NCBI GenBank assembly: GCA_973895155.1
Contig: OZ316895.1
Location: 16,188,816-16,252,815 of the forward strand
Reading direction: 5' to 3'
DNA length: 64,000 nucleotides
Source of the DNA: Marsupella aquatica
Taxonomy: Eukaryota > Plantae > Marchantiophyta
Below are positions 1-64,000 of this stretch, piece after piece. The position numbers and the translations under genes were made by a program. The notes beneath the pieces were generated by a model. It worked only from the letters and a program-made list of their open reading frames with translations. It ran no database searches and was not told where the DNA came from. Positions within the stretch are counted from its first letter, which is position 1. Each line of letters begins with the position of its first letter.

Positions 1-125
1 AAGATTATGCAATCACAACACCGCCACATTGTTGACACTTCCGCAATAAACCGTCATGTTGAAACAAGACCACTTGAACTGCATGAACGACATGGTTGCA
101 ATGAAAAATTAAACACAACACCGCA

Positions 126-265
126 GAGAGAGATACTTGATGGACCCCAAAATGCAAATTGTTTCTTGATGGACCGTTGATAGATCTCAAATCATTGTAC
201 CCAAAATTTCATGGGGTCTATTAAGTAAGACATTTCAATTTAGTGGTCCATCAAGTATATCTCTC
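126..265. repeat. Foldback / small MITE-like inverted repeat
   Basis: gagagatacttgatggacc (~128-146) pairs with ggtccatcaagtatatctctc (~245-265); imperfect pairing continues inward for ~55 bp. Confidence 0.6.
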
Positions 266-961
266 CAACACCCCAACTATGATACAATCACAACCAGAAG
301 ATGGCTACAATTAATAAGTAATAAGATATATATTATATATTGGTCATAATATAATAACCAAATAACCATCATAGAGTCTTCGAGTGTGTAACAGAAAGGT
401 CATCTATTTTGGCACAAAGTTAAAACTACCTGACGTAGCGAAGTAACCAATTATGGGAGACGAATGTTGTTTGGTACAGTAAAAAGTCAATCTATTTCAG
501 GTATAGGCATATGATTCTGCCATATATCGGTTACCACTTTGGGCACTATGACTCACAAACATCGGCATGAATCTTTAGATAGGGTATCGTATCAAATATA
601 TATCACACTGCCAGCTATGAAATAATATCCCACCTCGACACCAAATTGATGATATCTATCAATCGCTTTCACCGGGTGACCGGAATGCTCTGCCTCGGTC
701 ACGAAGGAAAGTACGGTCAAGTACAATTATCGACTGACACCCGGTTACTGTAGATGCCCGCTGGGGTTCATCGTGGACTCCTCTAGGCCTTCCGATGCTT
801 ACTTCGCACCGTTGGATGCTAATTAGGTCAGGCGGTGAACCCCCTTTGGCCCTTTATACATCATTGTATTTACTAATTTTAGTCGACTGAGAGGATCCAA
901 ATCTTGACAAGGCCTTGTGTAAGATTCAGCCTTTGTGTAAGGCTTGGCTGCTCCAAGGATA

Positions 962-1071
962 AAACTTGCAGAGGCACTGTTCTAAAGGGAATGGAGCCTG
1001 GGCAGGTTGCATAACTAAACTTGCAGAGGCACTCTTCTAAAGGGAATGGACCCTGGGCACGTTGCATGACT
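962..1071. repeat. Tandem duplication, 2 x 55 bp
   Basis: aaacttgcagaggcact..ctaaagggaatgga..ctgggca.gttgcat.act at 962-1016 and 1017-1071. Confidence 0.9.
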
Positions 1072-1748
1072 GGTGGAGATTAATTTCATCAAGTAAAAAA
1101 CATGCCTAAACTGTCACTGTCTTCCTGCAAAGTGCCTCTAATTCCCCCCAAAACGAGAATTCTCTAAAGTATTGCCCATAATATAATACTCTAAATAATA
1201 CACTTAAATATCTAAAATACTATTGTTTTTTACTTGTTTTACTAAAGATAGAGACATTCCTCCTAAACAAAAGAGGAGATTGAAATCTTGACAAAGCATT
1301 CTTCTCCAAGAATGCGCTAAACACACTAAGGAAAAAATCTCAAAGGGCAGTGAGTACCATTCTATTAATATATATACTATAATAATAATAAGGCATCTCA
1401 GAACTTGACTATACCAGGATGACATATTTGCCTTACTCAAGAATTATGGAAACTCTCATTAAAGAAGAGCAACAAAACACTTAAATCATTAGCTTTAATC
1501 ATGCTCCTTTAGGGTTAGGCACAAATATAGAAATACCTTGCTCCCACAACCTGAGAGATTAATTAACCCTAAGCCTGCAACTCAGACCCACAGTTGAGTT
1601 CTGAGACACCCTAATCTGCTATCTAAGATTGCTATGCACCTACTCTGCATAGTAAATTCATTGCCATTAATTCTATGGTAGCAATTGTATTTTATGTGTA
1701 GACTATTTTATGTGTAGACTATCAGCGTGAGTATGGACTGGCATAAGG

Positions 1749-1875
1749 GGCAAGAAAACACTTAACAGGACCACTCTGGCATCTCCTGGTCTTAACCAGA
1801 CCCTTGTGAGTAAGATGCCATGAAAACCTGGGCAAGATGGGCAGTAGCAAGGGTCCTGTTAAGTCTTTTCTTGCC
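1749..1875. mobile_element. MITE with ~24-bp TIRs (same family as 53405-53936)
   Basis: ggcaagaaaacacttaacaggacc versus ggtcctgttaagtcttttcttgcc; taagg on both flanks (or a TAA duplication). Confidence 0.75.
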
Positions 1876-2967
1876 TAAGGGGAGCAGTGTTTTATTTGTA
1901 TTTTAGACAGGTGGTACTTATAGCAAGCTGAAAAGCCTCCAGTTCGCAAAAGGTGTGTGCTTAACTTGTACCACCACATTATGATAGTTATATCTATGTA
2001 CAGTCAGATCTGGAATATTAATTTTGGCGAAGAACACTAAAACTTCTTAAAACCTCCTTGTATCAAGTGCACACCTTCAGCCGGTAACAAAATTTTCAAA
2101 TGTAAACACCAACTGGGAGCCCTTCCTGTGCATACCTATTGGTCATCGGACTAGTAGATACTGGAGTTGTTTTAGGAGTGTTGACCTCAACACAGGGGCT
2201 GGCCAAGGCATGAAGGATAAATTTTCTTACTTATTCTACCATAGTGTCATCCCAGTTTGCATAGGACTTGTCTAATTATTTTTCATTTCAGAAATAACTC
2301 AAGTCCAATATATTATGCCCCTGTTATCATATTTAATTTTAAAAAACAATTCAGTGTACATACTTTCCTTGCTTTGATCATTTGATTTTTGGACCCGCCT
2401 AACCAGTTTGGGTTGTTGCAACAAGAATATCTGTCGAATTATATGAATATTCTAGCCATCTTTAAAACAAAGAGAAACCTTAGGCAGACCAGAGAGCCAA
2501 AAGACCCAAGAGTCCCACACTACAGTAAAGTAGTGATGTACTAGTAGTGGTGACCTCAAAACAAGGGATGGGCAAGTCTTTTGTTACTTCTTAATTATTA
2601 GTTTTTCAATCCCCTTTTCCTTTTAGGAAAGACAGAGAAAACCCTAGCCCAGAAAACCAAGCTGCGCAACGGATTGTAGACTTGGGTTGGGGATTTTTCT
2701 CCTTCCTTTTTACATGGCCAAACTGAAGAGCAAAAAGTCCAGAGAAAATTCAGTGGCAGCTGTATAGCCATGGTCTTCTATTGGGACATCCATTCCTTTA
2801 AACTAGATCAGTGACCAAGGGGTGGTCACACGGACTGAATGAAGCCATACTAGCTCCCCCCCTTATCCTTCTCCATGCTCTACATTGACTCTCCTCTGTC
2901 TTCTCCAGAACCATCTTTCTTTTCCCTAGCCGCCTGACCCTCAAGTACCTACTCTCGGATACAACTA

Positions 2968-3351
2968 CACTGTTCACCGTAATTAGTGTGACTAACACTA
3001 ATTTGAGAGCATCAATTTTCAAGGTCTACTCGCAAATTAGTGTTAGTCACACTAATTTGTGCTAACACTCTTTTTGCGCACATGAATTAGTGTTACTGTG
3101 GTCTTAAGAGTGGTAAAATTGAGAGAAAACAATTTTTTTTTTTGAAAAATACACAACAATTAGTGTTATTTTGGACTCAAGATAATCCTTTTTACAAACA
3201 ATTTAAGCTAAAGTGAAAAAAAAACTATTTTGAAAACCAACAAAAATTAGTGTGATTTGGTCTCAAAATCATTTTTACGGAAATTAGTGTTCGTAACACT
3301 AATTATGTACTAACACTAATTCTTTCATAATACTAATTATGGTGAAAACTG
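2968..3351. mobile_element. Tc1/mariner-like MITE with TA duplication and many internal AATTAGTGT motifs
   Basis: TA|cactgttcaccgtaattagtgt ... atactaattatggtgaaaactg|TA; about 10 copies of AATTAGTGT/ACACTAATT in both orientations. Confidence 0.7.
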
Positions 3352-3399
3352 TAGATGATTTTCAGCTCCCATTATTTGGCAGGAGTCCTGTGGGCCATC

Positions 3400-4850
3400 T
3401 AATGCCAATCCCCGATGTTTAAGAATGAGTTTTGGTAAGGGTCCTCAAAGGGCATAATGAGCATGGTTCTTTACCCATCAAGTGGTGCCACAATTGGACT
3501 AGATGGACTGCGGCAGCCTATAATGTCATAGCTTAGCTCCACTCGCTAAGTATTTTCCTTGGGCTTGCCTCAGGGTTTTGATCTATTTCTATTTCTTTGA
3601 TATCATTCCACCAGCTTGTGTTGCTCTTAACACGAGTGACATCCAATCCACAGAGGAAATGGCTGCAGCACACCAAACTACTGTAGAGTGGGCAGTATGA
3701 CTTTCTAAACAATGTACTGGATTGTCTTTCTTCTTGGATTCAATTACTTAGTTCCACTTTGATTCCCTACAGTTCCTTGTCATACAAGTAGGTCCTACTT
3801 AATTTTTTTAGCCTCCTTTCTAACCACTCCAGCAGAATTATATATCACACTTGCGAAGGATAGAACGTCTCTCACATGGAAACAAGATCCCAAAGGCACG
3901 AGACCCAAGAAAAGGAAACAAACAAGGGAAAACCCACGCTATGACCAAAGAGCCCATGCAAGAGTCCCCCACTACTGCAAAGGAAATGAAGTTGTACTCG
4001 ATAGTAAAGTGAAAGGCCGAGTAAAGTTGTACTCAAGTGTTAAGTGAAAAGCATATTAAAGGTCCATATTACGGATATGAGGGTTACAAAGAGGAATTTG
4101 TCAAGAGGTTCAAAAACCAACAGCCTCAGCCTCCGAACAATAGTCAATAATGCATTAGCCTTGTGTAGTGCAACAGACATCCCATGTCTAAAGAGGGTAG
4201 TTGGGGACATAAACTGGGGATAATGCCACTCTTCTTCACAAAAGATTACACGTGCATAAAACCCTACCATAATAATAATGTTGACTGCAGCATGTCAGCA
4301 GCCCCAACAAGTTGTCAAATCAGGGCCTATTTGAGAGAATTTTTACATTGAAAAGCCCCTGGCTAGCTACTCTTTCTCTGGCAAAAAGTCCAACAGGATG
4401 GAGGTGTGATGTAGGTGCTTTGTGTTTCAAAATGAGCGTAGATGCTGGGGACAGGGACATCATGGAGTCGTCAGTTCAATTTGTTTCCATATTGACAGCC
4501 AGCAACTTGGAATGTGAGTAGCAAGGTGATAATCTACAGTCAAAGGGGTCGGGGGGTAGGGGGGTTTCATTTGGGGCATCGTTGGTTATTTTCCTTAGAC
4601 CTTAGGGTAGTTCACCAGGTCTCATTAACTTACTTTGGAGTAACTTTGTCACTGCAAGTCTTGCAAGTGGAATTCCCAACAAATAGAATCAATCACCCTT
4701 CCAAAATACTAGAGGAAGTCACGTTGCTTCTATAGTACATTGGGACGGTGCTTTTATGGTACCTCGGTATATCCCTTGCATGTGAGGCATTTATTCTTAA
4801 TTCTAGAGCTACTCTCGTGGGCCTCATTCCCAAGGGAGGTCTCATATCAC
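3400..4850 (-). mobile_element. Highly decayed L1-like LINE reverse transcriptase fossil
   Basis: Minus strand has a remnant of the GCPLSP motif (reverse complement of ctggggacagggacatc, ~4445-4461); many stops; boundaries approximate. Confidence 0.3.
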
Positions 4851-5089
4851 AGAAGTGTTGCCCTAAAACATAAGAAAGTTCAGTTTTTTAGAGCTATTTT
4901 CTTAACCCTAACTTTATAATTCCAAATTTGATATTAAAAACCCTGTAATTCTTATAATTCTCAACATTGGATTAAAATAGCCCCAATGTTCTTCAACAAA
5001 ACTTTTAAAGTCTTTCGCCCAGTCATATTAAAAAACTCATAACTTACTTGGTCTAGATGGGTCAGAAGAAAATAAGTGAGCAGCCCAAG

Positions 5090-5409
5090 AGGTTACTATG
5101 TAACAGTGGTTGGTCAAACCATAGTCAAGTGTTTGGTTACATTTAGATGCTATATACACTAGCAAAACTTAGTTATCGAGTAGAACTTAGGCTCATTGTT
5201 ACGGAGACAACTGAGGGATAGGAGTTGAAGTGTTTAGTCTATGGAGACTCGATATGGCCAACGGGCTTAGAGGTAAGTAAACTTACTTGTGTGCTCCCGT
5301 GGATAAAGCCTCTGGTGAAATAAATCACATATCTCTTGTGTTGATTATTTGTGTGTTGGATGTTACACATGTGCATGTTGTCTTATGGGTAACATTGTTT
5401 TACTCAACA
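5090..5409 (+). mobile_element. Degenerate LTR-like sequence, diverged direct repeat of 6132-6429
   Basis: Shared blocks gttactatgtaa, ggctcatt.ttac.gagaca, tatggaga, catatgtgcatg and the actcaaca end; the gctcattgt.acggag motif is also in the LTR at 53572. Confidence 0.55.
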
Positions 5410-6131
5410 TGATTGCATGCCTGCTAGTATGTTATGTAATTTGGCTGGTTGCTTTTTAGGTTAGGTTAAATGTTGTTGAAGCTAGTATAGATATTTTGAA
5501 GTAAATGCCACTTCCTAGAGGAACATTGGGGCTGCACTATTAAACCCACCTACGCATTTAAACTGAGGCCCCCCTTCCATGCCGGCCACTGTTCAATCTG
5601 TTTGTTCCTATAGAGGAACTGACCGTAGAAGGTGGATCTGAACCCATATATTGTGATCTCCCTACATGGTACAACTGAAAGTGTGCTCTGCATAATGAGA
5701 GCTATGGGTAACCCGCATCTGTTATAGGGGAAGCTTGGTTTAAAGGCACATTCAACTTGTTTTCATTTCATATTGGCTCCCGTCAGATATTGGCATCTCT
5801 TCAATTTTCAATTCATTTCACTAATTGCTTAATTATATTATGCTTTTAGGTGGGAAAAAATGAACAAAATGGAAATGACTACAATGCTACACGTCACCAC
5901 AATATTTCTTTTCGGCTCCAAGCCAGAGGAGTACGGTACTACAAGCCCTTGTATTATTAATAACTCATATCTGACAAAGCTAGTGACCCACCATTGACTA
6001 GAGAATGTTCAGGGCAACAATCCATCATCAAAGTTTGAACTGAACTACCCTATTGACCCAATTGAATTCAATGAAAATAACTTGAAATCTCTTGGAGAAT
6101 CTTAAGTTGTTTGGCTTTACTTTTATGTGCA

Positions 6132-6429
6132 GAGTTACTATGTAATCATAGTTATTTGAGCCCTAGTCAGGTGCTTGTATGGTTAAATTTGCAACTGCTA
6201 CTTACACTAGTGAGTGTAACTTAAAGGCTCATTATTACAGAGACAGTTGGGAGATATGAAAAGCTTACAATATGGAGAATCAATATTGCTAACAACTTTG
6301 AGTTCAATAAAGCTCGCTCGTGTGTTTTTGTGAGGTGAACCATGTATCTGCTATGTTAACTACTTGTGTATTTGGTGAATATCACATATGTGCATGTAGT
6401 CTTGTGAGTAATGGTTATTTGACTCAACA
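6132..6429 (+). mobile_element. Degenerate LTR-like sequence, diverged direct repeat of 5090-5409
   Basis: Same blocks as the partner; ends gactcaaca; contains a ggtgaacca motif. Confidence 0.55.
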
Positions 6430-7429
6430 TAAATCAACTGACCTTGCTAAACCTCAATTGCTGTCTTGAAAGTTTTTCTCAAAAGTCTGAGATGAATTTG
6501 TGAGAAGAAATACATTTGCAAACAAATCTTTCAGCTCTCTACCTTAGCTTAAAAATATTCCCAAAGGATCTCTTCCAATATAAAGGGTTTTCTCAATTGC
6601 CCTACTGCCCGCCCTACTGACTTAAAGAGATTCCCCTATGGTGTGGGAAACCCAAAAGAAGTTGTGGGGGGGGGGAGGGGCAGAGCCTTTAGAATAGGCA
6701 GCCCCAGAGAACCCCTGGGGGAACCTGCAACAAAGGTCACCAGGCTGGAGCACAAGAGAAAGGGCAGCCAAAGCACGACTATCAAGTGACCAGACCGTGG
6801 AGTAAGATGGACCTAAGTCCAGGACTGCAATTTCAACATTCCCCATATTTTCTTCTTTGAATAGAGCATTACCAGGCAACAGAAGCGCCTAATGCATTAC
6901 TCAACTTAATTCAGCCCATTAAAAAGTTTCAGCAGAATTTTATCGGGCCTTCAGATAGGATCAAGTTTGTCCAAGAGAATACCCTTGCACCTTTTGTTAC
7001 GTTTGCTTCTTGCAAGTGCAATCAAGAAGAGGCTCCTCTATGGGCTGAACCTCAAGTCCGCAAATAATAGATTATTATACCTGCCTCTAATCCTTCACCG
7101 TAGGAATGCGCACAATGTTACTGTGATTTGCAATTAAACTCTGCTGTTCATAGCTAATCCATAGGGTGAAGCCATGTAATTTCTTTGGTATCAAAACCTT
7201 TCTTTGTAATAATCTTGACGAGCCTGAATGCTCATTCTTTGAACGTGAATAGACATCGTGACAAAAATCATCATGCATGTTCATCTATTTTAGATACATA
7301 ATATCTCATCCTTCTTTCCATGGATAACAATTTGGTGGGCTTTAAGGGTTATGCTCCAAAGCCTTCACTCTAGAAGCCTAGGCCCCAACTCTAGGTTCTG
7401 TTCCATTTTATTAGGTGTGTCCCGGCATG

Positions 7430-7670
7430 ATAAGGTTTTGGTATGTATATCTCTGCTACTCCTTTGGGCACCTTGTTGTTATTAACAAAGCATCATACCA
7501 GCCTCCCACCCCTCTAAATAAAAATAAAAGTGGTTCCCCCCCCAAATCCCAAGAGTGAGTGTTTTCTCTTTCCTATGTTGAGAGGGAATTGAACTAGCAA
7601 ATGCCTTGCCAGACCCACCTAATATTTACTTATGAATATGATTAAAATGATGAAAACCCTTAGATCTTTG
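7430..7670. repeat. Dispersed ~240-bp repeat, second copy at ~8550-8770
   Basis: Shared ctcctttgggcaccttgttg, caaagcatc, aaaataaaagtg, ccacctaatatttact, atgaaaaccc..tagatctt. Confidence 0.75.
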
Positions 7671-10600
7671 CTGATTTTCAGGGAGTCCAACTCCCAAACA
7701 CCTATTTTTGAGACAAAGCACCCTAACACCTACTTAATAAATTTTGCACTTCAATAATAAAATATTTAAGAGTGCTGGTGAAACCTCTAAATGACTTTTA
7801 ATGGAGATGTTATGAGCAGTTTGATCTAGAAATTGACTTTGCAATGCATGCATTATATTCTAAAATATCAAATAACAAAAATGATAGAACATGAAATTAG
7901 TTTGGTTACAAGCATTAAGTATTCATATGTAGGGGGTACTCCAACTAGTCAAGCCCTAATTATTCCCCCGTGTTGTTGAGCTTTAGTTTAGGGTTAGCCA
8001 CTAATTATTGAGATTTGGTATGTTCATTAACTAAATTAGTTGAATTCTATGTCGTGCGGACACACATCCATACACAACTCACATCTAAGCAAGAAAAAAG
8101 ATAATCACACGACACACAACACATGTATGCCAAAATCCATGACAATCTCTTGCGAAACGGGACCCCGCCGCAAGGTATCACTAAGTCAAGCCAAACTCAC
8201 CCGCTAGCCATGCGGGACTCCAAGTCAACACATAGCAGAACCCTGCTAATGTCGCTCTACATGCTAACCGGCATACACACTCTCTCACCATAGCCACACT
8301 CACATGAACTTTACTAGTGCCGGGAGGCTCAACTTGGAAGAATGAGGAGCTAATCCCTCATTCTCCAAGATATACCCCCATGACACAAAGGCATGGTAAC
8401 CTGGGTGAAGAGGTCACCCCTACCAGGTGACCTGCTATACCAGGTTATCCTCCCAAACTCACAACACATGTCTGACACATGTGCAACCAACAAAGTTGTA
8501 ACTCAAATGCAACATGGGGTGACATCTAGTAATGCAATGTCATGGTATTGTAAGGGTTTGGTAGGAATATCTCTACTTCTCCTTTGGGCACCTTGTTGGT
8601 ATTGTCAAAGCATCCCACTTTCCAGCCCTTAAAATAAAAGTGATTGGGCCTCCCTTAAGTCCTAGTTGTGAGTGATTTGTTTCTATATTTAGTGAGAGTT
8701 AGGAGAGATAATAAGCGGGATCCACCTAATATTTACTGAGAAATATTATGAAAACCCATTAGATCTTCAAAGATCTGGCCACTCAAACTAGAATTAAATG
8801 TACTTTCTTACAAATTTTGCTCAATAGTTGTTGACCTGGTTTTCTTGGTATCATTTAGAAGGAGATGGAGACTCGGGGGACTCATTCCAAGGGAGGTCCC
8901 ATATCATGTGCACAGTTTTCAAGTGATAAATGCACTAAAGCTTAAAGAAAATGTTTCCTATTGTTTACCCCCTAACTTTAGGGAATATTCCCTAATTTTT
9001 CTTCAACAAAATTTTTAATGTCTTCCTCGATCGCAATTGAATTAAGAAATCATTTTCTTTGGCATGCTATGGGCCAGAAGAAAAGAAGCTCGAAAAGAAA
9101 TGAGAACCCTGGGGATGGAGAAGGGAACAGTAGTGCAGTATTCTGTGATGTATAAAATCAGTGCTAACAGGAGTGAGTATCCTATTGTCATTTTGGCTTG
9201 TGCAAAATCAATTATGATTATTAGAATTTCATACTTGACTACCAAAATTGTGTACTTGACTAAAAAATGTCTGTGTAAACTCTAGCTAATATTAACTCTA
9301 TCAAAAACCCTGATTTCAAATGGTAAAAAAGTAACAAATTCAAGAAGAACATGCATTATGTCCAACTGGGGTGTCCACTCTTCCATTGCGTGACCAATGA
9401 CCTCATCTGAGTTACTTGACTTGACGGCACCTGGAAGCCCCCTCTTGCCATCAACGTTTCATAAGCCTTTGGGGTCTGTCATCACTGTCCCTCTACCAGA
9501 TTTGATTGGAGAGGCTCACTCTTTTCAATGCTGGAGAATTTTGAAAAGAAAGAAGCTGCCAATCCTAAGAGCATCTTGGAGGCAATGGGGTTTTGCTTAT
9601 TGGGTACATTAAATACCAAGTCTGGCTTTGACAAACCCTAATGGACCTTTAAACCCACAGGAGTCACTAATCTTGGGCATCGTAGGGGCAGATAGGGAAG
9701 TCTAATAAATCTTTGTTACAATGAAAGAAATATTTGCAATCATGGTGGCAGTATATTTGGGGGTCTCAAATATTCATTAATTTTGCTCTTCCATAGGATA
9801 GGGCCTTTGCCCTTGACTACTTGACCTGTTAATGACTTCAAGATTTATTGAGTTGGTTTTTTTTCATTGTCTGAATAGCCAGGCTGTGGTGGGGGGAACT
9901 GACTATCGGGAAAAACAAAAGAAATTCCGCTACGTGAGTGTGCAGGCTCGGGAATGGTTATGCCACACACTTTTTAGTCATTTCCTGTGAAAGTGTCAAA
10001 CCTAGACACAGTCAGTCTGGCAGGAAACACCCTGCGGGGCTATATTATTTGAGTCCCCCTACAGGCCGGGTATGTAAATAATATTAGTACACTAACAAGC
10101 CAGCGAAACGTCAGAGGTGATGTACCATTGTAAAGAGAAGCCTAGAGAGAAGCCCTCGGTCAAAGAGTCAAAGCGGCCAAGGGTGGGCCGGCCCCAGTAT
10201 GCTATCGTGCGAGTTCGGTGTTCTGCCCCGGTACATGTTTTCCCTGACGGGCAAGCTGGCTCCGAGTTCCGAGGGACCGACCGACCGACGCTTTTTGGAG
10301 AGCGCGGGCGGCCGGAGGGTTGGTTGCTGTTGCGCTGTGATTCGCTCAGAACGATATCTATCTGGTATCGTTCTCTTGCCTTTTTGATTCACGGCTACAT
10401 AACGCAAATACCCAGCCGGCAAGATATGGTCGGGACGAGCGCATTCGGGCCGTCTGCCGGCAGCCGCCAAGCGATGGTACTGCAGGCATCGAGTCATGGA
10501 CTGATGGACATGCAGAGTGAGGGATGCATGGTATTTTCTTCGTTTTTTTCTCAGATATTTCGAATGCCTCTCTATGCTACATCAGGATGTCGTGTCTCCA

Positions 10601-12545
10601 CGTCATCTAAAAATCTTCTGACGCCAGCCTTCTTTTTGTGGTCATGCTGTCGGACTGCTGGTCCTCTTCGAATCCCGTTTATGTTACTAAATTAGCTCAG
10701 CTCAGCCCGGCCGGGCAGGCGAGCCCAAGGCCGTGAGTTGGGTTGAATGGTAGTGGGGAACTGGATTCCTTGCCTTTCCCATTGTGGCTCAAACTGGTCC
10801 ATCCACGGTGGCCACGGCAGCAGATCGTTGGCTGACCAGGGCGATGAGTTGGGTTCTATGGTGGAGAACTGGGAAATGCGAAAATTTCAGTTTCCAGGGA
10901 CTCTATCCCCAAACGACAGGCCCTCCAGTGCCTCTGGGCATCCTGGCCCTGAGTTCAGCCCGTCCACAGTCGCCACATCAACAGACCTACCGCTGACCAC
11001 CAGTGCCACGCCGAATTGTTCGTCGATAGTGGCTCTAGTGTCCCGGATCTTCTTCATCGGGTTGACTTGCCCGCTGGTTAGAGCCCGGAATAAAAGGGGC
11101 TTTCAATAAAGCTTGCTGTCTGCAGCAGAATGAATGCCGGGCAGACCGACGAAATTTGTGTGGTGATACGCGTCTGGCCCCAAAGTCCATTGCTCTGTGC
11201 TCAGACCAACAAAGTCAGTCGTTCACATCATTCTTACAGGACTTATTTATTATTTACACTGCCATGTCTCATGTCATGTTTCCGGCATGGATTCGTACAT
11301 GATGTCATGAATTAATGTGAATCTTTTTCTATATAATACTGTGAGATGAGATTGGCCACTGCTGCGCTTCTAGTGGGGTAGGTATCGATGGGCAGTTGCC
11401 GTACTGGATTTACAGGCAGGCAGGCAGACAAAAGGGACGGGCCCGGAAGCCCGAGATGGAAGGAGGTCACTGGAGAACGGTCAGCCAATCAAACGACGGA
11501 GACATAGGAGCGGGAGAAAGGACAAAATAATGGGAGAAGGGGCCTGAAGGGAGAGATGCACGTGAGATCGGACGGGCAGTCGGCGCTGGGCAAACGATCC
11601 TGCCCGTGAATCCCCTACCTTTCAACACGAGCAGTCTCTTTCGTGAATCGTGATGTTACCGCAGTGGTCACTGTTACCACAGCTTTTCCTTTCGTTACGT
11701 TGTACGGTAGAAGTATCTGAGTTATTTAGTGCAAAATATTAACATGCCATATATGTATTTCTTTTGTCTCGGACAAAGTTTTTATTGAAAATATAATAGC
11801 ACATTAATTAATTAATTAAGCTACTGGACTCTTTCCAAACAAATATAAATATCACCATGTTTTAGAAAACAAAATCCTAGGAGTTACTTTGTGCCTGCAG
11901 CATTTTGTGTGAATTGCAGAATTTTAGCGTGCAAACCAACATGGAGCAGTCCAGGCACAGGAAACATCCTGGAAAAAGCTTGTTTCGGGCTCATCTGTCA
12001 ATCAAAGAAAACAAGAGAAAAACCAGGAAGACCCTCATTCTAGCTCAGATTTATAAGCTTGTGTGGGATTACCTTTTTTGTAGAATACATTCACATTTAT
12101 TTGGGATAAGAAAACTTAATTTCCATTCAGAGAGCTTTTTGATATTTGGTGGGAGTTTAGAGTTTTGGAGGGAGATACCATCTCAACTTATGACTTCACA
12201 TCCATAAAAGATATATCTTTTTCTGTCTTGAGTACAGTTTTTACTTAGCAATGCTATGCAAATCATAAAGACTACAGTAGACAACCCGCCAAGCATGAGT
12301 CAGCCATGGAGCAACGCGAAATCAGACCCGTCTCGTTGGATGTATATCATCACGAAGAGTACATCAAATAGACACCAAAACCAAGAGACCAGGTCCCACT
12401 AAAGGTTGACCTAAACCAAGAAACCAGGTCCCAGTTACGGCAAACTATTGAGAGCCTAAAGCTTTGTACGGCCAACAACTACAACCAATGGAGACCCGAC
12501 AAACCCCTATTCTGGACTAAACTCAAAAACCTACACCACTCAGGG

Positions 12546-13232
12546 TATTTTTTTGGCCTTAAAACCAAAAGCAGGCCCATTGAAGAGAGGATATACATCC
12601 TGCTCTAGAGCATGCGATTCTATGTTGGGTAGCCACAAGGGGACAATACCCAGGGATCCGACAAGGACCCAGACCAGGAGGGACAGGATGTTAAACCAGG
12701 GCCCCAATATGGGGAACCAGGGGTTGAAGAGATAACCAATATTCCCACTACCATCTTCCCTCGAACACAATGCCATGGCCTTGGATTGGAATAGTGCGCC
12801 CAGGGTGTTGTGTTCAATTTTGACTATGTCTTTTCATTGTTTGTATATGCAGGGTGTTGTGTTTGAAAATAGGCGTTGTGTTTGAATGTTGGCATTGGCA
12901 TATGATTCTTGAATCTTTTACTATTTGTTCTCAATGTAGAACAGTTTAGTGTCCAACTTGAACACAACGTCAAAATTCAAACACAACACCCAGGCGCCCA
13001 CCCAGGTGCTGTGTCAAAATGACCTTATGTTTGGAGAAAAAATCTTTTTTCTTATGGAGACCTAAACAAAATCATTTTGGAACACAACACCCAGGCACGG
13101 GGTTTGGGGATAGTACACCCCACCCACACATATATCCTTCCTGCACCCTTGCATGTGGAGGGGGGATAGAACCTCAGACCATTAGGTTCTAGTCTCATCC
13201 CCTGGCCAACTGACCACTCAAGTGTATTGGTT
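12546..13232 (-). mobile_element. tRNA-derived SINE (family of 62616-62917) interrupted by a MITE-like insertion
   Basis: Reverse complement of 13110-13232 aligns to the SINE head (ggtca.ttggc.aggggat, ggtt.tatccccctccaca); reverse complement of 12620-12730 aligns to the body (cccctggtt.ccca, ggccctg.tttaa, gggtcc.tgtc). Confidence 0.65.
12796..12997. mobile_element. MITE with ~29-bp TIRs and GTGTTGTGTT subterminal motifs
   Basis: gcgcccagggtgttgtgttcaattttgac versus gtcaaaattcaaacacaacacccaggcgc; more motif copies continue to ~13098. Confidence 0.65.
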
Positions 13233-14189
13233 TTGGAATCTATAGCAATTAGTAAGAGTGAATTAGTGTGAAAAGTCCTTTTCGCACTAATTCAACCATG
13301 CTAGATTTGGCATACCTCGGTCAGCCACCTTCTTTCCGTTGGTCAGAAAACAATTCTTAAACTGCATGGAATTTTGTTATTTAGCTAGGTAGCACTCATT
13401 TATGATTGTGGTCTACAATTTAGTGTGGTTGTAAAGTGCAAAGCAAAGAGGAAAAAAATCGCTGTTACTAGAAAAAACTCCTCATCACACCATGTTTTTT
13501 TTCTAATGCGAGCAAACAACACCACTTTGCTAGCCAACTTAGTCCCTTGCTAGCCAACTTAGTCCCTGGCTAGCCAAAACCTATATATATTTTCTTTAAC
13601 TTTTTTGCCATTTTCTTGTATAGCCTAATTTTGGAACTACTCTTTTAGCCAACAAACTTGCTAGCCATAGAGAGTCTTAGAAATGCACTAGAACACAAAA
13701 GTCAGCAAAAGTCAAAGGCATTAAGTGAAATTTCCTCCAAAGTGGGAATATACAAACTTTCTACAGAAAAGGATCAAATAGAGTACAAAAGAACAAACTA
13801 AAGAGGGTCCAAATGGACAAAACCAAACTTAAAAGAAGTGAGCAATAGGGAACCTCTAAAAACCAAGAAAGGGAAACTACAATGTTTATAAAACAGGGAA
13901 AAAAACAAAGTACAATGAAAGGAAATAAAGTGGTACAAAGAAAAAGAGGTCCAAAGAGGACTAACACCAAACAAGGGAAAAAAAAGCAAGTGCAAACCTA
14001 AAAAGTGAAGAAAATAAAGAGAAGAGTGTCAAAAAGTGTATGAGTGCCAATTCAAGGACTAGTGTCCACATTGGAAAATGCGACAAAAGCTAATAGGCCA
14101 CATCCAACGCCCTAACTAAATTAGCAAGTGGGACAGGAATGTCCTCTAGGGGGGCTAGCATCTACCTAGGCACGGTGGTGCCCACTATG

Positions 14190-14830
14190 AGGGATCAAAA
14201 ATAAATGGTGCGAGCTTGGGCACGTTGTAAGGCCACCAAAATGCGTTGACAAAAGTGTGTGGTCAAGATGGACAGTGGGGGTCTAGAGGGACCCATCCAT
14301 CCGTGAATATCACGAGCAGCCTGTCAAAGAAGCCCATCAAATTGAAGATGAAGATGCCCAAAAATCTGAATGGTGAGGGGGAGTAAGGAATCCGATGAGC
14401 GCAAGCAGCATATTGTGCCTCCTTTGTCATGGACACCCGGGATGCCGCTGCTACTATTGTTGCTGTCGCGATCTCAATGAGATCTTGACGCAAAGGGTTT
14501 TCTACCACAACACCCACCAAAGTATGTTGACCATCACGGATCATGGTCAGATCAACTCGTAATTGATGTGGTGGTGGACGAGCCAGTAGCTCAAGCATCA
14601 CCTCACTCCGCACGTGTACCAAAGACCCTGAGAGAACCTGAGTAGTAGCACCTCTCACAACATCATGAACAACTATGGTTTTGCCTCCCAAACTACATAA
14701 AAGAAGATGGACCCCTGTGGCATCACAAGGCTTCCCACATGTGCATAAAGTGAGTAGACCTACAAGAAGAGGGTGGGGTAGCCCAAGACAAAGATGAATG
14801 GCGGTGCAAAACTCCTTTGAAGACATCCAC
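14190..14830 (-). mobile_element. CRE-like non-LTR retrotransposon remnant (zinc knuckle + restriction-like endonuclease)
   Basis: ORF 14263-14826: LCLGLP..CTCGKPCDATGVHLLLCSLGG..HDVVR..E..RVDL..DG..TLVGVVVENP..KEAQY, the C-terminal signature of RLE-bearing CRE-clade elements. Confidence 0.7.
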
Positions 14831-15031
14831 AGATGGGGGATGGTCGGATTGACCTAAAGCCACCCTCCAGCACCTTTCCCTCTGGAAAAAAGAATCCAAA
14901 CTCGGTCCATTTCAGGTGCATTAGCAAGGATGCTAGAGAGGGTGAAAGTGTGCATACGCTCAATAAGGTGAGATTGAAGACGGAAAGGCCGTCCAAGGAT
15001 AAAAATTCCTGAAAAGAAGGTAACACGACAC

Positions 15032-16930
15032 TGTTACACAACCAACTCAGGCCTTGATTCCAAACTACCCTATTTTGTGCTTACGTCCACCAGTTGAGGT
15101 GAGGTTACGGGAAAGGAAGGGTGTAGTGGGGGATTTTACTCGTACCATCTTACATACATACCATAGGTATGTTTGGATTCCACCGCTAGAATGCACCCAC
15201 GGGGAGTGACCCTAACTACTCCCGACTTTGGGACTTTCCAGCCATTGTCAACAACCCAAAATTGCAACATATTCAGCCTACACCTTGTTACAATCCCAAC
15301 CATTAGTCTGCACCTGGTGCATCCCTTAAATGGCGCCTTTGTCAAAGACAAGGTATACTCAATACATAGATTACATACAAAGATCAGAGGGGAAGGCCTC
15401 AGGGAAGGCTATGTTTACTCACAGGAATAAGTTGTCATGCACATAGTTGACTTGACAACTAAGTGACTAGCAAGCCTAACGGCAGTCGATGCCTAGTCTC
15501 AACAAGACCTTGTCTTGCACTTGCCCGACAAGCTCAACTCTGGCTCTCACTCCTTAGTTCTCTGTAATCGTGCTCAATCTGGACTCCCCATGCACTATGT
15601 AGCCTTATTCCACTAATCTAAACCAAAAGGCCCCCCTTTCCACTTGGGAAGGGGACCCTTAAATACTACTTTGTCAAAGGGATGGAAGAGGCAACTATCT
15701 CCCCCATGTAATCCCTTCCTAAGTACCTAATCGGTTGCTGTCTTCAAAACTGTCACAGTTCATTGTCAATGCTCTGGTGTAGTTGACGTGTGACCCTAAT
15801 CCCTAGAACCTAACTGTCTATCTCTTACATTACATTGATTAGTATCCTACCCTATAGTGCTAACAGTCCTAAGCGAGTCTCTTCCTAATCCTATCTACTG
15901 CACAACTAATTGGCGCCTGATGGCAGTTGTTCTTTCGCTAAAGTTTGCCTAAAGATGCCCCTGCCATCCTACTGCTGACTCACCGCCCATTCCTTGACCA
16001 CCCCTCGCTCGTGCTATGCTGTCGGCGTTGGGTTTGCCTTCTTGAATGTCGGGTTGGGGCCTATAGCTGCCTTTGTCAAAGGTATTCCCTAACCCATCCC
16101 TTTGGGCTAGCAGCAGCGTAACCCGAGTCTGTAGGTACTGTTGTCTCGGGCCGCCTCCTCCGCTTTGTTGAAGATTTTGTCCACCTTGGCCTGCAGACGT
16201 GTCACCTCATGATTGAGGTTATCGGTCGTCTTAAGGTTGGCCTGGTGTTGCGCCAACCATTTATCCGGATCCGAGGTGACGAAGGTCACCTGATGAGCAA
16301 CTTGCACAAACTGGCTGTTAAGGTTGGTTAAACAATAAACCCTAGCGGCCAACTCCTCCTCAAGCCGAGCCACAACAACAATTTGCTTCTTCAAGTCCCG
16401 TTGAACCTTAAGCAGTTCTTAATTTCTTCTGTCACGTTGACCTGTGACGCGGACTAACTCTGCTTGGTTGGCCACTGCTGCCATCTCCAGGTGCTCCACA
16501 GTCATTTGGAGGGCTTCAATCTCATTTCCCTTGGCCATAATTTCCTCCTACGCAAGGTTCATAAGCCGCGGGTGGTGTTCCAATGTAAAGAAGGCCGGTT
16601 GGAAATGGTCCATGACTTGGTGGACTGTGAGGTCTGCTAGCTCCATGGAAACATCCTGACCAAGCCTCTGTACCAACTAGTGGACCAAAGTACCAGGTAC
16701 CACTTGATACTCCTCTACAGTCTAGGCCAGAACGTAAGGCTCATCCATGGGTCGGACTGGCTCATCCATGGGTCGGACTACCGCTTCTTTGTTAGTCCGT
16801 AAGGGAGAGGCCAAGTGTAAGTGACACGTACATTGTCCATGTCATAGGCGCGTACAAAATCCGGTAGTGAGTACCGTGCGTCGCGCAAATAAACCTGAAA
16901 TGGGAGGGAACCCTCCTCAACCTCCACAAG
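15032..16930. mobile_element. Probable LTR retrotransposon remnant (LTR-like 15032-15865, then decayed coiled-coil coding fragments)
   Basis: tgttac...gctaaca ends; broken heptad-rich frame on the minus strand at 16107-16394. Confidence 0.3.
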
Positions 16931-16939
16931 ATATGAAAT

Positions 16940-17280
16940 TAAGAACCACTCTTGCGGCTCCCTAGCAATACTCTCTTGGCAATATACAAAAAGTCAGCAA
17001 AACTCAAAAGACAACAAGAACCGCTTTTGCAACTCCATAGCAATACTCTCTTGGCAATATACAAAAAGTCAGCAAAAATTGATAGGCATTAAGAACCACT
17101 TTTGCAGCTCCATAGAAATACTATTCTTGCAATATACAAAAAGTCAGCAAAAATCAAAAGGCATTAAGAACCACTCTTGTGACTTGCTAGCAATACTCTC
17201 CTTTCAAAATCAAAAGTCAGCAAAAAGCAAAAGGTATTAAAAAACACTCGTGTGACTTGATTGCAATACTCTACTTGTTA
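16940..17280. repeat. Minisatellite, ~75-bp unit x ~4.5
   Basis: aagaaccactcttg..agcaatactctcttggcaatatacaaaaagtcagcaaaa units start near 16941, 17016, 17091, 17167, 17241; a partial unit also at ~13690. Confidence 0.85.
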
Positions 17281-19899
17281 GCAGAAACGATTGTGTGCTT
17301 GTATCACACAACATCTCTACAATTTGCTTCACCTCAATAAGTGTAACACTAATTAACTGAACAGTGTAGTAACTCAAGAATAACCTATATATGAGGGTAA
17401 AAAATGGAACCTGTGTAGGGGAGATGCCTTGAAGCCTACACTCTCTGTCCTTGTCTGAAAGCCGTTTCTTGGACCTATGGTCTCCTTGGAACCCTGGTTA
17501 TGCCACAGATCCTTCCATGATTCACCTATTGTAGTTGTAAAAACTTCCTTGAGTATGGACAGTGGGGCTCTAGACTCAAAATCAGCAGCTCTCGTAACAT
17601 AGTCATTGACTCATTGTACATATTATCACAATACACCTCCTTGTACATGAGAAACTGATAATTTTATTATCATACTAGCCCGATGCCTATGCACAAAAGA
17701 TGTTGAAGTGAGAAAAGATGTCAAGGTGACAAAAAGATGTTGTGGTGAGATAAGGATGTGAATGTGAGAAAAAGATGTCAAGGCAAGGGAGATATATTCT
17801 TGATGGGACCCCTGCCAACAAATTTACGTGATAGGCCCTTCTGAAACTTTTGTTGTAAACTAGGCCCCCTCTGACATTTTTGTGTTAAATGTTCTTGTAA
17901 AGTTCCTATAAAGAACTTGACATTATCACCAATATGAGCTACTATACAATTTAGAGTCAAACCATGATGAATGACAACTACACCGTTGGGGCCAGAAGCC
18001 ACAGAGTAATGGCGGCCGTGGCACGAACTGTGAGTTCCCAAGTGAAGACAATATGGTTCCTGTCTTCAGGTTTGAATTTCTACCATACCGCCTGGCTTTA
18101 GCTTGCTTCGCGCAACTTATGCAAAGGTTTGCATGATGTTTTGACATTTCTTTTTGTTCTTTTGTCTAAGTATGGAATGAATACTCTACTTTTGGCGATT
18201 GGCCCCAACTACAATGATGTTCAAAAACTGTCCAAGTGTGAAACAAAGGCAACATGGATGTTGTCTTCTCACATCTAGAATCTCCAAATGTAGCATTAGC
18301 ATTCAAATTTGGCTGGAGATCTGTCTTTATAAGAGAATTGCATGGTCTCGGAGAATTAAGCGGATGAAGATGATGGGTGGTTGCCAATTGAAGATGTTAT
18401 GGGGTCTGACAGTGAGGGATTTTGGACGAGATGGTGGCCTTTTCAGTTTGCTAGATGGTAGCTTATTGGTTGATTATCGCCCCTGCTGGGCTTTTGATCT
18501 ACCTTGAACAGTTGTTGTTTCACTTGAACATTATGTGCTTTTGATGTCCTGGGTGATGTGATTTTGTTTTTGGTCTTTGATGTTGTCTTGGCAAATAGTT
18601 GATCCTCTCTTTGGAGTTTTGCTTGCGGACAGTAGCTCAGATCCCAGTTGTTGGCCGGTTCTCTTCCTGTTCCTTTGGCTGAGTCAGCCCACTTATTTGC
18701 AATAGTTGTTGAGTTGGGTTCCTTTGGTGTGTGATGCTTTGTTACTTTTTCACCAGTAGTGTTTCCTGCTATTCTTTGCCCTTGGGACTGAATGTGTTCG
18801 GTCTGTGGGTGGTTCTTGGCCCTGTAATCAATGATGGGGTGGCCTTTTACTCCCTGTCTTTTATTGGGTTTTACTTTTCACTTAAGTAAAGTTTTCTTTG
18901 CAAGAGAAAATAGAAAAACATCCAGTGATGTCTTTTTGGATTTGATTGTAGGTGTCATCAAAGGTCACTCATGTCTCCTCTTTCTGGCACCTACAATATA
19001 AGAAGCATTTCCTACTTGTCGGAACACAAGAGAAGACTGATGTTGTTTCTATATAAACATTGATGATTGTAAATAGAAAGTGCTTTTGAAACCCTTGCAG
19101 ACGTTGTTGCCACCCTGGATGTAGACCATTAGTTCACTGCACTATATTGCACTATGGCATAACTCTGGCCCAATAGCTCTTCACATTATGGCACTGGCAG
19201 CTCTTTTCTATGGAGTTTTTTTTCTAGGTTTTTGGTCTTTCACTTTGCGCACTTTTGAGTTTTGTTTGCCCTCTTTGGACCTCTATTGTTTGTCCTTTAC
19301 TGCAATTTTGAAACAAAAAACAAGTAAACGAAATATTAGACGCACAACACGTATATACTTGTACTTGACTCAATGTGTTCTTGTTTCAATATTGACTTGA
19401 TGCGCCTCCATCCATGTTCAACATGAGACAATGTCAAAACAGCACATAGCGTGGTGAGTTCAATCTCTACATCACCAGTACACATGACATACACTTGACC
19501 TCACACCTACGACCCACTATCCATATATTATTCCTCAACCTTAGATTCCCAGCGTAATCCCTACCAATCAGATTAGACCGGTACACTACATAAGCCCTAT
19601 TGTTTTGGCGAGAGGCATCACGTCTCCTCCATCTTCAAGGCATCACTGGAAATTAGAAACCATGCAGACTCTACTCCCTCTTTACTCAACAAGCGAATCT
19701 GTGAATGTTGCATTCAGGTGCAAAAAAATCAAGAAGAACAAGAGAATCGCCCCCGCAAAGTTTTTCCTCATCAATCCAAATGCTGCCTATTGTCCCTTAT
19801 TGGATTCCCGTGTGTCCGAATGGCCTTTTTGTTCAAATACACTTTTTCCTGACGAGTCGACCACGAAAACAGAAGGAGATGGGCCCAAAAAGAGCTAGC

Positions 19900-21100
19900 G
19901 GCCAAAGAGCCCCAACACCAAAAGCGGGCTTCCATTCCAATTTCTTACTCTTCACACAATTGGCAAATCAAATGCCTTTGTTAGTCTCTAAAGAGAAGAT
20001 TAGTCCTAGTCTTGTCCCCACCAGAATAGTCTATTTGTCATGAAAAAGTGTTTTAAATTGGTTTGAGAATTTCCTTGTCCTATCCTGACTCTGTTCTTCC
20101 TAGTTCTGTACCTCTCTTGGCATTTGTTATACATAAATTTATGATGTGGGATTCCGTTTATATTAATAATCAAAAAATTCTATGATAGCAAAATGAGCAG
20201 TCACTTCCATCCAGGTGTCTCATGGAGGTGTGAATGCATCAACAGAAGGAATGATTCTCATGTTTCGGGTGCCACCCTTTGATGATTCGCAAAACTCCTG
20301 CAATCCTTTGGGGATAGGAGATTCCATGTAGGCGAGTCACATAGCTCCCTCGCAATAAACGAGTCCAAACCATGCATTCTCAAAAGATTCCCTACACGAA
20401 CATGAAAGCCACGACTTACGAATGACCTCATTATTTTATGCAAGCCAACATTTGAATCTGCAATTTCGACAAGGCCATTACATACTCTCTTTCTTATCGT
20501 GCAGGAAAAGAACCCATTATCTCCACCCATAATGTGAAACAGTTCGTGCGGATTCCCACCAGAGTGGTCCCCTCCCTCCAGGATGTCATGTTGCCGTTTC
20601 CCCAGCACATTCCCACATATATCATATATTCACGAAACCTTTCTTGTTTGTTTTCGTGTATTTTGCACCTCTAACTTGGGTGGGCTTCCCTGTCCTATAT
20701 GACCCGAACCAGATGGTAATGCACTACTGGCTGCCCGAAGATCTAGCCCCCAGCTTCTTATGCGGTGCAATCACAATCCAGAGATTCCTCCAAAGTCTAA
20801 TTGTAGGGATCTGACGTAATCAAGACATTATTCTTGACATCGTGAAAATGTTTCGTCATGGTATCAAAAGAATAGGACGACATGTCAACAGACTTAGGCT
20901 CTGTCCTCTTTACCTGGAACAAAAAACTTTACAAGTAATAAACATGTCAAGAGTATCAAGCAGGCAGACCACAAAAGGGGGGTCAACGATCTCATTGTTG
21001 CGGGGAGGGCGGAGATATTTACTTCAATATGAGATTTTGAGTAGGTTATTTCAGGTCTAGCGATGATCTGGATCACTCATTACACCAACTTTTCATTAAA
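19900..21100 (+). mobile_element. Decayed LINE-like fossil
   Basis: Remnant of the (Y)LGIP motif (gatgtggggattccg, ~20143); no open frame; boundaries approximate. Confidence 0.25.
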
Positions 21101-24100
21101 TGGGTAGATCAAGTAAATGTCTTGGAGGGAGGGGAGCCAACAATAATGAAATGCACTACACCTGGGACTCTCAGTGATGTCCACCCCAGTTAAGCTGATT
21201 GGGGCTCTCTTCCTTTAAAAAGAAAACAACTGTAAATGAAATTGGAAGTACTAATCTTGTAAAGTTTACTTGTCCTTTACAGGAGGATTCAGAAGTATCA
21301 GATGCAACCTATGCACTCTAGATCAACAATCCCTTCAAAGTGCACTTGCTAATCTAGACGGGCTGGGTGGGGACTATGTCTTCATCCTAAGGATTTGGGG
21401 TAGGCAGTAAGCCATAGTGCCTGTTAGCTACTGCTCTAAGGTTCCCTGCATTCATGTGGTCATTGAAGTCATTCTGCCAGTCTTCTGATTCTGCTAAAGT
21501 TTCTCATTTTACTCATGTGGTGTGTAGAAGACTATTGTGAAACTTGTGGTCATTGGGAACAAAGTCCAAGCCTCAATTTCTTCAGTTCTTTATATGAAGA
21601 GGTCTCACCCATTTTATGTCTATACTACAGTCTGCAATAGAAATTCATGACCTACTCTATGTAGTGAAGCCATAGGCCATCATTTAGACTATTCTTGGAT
21701 TTAGGGATGGGCGCGGGAAGTTTGCAGGCAAGGAGGAGTTCCTGTGCATACAGACAAGTATTTGGGCTAGTGAGACTAATAAAGGTTGAATGAGTTTGGA
21801 TTGGACCTCCCACTAAGACTCCCTCATGGTTTATTTTTAATGCTACTTTTACAAGGGGAGTCAAGTTTATTGGGAACCGTCAAAAGGGTTATTTTGTTGT
21901 TGGGCAGAACCTTGTCATGTAGACGTTGCCTTCAATTAATTAAATAGATGACAACCATTGTGGTTTCCTCCTAGGTTAGCAAATGAGCCAATGAAACAAT
22001 CCCAATATACTCACAGTCAAAGACAACCAATTTACTGACAACACTCTAACTTTATTTACTAGTTTCAAGGGTCGATGATCTCTGAACCCAGACTTAGGCC
22101 ATCATTTCCAGGCCTAAAAATGTGAAAGCCCCCTATTGGATTGAGTCACCAATTTATGGTTTGCTCTTTAGTTGACATCTATCCTCTCCAAAGTGATGTG
22201 TTGTCATATCCTGGTTCAAAATCTCAAGCATATGCAGTATCTTATGGCATGTGGTGGAATCTATGACATAAATGAGAACAGAGGCTAAGATAGAGGTCTC
22301 TCCTGGCTAAGATTTATACCAAATATGACAATTAGGGTTGTGAAACTGGAAACTGTTTGCCAGGATAGGGGCCACTTTTGGGAAGCCATCCCTCCAAAAT
22401 AGCCCCTCCATGCTCTGATATTCTGTTTAGAGGTTACTGGCTCATTTGACCCTACCTTTGCAAATGCTCTGAAAACTGAAAAGGGTCAAAGAAAGTCGAT
22501 TGGAATGAAAAACAAACGAGCTCCCAAAAAGAGCTCAAGAGAGTACACTATTTGCTAGACGAGGAAAAATGCAAAAAGAGTAAAGAATAATATATACTCA
22601 CAGCCGTACTCCGTCCAGAAACGGGGAATTAAAAAAGTTCCCAATTTCTGTGTGTTAAAGTCCCACTCGTCTAGCAAATAGTGTCTGGTGTTAGAGGTGG
22701 TAGGTCCAATGGCAGCACGTCCTAGGCCAATGACATCCCATGACAACCTCTGAGTTAAAATTAGTCGCCTCCACCTCGTTGCTTACTGGTAGGTCTCACA
22801 TTGGGTCTTATGTTTTGTGGATCCAGAGTTCGCATGCGTTTGTGGGCAGGATGACATTTTGCGATCCAAACTTGCTCCAGGTGAGGCCACGACTTCCCCT
22901 ACCCTCCTAGCTGGGATATTTTCGACCTCCCCCAACACCCATCGTGACACACAAAAGTCCCACAACAAAATCGAGGGTTGAGAAATTCGAAAAAGAGACA
23001 TCCCCAGACGATCTTAAACCTTAAACCGTTACAAGCCTTAGACTTTTTTCAAAGCTGGCTCGCTGGCAGACCTCGAAGCCACCCCTCTGATTAATAGAAT
23101 GGAAAAGTTTATTCTCGAGGAGGAAGGAAGGCCAGTGGTGGTCCGATGACAATTTGCACCAGGCCCGAGAGAGATACGCACAGAGTGGCCGTTTCTACTT
23201 TCCACAAGCACAAAAACCTCATCGAATTTGGCAGAAAAAGGGAAAAGCAAATGTCGATTGGAGTCCCTGAAAACTCCGTTGTTAAAGGAGTACCTGGGTG
23301 GTAACCTGGTTAGAGATTCTCAATTGCGAGAATATATTTTTACTTGTCCAGACACTACAGTAGTGAGTGGCCCTTAAAACTCTTCCCAGCTATTTTTTTC
23401 TTAGTTGATCCGGTGTTTCACTTATACTTTGCCAACACATGTGTCTTTGGGGTAAAATTGGAGTTGCCAAACCATGTGTTTCACCTCATGTAAATATTTC
23501 CAGGCTGTCTTGTCGGGAACTTAATATCCTCCCCATTTCCGAAACTGCCTGCCTGTCATTTGAGCCCACCATTTTGGATTGTCAAATTTCTGTGTCGGTT
23601 GCCAAAGTTATATTTATTTATCTTTCGCGTAAACCTAATTACTGCTACCAAAATATTCAAACAAGCCAAGGGCATACTAAATCTGTGTTGTTATCAAGTA
23701 AGTGCTTATAGTCGGGACGAGAAAGAATAATCTTAATCACCTTTTTTTTAGTAGCAGAAGTTTGCCTAATCCACCTCTCAGAAATTTTAGTCATTATTGG
23801 CAACAACTACAGTAGACAAGTTTATTTGGTTGGTTAGCTACTTTCACACCTAGACCCCAGTAGCCAGAATATGACAGTTATTCTTGGATAAAACGTAAAA
23901 TATACAACTAATAAAATTAGATAAAGAATATTCTTAGTATTTTCTATTTCACACTAGGTGACATTGGGCACTGTTGTTGCCAGAACTAAAAATTACCCAG
24001 ATCCCCCTGATCGGGTGGAGAGAAGCCAAAGGTGTATATTATTAACCTGATCCCTGATCTGATGGAGAGAAGCCAAAGGGGGATATTATTGTAGTGTAGA

Positions 24101-24211
24101 TACCCAGTGTAGATATGTGGCGTGGCCCAGCGGCCCAAAGCCCCAGAGCGATATGGTTCCCAAGGACGCACTCGGTTCCCAGGGCGTCATGTTGTCCATC
24201 AGCCTGGAGTC

Positions 24212-24387
24212 CTGGACCCAGGCCTTTAAAAATACTTTACAGTTTGCCTGCCACCAACTTACTGGGAGGGCAGGCCGACCGTAGGACATCCTCCTAGGAC
24301 GGACCCAGGCCTTAAAAATACTTTACAGTTTGCCTGCCACCAACTTACTGGGAGGGCAAGCCGACCGTAGGACATCCTCCTAGGACT
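24212..24387. repeat. Tandem duplication, 2 x ~87 bp
   Basis: ggacccaggcctt.aaaaatactttacagtttgcctgccaccaacttactgggagggca.gccgaccgtaggacatcctcctaggac occurs twice. Confidence 0.9.
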
Positions 24388-25364
24388 GCGCTTTTGGGAC
24401 AGAGTGATTTGGAGTTTCGCCCGCCCTCCAAGTTTCAACAAAACCTACTCCCAAATTTGCGCAAACCATTGGACTGTGCCTGGGCACCCACTTTTCGTCA
24501 ATCTGAGCCGTAGGTTTTTACTACTTTGCGATCGTCAGACTGACTAACAGAGAGCACTAAAATTGTGCCTGTTCGGGTTTTACACTCTTGGAAGCTTTTA
24601 TGGATGGCTGTTCATGTCTCTCAAGCTTCAATGTGTTTAGGGGTTAGGGTTTTGTGTTTCACTAGCCTGATTACAGTTTTTGAACATAAATAGAGATGAA
24701 CACCAAAACAAATCTTGCAAGACAAAGATGCTGGTGTTCATATTTGCCTCCATCACCTTTTTTTTTCTTTCCTCCCTCACTTCTATTAAGGATTTACAGT
24801 GTCAGTTTTGTTGGTCCACCTTCACTTTTCAGTTTTTTCCTATTGAGAGTTATGGTCTAGAGATTTCACTCTGGACAACAGCCCTTGAAAGTAGCTTTAT
24901 GTTGCAATTTGAAGTTGAGTAAGATTTGAAGTGATGGCTTAAGGTTTTGCTAAACAGAGAGCTCTCTCTAATGACGAAGGACCAACTAGGGACAAGGGGA
25001 CATCTAAACAAAACTCTAACTTAGGCTATTCACCTTAACTTTGATTACATAAGGTATAACAAATTGTATTGGCCCAATGTATTCCAAAGCTTGCAGGGGT
25101 TGAAGATTAGCGTGCGCAAAGAAAAATAAACCCAATGAGCCAAAGCAAGCATCAAGGGAACCCTGCAGTGCCGGAAGCTGCCCAAATGGACCCAGGCTAA
25201 GAAATTAAAAACCTTTGGCCAAGAATGTATTAGGCTTAGCCAAGTCTGAATAGACATGTCTTGTAGAGTGACTAATTCTGTAAATGGGGGGAAATGTCTC
25301 ATCATCCCAGATGGATGAAGTACTAGGGCTAGTGGATCTAATGTCCACGGGTATACCTTCCAAA

Positions 25365-25693
25365 TGTTGGTACTTAACTCTAGTGCCTGGTTGGGTTTAG
25401 GGTTGCTGGGTTAGACTAGTGGAGAGGGGCTATACCCTTGTGAGCACATTTCATTGCGCTCATACTTAGATATAAGTTTCAGGAGTTGAGACTGAGGGAG
25501 AGAGAAGATGATTGTCATAGAGCAGTTTGTGAGCTTGCCAGGCTATGTAGGATGTACTGGTTTATGCATAAGAATTCTTCTCTCGGCCGTGGACGTAGCC
25601 TAGATGGGGCGAACCACGTACCTATGTGTCGGTCTTGATTTCTTGTTTATGCTAGTTCCCAGTGACGTTGTGCTGTGCAATATTTCCCCAATA
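25365..25693 (+). mobile_element. Solo LTR (Copia-like)
   Basis: tgttgg...ccaata ends; flanks ccaaa/ccgaa (1 mismatch); U5-type motif gtggacgtagcc..gcgaaccacgta. Confidence 0.65.
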
Positions 25694-27463
25694 CCGAAGT
25701 CACAAGAGTACTCCAAGTAAACCAATTGAGAGTGGTATTTGTGTGTATCCCAATACAAAAGTTTACTATATAGTGTGGAGGTACAAGCCACAACTGGAGA
25801 TGACCTTAGCATTATATATTCAAACTTGTTAGGTGAGTAAAATTTGAAGTAATCATAAGGCCAGACAGGATCCCTTTGTATGTTTGTCAAACCATGTTGT
25901 TTGAGTTAAACTGTGTGTTTGGATAAATCCCTTAAAAGCTCATGAACTCTATTTGAGCAATGATCCTAGCTCATAGCTCAAGTTTGAAGACCACACATGG
26001 CAAGAACAAACTCACCTCACTGTTTAACTAACTCAACATCAAAACAGAAAGAAACTTAAACAGCTAAAGTATAACTACACGTGTTGTAGAAACAAATCAT
26101 GGCTGAAAAACCAAGGAAACAACTCATTACAAAGCCATGCTTGCAGAGCCATTCAGGGCTAAATCTACAGTAGTAGCGTACTTATCCTTGCTGACTCTTA
26201 ATGTTAGTAGTGAACCCAGGCTTAGATAATCTTATGAGAGGACCCATGCTCGACTAATTTTAGCAGCAATGCCATGCCCAACTAAGTTTTAGCAATGGAC
26301 TCATCTATGCTCAACAATTGATGTTGCGGTAGTCTTAGTCCAACTTATGCTTGGCTAATTTGGGGAGCAGATTCATGGTCAACTGATTTTAGCCAAGAAC
26401 CGACATTTAATTAACTTTAGCAGGGGACTAGTGCTTTGACACATGTGAGATCATGTCCCTTGGTCCATGAGCTAGTTTGATAAAAATAACATAACATTGG
26501 GATCTTCTCATCTAGAGGCACCTTCGTCAAAATGGATGATTTCTGTGTAATTTTGTTTTTTGTTTTTTTGGTTTTCTTTGTGTAATTTAAGAGTCCTTTT
26601 GTAGAACCTGGTGGAGGCATACTAAATTAAGCATGTTTTCATCAACACAGACCCAATTGGATTCACATACCCCAAGGAGCATTTGAAAATATGAAGACAC
26701 CCTCTGGTTTCTTCATTTTCTGTGAAAACTTATGCATGATAACCATGACATGATAATAAATAACATTGAATGACCTGACCGAATGAACACCAATAGGCGT
26801 TTCCAACCTTTATGTCTGCAAGAAAAATACTTGGCCCTCAAGTACCAGTGTCTGTCTGCACAGAAGTGTGGGGACAAGCTTTTTCATGTCAGCCACTTAG
26901 TTCCAGAAAACCAAGCTTGACTGCAACTGGAGGCAAAACATAGATCCAGAAAACCAACCTTGAGTACAACTGGAGGCAAAACATAGAGGTTTGAGACGCC
27001 TCAATAGGTGAGTCTCCCATGAACTCCCATCGAGAATTCTAAGGGGACGGACAGGCACATTGGGTACCAAGTGCACCTCCATTACCTGGGGTTAGTTAGG
27101 TTCAGCATCGGCTTGGACCCCGGATCCCCTTTTCTCCATAATTACAGCCAGCTTGGAAAGAGCGGTGAGGGGACTATGCCGGCACGGGAACGGCGCTCGA
27201 GCACAACGATAATAAAATATATTTGATATAAAGTGCAATGCAGAAGCGCCTGGCCTCGGGGCCAGTGATCGACCCCCCCACCCCAACATTCGCCCTCAGC
27301 ACCACACAGTAATTGCGCCCCTGAAGGCGGAGTCGGGTTCCTTGGCCCCCCCCTAACCCGCCGTACCGAGCGAGGGACTGGCCGGGTCGCGAGGAGAACC
27401 GGAGTTACATAGTGGCGAACCATGGTAAATATCGGACAGGTTGGCGAGCGATCAGGTCTTCTC

Positions 27464-27471
27464 CTTTATAT
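27464..27471 (+). promoter_or_regulatory. Putative TATA box of the FAF-like gene
   Basis: ctttatat in a CG-rich island, followed ~25-30 nt later by pyrimidine-rich initiator-like sequence and a GA-rich leader. Confidence 0.3.
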
Positions 27472-28947
27472 TCGCCACGCCCTCAATGCCCAGTTCCATT
27501 CTTCGTCTCCGCTGCGTTTACCGTGCACTCCTTTCTGTGCCTTTGCGTTGCGTTTGGGCGAGAGTTGGTGTTGTTTTTCTGGTGGCTTCCTTGGCTTCCT
27601 TTCGCTGCTTCGAATCCCTGCCCTTCATCGGTTCCTTGCTCTGCGGCAGAGGGGGAGAGAGGGACGCAGTGGTGGTTTCGAATCTGTGAATCTGTGAATC
27701 TGTTCGGGTTTCGGAGCACCACTAACGCACAACACACGAGAGAGCGAGAGCGAGAGAGTCTGTTTCCGAGAGTGGGAAGGAAGTCCCCGTGTTTGTTTGA
27801 ATCTGTGAAAAAATTGGTTGGGAGCAGCGAGCGGGGTGTCGTTACTGGCCAGCCTGTTTTTCTGGTTCTTGCCAGGAAGAGGAGGGGGCGGGGGTGGAAT
27901 TCGTGGTTGTGCTGGTGTGGGCGGTAGGAAGAGGGAGGAGAGAAATAGACACCCGTTCTCAGTTGTGTGGCGATGGAGAGCATGTGGAAGAGGAGTGGGA
28001 GATGAGGAGAGAGGAGCACGGCGTTGCTGAGTGATGTGACTGCATTTTCTCCATTCCATTATTGAATCGCCGTTCTGCTTCCAGTCGAGTGCGGTGAATG
28101 TTAGCGATCGCCATCCGTGCATTTTTATTCGAATGCACAGTGACGATCGGTTTTTTGTGTCTGTCGTGGAGGAAGAGGAGAGGTCAGGACTGGCTGGGTT
28201 GTGGAGTGGTTAAAAATAGCGCAGTCTGGGGGTCCGTCCAAATCTGCCAAAGCATGAGGAGAACGGTCTGAGAGGTTTCTACCTATTCGGAAGTCTCACG
28301 CGTACACGGGAGTGTGGCGGAAGAAGCCGCTGGATTTGGAAAATGAGATAGGCACCTTGCGGCCCTGGATTGAATGCGTGGCACTGTACCGCTGCCGAAG
28401 TCTTCCCTCCTGCCCTTAGGAAGATTTCTAACCTGGGACAAGCACTCGTTTCCCTCGCCCTCGACTGAGTCCAGCAGTTTGCGATAGTCTTCATTGCCAT
28501 GATGCCTCGTCTTCCCTTCAGTAGAAGCTCCAGCTATAGAGCCCCAAGGTAACGTCCGAGGCCGTCGTGCTAGAGCCAGTGACGTTCGCTTTCTTCGGTG
28601 CGATCTTACAGTTTCCAATTTCCGGACTCTTCGATTTTAGAAATATTGGGAACTAGCGTGGATTTCTCCTGCGCTCTCTCGCTTGTTCCGGTTCTTAGCC
28701 CGTGTCATCGTGTCGCTCACACTGCTGTCTCCCATTCTCCAAGTGACGTCCATCAGATTTGTTCATGCCCTCTCGCGTCCTTCCTGCGTTCTAGCTAATC
28801 CTCAGGACCATCCCTTCCCGCCAACACGGCGGATGTGAAATTTTCGATAGCAATTGTTGTAGAGACTGCCCCGCCTTGGAGTGCAACTACCAGGTTTCCT
28901 GGCAAAGGTCTTCTGAAGCGTCTTAAAGCGTAGATGTCTGAAAAGCC

Positions 28948-31545
28948 ATGAGGAGTGCGTACCCTAGCTCTCAGTCATTTTTCGATTCTACGTCCGATTC
29001 GATCAGAGCAGAAGACATTGAGAAATGCAGGAGTAGTGCCTCGTTCAGTTCATTGGCGGACTTGTTCACAAACCCTTCTAGTAAATCTGACTTGTTCCCG
29101 CACACTAGGGCTCCCGTTTCCGTAGCAGAGGAGGTTCGTTTTCCTGCGAAGAAGAAGAGAGAGTGTGAAGAGAGGACCTCCATTTGGCACGAGTGGGGCT
29201 CCGGAGAATGTCAAAGTGAGAATGTCGCTGAGGAAAGTTCAGGTTTCACGTCAAATTTGATCCGTGGTGGCAAATCTTCGATCTTGTGTCCGAGTTCGTT
29301 TCCGAACCTGGGATCTGCCAATATCAGCTTGTTGACCGAGGACTTCACGTTCCCTGCTCGTAAAAGACGAGAGGAGGGAAGTTCCTGGCGTGAGGAGAGG
29401 ACTTCGTGGCAGGACTGGAGCACAAGCGTAGCTCCCAAGAGAAGAGAGCAAACAAGGACGGGTAGCTCCCCTGTAGTTGGTTCAATTCAGGATATGTACC
29501 TGAGTAAGCCCTGCACCAAACCGTTGGATTTTGTTATCAGCTCTAAATCGAGCCCTTTCTCTAGTCTTGGGGCTCCCGTGAAGAGCGCCTCGGAAGAGGT
29601 CTCCTTTCCAGCCAGGAAAAAGAGGGAGGAGAGAAGCTTCTGGCAGGAGTCTAGCTTGGATGGTAGCACCCAACCGGATTGTGTAGTCGTTGCGCCTCCT
29701 CGGCAGAGCGCGCCCGGTGTGGGTTCACTTGCAGATATGTATAAGAGAAAAGCACCTAGCGGCTTATTCTCCAAGGGCGCTGTCAGCGGCTCGGAGGAGG
29801 TTATTTTTCCCAAAAGAAGGAATAACGCAGACAGAAATGCTTGGAGAGATTGGACAAACACTGGATACAGTGACTATGAGGATGGAGAGGACCAGGATGG
29901 CTTCCGCGAAGAGAATTCACCTAAGCCTATTATGGTGGTCGTTGGCACGGAGACTGGCTTGGCATGTCCAGCAGTGAATTCACCATGCAGCATTGAAGGC
30001 TCTAGCAGATTCTCAGTTAGTGAGAATTCGCCATTGTCTGAATGTATGAGCAGATCGTCTGTTCGCAAACCAGGCGGTGGTGCAGTGGGTGCATTGCAGT
30101 CATCGAGCATTCAAGTACAAGTTTGTGAAGAGGTGTCGGGTCCCATCAAAGGTCTGATGTGCAATGTGGATGAATCAGGACACGTCGATCATCAAGCTGA
30201 GAGAACCATGGACGGGGGAGAGGCCTCTGATGTTACTGACGACATTGGGGCTAACGTAGATCATGTGCAGGAGGGAAGCTTTCGATATTTTACGAGTGGA
30301 CAGAGGCGTGGTCGAAGTACTGGTAAGTACCCACCACCTCTACGGTCTCTCTCGAGACCGGGACAATCTCGAGTCCCTACTCACATGCCATGGGTTCAAC
30401 TCCAACCTATTCGAAGCAAAGGGAGATTCGTACTGCAAGAGGTGAAAGTAACCCAGCCCGTTGTTTTTCAGCCCATCAGGACGGGGGGCCGCTTGGTTTT
30501 GCAGCTGATCGGACAAGAGAAGAGCTTCCATATAGGAGATGAAGTAGCGAGACACCGTGGAAATGGTGCAGTCGCCGAGGCTAAAGTCACAGTTACCTCA
30601 GGAAAGGGAGGCTTGCAAGAATCGTTGACGGTGAAGACAGAGGTGAAGGTAGTAGAGAAGACAGACGTGAGTCAATCCCTCGACAACGTTAGAAGAGAAG
30701 GAAGTGAGAGAAGGAAGATTTCCAATGTACGATCAGCAGAGATTGAGCAAAGGAAGAAATCTGCAAAAGTTTGGCCAGTCGTAGGAACGTCCTGGGAAGC
30801 ACTACCGGGAGACGGGGTTGCGGCTGATATGTGGGACAGGAAGTCAAGTAATGTTCGGGAGTTGCGGTACATGACAGACGAGATGGTTGTGTCTTCTGAC
30901 CGATGCCCCGAGCGGGACAGAACCATCCCTTCCGAGGGCGGCCTTGCTCCAGATAGATCGTGGCTCCTTGGGAAGTTGTCCACCGAAAGTAGAACTTTTG
31001 ATGCGAGAAAGTCACTGCATTCCGGAAGTCAATTCCGGAATGCGGTGGATCGTTTGGGGCAAAAGGGAAATGTCATCTCGATTCCCAGAGTGAGAGAAAG
31101 TGCTCCTCTTCGTCTGCAGTTCCAAACGTTGCCTCGAGCCGCAAGCTTGCGGAATGGGCTATCTGGGCTCAACTGCCCGCGCGTTGAAGGAGGAGGTAAT
31201 TTGGGAAGGAGCAGCAAGAGCATCAAGAGTTCGTCGCTTGCTGATGCTGCCGCGATAGAGTCTGGAAAGGAAGAGAGGACTTCGGATCCCGTTCCAGCTC
31301 GAGCTCAGGAGTCGAGACCTTCGCTTTCCGTGTACCAAGGGATAATTCGGGACAGTTTTCTAAGTTTAGCTACTGCACATTCTTTCTTAAGGTCTCTGAG
31401 GACGAGGCCTGACATTCCCGGCGAGCTTGACCCGAGAGTGCCAAGCTGTAAACCTCCTGTTGCATCTGTGTTTTCTTGCGCTGATGGGGTGGGTACACTG
31501 CATCATGAAAAAAACTTTTGGGAGCAGCAGCCGTGCGTGTCATAA
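28948..31545 (+). CDS. FANTASTIC FOUR (FAF)-like protein, 865 aa, single coding exon
   Basis: Intact long ORF with an in-frame stop just upstream; FAF domain YPPPLRSL...R.KGRFVLQEV...FQPIRTGGRLVLQL (30328-30510); upstream VGTETG motif; C-terminal FW..PCVS. Confidence 0.85.
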   Translation: MRSAYPSSQSFFDSTSDSIRAEDIEKCRSSASFSSLADLFTNPSSKSDLFPHTRAPVSVAEEVRFPAKKKRECEERTSIWHEWGSGECQSENVAEESSGFTSNLIRGGKSSILCPSSFPNLGSANISLLTEDFTFPARKRREEGSSWREERTSWQDWSTSVAPKRREQTRTGSSPVVGSIQDMYLSKPCTKPLDFVISSKSSPFSSLGAPVKSASEEVSFPARKKREERSFWQESSLDGSTQPDCVVVAPPRQSAPGVGSLADMYKRKAPSGLFSKGAVSGSEEVIFPKRRNNADRNAWRDWTNTGYSDYEDGEDQDGFREENSPKPIMVVVGTETGLACPAVNSPCSIEGSSRFSVSENSPLSECMSRSSVRKPGGGAVGALQSSSIQVQVCEEVSGPIKGLMCNVDESGHVDHQAERTMDGGEASDVTDDIGANVDHVQEGSFRYFTSGQRRGRSTGKYPPPLRSLSRPGQSRVPTHMPWVQLQPIRSKGRFVLQEVKVTQPVVFQPIRTGGRLVLQLIGQEKSFHIGDEVARHRGNGAVAEAKVTVTSGKGGLQESLTVKTEVKVVEKTDVSQSLDNVRREGSERRKISNVRSAEIEQRKKSAKVWPVVGTSWEALPGDGVAADMWDRKSSNVRELRYMTDEMVVSSDRCPERDRTIPSEGGLAPDRSWLLGKLSTESRTFDARKSLHSGSQFRNAVDRLGQKGNVISIPRVRESAPLRLQFQTLPRAASLRNGLSGLNCPRVEGGGNLGRSSKSIKSSSLADAAAIESGKEERTSDPVPARAQESRPSLSVYQGIIRDSFLSLATAHSFLRSLRTRPDIPGELDPRVPSCKPPVASVFSCADGVGTLHHEKNFWEQQPCVS

Positions 31546-34500
31546 CCGGGAAAGATAAATGTTTCGAATCCAGTCTGCAGTTCTTCCCGGAGGAAGCTGT
31601 ACACGGACTCCTTCCTCTCCTCTTCGCAGCGTACCGTCCAGGATGTTTTTCTGGCCATTCTCATGCCCGCGCATCCACAAGGTGACAATTATGCAGCGGG
31701 ATTTTGTCGGAGAAAAGGATAGTGAAATTTTTGTTGTTGACAACAATTCATATTCGTCGATTATTCATGTGTTCTCGGTTACTGTAGTTCTTTCATTCAA
31801 CAAGACAAGAGGGTTGACTTCCTTCGAAGTCTTATTGTAGCCAGCGAGTAGGTAGGATGTAGAGTCGCCATCTAATTGTCCATAAATTCACAATATGGCG
31901 GAGAGGAAACCCGATAGAAAAGCAATCTCGAGCAAGCAGACGGAACCCACCACCAGACTATATGTAAATGTGACCCATTTTGTCCACAAATTTCATGACT
32001 GCGCGTAGTATGCGTGCAGAAAGTCGGAACGCATGTAAATTGTCTATCGGTGACTCATTCGTGAGGTTGATTCGTTGGCAGCTTCGCGTACTTGATCTTT
32101 TGTAAATATTCGCATTTAATGTAAATGTGGCTCCCATTTTGTACAGAAACCAAATGTCTCTCAGGTGGGCTGCTCAAATTATCGTCAGACTACCCATCGT
32201 GCACAAGGGTACCGGTTTCCAAGGTCTTGTCTAGATTGAGCTTCGGTTTGTGTGACGATAGAGTGGGTGTTGTTTGAGGTTCTTGTCCAACAAATGCAAG
32301 CGAATTGCCTTTTGGACAAGTGGATGCCTAGTTCATTTGCTATTGAATGCTTCATGTCAAGTTCCTTTGCGACTTAATGCTTTGCCTATACACCTTCTGC
32401 TGAATGAACACGTTTAGATGTCGATAACTCTGGGGTTCCAGAGGTTCCCGATGGATACAGCTGGAGTCTCCTTGTCTATAGGACTCCGTGAGATTCTATG
32501 AACCGGCTGGGTTTCATTGCATCATTACAAGTTCGAAGATGTGTGAGAGTCCCAGCATGCATCGAAGCTGGACGAGTAACATAAGAAGTCAGTAGGGTTT
32601 AAGGTTCTAGGGTTTAAGACGAAATGTTAAGATGTACTATAGGAGGGACAACAAGAGCAAGGAAGCAATGGGTCCACTACTAAAAAGGTCTCATCACGTT
32701 TCCCTCGAGGATTACTGCCAAACAAGTTTGCAAATTCTCCTTCGCTTGTTCCCACCGGCAAACCAAAAGGTTAGCCACCTTGAGAGCCCGCGGAGGCGTC
32801 GGCTGTAAAAGGTACGAAAGTAAACATCCTTCCCTGGTGGCACGCGGTTTGTGGTCGGAGATGTATGCCTTACGGTAACTTAATCATGATTGTCTACTCG
32901 TACTGTATGGAACGTAGTCCCTTCGCTAGGAACCCATTTGATCATTACCGTATGTCCAAACGCCCCAGTTCCCTGGAAAGCCTGGAAAGGAGGTACGACG
33001 AAGGTGGCGCAGTTGTTAAAGGATCGGAACGTGTTTGTGAGGACACCTGGGCGTGGACTTGGGGTTCGGACTTGTTATCAAACGAATCTCGCGTCCACTT
33101 TTACGAGTGCTGATGCAAAAATTCCCCCTGTTTAAAGGAGTCAAAATGTCGTTAAGTCTTCTGCACTACTACCATCAAGAAATCATTCAACCGCGTAGCG
33201 GCGGCCGCAGCTCACTCGTGTAGTCTGCTGGTGTGGACTTTTCCTTGCCCGGAGGAACGATTCCCAGAGTGAGTGATGCGAGATTTTGCAACCAGGTGGT
33301 GAGCCCCGTTCTCCTCTCTCTGGACCACAGTAACAATCAGGGCCTTTGCTGCTCCCCGACAGTTGATCCTCACCCGAGTTCCCTTTCTCAGATGCGATAA
33401 TTTTCTCCCCGGTGTCTTCCTATCTTTCTTCGACTTGAACACCTTTCGCTTTTGGAGATGCTCTTCTGGTCTGCTCTCTCATCTCTCATCACTCCGAAAG
33501 ACCACTGGCGAATCACCGTACAGGGAACTGATGGGGTCCTGACGTGATTGGTTGGCACTGACGAAAAAGCTGCAACCGAGCTTTATTTATTTGTCTTGTT
33601 GCTTTCTGTCGTGCTCTGTGATGATAAGTAGTACCTAGTTTTCCTTCGTCCTGAGTGGCAGCTCTCGACAGAACCAGCGAGAGTGGGAGAGACACAACAA
33701 TGGCTGTGTCATCTTTTCTAAACTAGTCTTTTGGGGGAGCAGCACGAGGGGCACGCAAGCACTCAGTCATTCCTCCGACTCATGACTGGCAACTGCTCTC
33801 TCCTGTCGTCTGTCCCCCATTGACGAGGAGGTCAATCTCCCTTCCTCCGTCCCTCGACTGTAGCGAGAGTTGCTGCTATTGGGTCGAATATCACATGTCG
33901 AAGCAAATTCCGCGGGCCTGGGCGAGCCTCCGCACTAGGACATTGAACATTCGCAATCAGGCAGGCAGAAATGAAGCCCGGCAGGCGGGGGGCAAAGGGC
34001 ATTCGCAGAGTCTCATCACTCTGCAGCAGCAGCCCACAAAGCTATACTTACTCATTCTGATCAGTGATTGATTGTTGGAGTCAACTACTTGCTGGAAAAG
34101 CAACATCGTGTTCGGAACAGGTTGGGTCGGGGAATAATTGTTGGCCAAGAACGCGGAAGGGCTCTACTACTACTACTGTCGATCTACTCAGTCTACAGCG
34201 CAGTCATCATAGGAGTGTTCCAGGATATCGAGCATGAAAGTTCATAATGATCGATCTCGTAAATGACCCCGTCACCCACTCTAGCTTGGGAATTGATGGA
34301 CTAAAGCAATTTTCAAAGGTCACTCTGCATGATAGTATTTCGGCAAAGGCGGGTCAAATGTTCTCGATCAGTGAAGGAGAACACGACTCGCAGTCACACA
34401 TCTCCCTCTTGCTTTTCCGTCAGTAGGTCTCACTTCAACTTTACTCTAGGTCATTGCAACCATACCTGAGCGGCGTGATCACGTTCGTAGCATGCTGGAA

Positions 34501-35519
34501 ATCGAATGAATTTGAGAAAGAGCAATTGACGTTACGCTGCATCGATGATGCTTCATTAGTATGCTGATCGAACGTAATTAGAGACACCCCGTTTGCGGAT
34601 GGTGTAGATGGAATCTCATGAGGTGTATGCGGCTCCCTGCTAGAGAAGACTAGGAGGGGAGGGGCACAGAGACACAAGTAATCTGAACTATACCGTTCGA
34701 TTATAATTTACACTAGTGGGCCCGAGACTAGTAAATATGTAACATCGACTTGCGCTCGCGTGATCGCTGGAGTAGATTTCCTGTACGACCTTTTGAGAAG
34801 TCTGGTCAGAAGTTCTTCATTCCGCACCGCTGAATAATATGCCACCCAACAGCTGAATAACTGCACCCGCACAAGCCTGGTATAGTATCATCATCATCAC
34901 AATTCTGCGGTAGTGCAGTAGGTTCAACGCACCCGGGCCTACACTCCTCCTCCTCCTCCTCCTCCTGCACAACGATCAATCCCGCGACAGTAGCCGTGTT
35001 GTTTGTCATCACAGACAACCACCAATTCGTGTGCAAATGCACGAGCACCACAAGAAGAGGCAAGCACATTAAATCATTAATCGCTCGAAAAGCAGGGAGG
35101 GATCCGGAATGAATCGAAAGTGGGTCTGACTACGTCTGCAAAAAGTGATTGAAACGCAATCTCAAGGAGAACCTGGCGAGAGGTACATGCTCACCTGTTG
35201 CACACAGTACCGTCCTTGACTGTACTGTTTGAACCGTAGGTTACGAGGTCCAATGTCCTATTGGGATTCGAATTTTCTCATAAAGCGACGATAGCTGATG
35301 AGCTTACCATTCTGATTCTCAGATGCGGCCTACCGTACAGATGGCAAGAAATCAACAACTCCCATCCTCAGGGTATTATTAGATTGTCGGATAATAATGA
35401 GTTCATCAGTTGCTTTTGAGATCCCTGTCATCAAGCCTGCTGTACATCGCAACATCCTTTTGGAATTATTACGAGGTCAGATGACCTGCTAAGCAGCTTT
35501 ATTGATGGAGCCTCCATAG

Positions 35520-36178
35520 GGCACTCATCACAACCCCAATATTAGCGATGTTTTCTATCTCTAATGTACATTGTGCACTGAACATGTTCCAAGACACAAA
35601 AGCCCCGGGTAACCACTAATGCTGCCTGCATACAGTATCACTCTTCCCTTTCCAAAGAGGCACTCAACCCCCACCATTTTGTTATCTGGATTTAAAAGCA
35701 CAAGCCACCATAGTATAGTGCCAATGTCGACATCCACAATTCCAGTTCCACAGAGGTGGAGCATTCAGCACCCTCAATCTGGATATCATTTTGCCTCTGG
35801 ATCATACCCTGTTCAGGTCTAAAGAAACGAGCCTCCCCCTCCTGTTTGACCACCAGTTTTTCCAGACAATCAGGTCCGAATTCCCTTACGGAGTGGATGG
35901 AGTTTCCATATGGCATCAAACGCCTCAGGGACCCCTAGCAAGTAACACATTTCATTTGGGGTCCCATCAAGCAAATCACTCTCAAGGGCCCCCACATATG
36001 TACATTTGTTATCTGGATTGTGCCAAATGCAAGCTTTATTTTTTTAGTTTTCCTATCAAGTGGGGTTCTAAAGATACCAGCCCTCCATTCCATACCGATC
36101 TTGTCCTTGATCCTGTGTAGGCAAACAGTCCAACTCCTTTCACAACACAAATAACAATGATTTAGCTGATTGGGTCTC
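35520..36178 (-). mobile_element. Decayed L1-like LINE, 3' part; target of the Gypsy-type insertion
   Basis: GGL remnant (reverse complement of ccagccctccattc, ~36077-36090) lies downstream of the FWS..WHWLS motif found on the other side of the insertion. Confidence 0.35.
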
Positions 36179-37236
36179 TGTCATGCCGAGGGACAGTGCC
36201 TTTTGTGCACATCGGCATGTCCCTCGCATGCCCGCTAGGTATGTAGTTAGGGCTAGTGTACTACTTGAGTTAGTGTCATGTTCTTGTAGCGAGTCTGGGC
36301 TGTTCTTGAAGCAAAAGGGGTTTGTTAGTGTGGCGCCTGGACCTGGTCCTACTTAGGGCATGTTTTTCTTTATCGTTCTTCAGTTCTTCTTGAATCGCTG
36401 TTGACAGAGCTCAGACAGTGCTCGTCGGTTCCGTACACAGGATTCACACAGTGATTCGTTAGATGCTCCCGGCCGATCTTGGCATCCCGCCAGTTTTTGA
36501 TTCAATTTCAGTACGATTGTTTCTCTTACGCCTTTTATTCAAGAAGAACTGCCGAGTTGGCGGTGAGGGGAAGAAGATAGAAGACATTCTCGTCTCAGAT
36601 GTTTATGTCGGTTCAGACAATTTCCGTCGAAACCGGTGCAATTTCTTTGAGCAACAATGGAGGGACGAGTTGAAATTATGGGTTCAATATGGTGTTATGT
36701 GTATACTTAACATAAGTATACACATAACGCTCCCGTTGGAGCCTGACTTTTCTTCCCAGTTGTACCCGGGGACCCTTTGCTGCTTCCGACTGTGGCTGCT
36801 GACTGCCACTACCTTTTTCGGGCCAATTTTGCGATGTTTTTGCAGGAGGGGCTGTCTGCATAGGGCCACGAGCCCCTTCTTGGCTGCGCCTCCCTGCGCC
36901 ATGCTACCTTCCGGCCGGCTACAAGCCACGGGTTGCAGGTCGATGCCTTTACTCTTGCTCGGAGCCCTGTAAAGGGTCGCACGCCAGGTTTATTTTCGCC
37001 TCACGGCTGTGTTCGTACTGCGTCCTTCTCCCTCTGTGTATACACATCGGGGGCGACAACCTTCCCTTACCATTTTCTTTTCCTTCTGCTCACCGGTACG
37101 TGCATAGGGCATCGTGCCCTCCACTCGATTAGGACTCGTTTTCTTTCTTTCCCCTTTGCCGTTTTCTTTCCTTCCCCCCGGTTGCCAGCACTTAATAGGG
37201 GAGAGGGAGCGAGTACAAGCGAGAGCTGAGAGAGAG

Positions 37237-37700
37237 AGGGCACGAGGCCCTATGAAGAATTAAGGAGGGGAGGGGGAGTTCACGTCGACTCCCCTCGGGA
37301 GCCCTGCCAAGCACGAGGCCCAACTTACAGGGCATTAGAGGAGGGGAAGGGAAGCGCAAGGAGTGGGCACGAAGCCCTATGCTGACATAAAGAGGGGGAG
37401 GGGGAGTAATCATTCGACTCCCTCTCTCGGGAGTCATCCTGCAGGGCACAGAGCCCACTTTTAGCATTAAAGCAGGGGAGGGGGAATTCAATTAGACTCC
37501 CTTCTCTTGGGGGTAGGTTCACCTGTGGCCAGGCAGGAGCGCAAGGAGAGGGCACCCGGCCCTAGGCAGCATTAAGAGGGAGTCGATTCCTTTTGCCAGG
37601 CCCAAAACTCATTTAAGGAGGGGAGGGGGAGTTAGTCGCTCCCTTCTCTTCGGGAGCACATCAGGAGCCAGGAGGGGGGGCGTGAAGCCCTATGCAGGGC
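37237..37700 (+). repeat. Array of ~6 degenerate GC-rich units in the retroelement leader
   Basis: Recurring gggcac..gccc, then attaaggaggggagggggag, then gactccc..ggga. Confidence 0.75.
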
Positions 37701-38486
37701 CCGAGCCATTGATTGGGGCCCCATTTCTTTCCTTTCGCTGTGCCCTCGCCCTTTTCTTTTTCGCCTCGCTTCGCTTTCTCTTTTATTCACCTGCAGCAAA
37801 GCGCACGGTGCCCCCGAGTGTGTATACACACTCGTTCGGTTGCCGGTCCCCACCTGATTTTTCTTTTCGGTAGACGCGCACCTTCTGTCAGTTCCCGGGT
37901 CCACATCGGGGCCCAATGTATACACATAACTGGGCCCCATGTTTATACATTTGAAAAGGCCCAGGTATACACATGGGACGGCAATCCGACATCGCCTATG
38001 TATACACATAGGCAAGCACAACGGGGACACAATTTGAGGTTTTAAGGGTCCCTTTCCCTGATGGTTTTTCGACGGTGACGGGTTTTCTCAGTGCTTACAC
38101 ATTCTACACATTTTTGCCTCGCATTGTTTGTTTCCTTTGTGGGTTTCATTTCCTAGCCTTGGGGCTGCCATTTCTTTTTCTTGTCAGTTTCTTTCCCATC
38201 GGCACCCCAAGTGAGCATGCAGCATGTCAGCAGAGGAGCCGACTCATAGCAGCTCATCGCCACCAACACCCAGGTACCACTTGCGGAGTGATCCACGATC
38301 GTTGGTGCCAATTTCATTGGAGTCTCGGCAATTTCGATGACGTCAACAGACAGCAGCAGCACCCACACCACGCAATCCTTCTGCTACATTTGGCGGTCGC
38401 TTCACCTCTACCCGAAGCCTGCTATCACTTCTTTGCCTTTTTCTCCTTCTGCATCAGTGATTGTTCCAGCTTCACCGACATACAGC

Positions 38487-39835
38487 ATGGATGCCAGTCA
38501 CTCATCTAGCTGCATTGAGCGCTTCAGCGGGCGGCCAGGCACTGTCTCTTTACGTGAGTTCAAATCCACTTTCTACACTGTCGTTTATGAATTGGTGTTG
38601 AAGTATGGCAGCAATTTCACAAATGCTTTTGCATTTAAGTAGCTAGCCAGGTATGTGCACCATGAGGCTTTGGATGTGTATGAGCAGCACTCTCAACGGC
38701 TGCTTGCTGTCACACAGTTGCCTAACCCTACGTATGCCAGTGCAATTGCGGCGGCCTCACAATTGGCCTTACAGAATGCCATTGCAGCCCATGCTGCTGC
38801 TCCTGCCACTTCCCCTCCTACTCCAGTTCCTACCACTGCGCCAGTTACTCCCACTGTCTTGGCACAGGCTACATCAGGCATTTGTCCCACCATTGATTCC
38901 CCTGCCTTTGCTGATCCAATGGCTGAGTTTTTCCAGGTTCTTGAATTGGAATTCCCAATCAAGAGTGCTGATAAAATCATGCAGTTGGCCACCTTTGTGA
39001 GGCAGCGCGATGAAACATTGAAGATGATGTATCGCCGGCTTCTCAAGCTAAAGGAGGACACCCAGAGCATCACTGACCTGGAAGCTGCTCATCGCTATCT
39101 TTGCGCATTGGAGGGCACACCAGCTCTCCATTTTCAAGTGTTGTAGCAAGTATTCTCAGAGTTTGGAGACAACTACACCTTGCTCAATGTCTATGACACT
39201 GCTGAGAAACTTGAGTTGGCCCATGCACATTATGAGGCCAGTATTGCGCGTCCACCGCGATCCAGGTACCAAGCTACTGCCCCTACACTGGCCACTCCTT
39301 CCCGTGTGCCACAGTATGGTTCCAAGATCAAGCCAGCACATGCTGCTTCATGCTGCCATCTTGCAACTACTGTGGTAACCCTAATCACAAGGCTAATGAA
39401 TATGATATTGTTGTTGAGGACCTGTCTTGTGATTTTTGCGGGAAAGTGGGCCACTTGGAGGCAGTTTGTTTTGCCAAATTCCCCGATAAAAAGCAGCTAC
39501 GACAGCAGGCCACTCATCCTGCTCCTGTTTCCACTCCCCCACCAGCTAGGAGGGCTCCTACTGCATCAATTGCTCCTCCTTCCAGTGGCAAAGCATCCAG
39601 TCATAACAAATTGCCCAAGCAGCAACAGAAGCAACCAGCTCAGAAGGACGCTCACAACGCACAGGCAACTCAACTCCAGTCTCTGACTCATGAGGTTGAG
39701 TCATTACGTGCCCAACTTGCCAACATCAAAGGCAAGTCCACTGCCTCTCCTAGTCCTTCTCAACCGGCTGGTCACGTGCAACCCATCCCTAGCCTAGGCA
39801 CCACTGACAGTTCATCACCCATACCCGCTCTTTCT
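38487..39835 (+). pseudogene. gag: Retroelement gag, disrupted
   Basis: MDASH..IERFSG..; in-frame TAG at 38640 and 39144; frameshift ~39345; zinc knuckles CNYCGNPNHKANEY (last Cys lost) and CDFCGKVGHLEAVC. Confidence 0.8.
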
Positions 39836-40629
39836 ATGGCTTGCCATTTGATGCTCATATGGGTGAGTGTGTGCTGTCCTCTGCTACACAGCCTGGCCGT
39901 ACAGCAGAATTTTCAGATTCATTCTGCCCTTCCTATTTTGCTTACCAGCAGGCCAGTGCTGCCTCCCGTATTGCTCCCACACGCCGCATTGTACAGGCTG
40001 ATGGTCTTGCTGCTGGTCCTATGACTAGAGCCAGGGGAGCTCGGGCTGTCATGCCCCAATCTTTTCAGCCACTCACACTTGCTGAAGAGCGCACCTTGTT
40101 GGCGAGGGGCGAGGGAGCTGTAGCTACATCCATTCCACCACCAGGTGCTGCTGACATTTCACAGGGAGTTGTTTTTCCTGAGCTGCTTGAGCATTTCACC
40201 TTCGGTATGGCACAAAGGATTCTTACCACTCCACTTTTCAGTTGCCATGATTTACAGTTGGATGCTAGAGCTGTCATCAGAGCGCTAGAGGGCTCACTGC
40301 ATTCTTCATCAGCCCCTGTGACACCGGTTTTGGAGGTCCAATCTCATGTACATCCTGGACCTTCTTCTTCTCCATTACATGCTTCCACTGGTTTGGCTAT
40401 CCCAGTACCGATTTCTAGTGGTAGAGATGACAGTATTGCTGCAGATTGTGTGACCAGAGCTACACTTGATTCTGGTCATGCTGCTCCATCTTTCTTGGCT
40501 ATGCTGTTGAGTGGGAAGACCGTGGACACTAACTCCCTTCACAAGGTACCTCATCATTTGCCAAAAGTGGTGCCTAGTGACAGGACTTTAGTTTCCACCA
40601 CCATTGCCATTGTTGACAACAGGAATTCA

Positions 40630-40980
40630 GCAGTCAAGTTGGAGGGTCACACTCCTCAGGTGGTCATGCTAGACACAAGCGCTCAACCAGTAATCTTGGG
40701 CATTCAGTTTGCCAAGAAGATGGGACTGCTGACTGATCATTTACAGCAATCCAGGTGGCACATTCGGACTGCTAGTGGCACTATGAAGGATGTGTTGGGT
40801 GAGAGTTCTACTTTACTCACTCTCACTTTTAATGGAGGTACAGATCAGGAACTGCATTTCCCAGTCAGATGTTTGGTTACCAATGCCACTACGTATGATG
40901 TGCTCATTGGCCAAGAGGCTTTGTTCCCACCAGGTTTTACCATTAACAACTGGCATGAGCATGCATACTACAGAGTTGAT
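40630..40980 (+). pseudogene. Retroviral-type aspartic protease domain
   Basis: VMLDTSAQ (Asp codon 40672; DTG reads DTS), IRTASG flap, YDVLIG. Confidence 0.8.
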
Positions 40981-41337
40981 TGGCATACGGATGGCTCACA
41001 CTTGGGATACATTCCACTTGATTTGCATGGTGCCCATACCCCTATGGCTCACCACTGTGTGTTGAAAGCAGTGCACACAGCTACCTATGTCAACCACCCA
41101 TTGCAGGATTGGATTGAGGAGGATGATGATGAGGTGGCTACTGCACATGCTGCTGCACGTATAGCAGCCCTTTCCAGCAACGTGGATCATCAACCAGAGG
41201 TGGTACAACGGCTCCAAGCAGCCCATGGACCTTTGGTGGCTGCATTGCACAAATTTGAGGACCTTGGGCAGCACAATGGACAACCAATAGCCCCAATCTT
41301 GAGCGCACCAGTTACATGGACTCCTCCTTCAGATGGC

Positions 41338-42275
41338 CTTACATTGCTTGAGCTTTTTGGTGGCATTTCTACAGGCCTGGAAGCTCTCCTAAAGTCTGGC
41401 ATGGTGGTGAAGCAGTACATCTATGTGGATATTGATCCAGGTGCAAGGCAAGTGGCTGAATCCCGTCTGCTGGAATTTTCAGAGCGATTTCCCCAACAGT
41501 TTCCGCATAGTGCATGGACGTCTGCATTTTCTTTCTTCCCTCCAGATATCCAGCTTGTCCAGCACCGGCACTTAACCCTTCTTGGCTCCCTTGATTTGAT
41601 CATAGCTGGTTGGGAATGCCAAGGGTTTTCAGCTGCTGGTCACGGTGCTGGACTGCATGATTCTCGTTCTGGCCTTTTCACAGCATTGGTTCAAATTCTC
41701 ACCTGGGCTCAATCCCTTTATCCTGCTATTGGTTATATCATTGAGAATACTCCATCTCAGTTTGACCAGCGTCCACAGGTCAAAGAGGATTTCAGTGTGG
41801 TCCAGCACTACTTGGGACCACCCCTTCTCATTGATGCAGTGCACTGTGGTTCTTATGCACATCGTCTTCGTAACTTTTGGACTAACCTTGCACCACCTTC
41901 CTTGCTGGAGATGGCTCTTCACCACACATCCAGGGACACTAACCTCACAGTGGACCAGATTTTGGATGCTGACAGTCCTTGCGAACCAGTTACACGGCAA
42001 GAGCCAACACCTTGGTATCCAGCCAATACCATTGGACAACCCCGTGCTGCTTGGCCTACATTTGTGTCCTTTCCAGGTGCACATGCTTTTTAGGGTGATG
42101 GTCCTGGTCTGGTTTATCGACATTCTACCGGTACATGGGATGAACCTAGTCCTGAGGAGAGAGAACGGGCTATGGGCTTCCAACCCGGTACTACAGGTCA
42201 CACCAAAATCACCAGGCTGGCCAGGAATGCTTTACTTGGCAGGGTAATGGATCTCAATGCTCTCACTTGGCTTAT
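41338..42275 (+). pseudogene. C5 cytosine DNA methyltransferase domain, DNMT3-like, inside Pol
   Basis: Motif I LELFGGISTG; II YIYVDID; III DI; IV DLIIAGWECQGFSAAG (Cys 41617); VI IIENT; VIII AHRLRNFWTNL; after one TAG (42091) in the same frame, IX EERERAMGF and X TRLARNALLGR. Confidence 0.92.
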
Positions 42276-42629
42276 GGTCACTTGCATCCTTTTTCAGGTG
42301 TCCATTCCTCCAGCATTAGGAGCTCCAGCCCTACCACTCCACAGTGTTGTTGCATGGCATCCAGACCAGGTGCACTTACCTCTGTCCAACACTCACCACT
42401 TCAGTCCAAGTGTTGGGGGGGAGGAGGTCCCTTGTAATGCGGCTGACATTATTTCTGAGTTTCATGGTGTGGACCACTTCAGATCAGCAGGTACAACAGG
42501 CCTTGGAGAGGCCTCATCACCTTATCAGCAGCATGCTAGCAGCTTGGACAGTGGAGAGGCTGGCACTTCTGGCTCTTCAAGCACGAGTACATCAGGTCCT
42601 ATTCCTAGTGTTGCCAACTACACATTTAT

Positions 42630-44040
42630 CATGGGCAACCACCTGAGTAAAAGACAGAAGGACCAACTGCTGAATTTTCTCCTCAAGCATGAGAATGTGT
42701 TTGCTTTCTCTATGAAGGACTTGGGTAAGTGCAAGACTATGCAGTTCTCCATTGAGTTGGTTGATGAAACACCTATCTTCAGGCGGAGACACCGTTTGAG
42801 TAAGCATGAGTGGCAGCTGGTGGATGAGAGGTGCCAAGAGCTCTATGAAGCTGGTCTTATTCAGCCATCTACATCAGATTTTGCAGCAGCTACAGTGATG
42901 CCAGCAAAGAAGGATTCCAGTGGATTGTGGACAGAGAAGCGCATGTGTGGGGACTACAGGCCATTGAACCTGGTCACACCCCATGACAGGTACCCCATGC
43001 CGCGGCCAGAGGAGCTATTTGACAGTATTGGAGACTCAGACATCTTCACTCTTGTGGATCTAAGGCAAGGCTTCAACCAGATTTTGCTGCTTGCAAAGGA
43101 TCGCAAGAAAACATCTTTCCATGGTAGTAACCAACTATGGGAGTGGTTGGTGATGCCATTTGGCTTGAAGAATGCGCCCATATTCTTTCAAAGAGTCATG
43201 GACCAGGTTCTTCAAGGTGCTGAGTTTCTGAAATGCTACATTGATGATGTGTTGGTCCACAGCAAAGGATTTGACCAGCATCTACTTGACCTTGAGGAGC
43301 TATTCATGAGGCTTAAGAAGGTGAACCTAAAGATACAGCCCAAGAAGTGTGAATTTGCTGTCAGATCAGTAGTATACCTTGGGCACCGCATTCTTCCAAA
43401 TGGAACCATGGCTCACTGGGCCAAGGTGGCATCCATCTTGGAAATGCCCACTCCTACCGACGTTCACACTTTGAGGAGCTTTATTGGGTTGTGCAATTAC
43501 TACCGGATCTACATCAAAGATTTTAGTACCATTGCACACCCATTGTACTCTTTGTTGAAAAACAATGTGCCTTGGACATGGAGTACAGATGCTGAGGCAA
43601 CATTTGCCACTTTGAAGGAGAAGCTCTCAAAATACCCAATGCTAAGAAGACCTGATTTCAGCAAGGTCTTTGTGCTACACACAGATTGGAGTGCCCTTGG
43701 GATTGGTGCCATTCTGGGCCAGCATGATGAGGAAGGTAAAGAGTATGTCATTGCCTATGCATCCAGGAGCAACAATCAGGCAGAGAGTCATTATTCTTCT
43801 TATGAGGGTGAATGCCTTGCTGTTGTGTGGGCTATCATACATTACAGGCCCTACCTCTATGGGACCAGGTTTGTTCTCTACACCGACCACCAGCCCTTGA
43901 AGTGGTTGATGACCAATGACAAGCTTACTGGCAAGCTTGCTCGTTGGGCGCTCATACTCCAGGAGTATGATTTTGAGGTAATTCATAGGCCTGGTGTGAC
44001 ACATCAAAATGCTGACACTATGTCCTGCAGCCCTTTGATT
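42630..44040 (+). pseudogene. pol: Reverse transcriptase + RNase H (Ty3/Gypsy)
   Basis: RMCGDYRPLN, DLRQGFNQ, VMPFGLKNAP, YIDD (43237-43248), YLGH, FIGLCNYYR; RNase H LHTDWS, YEGECLA, TDHQPL, NADTMS. Confidence 0.97.
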
Positions 44041-44294
44041 GCCTCTGATGATCCCTCAGATGCACGGTAGGATTTTGACCAGGTTTCCATCCTGCCTACA
44101 TTTCATGCATCTACCTATCTTGCTTTGTTGCCATGCTACATTGTTGACCAACCTGTGGTGGACATATGGGAGAACAACGACACTCTGAGATTTTTGCAGG
44201 ATGGGGAGTACCCCACCCATGTTACTGCTGCCCAGAGAGACCGAATTCAGCAAAGGTCCAAGCGCTACTTGTGAAAGGGAGATTATCTTGTGCC

Positions 44295-45400
44295 GCTGCT
44301 TGCCAGACAGGGAAGTGGTGGTTCCACCCATTCATGAGAGGGTTGGCCTTATCCGTAAGGTACATTCTAAGCTTGGTCATTTTGGTGTTAAGAGGACTTA
44401 TAGCCTCTTGGTCCCCCATTATCATTGGAGAGGCATGCATGGCTAGGTTCGAGATGTTATTGCCCGGTGTGAGCAATGTGATAGGGTAAGGACTTCTTTC
44501 ACATCTCGGCAACCCACACTTCATCCACTCCCTATTCAGGGCATGTTTTATCGTTGGTCATGTGATTTGGCTGGAGAATTACCCCTCACATCTCGGGGTA
44601 ATCTCTACATCATGATCATGATAGAGCATTTCTCCAAGTGGATAGAACTTGTGGCATTGCCAGATAAGACCTCCCGTAGCACCAGCCAGGCATTCTTGCA
44701 ACAAGTTCTCAGCCGCTTTGGAGCTTGTGCATAATGTCTCACTGACCAGGGCTCAGAGTTTAGAGGAGAGTTCCAGGAGCTGCTTGATCAGGCTCTCATT
44801 GATCATCGCCGGACATCACGAGATCACCCACAGGCAAATGGCTTGGCAGAGCGCATGGTTCAGACATGCAAGAAGGGCCTTCGGAAGATCTGCCTCACCA
44901 AAAACAAGGAGGATTGGGACCTGGCCTTACCCTACATTGCCATGGGGTATAGGATGTCCAGACATGCATCATTGTCTAACTTTTCTCCCTACTTCTTGTT
45001 GTTTGGTCGTCACCCAGTTCCACCTTCTGCTATTGCTTCTCACATGCTTCAGGTGGTGGACTTGGATTCAGCTGTGACTTGGTCTGATGTGATCTCTGAG
45101 AGGGCTGCCCTATTCAGGAGGGTTATGCCCATGGCCATGGAGAATTTGGCCATTGCACAGCTCAGGGACACACTGCGTTATGCACACACACGAGGGGGCA
45201 CTTTTCAGCCCAAGGTCAGGAAGTTTGAAGTGGGAGATTTTGTGTACTTGCAGCGGCAAGCTAACGACACCCTGGACACCTCTACCAGTCGCACTATTCT
45301 CAGGGTCAAAGCTATTCGACCGTTTGGAGTGCTAGAGTTACAAGGGGCAGATGGGCGCACAATTGCTGACAATGCCAAGAATTGCGCCCCTTGTCATCTG
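44295..45400 (+). pseudogene. DDE integrase, disrupted
   Basis: HSKLGH...CEQC zinc finger; WSCDLAG, TDQGSEF, NGLAERMV catalytic triad; FEVGDFVYL; stops at 44444 and 44732; frameshift ~44292. Confidence 0.95.
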
Positions 45401-45457
45401 CCTAACCTGGATCCCACCATTGTGACTTCTACTTGGATTCCACCTGTGGACTACCCT

Positions 45458-45592
45458 TGCAAAGTGTGTTTGCGAATTGATGATGCTTACCAGATGCCGC
45501 TGTGTGACAATTGCAATGGAGGGTACCATCTTTTCTGCCTTCGGCCTGAACTTCCCCAGGTGCCAGAAGGGTTATGGTTTTGCCCTTCCTGT
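45458..45592 (+). other. PHD finger fused to the integrase C-terminus
   Basis: C4-H-C3 pattern: CKVC..LCDNCNGGYHLFCLRPELPQVPEGLWFCPSC; ORF stop at 45610. Confidence 0.92.
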
Positions 45593-45825
45593 GCTCCACG
45601 TGCTATCTGACTTTTCTTCAGCCCTCCTTTTGGCTGTGGTCTGGGGGGGATACAGAGGTTTACACCTCCACTACGTACATACCACCTCAGTTGCTTTTTC
45701 TTGGCACTTGTGAATGTGATTGAACTTTTTCTATGCATGTTGGTTGCTAGCAGCTTGCACATATGCATTGCCGGTGACTTGTATGTTTTCGATACACTAT
45801 GGCTACGATACTATATGTCACGACA

Positions 45826-46560
45826 TCTCCCACTTAGCCAATGCCACTGCTTTTTGCTCAGACTGCTCCAGAAATGTTTTGCACCAACCCAAAATTTTGC
45901 AACCATCCAAGCCTCCTAAACCCTGCCAAAAGCCCATTCAAAATGTCAGTAGGAAGAACTCAGCTGCCAACCAAAGAGAATAAGTTGAAGGTCATCTTGA
46001 CCGCTAAAGCCTGAGACTAAAATTAAGGCGCTGCAATTTAAAGTAAATTGTCTCAGTCCATAAGAATGAAACAGAGCAGCTGGTTAATCTCGAGGAGGGA
46101 TTATCCAAATTGCCGAAAGAATCATGGAGGGAAGAACTGGGTAAACCAAGTGCAAGTGAAGTTTTCAGCACCTTAATAATTTTTTCTCAAGGATATTGAA
46201 TGCAGATCAATCAAGCTACCATATTTGAGGCATTGGACCACATGAGAGAACTGAAAAATTTAGAGACAGTTTGCAAATTGAGAAAAATATGAAATTCCTG
46301 TGCTTAAACAACAAATATTTGTAAATTGATAGTTGGAGATGCTAGTAGACAAATGAAGACCTTAAACAACTCTTGCCTCAATGCCTCGATGTTGAATACC
46401 AACCTAAACACTAAACACTTGCTTGGGGAAACAAATCCAGAGGAATGCCCGAAGTGTGAAAGACCACACAAGCCAAGTGAACAACAGAAGCAAACCAAGG
46501 CCATCCCAAAGATACAAGACACGGCTAAGAATCCAACTGACAAGTGTATGCTAAATTCAA
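45826..46560 (-). mobile_element. Decayed L1-like LINE, upstream part of the element split by the Gypsy-type insertion
   Basis: Minus strand reads LGLP (~46140-46155) and FWSSLSKKQWHWLS (~45833-45875), typical post-RT L1 motifs. Confidence 0.4.
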
Positions 46561-47888
46561 CTCAATAGTTTGGAAGCTTAAGACCATTGTTGTGGAAAGA
46601 GAAGAAATCGGGAGGACCGTTCACCCCTTCTACATGTTTAGGTTTTGGTTTCATTTCATGCTCCTGCTTTGTTTGGTGATTGATCTTCATCCACTCCCAG
46701 CCTCAGCTATTTTGGGTGATCTTGGAGCCCCCTGGGATTTTGGGCACTATGGCTTTTGGTTGAAGTGTGCCTTGGCCCTTTGGGTCTGTTTTGTCGTTGC
46801 CCCCATTGGTCTTTACTGCGGTGGTCCTTTCAAATCCATTGGCGCACTGTTGCTTTCCTATTTCTTTTAAAAGGATTGTAATTAAAATAAAGGGAAGGAA
46901 CGGTTCGTTGGTCCACGCATGTCCCAAGGGGGTGCAAACAGAAAATAAAATGTTTGAAGTACACGGGTCGGGGTATCTTTGAACTGGTGTGGGGGAAACT
47001 TTTCTTTTTAACTAATGTTAGTTTTAATTTTCTGGGAAACTTGAATACCCGTTATTAAAGTAAGTACGCATGTGTAAGCGTGTGCTTTCTACAATGTACT
47101 GAATGGCTGCGTTCCACTTTTCGCTTCCCTTTTTGTTCGCTTTCTCCCCTGTCTTATTAATCGTAACGACCAGAATAACTTTATCAAAGGAATTAGAATT
47201 TGAAATCCATCTGTTAGCTTAATAAAGAGGCACACGTTTCCACTGGAAGTGCAATGCCGCGCTTTTTATGTAAAAAAGGAGTATGCAAAGATACCCTTCA
47301 TTCCCGTCCAGGTAAAAGAGGTGAAGTAAAGTTAAATACAGACGCTCTTACCAGCTCATCTCATCAGTCGATTATTCAGAGCAACTACCTGCAAAGTTAC
47401 TCAGAGTTGTCAGGTTGTAAAGTTCCAAAAAATAATATCATCAATCATGTGTGTCTGGCTTGGGCTCGTAGCCAATCTACTGGTTTAATTGTGATTGCTG
47501 ATGACAGTAATGATGTGGACAACGGGTTCCAAGAGCGTTGGCAAAAACACCCTTACAATAGTGAGATTCTCTTAAGAATTTCTGGGATGGTTTACTATTA
47601 CAATGAAAAATGGAAGGCTTTCTGGGTTATAGTTAGGTGTGCATATTGAGTTGAGCTCAGCAACCAAGGTGTAGGTAGTCATACTTTGAATATGAAGTCC
47701 CTAAGGTGAAAGACGAGGATGATAGATGGAGGAGGTTCAACTTACCGTGTTGTCCTTCCTGTCAAGACTTGATGGTGGATGGTAAGGAGTTCAGATGTTT
47801 CTAACTTTCATACATGCTCATGCCACTTCATGGTAAGTGATGATGCTGTCAAAGACTATCCCACATGTAGGGATACTCTCTTATTTTA

Positions 47889-48770
47889 GGCCATGCCTCG
47901 ATACATTGTTGTAAGTGCCACTCTCTCTGCATGACAGCAAAGAAACCACGCATTTTGGCTCTTGGTTTGAGTTTAGTTTGCCCAAGTTAGGGCCATAGTT
48001 GAGTTGGTATTCTAGCTTGCAAGATGAACTGGGTCTTCTTGAAGCAAAGCCGTTGTTAAGGGCACCTTTGGCATCATCCTCTATTTAGGTCTGACTGGGC
48101 CCATTGTCACTTAGTTTTCTTGAATTATTGTTGAGGCATAGCTCGCCACTTGGTAGATGGATTTTTAGACAGTGATTTGTTGGATACTCTCTTACATTCC
48201 AATTTTAGTACTCATTTTCTTCTATGGCCCTGCGTTTGCCCATTTGCATCCTTTGTGCCTTCGTCACCCACAACCATGGCCATCCCCTTTGGGCTTTTAG
48301 TATGTTTAGTGGCCTCCTGCACTTCCTCCACAAGTTTCTGTTTGTTTCTAGCCGTGACAACACCTGCAGGTTTTCATCCATTTTCAGGCCTGTAGCTCCT
48401 CCTTTTCCTGCACTTTCCAGCTGTGCACATATATGCACTTTGGGGACAGTCAACAACGTGATGGGCCTTTTCTGGTCCATATTTTTCACAAGGAAATAAG
48501 GGCTGAGCACTGTTTGCCTCACTTTACTCAACCTTTTTGGCTCTCGCACCTGTGTACACGAAGCAATGGGGCCATTTTTATGCCTGTCCCCATGTTTTGT
48601 AGGATGTCTCAACATGCATCATTATCTAGTTCCTCTACTTAGGTTTGGCTATTTGGGTAGGCACCCACTTCTACCTTCTCCTATAGCCGTCCATCATTAT
48701 CTAGTTCCTCTCCTTAGGTTTGGCTATTTGGGTAGGCACCCACTTCTACCTTCTTCTAGCCGTCGTGACT
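47889..48770 (+). mobile_element. Old, internally deleted relative of the 36179 element
   Basis: 5' part matches the family 5' end (catgcc, ttcttgaagcaaa, ttttcttgaat, acagtgatt.gtt.gat.ctc); 48590-48690 matches integrase 44940-45037; local ~72-bp tandem duplication at 48618-48762. Confidence 0.65.
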
Positions 48771-49362
48771 AATAATAGAACCTAGCCAGTATATCAAAGT
48801 CATGTAACTCATCAGTAGTCAACTTGCACACAATCTCACTGAAAACTTACATACTAGCATAAATAGGTGTGTTGAGCCAGGTGTCACATGATACACCAAA
48901 AAAGTAAATATATGCAATCTATATAACTAGAGAAAGCTAGATTTGGGGTTAGGCTTTTAGAGTGACTACTCTAGAGGGTGACTGTAGGGCCCCGCCAAAC
49001 CAAAATTTATGTGGATAGAAAGAAGGATGAGATGTTATGTATGTGTAAATAATATTAGTTGTCCCAGCATGAGTGACCAGTGGTAGCAGTCTTCATTGCC
49101 GAGTGCGATTATGAGTTTAAGTTTTATAAGTATATTTTGCATAAACAGCCATCCCAAAGTTCAACAAAGCCTTTTGCCCACAAAGTACTTTACACTTAAA
49201 TTAATGTGTATCAACCAAATGGAGATGGGCAGGCCCAAGGGTTTATAAGTGGGTTCCAGGAACTAAAGCGAATACTCAGAAAATCTCACCAAGTATAGTG
49301 AATATTTTTGTTTTCTGTCACACCAATGCTTTTTGAAGGTTTGTGCATAAATTCAAAGAGCT

Positions 49363-49713
49363 GATGCTGTCTCGTTAAGGAAGTAGCTTGAAATTGATAC
49401 CAGAGTCATAGCTCACATTATTCTGGGTTGTGATACTCGCTCGTTAATGCTAAAGCTTGAACTTGATACTAAAGTCACACCAAATATTATTATGGGTTGT
49501 GATGCTGTTCCGTTGATGTTAAAGCTTGAAATTGATACCAGAGTCACACCAAACATTACGGGTACTCTGGGGTGTGGTCCTGGCTCGTTAATGCTACAGT
49601 TTGGAAGTTGGAACTGATACCAGAGTCACACCAAATATCATTCTCGGTTGTGCATAAACTCGAAGAGCTGATACTGGCTCTTCAATTAATGCTAAAGCTT
49701 GAACTTGATACCA
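49363..49713. repeat. Minisatellite, ~68-bp degenerate unit x ~5
   Basis: Recurring cgttaatgctaaagcttgaa.ttgataccagagtcacaccaaa.att. Confidence 0.8.
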
Positions 49714-50483
49714 GCCAATCAGTTAACCTCGCCCTCTGCAGCTCAGCAGCTGAACTTAGCGATCAATGACCGTTTTGTAATAACCACACAGTATCAACAA
49801 ATAAGTACACTGAATCAACATGAGCTGGTCTAGCTTGCAAGCGTGCGGCCAGGTACAGGACAGCATTGAGTCCAGTACTGGCACTGATACTGGACTGTAC
49901 TTTACTGTACTTTGTCCGAGTGAATGACTGAAGAACTCAACATCTTGGAGTCTACCTAAATCTCTGGTACAGCACAAGAGAGCGAAAGTGAGGTCACTGT
50001 GTTAAGGGTACGTACGGCCGTAGGAACCTGTCATGGATCTCTCATCTCTCTCTCTTCCTTCGTGCAGTACAGTGCATTGTAATAATTAATGGGTACAGGC
50101 TTCCCATTTGACCTGCTCCTCTGTTGTTCTCCGTGATCAATCTTCGCAATCCACTTTTAAAAAATGCTGGGAAAAATGCTGGATCTACATTGTACTAATT
50201 GATGGGTACAGGGCTACAGGCTTCCCATTTGACCTGCTCCTGTGTTGTTCTGCGTGACCAATCTTTGCAAATTGCAATCCAATTTTTAAAACATGGTGAA
50301 TCTATTGAATGGTGGCAATAATTATTATGGTAACTGGGGTCTGGTCACTTCTGCAGAGTTCTGCCCTGTCCCCGCTGGAAACTGTAGGGCACTCTGCGCC
50401 CAATTCTAGGACTGCATTGTTGTGGTTGGACCCTTTGCTTAGTTCTGCAGCAGCCAGCATGATAGGAAATCATGCCCAAAAGC

Positions 50484-50690
50484 TCAGCCTCTGCAGCAGC
50501 CGAACAAATCGTGTACCGGTATCGATCAGTCTCTCATGCAACTCACCAGTCATAGGGACGCCTGCAGCAGCAGGAAGCTCATCACTCGTCGCCCCAGCCT
50601 CTGCAGCAGCCGAACAAAATGTACCGGTATCGATCAGTGTCGCATGCAACTCACCAGTCATTATAGGGGACGCCTGCAGAAAGCTCATCT
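50484..50690. repeat. Tandem duplication, 2 x ~110 bp (a second pair at 50087-50290)
   Basis: cagcctctgcagcagccgaacaaa..tgtaccggtatcgatcagt..catgcaactcaccagtcat..agggacgcctgcag occurs twice. Confidence 0.88.
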
Positions 50691-52464
50691 ACTGTCTCCC
50701 ACGAGTCCCATGGGAGCTCAGAATATACTCCGTAAAGTTCGTGCAATTATGTCACACACGGTGCAAAGACGCACCTAAAAAGCACTTGAACTAAATCAGA
50801 ATTGGATTATCTGTAACACCACCGGACAAACGAAAGGGATAAGGGATAAGATTTTCTGCCGATGAGCTTCATTTGAGCAGATGAGAGCGGTGGAAGACCA
50901 CAAATCGTCCAATGAATGACCTCAGGTCCTCAACAAATCAGATCTTCCAGAGACGCCGCAGAAAGAAAGTAATTAAGCTGTAGGAATGCACAATCATGAA
51001 CTTTTCTGACCTAAAAGTGGAGTGAGGACAGCTCTGAAAGCGCATAGAGCCGAGAGACCAAGTCTGTCCACTATTTTGCGGCGGCCAATGACGCTCACTC
51101 AGAAGAAGAGGCGGCAACCATATAGGGTAAGGCATTGGATCTTGGATAATTAATTGGAACTTGGAAGGGACCTCTTGCATTTGGTTGGACGAGAGGAGGA
51201 CTGAGTAGTTGGCCCCTCCATGTTCCCAGGTCGACGTTTATGACATCCTTAAATTAGTGAGCAATGGCTATCTGTACTCCGTACTCTTTCGTGTTACGTC
51301 CTTCTTTTGTTGGCCATGAGCGGATGCTGTGGGATCACCCTGAGCTCGTCAAAGCTTGGCCAATGTCTCATCCACAACCTTCGACAGCACTACAGTGAGC
51401 TAGGCTCCTCACACGAACCTGGGCCAGTCTTCGGAGTCAGGTTGAGGATAGGGACAGTGTTCAGCGACCTAAGAACTGACGGTGCCATAGCTTTCCAGCT
51501 TCTCTCGATAACTGGGAAAAACAAATGCCAGTTGCATTCCACGTAGAAATGATGAATGCACGTCAAGTCATCATCAGTCTCCCAGAGTCCCAGGCAACTA
51601 GGCAAGCATGTCACCAACTGCTTATCTGAACTTAATGAAGCTGTGCATCAATGAGGATTTTACTTGTATCAAATTGCAGCCCATTAGGTTGTCTCCAACC
51701 TCAAAATTGTAGGGACCTTAGCTTAGCCCTCAAGGGTACCCAATTGAAAAGTTATGGACTACCAATTCATGATCCGTAATTTTTTGCTTGCCATTGAGTT
51801 TGGCCATATAGCATGCATTTTTTGCTTGCCATTGAGGTTGGCCATATAGCATGCTGCATGCTCATCCTGGAACATGCTTGCTTAATTAGTGATTCTCTTC
51901 CAACCTAGAGATAGAATACTTTTTCACTTTAAAAAAGACAACATTAACTATTGTACACTGTATTTAACTATTGCACTGTGGGTACAATATTAATTGAAAG
52001 AGAAATACATGAATTTTTAACCTTTAATTTTGAGCTTTACTTTTCAGGACTGATTCAGGTGACACTTATTGATGTATAACTGTTGAGTTCCAGTTACCCG
52101 GTGGAGCCTGGTGGAGAGTCTCTCCTTCTCAGAAATAAGGCCCAATTGAGCAGAGCAAAGTAGAGTCATAAAATGATCAACATTTACTCTACGAGTACCT
52201 GATTGAAACTAAGACATTTAAAAAATTAAGGGGGTTAGAAGAAATTACTAAATTTGAAATAATACAAAACAAAAGCCTAGACTAGGTCAAATGCATATAA
52301 AAATACATGACAAGCAACATGAGTAAGACAAGACAACCAAAAGGTGTTTCGCCATTGAGGTTGGTCATATGCCATGTATGTGCCCCTCACTATAGAGGCT
52401 AATGAAAAAAAAACAAAAGTTTTGAATACACCCTGTGAAATCCTAGGGCCAATATTTTAAATAC

Positions 52465-52795
52465 TGTTGAACTAAGATGTCATTCGCAACGACCATACAA
52501 CCATGACTCATTCCATGCACACGTAGTCGACAAAATCTCTACGTGGTTCACCTCTTCTCCAAGGCTACGTCCACACGAACACTCAAGCTTTACTTCAAGA
52601 GTAGACGAACACACATTCCTCCCTCTTCCTCAAGTTTCTCCGTTACAATGAGTAAGCATCACATACTAGTGGCTTACACTAGCCCTGGTATATACAAGGT
52701 CACACACGACTAACCTAACCTCAGCTAAGACCCTAACTGTGGTTAGCCTAAGTGCCGTAATCTTTGAGTCACAAGACTAAGAGCAATCCTTAACA
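52465..52795 (-). mobile_element. Solo LTR (Copia-like), 5-bp TSD AATAC
   Basis: aatac|tgttgaac...ccttaaca|aatac; reverse complement aligns end to end with 53572-53901. Confidence 0.88.
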
Positions 52796-53404
52796 AATAC
52801 ACCCTGTGAAAGCCATCAGCCATATCTATGAAGCATTGAGACTCCCTATTGTTACCAGGTAGACCAAACTCAATTCTAGGCTAATCACGAGCATGCCCAC
52901 TCCCAACCGTAGTGTTGAAATAAATATTATACTAAGTAGGCAAACTAGGAACCAGACATTAACCAAGCGAGAGATCAATCCAGTAGGGCAAGCATGTGCA
53001 AAGGTGCCCACTGCCTGACCATAGTATTGAAATGAACATTATACTAGGCATGATAGGAACCAAAGGGTAACCAAAGCATGGATCAATGAGAGACCAATCA
53101 AATAGGCAAGCGGGTGTAAAGGTTGAATCCTTCTAAAGACTTTACTTCATCCCACCCAAAAGTGGGTTCACAAAAATTTTAGACACTTAGAAAACATGAC
53201 CATAGTTTATGCATCAGACAAAGGGGCAACCTGGAATGAGTGCTTAGGGCTCATTAAAGCCTTTGACCTGAATAAATTTCATATGGAAGTTAGTAAATTT
53301 GGTGGGCACATGTGTAGCCAGGGGTACTGCCTTATGCTTAAATCCTATACAATTTTGGTATTCTGTTTGATAGTATAAACAAAGCATAGTGTGTCAGGCA
53401 TCTA

Positions 53405-53936
53405 CCAAGAAAAGACTTAACAGGATCTCTCTAGCATCTCTTGGACTTAACAGTCCAGCAAGATGCCATGAAGACTTAATAGGACTCCTTAACAGGACCT
53501 CTATGACTGCCAATCTTGCCCAGGTCTTGATGGCATTTTACTCACAAGGGTCCGGTTAAGTCCAAAAGATGTGTTAAGGATTCCTCTTAGTCCTGTGACT
53601 CATAGGTTATGGCGTTTAGGCTAACCACAGTTAAGGACTTAGCTGAGGTTAGGTTAGTCGTGTATGACCTTGCATATACTAGAGCTAGTGTAAGTCGTTG
53701 GTAGGTGGTGCTTGCTCATTGTAACGGAGCAACTTGAGGAAGAGAGAGAGCTTTGTGTGCGACTATTCTGAAGTAAAGTTGTTGTGTTCATGTGGACGTA
53801 GCCTTGGAGAAGAGGTGAACCACGTATGGATTGTGTCGACTACATGAGCATGGTATGAGTCATGATCGTATCGTCATGAAGGAAGACGTCATAGTTCAAC
53901 AAGATGCCAGAGGGGTCTTGTTAAGTCTTTTCTTGG
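53405..53936. mobile_element. MITE (family of 1749-1875) interrupted by a solo LTR
   Basis: ccaagaaaagacttaacagga ... tcttgttaagtcttttcttgg; internal sequence is the reverse complement of 1790-1860. Confidence 0.75.
53572..53901 (+). mobile_element. Solo LTR (Copia-like), 5-bp TSD AGATG
   Basis: agatg|tgttaagg...gttcaaca|agatg; motif gtggacgtagcc..ggtgaaccacgta. Confidence 0.9.
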
Positions 53937-56900
53937 GCATTTACTTGTAGTTCTAAAGTTACTATATACCTGCAGTTAGTCTAACAATATTCAGCCTGGT
54001 TAAAGTAAGAATTGTTAGGGTAGGTTCCCACCAAGTGTTAGGGATTGTTAGAGTGACTAGGAGTTAGCTATCATGAATTATAGAAAGCTATCTTTACAAA
54101 AGTTACCTATTCCTGAAGTGTATTTTTGGTCTAACTTGGCTACGAGTCTCTAGATCAATTTTTGTTGTCCTTAACATGAGGTGAAAAGTATCAACATTTA
54201 CCGTCATTTCAGCGGGATTTATTCCGTGCTCACTCTCCTGCCTATCTCGTTTTGTACCCCTACACTGATGGCCTCCAAGAGAATTGGTAACCCTGTCCCC
54301 CCCCCCCTCCCCGCATGGTCTTTGATAGAGTAGAGACTGTACTGAGACTGAGACTGACAGTCATCATTGATCTGAACTTTCACGAGTGAGAGAGATTACT
54401 CGTCTCGACAGTTAAATTACAGCAGCCTCATTAAGTCCTGGGTTGACTCCCTGTTTAATTTAAGTCCAATCACAAAATGACTTGACCTTCCTCTACTCCA
54501 AACGTATTTAATGAAAGGAGTCATATAGAGTCCTTCTCCAGGGCAGAGAAGAGACTTCATGATTCATGATTGCAACATTGAGAATTTATGTTGGCAGAGG
54601 ATTTAGGAACACTAGAAGAAAATGCTCCATTTTGAGACCCTCCCCTATGTTACTTGTGCGAGACCTTCAGAAATATGTGACTCCAAGTTTGTGGGTGTCA
54701 TGTTAGTTACATCATACCAATTGATTTCTGGTGAGGTTGTAGGAAGTCATGCTTGCAACTTTTGGGAAAGTCACAATTGTAACACTGGTAAGTCAGAAAT
54801 AGGTAAGTTATATCAGTTACTCCACAATAGTGGAATATGAATTAGAGCACAAGTTACACTGCAATGAGACCTCGCGCTGAACATACAAGTTTCACTATAT
54901 GATATTTGGTCCCCAACTATAGTATAGTGATAGCACTTTTTGCCATCTTCAATTACCAGTGTGACACACTTATATATACAATGTAAGTTTGGCCCATATT
55001 AAATAATAATCTCGGCCCGCATCCAAAATCCAACCCATACATATTGTGTATATATGATTGACAAAATGTGGGTGTGAGGATTGGAGGTGGGTGTGGTCGC
55101 AAGTCGAGTGCCATGTCACTGGTCGTTGTATATATTGAAGGCATCATACAAAACTCTAGACACACAAAATTCACTTCACCCACTACCATCATTTAAAAAA
55201 ATTTCAGCATACCCCAGTAGCCAATATCGGATGACTATCCCTAATTCAGGTTGAATAAGTCCAAAATTTGATAGTAGGACAGCTGCAATCAAACAATGGC
55301 CCAAAGCCAAGGTACTGACATACTGCTTTCTTGCTCCGGTATGTTATCGCTCCATTTGAGTGTTGGATTCATCGCTAGTCTCGAGTGCAATTTCCTTACC
55401 ACTACATGCATTCCTTTAGAAACATAGCTTTCACCTGTTTTTGTACTCTTGCATATAGCATGTTCATCCTAATACATGCCTATTTTCACTTATCCAAAAG
55501 AAAATTGAAACAACCATTATAAGAGTTCATGTGAGGAGACATGTTAATTTGACTAGTTTATGAAAAACAAATATTGAAATAATTACTAAAAAAACGTTCA
55601 TGGAAAACCTGCACCCATTTTTAAAAGTGAAAAATAGTACAATATTTAATGGGTGAGACAAGTTCATTAATTTGAAGGTACTAGTCAATGTACCTGTACA
55701 GGTAAGTACTTTATGATTCAAAGAAGAGTGTGTTAACTTTGTTTTTTTTAATAATTTTCTGCTCTATTTGGTGAGGCTCTTTATTTAGGTGACACATGTT
55801 GATCAATAAACCATGAACATTGTAAACTTTATAACCAATGGCATTTGAGCTGCATTGAATACTAGTTGCTTGGTTGAAGTGTCTAACCTTCCTCTGCAAG
55901 CAAGGAAAAATGCTATAAAGAACAGGGAACCTAATCAAAACTAACTGAATCAAAAAACTTAAAGGGGCTGCCAAAAATGATTAAATTCTAAACAGTACAT
56001 GGATAAAGCCTGGATTAGGCCAGATTAACATAAAATAGATTGTAAGCAATTTGAATGAGACAAGGTAAACAAAGAGTGTCCCACCACATAGCCGTTTTAT
56101 TTTCCCCTACCTTGAAATCGCTGCCCCTTTAATTTATACTTCGTTGTTTAGTATTGCTAACATTGTTGTGTTGCGTATTTCAATACTGTGGTTGTCTTTG
56201 GATTTTGGCGCGTTCACTTCATGCCTAGTCTGAACTCTGCTTACTTCTTCTTTATTGTTCAGAGTAAATTCCTCCTGTCCATCTTGTTTTTGTGGTGTGT
56301 CGTTGTAATAATTCCATGATACACACATAAGAGTTAGGACAGGGCGCCTTGTTTGGAATGTCGCCACAAAATTTCCTTAACAATGAGACCAAACATGGTT
56401 GGAATTGAAAAAGTATGCATTCTCAATTCGGGAGTAATTTGTGTTAGCCGTAGAGTATCAGTTTTGTCCACATCATGGCACAATAGTTTGTTTAGGAATG
56501 TACTGTGCTACCTTAGGGTGTTCTTGTAGCTGGCTTTTTGCATGCATGTTCTTTTTTGGTTCCTTGTGCTTTAACTCTTTGACTTGGTGGAGCCTATTGG
56601 GACCCTTTTCATTTTCTTAATGTACACTTCCCCATTCATCCGGCCACCATCTGATGGGGTGCCAGAAGGTGTATATGACAAAGGGAAAACTAAGTACACA
56701 ATTCCAATACAGACCTGCGGCAAAGAAATACTTTTGCATCCTTTTGGGTTTGTTGTATCCGTCCATGGTCATGCTTGAAGCACAGCAATCTGGGACACTT
56801 CTGGAACTTTCAGCTCAAACCCAAGGTCATAAATTAGATGTCAAAGGTCGGGCAGTCTTTCATATTTGTGTTTTTGGAAACAGTCAATCATTCACAATGT

Positions 56901-59147
56901 TCTGATAACACTAATAATTCAAGTATGTAGCTAAATGTCTTGCAATGTTTATGAGTGCTAGCACTACAGCTAGAATGTTGTCTAGTGAATGAAAATGTCA
57001 CTCACCCAAAAACTGCCTTTCACACTAATTACTGATTGAAAGTCACATTTGCTACCTTCCACTACTTGCGTAGTCATGGTTACAACATCTGCAAACTCCA
57101 CTTCAAATCTCTTAGTTACAAAGATGACTATGTTGAGGCCCAGAGGTTTTTTTTCCAACTTGGCACAGTTGTAAAGGCTGTCTATGTTGTGACAATACAT
57201 ATCCCACAGCTGTTGTTGATAACTGAGGTGAGCTTTTGATAGCTGGCAATAACCATCCCATAAAACCAAATCACCCAGAGAATTCCACTTTGCCCTGTCA
57301 AATCAATCGCCCCAGCAGTAGCACTTCCAGATATAAGAGATGTTGCTGCCACTTGCCCTGCTCCAACTCCTCCTCTGCTCACAACAATAGGCTTCGCTTT
57401 GACAAACTTTGCACCTTCCATAAACAATTGCAAACTGAACTTTGGGCTGGCATGAGGTCCCTCAACAGAGATTCCCAGACAACTTGGCCTGGCTACAAAT
57501 GTTTGCGTCGATGCATATGACAAACCAAATCCAACAAAGCTAAGCAAATCCTCTTTGCTCGCACCATTTTACTTGCACCTCAGGCAAAACGATGTGATCC
57601 CGGCCTCTGACTGTGGGATACAGAAAAAAGTTTAAGTCATACGCTTTTTGGAACTTGACTTTCTAGTTAAGTACTCGCACAACAACTGATACGAACTAGT
57701 GATTGTTAGTGCTTTTTACTATGAGATTGATGTGATATGGTACCAGAGTCAAGATTACCCAAATATAGTGGAAATATTGAAAATTTTAAACTTTTAGACC
57801 CTTAAGTATGCACTTGGACAAGTTATTGAATAATTCACAATTCTAAGCCATGCTTAAGTTGTAACCTTTCCTTGGAAAAGATGTTGAGACAAAAGAAAGG
57901 GAAACCTACTTTGGTTTGAAGTTATTTTGAGAAGCAAAGATGAAAAACTTATTCTCAATTGGGCATTATATAAGTAAATTAGGAGAGTACCACAACCTCT
58001 ATTTAGATGAAATTTGAAGATCAAGAGGAGCTGGTTGGATCAATAAGCGACGATTGCTAGAAGCTCTTTCCTAGGCAGTACTTGAAGAACAAAGCCCACA
58101 AGGAAGTTGTAGATTCAGTAGTTAGCTTGATATCCCTTGATTAACTTTGACCCTAACCCATAGTTATATGAGTTTCCTTTCTTTACACTTGGAAAGTATA
58201 CTCTTTTGGGTTTGACTACTTTGATTACTCTTCTAAGTGGAGTTGTCACTACTGTTTACTTTTGAGATTAGTTTTAGATTTTGGGGATGAGGCCCGGGAT
58301 GAAGAGGCATGTCACTTCATTCACCCTTGCCATTGGGCCATCCTACCTAGAAATTAGACTCATAATTATGGAGCCATCTAGGACAGGGAGAGGAAGGTGG
58401 ACACCTCCAGTCTAAGTCCTGCAGGCACACTTTCTCTTTGAATACTTGCTCACTCCAAGTGAAGTACACAAAGAAACCATTTACACTTGGAAAAAATCAC
58501 TAGAGGGAAAGGTGTGTGACCGGGGCAGCACAAGTGGAAGGGGCAGACAGGAAGTCTCGAGGCTCATCAATCTAGGTATTAATGAGCCTTGAGACTCCCC
58601 AAGGTTTCGCATCATTATAACACCTAATCTCCAATTCACAATGATGTCAATACACCTTTGAACTTGAATTGAGGCCATACTTGTTGTGCGTTTTGTTTTG
58701 GGGTGGGAAAAGATGGTTGCTATCTTACCCCCAACCTCAAAATCAATGGTTGGAGGTAAGATTCAAATACAGGGGTTGCTGTGCCATGATTCTCACCGCC
58801 AACACCCTTGTTTTTGCCGAATTTTAATCATACACTTTACTTACTCCTCACAGTGTCATTCATTCCATTATGTCAAAGACAGTAAGAGAGGCAAGTAAAG
58901 TGTAATTCTAAATTGCTAATATATCTCCATTGTTCTTGAGAGAAGACAGTAAGAAATGGTCATCCATTGTCTTCCTGGGATGCCATTAATCACTACGGTA
59001 TACTCTTGAACAACTTATTATCCTATAGACAAGCATAGTGTGTGACTGGTGCCCATATTATGCAACTCATGACACAGTGTACCAAAAGGTATCTACTCCA
59101 CCCAATTTTTGATACCTTTGCATGTTACATGCACTCTAGTCTCTTGA

Positions 59148-59512
59148 AACTTGAGGTGCATGTTGTTTCCGTTTTTCCCCATAGGCAAAACATTGTTGTT
59201 ATCGTCAATCTCTCTGGCCCCAGGTGTCTGTACTGTGCAATATCGATTATTGTGCACAAGCTTGACAACACCCTAAACCCTACAGAGCTCAGCACCAACG
59301 GTCTATATCCCCTATTCTCTAATGATTATATCCTAGAGGGCTAAACCATGACTTGAGGTGCATGTTGCCGTTTTTTTTTCCCAAAGGCAAAACATTGTTG
59401 TTATCGTCGGTATGTCCCCAGGTGTCTGTACTTTGCAATATCGATTATTGTGCACAAGTGTAACAACACCTTAACAACCCTTACAAAGCTCAGCACCCAA
59501 CGGTCCATATCC
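59148..59512. repeat. Tandem duplication, period ~203 bp
   Basis: acttgaggtgcatgttg...ggcaaaacattgttgttatcgtc...caatatcgattattgtgcacaag...agctcagcacc..cggtc.atatcc occurs twice. Confidence 0.88.
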
Positions 59513-60599
59513 AACAAGGCAAAAGAATGCTTTGAATTGTCAACTCATGCACAACAATGACCATGCAAGTGCCCCCAGCCCCCCAGCGCCAGGAATTTGA
59601 CCTGCATGTGCATGAGCATTTGTGGTACTGTACAGTCAGGACTGTCAAGTAACCTAAGTTCATTTAGTCATGGCACCATAACCTGGACCTGACCAAAGCT
59701 ACCTGATCATATTAAACTGAACAATAAAAAGTGTGACTGTAGGGTTCTGACAACAAGATAAGATGGACAAATACCGCTTGAGGCCCATCACAATAAGCCA
59801 ATAATTCTTTTAATGAAAATGATAATGATGTTCCACGCATGAACTTGAAATCTTTTAAGAGTGTCTCAGACAATTGAGCTCAAGTACAATCTGCACATTT
59901 TATACCCTGTAAGGTGGCGGTTTAAACCCCTCTTTTTGTGAAATAATGTTTTTTGGCTGTTCTTCTTTAAATAGAAATTGGCTCGCTGTGGGTGCGCGAA
60001 GCACATTCAACAGTGTTTTTGCTTGCTTTCATGTCCACAGTGAAGCGTACTTAGCTGATACGCAAAACATTCTCTACAAGAGTAAGTACACATTCATGCA
60101 GCTCCAGCACTATAGCATCAACAAGTGTGATATAGCTTTAATAGTTAGAATCAAAAGTTAAATGAGAATTCTAAATTTTTACATGGAATTGTACGATCAA
60201 ATACATGTTTCTGTGTGTATTTGTGACACAAAACCCAAACCCTTATATGCATGGATACTGGAATGATATATAATACATAGTCATCAAACTATCTAATGTT
60301 AAGGAAAGAGACAGAAGTAAGGGAGATTATGACTATTAGGTAGGGATAGGTTAGTTAGTGATTAGCGAGGAAGCCCATGGCAGTACACCTGAAGGAGACA
60401 TGATCATGCCACCTACTTAGTGGTTGTCACTATCAAACCTGACTGCGGTAGAAAAGAATCAATATGAACATAACAAGTACATCCACCATAGTCTAGCTCC
60501 ACAAGCTCCGCTATGACATGATCTCTCTCACCCTCCACAACCTTTGCACACAGAAGACTGAATGTGAGCACGCATTGAGTTCCCCTTGGGTATACCCCA

Positions 60600-61951
60600 T
60601 GTCATGCCTAGGTACATGGCTGTCGGTTCTGCTCGCCATGGTCCTCGCATGACTGCCAAGCCTTTGGTACCATTATGTTTTTGTCGGCTTATAATTTGGG
60701 TTTTGTTTTCCCAAGTTATGGCCCAATTAGGGCCATGGTTGACTTTATGTTCTTGTAGGGCAAGTATGGGTGTTCTTCAAGCAAAGCCATTTTTAAAAGA
60801 CACCTTTTTGCTTCATCTGTTGTAGTTGACATTTTGTTCTTGTGGTGCGTTTTTGTGTTCTTTGAAGCAAAGTCATTTTGCTTCATTCACTACTTAGGTA
60901 GAGTCTTGCTCACTTGTTAGCTAGTTTTTCTTGAATTATTCTCGAGAAAGTGTGAGCAATTCAGATAGCTCTCCATTCCATACAGGGAATTAGACGTTGA
61001 TTTGTTAGATGCTCCAGATTGATCTGGCATCCTGTCTGTTTTCATTTCATTGTCGGTTAGTTAAGTACACCCGTTTCTATGACGCATTTTTATTCAAGAA
61101 AAACTTGATGGCTTCCATGGGGTATAGGATGTCTTAGCATGCATCATTGTCTAATTTTTCTTCCTACTTTTTGCTGTTAGGTAGGCACCCAATTCCACCT
61201 TGTGCTATTGTGCCTCCATGCTTGCGATGGTGGATTTGGACTCAATGGTAACCTGGTCTGATGTGATCTCTGAATGGGTTGCTCTATTCAAGAGGGTTAC
61301 GCCGATGGCCATGGAGAATTTGGCCATATCACAACATAGGGAGACACTCCGGTTTGCACACACCGGTGTGGGCAATTTTCAGCCCAAGGTGAGAAAGTTT
61401 GAAGTAGGGAATTTTGTTTATTTGCAGCGGCAGCCCAATGACACCTTGGATACTTCTACTAGTCCTACCTTTCTCAGGGTTAAGTCCATTTGGCCACCCG
61501 GAGTGCTACAGTTACAAGGGGTAGATGGGCACACAATTTCTGATAATGCTAAGAATTGTGTTCCTCGTCACTTGCCTAACCTTGATCCCACTATTGTGAC
61601 TTCAACTTGGATTCCACCTGTGTAAGGTGTGTTTGTGCATTGACGATGCTGATCAGATGTTACTGTGTGATGATTGCAATAGTGGCTACGTACCATCTCT
61701 TCTGCCTCCGGCCTGAATTGACACAAGTACCAGAAAACTTATGGTTTTGCCCTCCATGTTCACCACTTGCAACTTGATTTGCTTCAGATCTCTTAATCTT
61801 TCTTGGCTATGGTCTGGGAGGATATAGAGGTTTACACCTCCACTACGTACATACCATCTCATTGTTTGAGTACATTTGCAACATGTTTCATGTTTTTGAG
61901 TTTTATGAACTTAATGGTTTTGTCACATGTTTACAATGTTTATGTCACAAC
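60600..61951 (+). mobile_element. Non-autonomous deletion derivative of the DNMT/PHD Gypsy-type family (5' end + integrase C-terminus + PHD + 3' end)
   Basis: Starts TGTCATGCC; 60600-61105 is homologous to 36179-36551; 61115-61860 is homologous to 44940-45690; ends tatgtcacaac, matching 45814-45824. Confidence 0.85.
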
Positions 61952-62615
61952 CCTACACCATCCCCTGGTCTATGTGACCCTGGAACTCAAATGAGTGTTA
62001 TCCTAGTCTTCAAATTCCTAACTAGTACTATTGAAGTAAATAGGTTATAATAGTGGCATAACCTAACATACCTCTTTTGTACGTTATCACACAAGCCTTG
62101 ATGTCGGTGGTACTTCAAGCCAAACAGTTCAAACAACCAATGAGATGAGCTGACAATCCAGCTCATGAATTTCTCAACAGGCAAGAGGCTTGGTCTAAAC
62201 AAATTCCATCAACTGTGAAATACTAAATCACTGGTTTGACAAAACAGGATTTGAAAAAACTGAATACATAATATCTTTGGAGACTGTGAGCCACTGCAAC
62301 ATCTCCAAAAACCATGTATCAAGTTGCAAGTTAAAATCTGAATCACCAAATTTTTCAAGAAACCAAGAGACCCTTGGAAAGAGACCCAAACACCAAAGTT
62401 TCTCAAGAATCCTAAGATACACAAAATGTTTTTTGTGATTGTAATCGACCCAAAGAAGGTTTAGTTTAGTTTAGTTTAGTTCAGTTTCTCCTTGACTGGG
62501 GAGAATGTATTGACAAGTGATTCCTTTGCTTCTTGACTTCAAATTGTATTGGATTCTCTGTTTGTACTCCAGCTCTCGCTCCAGCTAGATATGGATGTCA
62601 TAATTGGAACCTCAA

Positions 62616-62917
62616 ACCAATTGGCTTAGGTCAATTGGCTAGGGGATTTGCCTGGAACTGAGAAGTTCCAGGTTTCAATCCCCCCTCCACACACTGGGGT
62701 GTGGAGGGTATATGTCGGTGGGATGGGTTTTGTGGGTAGTGGATTGGAGTTCTGATTATCTGCTCGGCCCCTGGTTGCCCACTTTGTGGCCCTGATTTAA
62801 TCCTCTCTTCTTCATGGTGCGGGTCCCTGTCCCGATCCATTGGGGGTCACCCTGGTCACATAGGGGTGGGGGGAGTCTAATTGTATTTCCTCCCCATTTC
62901 CTTTCAAGACAAAAAAA
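62616..62917 (+). mobile_element. tRNA-derived SINE with A-tail and 17-bp TSD
   Basis: TSD cataattggaacctcaa at 62599-62615 and 62918-62934; A-box-like taggtcaattgg; B-box-like ggtttcaatcc; A7 tail. Confidence 0.85.
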
Positions 62918-64000
62918 CATAATTGGAACCTCAAGGTCAACAGAACTTAGAATAGCTTTCTTGCTGGGCACCTATGCTCTTTCAGGGCAACTTAAGCACA
63001 ATTTGCATCTAACTGAAGCTAGATCCTCAAGTAAGCCATATAGTCCATATTGATACAGATGGGAAAACCCCCTTTGGCACTATGGGGTTGTTTAGTAGTC
63101 TTTTTCACACCATAGATGTACCACGTGGGAAAGTACACTTGTGCATTATGGGGCTGAACTCTCAGAATTGGCAATAGATGCACTCACTCACTCACAGGTA
63201 GTGAACTGCTTTGCGAAAGTTGAGGAGGGGCCCCTCAACCTATTTTCCCACTATAACTCTGAGCATGAACTAGACAAAACTGAAATTCCTCAAGTACTCA
63301 TCACTTACATTGAGAGTTAGATTCTGTAATTGTAGGTTTAGCAGGCTTCTCAAGAATAATATAAGTCACTTCTGGTCTCAGTTTCTAAGGTTGAGGTCCA
63401 CTCTTGGTGTGTCATCAAGACAGTGTCCCATGGCACGTCACTCAAGAGATTTCCCACTCTTTCAAATGTGTTTCAAACAGACATGATCTTACAAAAGAAC
63501 AAACTGAACACCAAAATCCATTGGTTACCTCACTAAGCTCAACCACTCAAGCTTTCCACACCCAATACAATTATCCTCCAGCCCAACCATAACTATTGCA
63601 GCTGGATGATGTGATTGTGAAACATTTGTCCATGCACCCTATCGACCACTATTAATTGCAACCGTCTGCACTTCTGTTGCCAACGCAAAGGCCAGCCCAA
63701 AATGTCTGCCTCTATTGCTCAGTCTCTACTGCAGAATAACTTTCTTTGATATCCATCTCCATTATGCTTCCAGCATGCGAGCCTGTGGATCCAAAAATGC
63801 AGAATTCTAGCTCTGACAAAATCTAGCAAAATTGGGTGGAGCAGCAACAAAGAGATGAAGGAAAGAAGGCACACAAGTGAATCACAAGGCAACTGCATGA
63901 TAGACAGCACAGTTTACAATGTAGGTCAATAACAAGAAGAGGTAAAGTAAATTAATAGCAATCCATGGAAAGGAAGACAACCGAGTATAGTTTGGTTATG

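What the first reader, a model, noticed from the sequence alone, without database searches (positions are those of the whole stretch)
36179..45825. Complete Gag-Pol-integrase retroelement apparently without LTRs
Seen: the element starts TGTCATGCCG, ends TGTCACGACA (both variants of the palindrome TGTCATGACA) and is flanked by TCTC/TCTC. The 215 bp after the Pol stop do not repeat the 5' end. An independent copy starts with the same 9-mer at 60600 and aligns over the last ~30 bp up to tatgtcac.ac (61951), where homology stops; its flanks are ccca/ccta. The outside flanks look like two halves of one LINE fossil. Established: Ty3/Gypsy replication needs a repeated R region for strand transfer, while TGT ends with 4-bp TSDs are typical of RT-less Ginger transposons. 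Inference: this family regenerates its ends by a non-canonical route or sits between LTR elements and Ginger-like transposons.
Basis: partly seen in the sequence, partly recalled or inferred. Interest (0 to 1): 0.85.

Follow-up and report, generated by a model that had tools for sequence, protein, structure and literature searches.

The report
Gypsy retrotransposon cutting inside its LTR
This decayed jumping gene, likely from a liverwort, does belong to a family with end repeats, but the repeats are split and reshuffled, and the family likely inserts itself by cutting a short palindrome in the middle of its repeat instead of using the ends that its copying enzyme would make.

Summary
Ends, TCTC duplication and absence of a terminal repeat in this copy are real, but the family is not LTR-less. 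Contigs from three runs join the 3' segment B (45650-45825) to the 5' segment A (36179-36538) over two bases, and A to B: the full form is A-coding-B-nn-A-B, as reported for KnitGypsy-Dnmt3. The window copy is the reduced form A-coding-B (17 of 33 scorable relatives; 16 full). 4-bp duplications are exact in 13 of 17 copies. A self-complementary primer site follows A and a G-tract precedes B, so reverse transcription would give an ordinary LTR of order B-nn-A, with the integrase site CA-nn-TG inside it. That junction (GACA-GC-TGTC) is kept in relatives down to 41% RT identity. Inferred: integrase cuts this internal junction and the RT-made ends are joined to each other. Unexplained: the mirror-image product was seen in 0 of 23 copies. 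No cDNA, RNA or enzyme data. The scan noted the same reading before on another genome (e1-9812644).

The parts
36175..36178 (.). left 4-bp target site duplication TCTC
   Evidence: host-element junction also in a run X3 contig covering 35700-36232 with no difference (that run may be the window's source)
36179..36538 (+). repeat A (360 bp): starts with the TG half of the integrase site; inferred promoter, R and U5; repeated near the 3' end in full copies
   Evidence: joints 45825->36178 and 36538->45650 in contigs of X1, X2, X3; homologous layout in relatives
36382..36393 (+). predicted self-primer (inferred 5' end of the RNA), 12 of 12 complementary to 36539-36550
   Evidence: (I18); lies 30-33 nt after TATAA in 23 of 23 relatives (offsets 26-40 were scanned)
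36539..36550 (+). predicted primer-binding site, directly after A; no tRNA-type TGG there
36551..38225 (+). long leader with G-rich ~128-bp spaced repeats and inverted repeats
   Evidence: role not tested
38226..39820 (+). decayed gag region with two CCHC-like knuckles (stops at 38640, 39144; frame change near 39350)
   Evidence: (zf-CCHC E 0.006, below cut-off); tblastn match to the same place in relatives
40633..40923 (+). aspartic protease
   Evidence: PF13975 E 3.8e-5, below the curated cut-off
41344..42260 (+). DNMT3-like cytosine methyltransferase domain in Pol (stop at 42091; motif IV reads WECQ); 3' limit set by eye
   Evidence: PF00145 E 3.2e-6; all 29 PDB hits are DNMT3A/B/C; 61 long proteins match the domain, most with RT, integrase and PHD
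42931..43968 (+). reverse transcriptase and RNase H
   Evidence: PF00078 E 9e-28, PF17917 E 1.6e-38
44327..44830 (+). DDE integrase: H2C2 zinc domain and core (stops at 44444, 44732)
   Evidence: PF17921 E 1.6e-13, PF00665 E 1.8e-13
45458..45592 (+). C-terminal PHD finger
   Evidence: PF00628 E 7.9e-10
45643..45649 (+). G7 polypurine tract directly before B
   Evidence: same position in relatives L161, L162, L165
45650..45825 (+). repeat B (176 bp): ends with the CA half of the integrase site; present twice in full copies
45826..45829 (.). right 4-bp target site duplication TCTC
   Evidence: X2 and X3 contigs from 45799 into the flank with no difference
60600..61951 (+). second, internally deleted and diverged copy: A, self-primer 60923-60934, primer site 61094-61105, integrase 3' part, purine tract 61816-61821, B; right end uncertain
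   Evidence: (79.5% over 761 bp)

Best explanation
This is a decayed A-coding-B copy of a DNMT- and PHD-carrying Ty3/Gypsy family whose full form is A-coding-B-nn-A-B, and the family likely integrates by cutting an integrase site that sits inside its LTR. Shown: the two forms, 4-bp duplications, the 2-nt B|A junction, a 12-nt complement of an A-internal sequence right after A1, a G-tract right before B1. Inferred cycle: RNA starts in A1 and ends in A2; its 5' 12 nt prime minus-strand synthesis (Tf1-like); the G-tract primes the plus strand; ordinary strand transfers would give linear cDNA [B-nn-A]-coding-[B-nn-A]. Integrase would nick after CA on both strands of CACGACA-nn-TGTCATG in the left LTR, which gives in one step two 3'-CA ends with 2-nt 5' overhangs, and insert them 4 bp apart. 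The RT-made ends (end of A, start of B) are joined to each other, before insertion (2-LTR circle) or after it (host repair), giving A-coding-B-nn-A-B. Loss of one B-nn-A unit (1-LTR circle, annealing of B1 with B2 during repair, or later recombination) gives A-coding-B, as here; lacking A2 it would be unable to make the first strand transfer alone. The DNMT likely methylates the element's own cDNA and the PHD finger likely steers insertion; neither was tested.
For: Same-family joints 45825->36178 with one letter between (spacer GC or AC) in X1, X2, X3 (2 studies) and 36538/36539/36533->45650/45654. Metagenome relatives: 16 full and 17 single forms among 33 independent scorable 3' ends of 80 loci. 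Spacer 2 nt in 16 of 16. A2|B2 lies exactly at primer-site boundary plus purine-tract boundary in 8 of 16; +1 nt in 2, 1-3 nt lost in 4, large losses in 2 (L013 over a TACA microhomology), as expected of end joining. Duplication 4 bp exact in 5 of 8 full and 8 of 9 single copies. Primer/PBS pairing at least 10 of 12 in 19 of 23 relatives, offset 32 nt from TATAA in 19 of 23; two double-sided changes between window and these relatives; a different complementary 13-mer pair at the same places in L161. Junction GACA-GC-TGTC after a G-tract in L161/L165 (56% RT identity for L161) and L162 (41%); L165 is B-GC-A-B with 106 bp identical. Solo A-B of 479 bp with CAAT/CAAT in L056. Precedent: foamy virus integrase cleaves the palindrome at LTR-LTR junctions (PMC1180852, abstract and section titles); HIV-1 2-LTR circles can feed integration (PMC4372172, abstract); self-priming in Tf1/Tj1 (PMC4600332, passages).
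Against: Two equal junctions should also yield A-B-nn-A-coding-B; none of 23 independent 5' ends has B upstream, so an unexplained bias for the left junction is needed. No cDNA ends, circles, transcript ends or enzyme activity were seen; no listed run is on record as RNA. The window's own A lacks a plain TATAA at the expected place (CTACTTAGG in both copies). Small A2|B2 length variants may be decay (A1/A2 identity 85-91%), and three B1 ends have themselves lost a 15-nt unit. Duplication fails in L075; ends of L010 and L015 were set by hand at a terminal motif. The 80 loci are one family, the best of 599 hits, so proportions are not general.
Confidence: 0.65

Rival explanations
1. DIRS/Ngaro-like end regeneration: the RNA runs from A1 into B2, RT rebuilds both ends by jumping onto the internal B1-nn-A2 template, and integrase processes ordinary linear ends; the primer site and G-tract are used in some other order or are relics.
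For: Predicts only A-coding-B-A-B, which fits 0 of 23 permuted copies; the repeat order is described as DIRS-like in PMC5890265 Fig. 4c legend.
Against: Priming right after A1 and right before B1 would never copy B2; both signals are conserved with double-sided changes across families; A2|B2 falls at their boundaries and varies in length in 8 of 16, while the spacer never does.
Confidence: 0.2
2. Sub-question, compatible with the best explanation: the window copy inserted as a full form and lost B-nn-A later by recombination between B1 and B2, rather than at insertion.
For: Short direct repeats 300-400 bp apart; a solo A-B with duplication exists (L056), as A1 x A2 recombination would give.
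Against: Single forms are not detectably older than full forms (stops per 1000 aa 14.1 vs 11.4, p 0.31; identity p 0.82; 17 vs 16 loci), a weak test.
Confidence: 0.4
3. The single form in the window is an assembly collapse of B-nn-A-B.
For: Contigs do not phase B1 against B2; L161 shows that young copies can collapse in short-read assemblies.
Against: The copy is old (7 stops), and in relatives of similar decay B1 and B2 differ by 6-16%; 8 single relatives with both ends keep duplications, 7 exactly; the second window copy is single too.
Confidence: 0.05
4. One reading: an autonomous LTR-less family between Gypsy and Ginger.
For: No repeat in this copy; TGT...ACA ends and 4-bp duplications.
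Against: Same-family B->A and A->B joints; 16 full relatives; primer site and purine tract present.
Confidence: 0.02

Closest known systems
KnitGypsy-Dnmt3 of Klebsormidium nitens (PMC5890265; passages, parts 3 and 4 of 7 of the text, supplement search; figure itself not seen)
   Same: Gypsy Pol with a DNMT3-like domain; repeats in DIRS-like order (stated in the Fig. 4c legend); K. nitens RTs fall in the same 100/100 clade as the window.
   Different: Host here is likely a leafy liverwort (neighbour gene 68% to Calypogeia fissa). In the parts read the paper gives no termini, duplication, primer site, reduced forms or mechanism for the repeats, and 'PHD' and 'target site' have 0 hits in its main text. 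The two K. nitens proteins found are partial and show no DNMT, so identity with the described element is not proven.
Tf1/Tj1 self-priming Gypsy elements (PMC4600332, passages)
   Same: Primer site directly after the 5' repeat is complementary to the predicted 5' end of the RNA.
   Different: Their LTRs carry TG...CA at the RT-made ends; here the RT-made ends would be AT...AT and TG/CA face each other inside the repeat.
DIRS-order PAT/Ngaro elements with split direct repeats (recalled; order A-coding-B-A-B also stated in PMC5890265)
   Same: Same repeat order.
   Different: They use a tyrosine recombinase; this has a DDE integrase, a protease and 4-bp duplications.
Integrase cleavage of LTR-LTR circle junctions in foamy virus and HIV-1 (PMC1180852, PMC4372172; abstracts); IS3/IS911 circle junctions (recalled)
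   Same: A DDE enzyme cuts a palindromic end-to-end junction and yields processed ends.
   Different: There the junction is formed by circularisation; here it is encoded inside the repeat and copied by RT.
Ginger DNA transposons (recalled)
   Same: TGT ends, 4-bp duplication, Gypsy-type integrase.
   Different: Ginger lacks RT, RNase H, Gag, primer site and purine tract, all present here.

Membership tests
Ty3/Gypsy | Order Gag-PR-RT-RNase H-IN with DDE integrase | tested here: met
Ty3/Gypsy | Two full direct LTRs TG...CA at the ends of the insertion | tested here: not met
   this copy has none; full copies have split repeats
Ty3/Gypsy | Primer site after the 5' repeat and polypurine tract before the 3' repeat | tested here: met
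   by sequence only:
Ty3/Gypsy | 4-6 bp target site duplication | tested here: met
   13 of 17 exact at 4 bp
Gypsy-Dnmt3 (KnitGypsy-Dnmt3 lineage) | DNMT3-like domain inside Pol | tested here: met
Gypsy-Dnmt3 (KnitGypsy-Dnmt3 lineage) | Repeats A-coding-B-A-B | tested here: met
   met for the family, reduced to A-coding-B in this copy
Gypsy-Dnmt3 (KnitGypsy-Dnmt3 lineage) | RT groups with the K. nitens element | tested here: inconclusive
   groups 100/100 with two K. nitens RTs (36 rows, midpoint root), but these are not shown to be KnitGypsy-Dnmt3
Gypsy-Dnmt3 (KnitGypsy-Dnmt3 lineage) | Active methyltransferase | not testable with these tools
   motif IV Cys kept, WECQ-type in most relatives (AGWECQ 39 of 58 motif matches); the K. 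nitens domain was inactive in yeast, called inconclusive
DIRS order (PAT/Ngaro) | Tyrosine recombinase in place of integrase and protease | tested here: not met
   integrase and protease found; no recombinase family in the plus-strand ORFs scanned
Ginger | Integrase only, no RT; terminal inverted repeats | tested here: not met
   RT and RNase H present; only 7 bp of terminal inversion

The most novel reading that the evidence does not exclude
A whole green-lineage clade of Gypsy elements, from chlorophytes to liverworts, has moved its integrase attachment site from the cDNA ends into the middle of the LTR, so that its normal route is junction cleavage at an encoded GACAGCTGTC palindrome plus end joining of the RT-made ends: a third way of integration between LTR elements and circle-integrating elements, and a DDE model for how split direct repeats arise.
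Probability: 0.6. Interest if true: 0.85.

Novelty: new variant of a known kind. Interest (0 to 1): 0.72.

Why it matters
Whether retroviral-type integrases can use an end-to-end junction as their regular substrate has long been argued for 2-LTR circles. This clade would be a natural case in which it is obligatory, with a defined 10-bp substrate that can be tested with oligonucleotides. It would also explain the unexplained DIRS-like repeats of KnitGypsy-Dnmt3, extend DNMT-carrying Gypsy elements to land plants, and predict that LTR finders miss or mis-delimit this clade (about half of the copies have no repeat at all).

Tried and rejected
No whole genome is held for the window, so no genome-wide census. 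No RNA holder listed. A second read-laying on the 60.3-62.3 kb copy gave no result, so that copy's right end stays open. Depths were not used as copy numbers. Flanks as LINE: no Pfam hit in six minus-strand frames; untested otherwise. Age test of single against full forms: no difference. Viral collection: best hits 43% or less, no junction motif of this kind in the 7 examined of 80; used as outgroups only. Inverted matches in L019, L034, L073 are unrelated flanking repeats. Rows dropped before counts: duplicates of one insertion (clusters, plus L055 = L047 by flanks), L024 and L056 (rearranged), L067 and L072 (contig ends), and loci without the 3' end. The REM1 paper was not held, so that element could not be compared. 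Searches for a published mechanism: searches found only PMC5890265 and a 2026 preprint that names Gypsy-DNMT3 without repeat detail in the passages seen (its supplements are closed); Repbase and most subscription papers were not searchable, and figures of PMC5890265 were not seen.
Full report
Observation. The element runs from TGTCATG at 36179 to CACGACA at 45825 between TCTC and TCTC. Its 3' region has no direct repeat of the 5' 2.1 kb (score 27, shuffled mean 29). It encodes Gag with two knuckles, protease, a cytosine methyltransferase (PF00145; all 29 PDB hits are DNMT3 proteins), RT, RNase H, integrase and a C-terminal PHD finger. It has 7 premature stops and about 3 frame changes, so it is a fossil. 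The neighbouring FAF gene is closest to Calypogeia fissa (68%) and so is the RT (84%): the host is likely a leafy liverwort.

Literature lead. PMC5890265 describes KnitGypsy-Dnmt3 and says in the Fig. 4c legend that its repeats are arranged as in DIRS elements, given elsewhere in the paper as A-coding-B-A-B. I read passages and parts 3 and 4 of 7, and searched its 3 held supplements; no termini, primer site or mechanism were seen there. Proteins with RT, integrase, PHD and this DNMT occur in Haematococcus, Chlamydomonas eustigma and Monoraphidium; relatives by RT occur in Closterium, Klebsormidium and Marchantia. In a 36-row RT tree these form a 100/100 clade with the window, apart from 11 other Gypsy rows (midpoint root).

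The window's own family has the split repeats. Contigs of 4 of the 12 listed runs were laid on the element. X1, X2 and X3 (two studies; one may be the window's source) show the joint 45825->36178 with one letter between, that is CACGACA-GC/AC-TGTCATG, and joints 36538, 36539 or 36533 -> 45650 or 45654; X5, a distant holder, shows neither. Only 15 of 91 joints were displayed.

Relatives with flanks. The best 80 of 599 metagenome hits (host not determined) collapse to 67 clusters. Mapping A and B with queries from two natural copies gave 33 independent scorable 3' ends: 16 B-nn-A-B and 17 B alone. Of 16 loci with both ends plus the window, 13 have an exact 4-bp duplication (5 of 8 full, 8 of 9 single), 16 within one mismatch, none at 5 bp; control 0.4%. 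L056 holds a solo A-B with CAAT/CAAT. The B1|A2 spacer is 2 nt in 16 of 16 (GC 7, AC 4, AT 2, GT, TA, AA). Single and full forms do not differ detectably in decay.

Where reverse transcription would start. Directly after A1 lies a 12-mer complementary to a 12-mer inside A: 12 of 12 in both window copies, at least 10 of 12 in 19 of 23 relatives, 30-33 nt after TATAA in all 23. Window and relatives differ by two changes on both sides of the duplex; L161 has a different complementary 13-mer pair at the same places. This is the layout of Tf1-type self-priming (PMC4600332, passages). A G-tract stands directly before B1. By the established rules of LTR reverse transcription, these two signals define the cDNA ends, so the LTR would be B-nn-A. 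A2|B2 is exactly the join of those two boundaries in 8 of 16 full copies; the others gain 1 nt (2), lose 1-3 nt (4) or lose 150-230 nt (2). The extra T seen in L012 and in the window family (36539->45650) is the first base of the primer site, as an unremoved primer base would leave (inference).

The integrase site is therefore internal. The TG and CA termini that abut the duplications face each other across 2 nt within the repeat. The junction GACA-GC-TGTC, a perfect palindrome, follows a G-tract in L161, L165 and L162, RT identity 56% and 41%; these are eukaryotic contigs inside prokaryotic bins, and L161 is a collapsed circular contig, no proof of a real circle. Staggered cuts after CA would give the usual processed ends. 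Integrase cleavage of palindromic LTR-LTR junctions is reported for foamy virus and HIV-1 (abstracts).

What does not fit. With two equal junctions the mirror product A-B-nn-A-coding-B should occur; it was seen in 0 of 23 independent 5' ends. A bias for the left junction is needed; one guess is that it becomes double-stranded long before the right one. The DIRS-like templated model predicts this absence, and keeps 0.2. Nothing here shows cDNA, RNA or enzyme activity. How this copy lost B-nn-A (at insertion or later) is open.

Verdict. The LTR-less reading falls; the copy is a reduced member of the Gypsy-DNMT3 lineage, whose repeat order is in print as one legend line. The mechanism read from primer site, purine tract, spacer and duplications was not found in my searches. 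I had noted it before seeing that the scan recorded the same reading on another genome; that note is not counted as evidence. New variant of a known kind; interest 0.72.

Noticed in passing
window 28942-31545 (+): 867-aa open frame with a FAF (Fantastic Four) domain; best hits are liverwort proteins.
   Followed up: partly
window 48600-48758: Two short tandem fragments about 73% like the element's integrase region.
   Followed up: no
window 36694-36728, 36850-37830: A perfect 16-bp hairpin and a set of G-rich direct and inverted repeats in the leader; possible packaging or dimer signals.
   Followed up: no
window 60570-60599 and 61960-62000: Flanks of the second copy are partly inverted repeats of each other (cattgagttcc / ggaactcaaatg), as if it sat in a fold-back element.
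   Followed up: no
L012 and L049 4205-4495: The 5' A repeat is inverted relative to the coding region in this insertion.
   Followed up: no
L161, L162, L163, L164, L165: Plant or algal retrotransposon contigs binned into prokaryotic genomes; L165 has identical B1 and B2, so a young family.
   Followed up: partly
L161 7415 and L165 2311: In this family the primer site and the start of B share CACTTGA, a microhomology that might help join the cDNA ends.
   Followed up: no
DNMT motif IV, window and relatives: Reads W-E-C-Q rather than P-C in most relatives; effect on activity unknown.
   Followed up: partly

What the first reader, a model, noticed from the sequence alone, without database searches (positions are those of the whole stretch)
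41338..42275. DNMT3-like cytosine methyltransferase built into the Pol polyprotein of a Ty3/Gypsy-type element
Seen: a full ordered set of C5-MTase motifs lies in the same frame as, and between, protease and RT, broken by only one TAG. Motifs VIII (AHRLRNFWTNL) and IX/X (ERAMGF..TRLARNALLGR) closely resemble the DNMT3 catalytic domain (AHRARYFWGNL, SRLARQRLLGR). Established: retrotransposon-borne DNMTs were reported in dinoflagellates and charophyte algae (de Mendoza et al. 2018), so the concept is not new. I know of no characterisation in a land plant, which the FAF gene suggests this host is. Inference: the protease would release the MTase inside the particle, where it could methylate new cDNA before integration or mark the insertion site.
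Basis: partly seen in the sequence, partly recalled or inferred. Interest (0 to 1): 0.92.

Follow-up and report, generated by a model that had tools for sequence, protein, structure and literature searches.

The report
Liverwort retrotransposon carrying DNA methyltransferase
This is a broken copy of a Gypsy-type jumping gene, likely in a liverwort, whose polyprotein includes a DNMT3-like DNA-methylating domain that intact relatives would likely use to mark their own new DNA copies; this kind of element was described in a charophyte alga, and relatives turn out to be spread across green plants, including the model liverwort Marchantia.

Summary
Confirmed. A DNMT3-like domain lies in frame between protease and RT of a decayed 9,647-bp Ty3/Gypsy element (36179-45825, 4-bp target duplication). 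The fold and PDB searches rank DNMT3A/B first. The host is likely a leafy liverwort. It is no one-off capture: 259 near-full homologous domains keep the catalytic Cys, Glu and Arg residues. Named hosts include Marchantia, Closterium, Klebsormidium and four chlorophyte genera; the chlorophyte elements carry the domain between RNase H and integrase. Selection on the DNMT matches that on RT (median dN/dS 0.40 vs 0.39). It belongs with KnitGypsy-Dnmt3 (de Mendoza 2018). Not found in print in my searches: land-plant members, Glu-Cys instead of Pro-Cys in most homologs, a C-terminal PHD finger, a Tf1-type self-priming signal, and ends lying inside the LTR (relatives A-coding-B-A-B; this copy A-coding-B), which suggests integration from a circular cDNA. 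Activity, protease release and cDNA methylation are untested. This scan found the same kind three times before, in peat moss.

The parts
36175..36178 (+). Left target-site duplication (4 bp)
   Evidence: Same 4-mer follows the right end at 45826-45829
36179..36536 (+). 5' terminal unit A, starting TGTCATG; inferred to be the distal U3 plus R-U5 part of a permuted LTR
   Evidence: Start motif shared with A units of relatives and with window copy 2; end set by the primer-site pairing. A profile built from the relatives' A units does not detect it: it has diverged
36381..36395 (+). Predicted transcript 5' end, complementary to the primer-binding site
   Evidence: 15-nt exact complement of 36537-36551, 0 of 300 shuffles reach this; paired in both MFE and centroid folds, though the z-score of the whole stretch is only -1.53
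36537..36551 (+). Predicted self-priming primer-binding site (Tf1 type)
   Evidence: the paired sequences differ together between window copy 1, copy 2 and relatives
36552..38486 (+). Long 5' leader with imperfect G+C-rich repeats
   Evidence: 37234-37351 matches 37361-37483 at 74%; sequence
38487..40617 (+). Gag region, broken by two stops and two frame changes; zinc-knuckle-like motifs
   Evidence: Collinear with open relative P0003 in three frames, 52-66% identity; stops; zf-CCHC only weak, E 0.017
40618..40935 (+). Aspartyl protease (triad reads DTS in this copy)
   Evidence: Pfam gag-asp_proteas E 3.7e-05
41308..42285 (+). DNMT3-like C5-cytosine methyltransferase domain, one in-frame TAG at 42091
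42763..43395 (+). Reverse transcriptase (YIDD at 43237)
   Evidence: Pfam RVT_1 E 9e-28
43573..43980 (+). RNase H
   Evidence: Pfam RT_RNaseH E 1.6e-38
44318..45439 (+). DDE integrase (zinc finger, core, C-terminal part), with a frame change before it and two stops
   Evidence: 58% identity to open relative P0007, which has Integrase_H2C2 and rve; stops
45440..45610 (+). PHD finger at the polyprotein C-terminus; predicted reader of the unmodified H3 tail
   Evidence: Pfam PHD E 7.9e-10; PDB best matches CHD4, WSTF, ATXR5, KDM5, BAZ2; no Trp at the cage position in any of 126 motif matches
45643..45649 (+). Polypurine tract (G7)
   Evidence: a G-run precedes the first B unit in relatives
45650..45825 (+). 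3' terminal unit B (176 nt), ending CACGACA; inferred proximal part of U3
   Evidence: Same start, length and end motif as relatives' B; not detected by the relatives' B profile
45826..45829 (+). Right target-site duplication (4 bp)

Best explanation
This is a dead copy of a green-plant Ty3/Gypsy lineage, likely in a leafy liverwort, whose polyprotein carries a conserved DNMT3-like domain that in intact elements likely methylates cytosines, probably CG, in the element's own newly made DNA before or as it integrates. Shown: domain order Gag-PR-DNMT-RT-RH-INT-PHD, DNMT3 fold, near-invariant catalytic residues, purifying selection like that on RT, kinship to the Klebsormidium element, 4-bp target duplications, and ends that fall inside the LTR unit. 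Inferred cycle: (1) The RNA starts inside A and primes itself by pairing with the site just after A, as Tf1 does. (2) Reverse transcription gives [B-NN-A]-internal-[B-NN-A], because B starts at the PPT and A ends at the primer site. (3) The two ends join, giving the variable A|B joint seen in relatives. (4) Integrase opens the circle at the internal CA-NN-TG site, giving A-coding-B-A-B. (5) This copy's A-coding-B form arises from a one-LTR circle, from cutting both internal sites of a linear cDNA, or from later B-B recombination. (6) The DNMT, packaged as part of the polyprotein and probably cut free by the protease, methylates the cDNA, while the PHD finger would steer integrase to chromatin lacking H3K4 methylation, much as the ADD domain steers DNMT3A. 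The new copy would arrive pre-marked and quiet, which limits harm to the host or avoids surveillance of unmethylated DNA.
For: Fold: pLDDT 94.5, and all 33 listed Foldseek rows are DNMT3A/B/C. Profile ranks DNMT3A 1e-23, DNMT3B 2e-20, 4onj (a DRM structure, recalled) 3.5e-13, HhaI 2e-09. In 259 near-full domains: motif IV Cys 258, motif VI Glu 259, motif VIII Arg 256 and 257. Window vs 26 distinct loci: DNMT mean pN 0.24 with pS 0.73, saturated; among loci, median dN/dS is DNMT 0.40 (325 pairs), RT 0.39 (190), RH 0.38 (171), PR 0.44 (136). Klebsormidium KFL_013780020 aligns over 576 columns at 28%, E 5e-57. Target duplication exact in 5 of 7 elements with both ends mapped, 3/4 in one, absent in one. 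B-A-B in 16 of the 22 loci with a B hit; 2-nt spacer at 11 of 11 B|A junctions listed; variable A2|B2 joints. Self-complementarity of 13-16 nt in 6 of 11 cases (0/300 shuffles) and 11 nt in one (6/300). Dinoflagellate retrotransposon DNMT3 domains methylate CG in yeast, and cDNA methylation was proposed there (PMC5890265).
Against: No activity data for this lineage. The Klebsormidium domain gave no methylation in yeast (called inconclusive because DNMT3B also failed). 160 of 259 homologs, including this one, have Glu before the catalytic Cys and only 84 have Pro; the effect is unknown. CpG depletion of the elements (o/e 0.38-0.42) is no stronger than in most flanks (0.19-0.54), so it gives no self-methylation signal. 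Self-priming complement not above chance in 4 of 11 cases, and the window copy has no TATA-like box where 7 of 9 relatives do. A two-LTR circle opened at either internal site should also give A-B-A-coding-B, but none of the 11 loci with an upstream A hit has a B hit before it; this bias is unexplained. L037 has both ends but no target duplication.
Confidence: 0.6

Rival explanations
1. The domain is kept for binding, not for methyl transfer to the cDNA. It grips or covalently traps cytosines in cDNA or RNA, or acts as a decoy or partner for host DNMT3, so that host silencing is blunted or redirected.
For: Pro-to-Glu change in motif IV in 160 of 259 homologs; no activity of the Klebsormidium domain in yeast; the domain sits in two different places in the polyprotein (37 before RT, 177 after RNase H, 45 undetermined), so it need not work with RT.
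Against: The SAM-binding motif I Gly (245 of 245 aligned), motif X Gly (241) and all catalytic residues are kept across streptophyte and chlorophyte members, as expected of a working enzyme; related dinoflagellate domains are active.
Confidence: 0.17
2. The enzyme is active, but its target is chromosomal. It travels with integrase-PHD and methylates the insertion site and the flanks, or other copies in trans, after integration.
For: In 177 homologs the DNMT lies directly before integrase; a PHD finger of the unmodified-H3 reader type ends the polyprotein, the same pairing of functions as in DNMT3A.
Against: In this subfamily RT and RNase H separate DNMT from integrase. In about 25 stored relatives, including Marchantia, the ORF ends 69-170 aa after the DNMT, placing it with Gag rather than with integrase.
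Confidence: 0.18
3. The split ends come from ordinary events after insertion (nested or tandem insertions, recombination) in a conventional LTR element, with no circular intermediate.
For: All DNA copies examined are old and decayed (motif IV intact in only 14 of 25 loci); B-B recombination alone can give the window's A-coding-B form.
Against: The same layout recurs in about 11 distinct insertions with a fixed 2-nt spacer. One target duplication encloses the whole A-to-second-B unit in 4 of 5 full-layout copies. The same layout is described for the Klebsormidium element (Fig. 4 legend).
Confidence: 0.05

Closest known systems
KnitGypsy-Dnmt3 of Klebsormidium nitens (de Mendoza et al. 2018, PMC5890265; read parts 1-4 of 7, figure legends only, searched the peer-review file and data table; main supplementary PDF too large to read)
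   Same: Intronless DNMT3-related domain in a Gypsy polyprotein; protease-then-DNMT order and direct homology to K. nitens KFL_013780020; DIRS-like A-coding-B-A-B repeats in close relatives; purifying selection on the domain.
   Different: Land-plant host; Glu-Cys at motif IV (the K. nitens protein has Pro-Cys); this copy has only A-coding-B. The text I read does not mention a PHD finger, target duplications, self-priming or chlorophyte members, but Fig. 4c and Supplementary Fig. 13 could show some of these and were not seen. That KFL_013780020 is one of the paper's KnitGypsy copies is my inference.
Animal DNMT3A/3B catalytic domain; plant DNMT3 and DRM
   Same: Unpermuted motifs I, IV, VI, VIII, IX, X; fold TM-score 0.82 by target length to 6w89.
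   Different: About 20% identity; about 50 residues longer; GWEC in place of GSPC; no PWWP or ADD; embedded in a polyprotein.
SymbioDIRS-Dnmt3 and split-direct-repeat DIRS-type elements (PMC5890265)
   Same: DNMT3 in Pol; A-coding-B-A-B layout.
   Different: DDE (rve) integrase and 4-bp target duplications here, a tyrosine recombinase there.
Self-priming Ty3/Gypsy elements (Tf1/Sushi group; plant Tcn1 clade, Neumann et al. 2019, PMC6317226, passages)
   Same: No tRNA-type primer site; predicted pairing of the RNA 5' end with the primer site.
   Different: Those elements have two complete LTRs and usually a chromodomain; this one has a PHD finger and split ends. Lineage placement against REXdb was not tested.
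EpiLTRs (bioRxiv 10.64898/2026.05.21.726589, passages)
   Same: LTR elements with a cytosine methyltransferase plus a chromatin reader.
   Different: Their DNMT is sister to DNMT4 and comes with a DAM domain and a chromodomain; the preprint calls it distinct from streptophyte Gypsy-DNMT3.

Membership tests
Gypsy-DNMT3 (KnitGypsy-Dnmt3 kind) | Gypsy domain set and order (PR, RT, RH, then DDE integrase) | tested here: met
Gypsy-DNMT3 (KnitGypsy-Dnmt3 kind) | Intronless DNMT3-related domain inside the polyprotein frame | tested here: met
   continuous PR-DNMT-RT in open relatives P0007, P0012, P0116, P0236
Gypsy-DNMT3 (KnitGypsy-Dnmt3 kind) | Homology to the Klebsormidium retrotransposon DNMT | tested here: met
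   P0204 = K. nitens KFL_013780020; E 5.4e-49 and 36% over the domain; 576 columns over PR plus DNMT, E 5e-57. Deep branches among streptophyte-type domains are unresolved
Gypsy-DNMT3 (KnitGypsy-Dnmt3 kind) | DIRS-like repeats A-coding-B-A-B | tested here: inconclusive
   This copy has A-coding-B with intact target duplication and no second A-B. Close relatives: B-A-B in 16, single B in 5, A-B at a distance in 1, no B hit in 17 of 39 loci. Read as a derived form of the same layout
Gypsy-DNMT3 (KnitGypsy-Dnmt3 kind) | [quoted passage not shown] | tested here: met
   values include neutral decay after insertion, which affects RT equally
Gypsy-DNMT3 (KnitGypsy-Dnmt3 kind) | De novo cytosine methylation activity | not testable with these tools
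   Not shown for the Klebsormidium domain either
Canonical DNMT3 enzymes | C5-MTase motifs in unpermuted order with catalytic Cys, Glu, Arg-x-Arg | tested here: met
Canonical DNMT3 enzymes | Pro-Cys dipeptide in motif IV | tested here: not met
   Glu-Cys here and in 160 of 259 homologs; filed as DNMT3-like, not as a canonical DNMT3
Canonical DNMT3 enzymes | DNMT3 fold and closer similarity to DNMT3 than to DRM, DNMT2 or bacterial enzymes | tested here: met
   viral contigs give only weak matches, best E 1e-10, mostly 26-35% identity over part of the domain
Canonical DNMT3 enzymes | Nesting within the host DNMT3 clade in a tree | not tested
Conventional two-LTR Ty3/Gypsy element | Two direct LTRs flanking the internal region | tested here: not met
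   No repeat between the two ends of the window copy
Conventional two-LTR Ty3/Gypsy element | TG...CA termini, short target duplication, PPT | tested here: met
DIRS/Ngaro-type tyrosine-recombinase retrotransposons | Tyrosine recombinase as the integrating enzyme | tested here: not met
   rve integrase and 4-bp target duplications; no recombinase family among the Pfam hits
REXdb plant lineages (Tcn1, Chlamyvir, Phygy, Selgy) | RT/RH/INT phylogenetic placement | not tested
   Reference sequences not held; passages of PMC6317226 contain no 'PHD' and no methyltransferase domain

The most novel reading that the evidence does not exclude
One old Gypsy lineage spanning chlorophytes, charophytes and bryophytes combines a working DNMT3-derived enzyme, often with a Glu-Cys active-site loop, with an H3K4me0-reading PHD on integrase. 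It primes itself and integrates with a DDE integrase from a circular cDNA opened at an att site inside the LTR: a retrotransposon that inserts from a circle, pre-methylated and chromatin-targeted.
Probability: 0.3. Interest if true: 0.85.

Novelty: new variant of a known kind. Interest (0 to 1): 0.6.

Why it matters
Why a transposon would carry the enzyme class that silences it has been open since 2018, and the known hosts (Symbiodinium, Klebsormidium) are hard to work with. The same lineage has many open Gag-PR-DNMT frames in Marchantia polymorpha (18-member cluster at 90% identity, several about 1,281 aa), a genetic model, so the question becomes testable. It also qualifies the published statement that methylase-encoding transposons are absent from 'land plants, such as tracheophytes' (PMC6338049, passage): bryophytes have them, and no vascular-plant name appeared among my hits. 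Hundreds of such domains can inflate DNMT counts in algal and bryophyte genomes. If the circle-integration reading holds, it is an unusual route for a DDE-integrase retrotransposon, and LTR finders would miss these elements.

Tried and rejected
No genome is held for this window and no sequencing-run data were obtained, so copy number, intact copies and expression in this host stay open. ESM Atlas gave no usable hit. The scan's own notes gave nothing by sequence or by place. A FastTree result placing this subfamily's DNMT next to the chlorophyte-type domains (support 0.995-0.997) suggested domain transfer between lineages. I rejected it: the careful tree did not reproduce it and the AU test on RT did not reject that grouping (p 0.146). 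Both trees group the chlorophyte-type members together (RT 88/90, DNMT 98/92). One capture versus two cannot be told without host DNMT3 as a root. CpG depletion as a self-methylation signal was uninformative. The PR and DNMT labels were shifted by my coordinate error and were redone. Profiles of the relatives' A and B units do not detect the window's ends; those ends rest on terminal motifs, target duplication, PPT and the second copy. Motif IV Glu as decay was rejected (160 of 259 homologs). A host gene captured by chance was rejected.

Full report
OBSERVATION. The frame 39808-44070 is open except for one TAG at 42091. Pfam finds, in order, an aspartyl protease (weak, below cut-off), DNA_methylase (above cut-off), RT and RNase H. 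A further frame holds integrase and a C-terminal PHD finger, E 7.9e-10. Motifs I, IV, VI, VIII and IX lie at 41356, 41611, 41740, 41860 and 42157, followed by motif X. PDB search of the domain ranks DNMT3A first. A 46-sequence profile ranks DNMT3A 1e-23, DNMT3B 2e-20, 4onj (a DRM structure, recalled) 3.5e-13, HhaI 2e-09 and DNMT2 7e-04. The AlphaFold model, with X at the stop, has pLDDT 94.5, and all 33 listed Foldseek rows are DNMT3A, B or C (top E 2.2e-18, TM 0.70/0.82). The copy is dead: two stops and two frame changes in gag, an altered protease triad, stops at 42091 and 44068, a frame change and two stops in integrase. Relative P0003 reads across the position of the TAG, so that stop is particular to this copy.

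HOST. The single-exon ORF 28942-31545 carries a FAF domain. Its five homologs are all liverworts, the best being Calypogeia fissa at 59% over the 311 aa searched. The host is therefore likely a leafy liverwort; this rests on one gene. No genome is held.

FAMILY. The domain finds 102 proteins among 3,643 candidates of 781-2,485 aa, and 2,137 / 747 / 262 representatives of 50% clusters at E 1e-3 / 1e-10 / 1e-30. The profile adds 137 long proteins, 120 listed. Of 327 stored proteins, leaving out 39 cluster mates, 259 align over at least 250 residues: 37 have the DNMT after protease or before RT, 177 after RNase H or before integrase, 45 undetermined. Named hosts of the first type are Marchantia polymorpha, Closterium and Klebsormidium nitens. 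Named hosts of the second type are Chlamydomonas eustigma, Chromochloris, Monoraphidium and Haematococcus. Most hits are unnamed metagenome proteins, and no vascular-plant name appeared. Across the 259, the catalytic Cys is kept in 258, motif VI Glu in 259, and motif VIII Arg in 256 and 257. The residue before Cys is Glu in 160 and Pro in 84, so Glu-Cys is a lineage trait. About 25 relatives, among them the Marchantia copies, end their ORF 69-170 aa after the DNMT; I infer a Gag-PR-DNMT first ORF there but saw no DNA for them. All searches started from the DNMT, so sister elements lacking it could not be seen.

CLOSE RELATIVES AND SELECTION. A metagenome scan gave 39 loci from 94 pattern matches. 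20 of the 39 show the full order PR-DNMT-RT-RH-INT-PHD, 18 show part of it, and one (L038) has RNase H before the DNMT. After merging loci at 97% identity, 26 remain. Against the window, DNMT pN is 0.24 and pS 0.73, saturated (RT 0.14 and 0.75). Among loci, median dN/dS is 0.40 for DNMT, 0.39 for RT, 0.38 for RNase H and 0.44 for protease. These are decayed copies (motif IV intact in 14 of 25), so the values are raised by neutral decay in all domains alike.

ENDS OF THE ELEMENT. The window copy has no repeat between its two ends. It starts TGTCATG at 36179 and ends CACGACA at 45825, between two copies of one 4-mer. Relatives have two units, A (about 315 nt, starting TG) and B (about 175 nt, starting at the G-run PPT and ending CA). 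The layout after the coding region is B-A-B in 16 loci (about 11 distinct insertions), single B in 5, A-B at a distance in 1, and no B hit in 17. A 4-bp duplication encloses the whole unit exactly in L011, L016, L022, L028 and the window, with one mismatch in L019, and not in L037. The first B and second A are separated by exactly 2 nt in 11 of 11 junctions listed, while the joint of second A to second B varies by a few bases. The sequence just after the 5' A is complementary to a site inside A: 15 nt in the window copy, 14 in the second window copy, 13-16 in four loci (each 0 of 300 shuffles), 11 in one (6 of 300), and not above chance in four. The paired sequences change together between the groups. 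Seven of nine relatives have a TATA-like box 31-42 nt upstream of the matched site; neither window copy does. Self-priming of this kind is described for the Tcn1/Tf1 group (PMC6317226, passage). Hence the canonical LTR would be B-NN-A, and integrated copies are a permuted form with ends at an internal CA-NN-TG site. The simplest reading is integration from an end-joined circle. The likeness to IS3-family circle junctions is recalled, not tested. Against it, the mirror product A-B-A-coding-B was not seen in any of the 11 loci with an upstream A hit.

MECHANISM. Shown: anatomy, fold, residue conservation, selection, termini. Inferred: activity on cDNA, CG preference, protease release, circle integration, PHD specificity. 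The PHD's closest solved relatives are CHD4, WSTF, ATXR5, KDM5, BAZ2, PHF21A and AIRE fingers, which I recall as readers of the unmodified H3 tail. None of 126 motif matches has Trp at the methyl-lysine cage position, and 112 have Gly. That would parallel the ADD domain of DNMT3A (established knowledge). CpG depletion does not discriminate. Overall I give self-methylation of the new DNA 0.6, chromosomal targeting 0.18, and a binding or decoy role 0.17.

TREES. RT and DNMT trees both group the chlorophyte-type elements. An apparent sister relation of this subfamily's DNMT to them did not survive. The trees used subsets: 81 DNMT and 49 RT rows (all named and streptophyte-type rows plus 35 random others), 22 rows and 28. 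No host DNMT3 was available as a root.

LITERATURE. de Mendoza et al. 2018 (PMC5890265; parts 1-4 of 7; supplement searches; main supplementary PDF and figures not seen) describe KnitGypsy-Dnmt3 with DIRS-like repeats, purifying selection, no activity of the Klebsormidium domain in yeast, and propose cDNA methylation. K. nitens KFL_013780020 is among my hits and aligns over protease and DNMT. Passages of PMC12344493 (table search) and of bioRxiv 10.64898/2026.05.21.726589 (supplements not seen) mention the kind only as 'streptophyte'. PMC6338049 (passage) says methylase-encoding transposons are absent from land plants such as tracheophytes. Passages of PMC6317226, PMC12885004, PMC11982613, PMC6453930, bioRxiv 10.1101/2021.11.30.470311 and 10.1101/2022.06.16.496473 show no DNMT-bearing Gypsy element; the last notes a PHD in Chlamydomonas Gypsy-7a. 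Nine full-text searches found no description in land plants or chlorophytes and no account of the permuted ends. The library lacks most subscription papers, theses and Repbase reports, and 'streptophytes' may already cover bryophytes in unseen supplements. This scan's notes report the same kind three times in peat moss, once with split terminal repeats (unchecked AI notes).

VERDICT. Real and correctly identified. A land-plant variant of a described kind, with a wider range, an altered active-site loop and an unusual end structure. Interest 0.6.

Noticed in passing
window 60600-61950: Second, internally deleted relative of the element: A unit and primer site joined directly to the 3' part of integrase, PHD and B (80% identity to 44940-45689). 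Its self-priming pairing is kept; no clear target duplication.
   Followed up: partly
window 47980-48760: Third fragment with pieces matching the A unit and the integrase C-terminal region; ends not resolved.
   Followed up: partly
window 28942-31545 (+): 867-aa single ORF with a FAF domain, best match Calypogeia fissa; CpG o/e 0.78, higher than its surroundings.
   Followed up: yes
window 52465-53901: Long inverted repeat (arms of about 330 nt, 83-85% complementary, 770 nt apart), partly matching 1780-1863; looks like a DNA transposon remnant or MITE.
   Followed up: no
window 16914-17276 and 49362-49650: Degenerate tandem arrays of 75-nt and 69-nt units.
   Followed up: no
window 14263-14853 (-): 196-aa frame with a Cys/His cluster that I recall as resembling the C-terminal region of non-LTR retrotransposon proteins; not scanned.
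   Followed up: no
window 37000-38020: Leader of the element holds several copies of a TGTATACAC-like palindromic motif and G-rich imperfect repeats.
   Followed up: no
P0090, P0031, P0288: Some chlorophyte-type members add further modules: SH3 plus a weak chromodomain hit (P0090), G-patch (P0031), a weak Tudor-like hit (P0288).
   Followed up: no
P0291: A full chlorophyte-type polyprotein is annotated as from a bacterial MAG but groups with Monoraphidium; probably algal DNA in the bin.
   Followed up: partly
P0010 cluster: Marchantia polymorpha has many Gag-PR-DNMT gene models annotated as hypothetical proteins, several on the male sex chromosome (Mp_Vg names).
   Followed up: partly
L008:597-2688 (-); L032: L008 holds a distant RT-RH-INT element next to the DNMT element; L032 holds two family copies tail to tail.
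   Followed up: no

Follow-up and report, generated by a model that had tools for sequence, protein, structure and literature searches.

Retrotransposons that keep cytosine methyltransferases of their own do so for reasons that are still open, and in the published account the single Gypsy enzyme put to the test showed no activity. The 64-kb stretch of Marsupella aquatica DNA analysed here (the window) contains a 9.65-kb Ty3/Gypsy element that carries a DNMT3-like methyltransferase (DNMT) domain and, at the end of its integrase, a PHD finger. Do finger and enzyme work as a coupled reader-writer pair, or does the finger serve the integrase while the enzyme acts apart from it?

The element is arranged in the order gag-protease-DNMT3-like-RT-RNaseH-integrase-PHD and has the PR-RT-RH-IN order of a Gypsy Pol with a DDE integrase (Table 1). 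The gag-like region is broken by stops at 38640 and 39144 and a frameshift near 39346, the DNMT3-like domain is interrupted by a stop at 42091, stops at 44068 and 44272 and a frameshift near 44293 lie upstream of the integrase, and the integrase itself has stops at 44444 and 44732. In all, seven stops in frame and three frameshifts (near 39346, 39823 and 44293) render the window copy dead; its coding part is depleted in CpG (observed/expected (o/e) 0.27). The family is present in four public sequencing runs from three organisms, and in run X3 element contigs reach a depth of 1,200-1,500 compared to 19-21 for flank contigs, which indicates many similar copies but is not a measured copy number.

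Table 1. Coordinates of the element, its parts and its further copies in the window
Feature	Positions	Strand	Details and evidence
Target-site duplication TCTC, left copy, 4-bp	36175..36178	+	
Whole element, decayed Gypsy-DNMT3 retrotransposon, A-internal-B form	36179..45825	+	Ends TGTC...GACA; depth falls to flank level outside; joints at both ends
Terminal repeat A	36179..36538	+	Recurs between B1 and B2 in full-form family members; joints 36538->45650 and 45825->36178 in runs X1-X3
GC-rich degenerate tandem repeats in 5' leader	37234..37700	+	Variable among copies
Gag-like region	38466..39750	+	Zinc knuckles 39362-39388 (degenerate) and 39428-39469 (CCHC); gagA/gagZ profiles match 21/20 relatives
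Aspartic protease	40615..40962	+	Catalytic DTS at 40672
DNMT3-like C5 methyltransferase	41320..42297 (approx.)	+	Motif I 41353; catalytic Cys in WECQ 41611-41622; ENT 41743; RxR 41863
Reverse transcriptase (RT)	42760..43407	+	YIDD at 43237
RNase H	43654..43977	+	
Integrase	44327..45415	+	HHCC zinc domain; D-D35-E core (44564, 44744, 44849); beta-barrel C-terminal domain; CxxCH 45383
C4HC3 PHD finger	45458..45592	+	Last domain of Pol, stop 45608-45610; Pfam, PDB matches, predicted fold
G7 run, polypurine-tract-like, directly 5' of B	45643..45649	+	
Terminal repeat B	45650..45825	+	
Target-site duplication TCTC, right copy, 4-bp	45826..45829	+	
Third fragment, short, from integrase region	48590..48758	+	Tandemly duplicated
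Second copy with an internal deletion; holds A, the C-terminal part of the integrase, a frameshifted PHD (61621-61759) and B	60600..61951	+	Probable TSD with one mismatch, read by eye

The finger comprises 45 residues with all eight zinc ligands, matches the Pfam PHD profile at 38.1 bits (cut-off 24; E 1.6e-9) and is read in frame with the C-terminal half of the integrase in a stop-free ORF (44735-45610). Its C4-H-C3 ligands, a Trp before Cys7 and a predicted cross-braced fold (pLDDT 88-96 in blocks 231-280) are those of a PHD, confirming the original prediction that such a finger takes, at the end of the integrase, the position of the chromovirus chromodomain. DYP just before Cys1 (45449-45457) and G-Y before the zinc-ligand His are both read in the window as claimed, and the decayed finger foreseen in the second copy was found with two frameshifts: a 4-nt insertion shifts the frame and an 11-nt deletion removes DYP. 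Between the integrase beta-barrel and the PHD lies a conserved CxxCH motif (45383-45397), a possible extra metal site. The closest PDB sequence matches of the finger are CHD4, WSTF, ATXR5, KDM5D, Lid, BAZ2B, EHD3 and KDM5A, with E-values of 2e-14 to 4e-10 for WSTF to ORC1b. The closest fold to the predicted model is ATXR5 bound to H3 (0.7 Å over 46 columns, 56% identity); the UHRF1 PHD superposes at 0.8 Å and BAZ2A at 1.3-1.8 Å. No ADD domain occurs among the best 60 of 64 PDB matches, nor among the fold matches listed. Comparison of the window with Sphagnum-type loci (52 loci; pN 0.17, pS saturated at 0.98) points to purifying selection on the PHD.

The DNMT3-like domain was likewise borne out, by a Pfam DNA_methylase match (25.9 bits) and by PDB searches in which the 17 best matches by E-value were all DNMT3A or DNMT3C, the best solved relative being DNMT3A (E 1.5e-7). 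It is intronless within the Gypsy Pol. Across 125 family DNMT domains the catalytic residues are kept (Cys in 120, the EN residues in 122/121 and the RxR residues in 121/120), and motif IV reads E-C in 77, as in the window, and P-C in 42. A dN/dS of 0.13 between the window and Sphagnum-type loci (22 loci) indicates purifying selection here also. The DNMT of the Klebsormidium Gypsy element showed no activity in yeast, a result that its authors termed inconclusive (PMC5890265). In one further protein (P0223) a family DNMT on a long branch is fused to a cellular-type RNase H (PF00075) and not to Gypsy domains, perhaps representing another element class.

Searches with the integrase-PHD and DNMT sequences as queries yielded 186 and 108 protein matches, 224 distinct proteins in all, with named members in Klebsormidium, Closterium, Marchantia, Sphagnum, Volvox, Pleodorina, Tetrabaena, Haematococcus, Monoraphidium and Chromochloris; Sphagnum proteins are the nearest named relatives of the window element, and no relatives were found in viral contigs. 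A PHD is present in 117 of the best 120 of the 186 integrase relatives, always directly after the integrase C-terminal domain. The original prediction had proposed examining DNMT/PHD co-occurrence across related elements, and we found the PHD in 102 of the 111 DNMT-bearing proteins that reach the integrase C-terminal domain, from chlorophytes to bryophytes; with both queries taken from the window, this count under-represents distant relatives that have the PHD or the DNMT alone. Two of the other nine end at that domain and seven bear another tail. At the level of loci, 21 of 23 with enough upstream DNA contain DNMT sequence, and the remaining two also lack RT. Joint possession of PHD and DNMT3 goes far back in a large green-plant family that has been described in part, and the window element, itself dead, adds one more member of the Gypsy-DNMT3 kind already described in Klebsormidium.

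The position of the DNMT within this family is not fixed. It precedes the RT in the window and in Marchantia, Closterium and Sphagnum-type proteins (a streptophyte-type clade), and lies between RNase H and integrase in Volvox, Pleodorina, Haematococcus, Monoraphidium and Chromochloris types; in this chlorophyte layout it stands directly before the integrase in 93 proteins, 76 of them with a PHD. Unrooted FastTree phylogenies, built without outgroups or reference chromovirus sequences, separate the two layouts both for the integrase (181 sequences, support 0.898) and for the DNMT (125 sequences, support 0.991; the Klebsormidium DNMT sequence was not included). In Marchantia and others the DNMT ends an ORF separate from integrase-PHD, and 14 proteins have protease and DNMT without RT or integrase, 11 of them being gag-protease-DNMT ORFs. 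Such relatives may produce the DNMT together with gag and in larger amounts than integrase-PHD. Proteins with gag, protease and DNMT but no RT include P0128, P0135, P0142, P0146, P0148 (Marchantia), P0126, P0127, P0129, P0131 and P0138.

Several side observations concern the ends of these proteins. Three of them (P0163, P0177, P0194) have no PHD and carry an unannotated 395-residue tail after the integrase, and in many proteins of the chlorophyte layout the PHD is followed by 100-400 residues that bear no annotation. A Chromo match follows the PHD in 2 of the 17 relatives scanned (P0193 1495-1544; P0189 1893-1921), one of them above the cut-off; both are of the chlorophyte layout and hold DNMT, PHD and chromodomain match in one Pol. 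The direct DNMT-integrase-PHD joins of P0013 and P0034 were taken as gene models that probably skip a decayed RT and not as real fusions, and the idea, drawn from gene model P0013, of a truncated PHD in Sphagnum-type copies was rejected.

These layouts bear on a coupled reader-writer, in which the PHD would read H3K4me0 and recruit or allosterically activate the DNMT3, so that the integration complex methylates the new copy or its target. Frequent co-occurrence, purifying selection on both domains and the contiguity of DNMT, integrase and PHD in the chlorophyte layout would all suit such a mechanism, and ATXR5 is a finger of the same class able to regulate a methyltransferase (PMC5499861). Since the DNMT3s of plants and algae have no ADD (PMC12344493), any coupling would be convergent. 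We nevertheless consider coupling unlikely. RT and RNase H lie between the two domains in the window layout, the DNMT ends another ORF in Marchantia and others, and the best 60 of the 64 PDB matches of the finger included no ADD. The seven DNMT-bearing proteins that have another tail in place of the PHD retain motifs I, IV, VI and VIII and fall in at least two lineages of the integrase tree. Conversely, three chlorophyte-type proteins (P0058, P0070, P0063) retain the PHD but show no DNMT in the interval from RNase H to integrase, although a DNMT further upstream is possible in these; 38 RT-RH-IN-PHD proteins were not scored as DNMT-less, as some start inside the DNMT end (e.g. P0010) and the search covered proteins of up to 2000 residues.

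What would the finger read? We counted residues in the 155 complete PHDs among the 178 detected in the family. The K4me3-cage Trp two before the His occurs in none of them (Gly in the window). The R2-binding Asp after Cys3 occurs in 147 and the P-x-G-x-W motif of the A1 pocket in 129, and the window has both; the second R2 Asp, after Cys4, is found in 23 (Asn in the window), an acidic wall at -5/-6 of Cys3 in 85 (Tyr/Ala) and Asp or Glu three before Cys1 in 89 (Asp). In both ATXR5 (PMC5499861) and KDM5A PHD1 (10.1101/715474), A1 lies in a P-x-G-x-W pocket and R2 on Asp residues after Cys3 and Cys4; the acidic wall is that of PMC5415848. Judged by these residues, the finger is of the KDM5-PHD1/BAZ2/ATXR5 class without a K4me3 cage; binding of the H3 tip without such a cage has good support from the sequence, and strict K4me0 selectivity is plausible. 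At two groove positions the window has Tyr and Pro, compared to Asp and Leu in 37 and 53 of 53-54 related loci, and the window copy may therefore itself bind poorly.

The proposed assignment to readers of unmethylated H3K4 thus held for the kinship and the missing cage, and less well for the acidic residue before Cys1, whose variability weakens the case for strict K4me0 reading. Consistent with this, the finger could instead recognize the free end of H3 through A1 and R2, discriminate little at K4 or prefer K4me1, and act as a general nucleosome anchor, not as a device for targeting heterochromatin. Strong conservation is confined to the A1/R2 residues, with K4-side acidics in about half of the 155 fingers, and among the closest folds is the UHRF1 PHD. 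The latter tolerates the K4 state. EHD3, a rice-type tandem PHD that is a top match and a close solved relative, was crystallised with H3K4me1, so the A1/R2 pocket, while conserved, is not by itself selective for K4me0. The title of a cited reference presents the UHRF1 PHD as an R2 reader, and KDM5A PHD1 is reported merely to prefer lower K4 methylation. However, ATXR5, the closest fold, excludes methylated K4 by backbone carbonyls and needs no acidic side chain (PMC5499861), so K4me0 selectivity is compatible with variable acidic residues, and we regard a general anchor as quite unlikely.

A finger without any role at histones, one that binds DNA or another partner or stabilises the integrase C-terminus together with CxxCH, appears very improbable. 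The CxxCH motif stands just upstream of the PHD in 110 of the 155 family proteins, and the second R2-binding Asp is mostly absent. BAZ1-type fingers offer a precedent in binding a non-histone partner. However, the histone-groove residues are conserved in chlorophyte and streptophyte elements alike, and CxxCH persists in PHD-less relatives and hence does not depend on the finger.

Together these observations lead us to favor, with a probability of roughly 0.6, a reading in which the PHD tethers the integrase to nucleosomes through an H3 tip without K4me3 and the DNMT3-like domain is a separate product. Domain order, boundaries, the 4-bp target-site duplication (TSD), conservation of the A1/R2-pocket residues across the family, the missing K4me3 cage and purifying selection on both domains are observed, whereas histone binding itself is an inference. 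The PHD would hold the H3 tip by A1 and R2 where K4 is not trimethylated and, placed on the integrase like the chromodomain of chromoviruses, would steer insertion away from H3K4me3 promoters. The DNMT would be freed from Pol by the element's protease or translated with gag and, as de Mendoza et al. hypothesized, could methylate the new cDNA or the new insertion. The finger remains at the integrase in each layout while the DNMT moves, and is thus best read as an integrase tether; the two DNMT positions, its separate ORF and the intact DNMTs of PHD-less lineages argue against a built-in regulator like ADD. Although the co-occurrence fits coupling as well as descent, the pairing would in this reading be inherited from a clade ancestor with both domains, and accounting for it requires no allosteric link of the ADD type. 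The original prediction of a rebuilt ADD and DNMT3 logic is therefore not upheld for the window element, where the domains lie ~1,050 codons apart, separated by RT, RNase H and integrase; the analogy may still hold in the sense of "works like", mainly in the chlorophyte layout.

We also examined the insertion site, which had been proposed to be a LINE fossil. This was not confirmed, as LINE homology was not detected in the flanks by Pfam on all six frames of both sides, by tblastx and nhmmer against related loci and the window, by a motif scan, by one frame against PDB, or by searching proteins with a single left-flank frame on the minus strand. Short L1-like motifs on the minus strand, judged by eye, hint at a LINE, and a heavily frameshifted fossil could escape such searches; even if real, a LINE target would be one site and would say nothing of preference. 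The immediate flanks are CpG-poor (o/e 0.40 and 0.24), with CpG-rich DNA (o/e 0.90) ~1 kb away and a gene 4.6 kb from the insertion, a setting that weighs against the favored reading. Related insertions gave no CpG signal, 3' flanks having an o/e of 0.29 (42 loci) compared to 0.31 at 5-6 kb (26 loci). A precedent for an insertion bias is a PHD-bearing element of Chlamydomonas, Gypsy-7a_cRei, for which intergenic insertion has been reported 2.6 times more often than expected by chance (PMC9940879).

Elsewhere in the window, an intronless 866-codon ORF (28942-31545, plus strand) encodes a Fantastic Four (FAF) domain (58 bits), a sign of a land-plant host, together with internal FPARK(K)RR repeats, and 52465-53901 is bounded by ~330-bp terminal inverted repeats, 84% alike, resembling a MITE or DNA transposon, with related pieces at 1751-1863. 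There are short tandem arrays at 16914-17277 (75-bp units), 49341-49714 (69-bp units) and 48617-48764 (75-bp units), the last built from the element's integrase sequence.

The termini of the element are unusual in that split direct repeats stand in place of LTRs. Repeat comparison revealed no LTR pair in the window element or related loci, and the search for a tRNA primer site gave no conserved TGG right after A in 10 loci; tRNA and Rfam scans had no match. The full form of the family is A-internal-B-A-B (L020, with repeats at 1388-1694 and 10928-11588, L046, L058 and L059; joints in runs X1-X3). In a survey of 80 related loci, 54 of them non-redundant, B continues into A in 25 of the 54 and 21 end after one B; none of the 10 loci that have A at the 5' end begins with A-B-A. 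Where both ends were available, in nine loci, the TSDs are of 4 bp, 8 of them perfect, and the ends read TGTC..GACA; ten TSDs had no common motif. The inner B|A junction is GACA-NN-TGTC, with GC, GT, AC or AT as spacer, and at the A|B junction the end of A is joined to the base after the G-run. The GACA-NN-TGTC sequence suggests integration at an internal, circle-junction-like site. A more elaborate possibility is a green-plant-wide Gypsy lineage with a full kit, in which integration at such a junction in place of LTR ends, docking of the PHD on K4-unmethylated H3 and methylation of the new copy at the insertion by the DNMT3 (tethered in the chlorophyte layout) would act together, which we hold to be rather doubtful.

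Compared with canonical LTR retrotransposons, the family shares TG..CA ends and a 4-bp TSD but lacks an LTR pair and a TGG primer site. Its repeats fit the DIRS-like repeats that, together with Gypsy domains, are ascribed to the Klebsormidium element KnitGypsy-Dnmt3 in a figure legend of de Mendoza et al. 2018 (PMC5890265), the legend being our basis of comparison. Beyond it, we found no split repeats with a DDE integrase in the literature covered, to which figures, subscription papers, Repbase and bioRxiv supplements did not belong. KnitGypsy-Dnmt3, of the group named Gypsy-DNMT3 in a preprint (10.64898/2026.05.21.726589), also shares with the window element an intronless DNMT3-like domain in a Gypsy Pol, catalytic residues and purifying selection (PMC5890265), and Klebsormidium nitens proteins match the window query (P0006, with PHD, and P0074) within the same integrase clade (support 0.898). 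The window family differs in occurring in a land plant, in having relatives in chlorophytes and in its second DNMT position. The term PHD is absent from the text and three supplements of that paper (PMC5890265), whose Fig. 4c and Supplementary Figs 13-14 may show the domain.

A PHD as accessory domain of a green-lineage Gypsy element is known from REM1 and Gypsy-7a_cRei of Chlamydomonas, where it was proposed to reduce harmful insertions (PMC6673714, PMC9940879, PMC8557442, PMC2774666); we liken these by description, REM1 being described as a chromovirus with a truncated, reversed integrase, and the available text on them mentions no DNMT. EpiLTRs also combine a histone reader and a cytosine methyltransferase in one LTR-type element, but with a chromodomain, a DNMT4-related DNMT and an adenine methyltransferase, and are of independent origin (10.64898/2026.05.21.726589). 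Gypsy-DNMT3 (2018), PHD-bearing retrotransposons (described as "many") and reader-plus-DNMT LTR elements have thus been published already. A pairing of PHD with DNMT3, occurrence in chlorophytes and a DNMT in two positions were not found in the literature covered, where figures and some supplements may show them. The family offers natural comparisons in its two DNMT positions, PHD-loss lineages and seeming DNMT-loss lineages, with members in the laboratory organisms Marchantia, Volvox and Klebsormidium. A PHD-guided insertion bias, if shown, would be the first for an integrase-borne PHD in the literature covered.

Chromoviruses likewise carry a chromatin reader at the integrase C-terminus, assumed to direct integration (PMC6317226), whereas the reader in the window is a PHD, its protein has no Chromo match and the element has no LTR pair. 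The fingers of ATXR5, KDM5 PHD1, BAZ2A/B, WSTF, UHRF1 and ORC1b share sequence, fold, R2-binding Asp and A1 pocket with the window PHD, which differs in having Asn as the second R2 residue and, across its family, a variable acidic wall. The ADD of animal DNMT3A/B consists of a GATA-like finger and an atypical, all-Cys PHD. With that module the window element shares a DNMT3-type catalytic domain and a finger class for K4-unmethylated H3 tails, but its single C4HC3 finger sits on the integrase, far from a DNMT whose position is not fixed and from which it has been separately lost.
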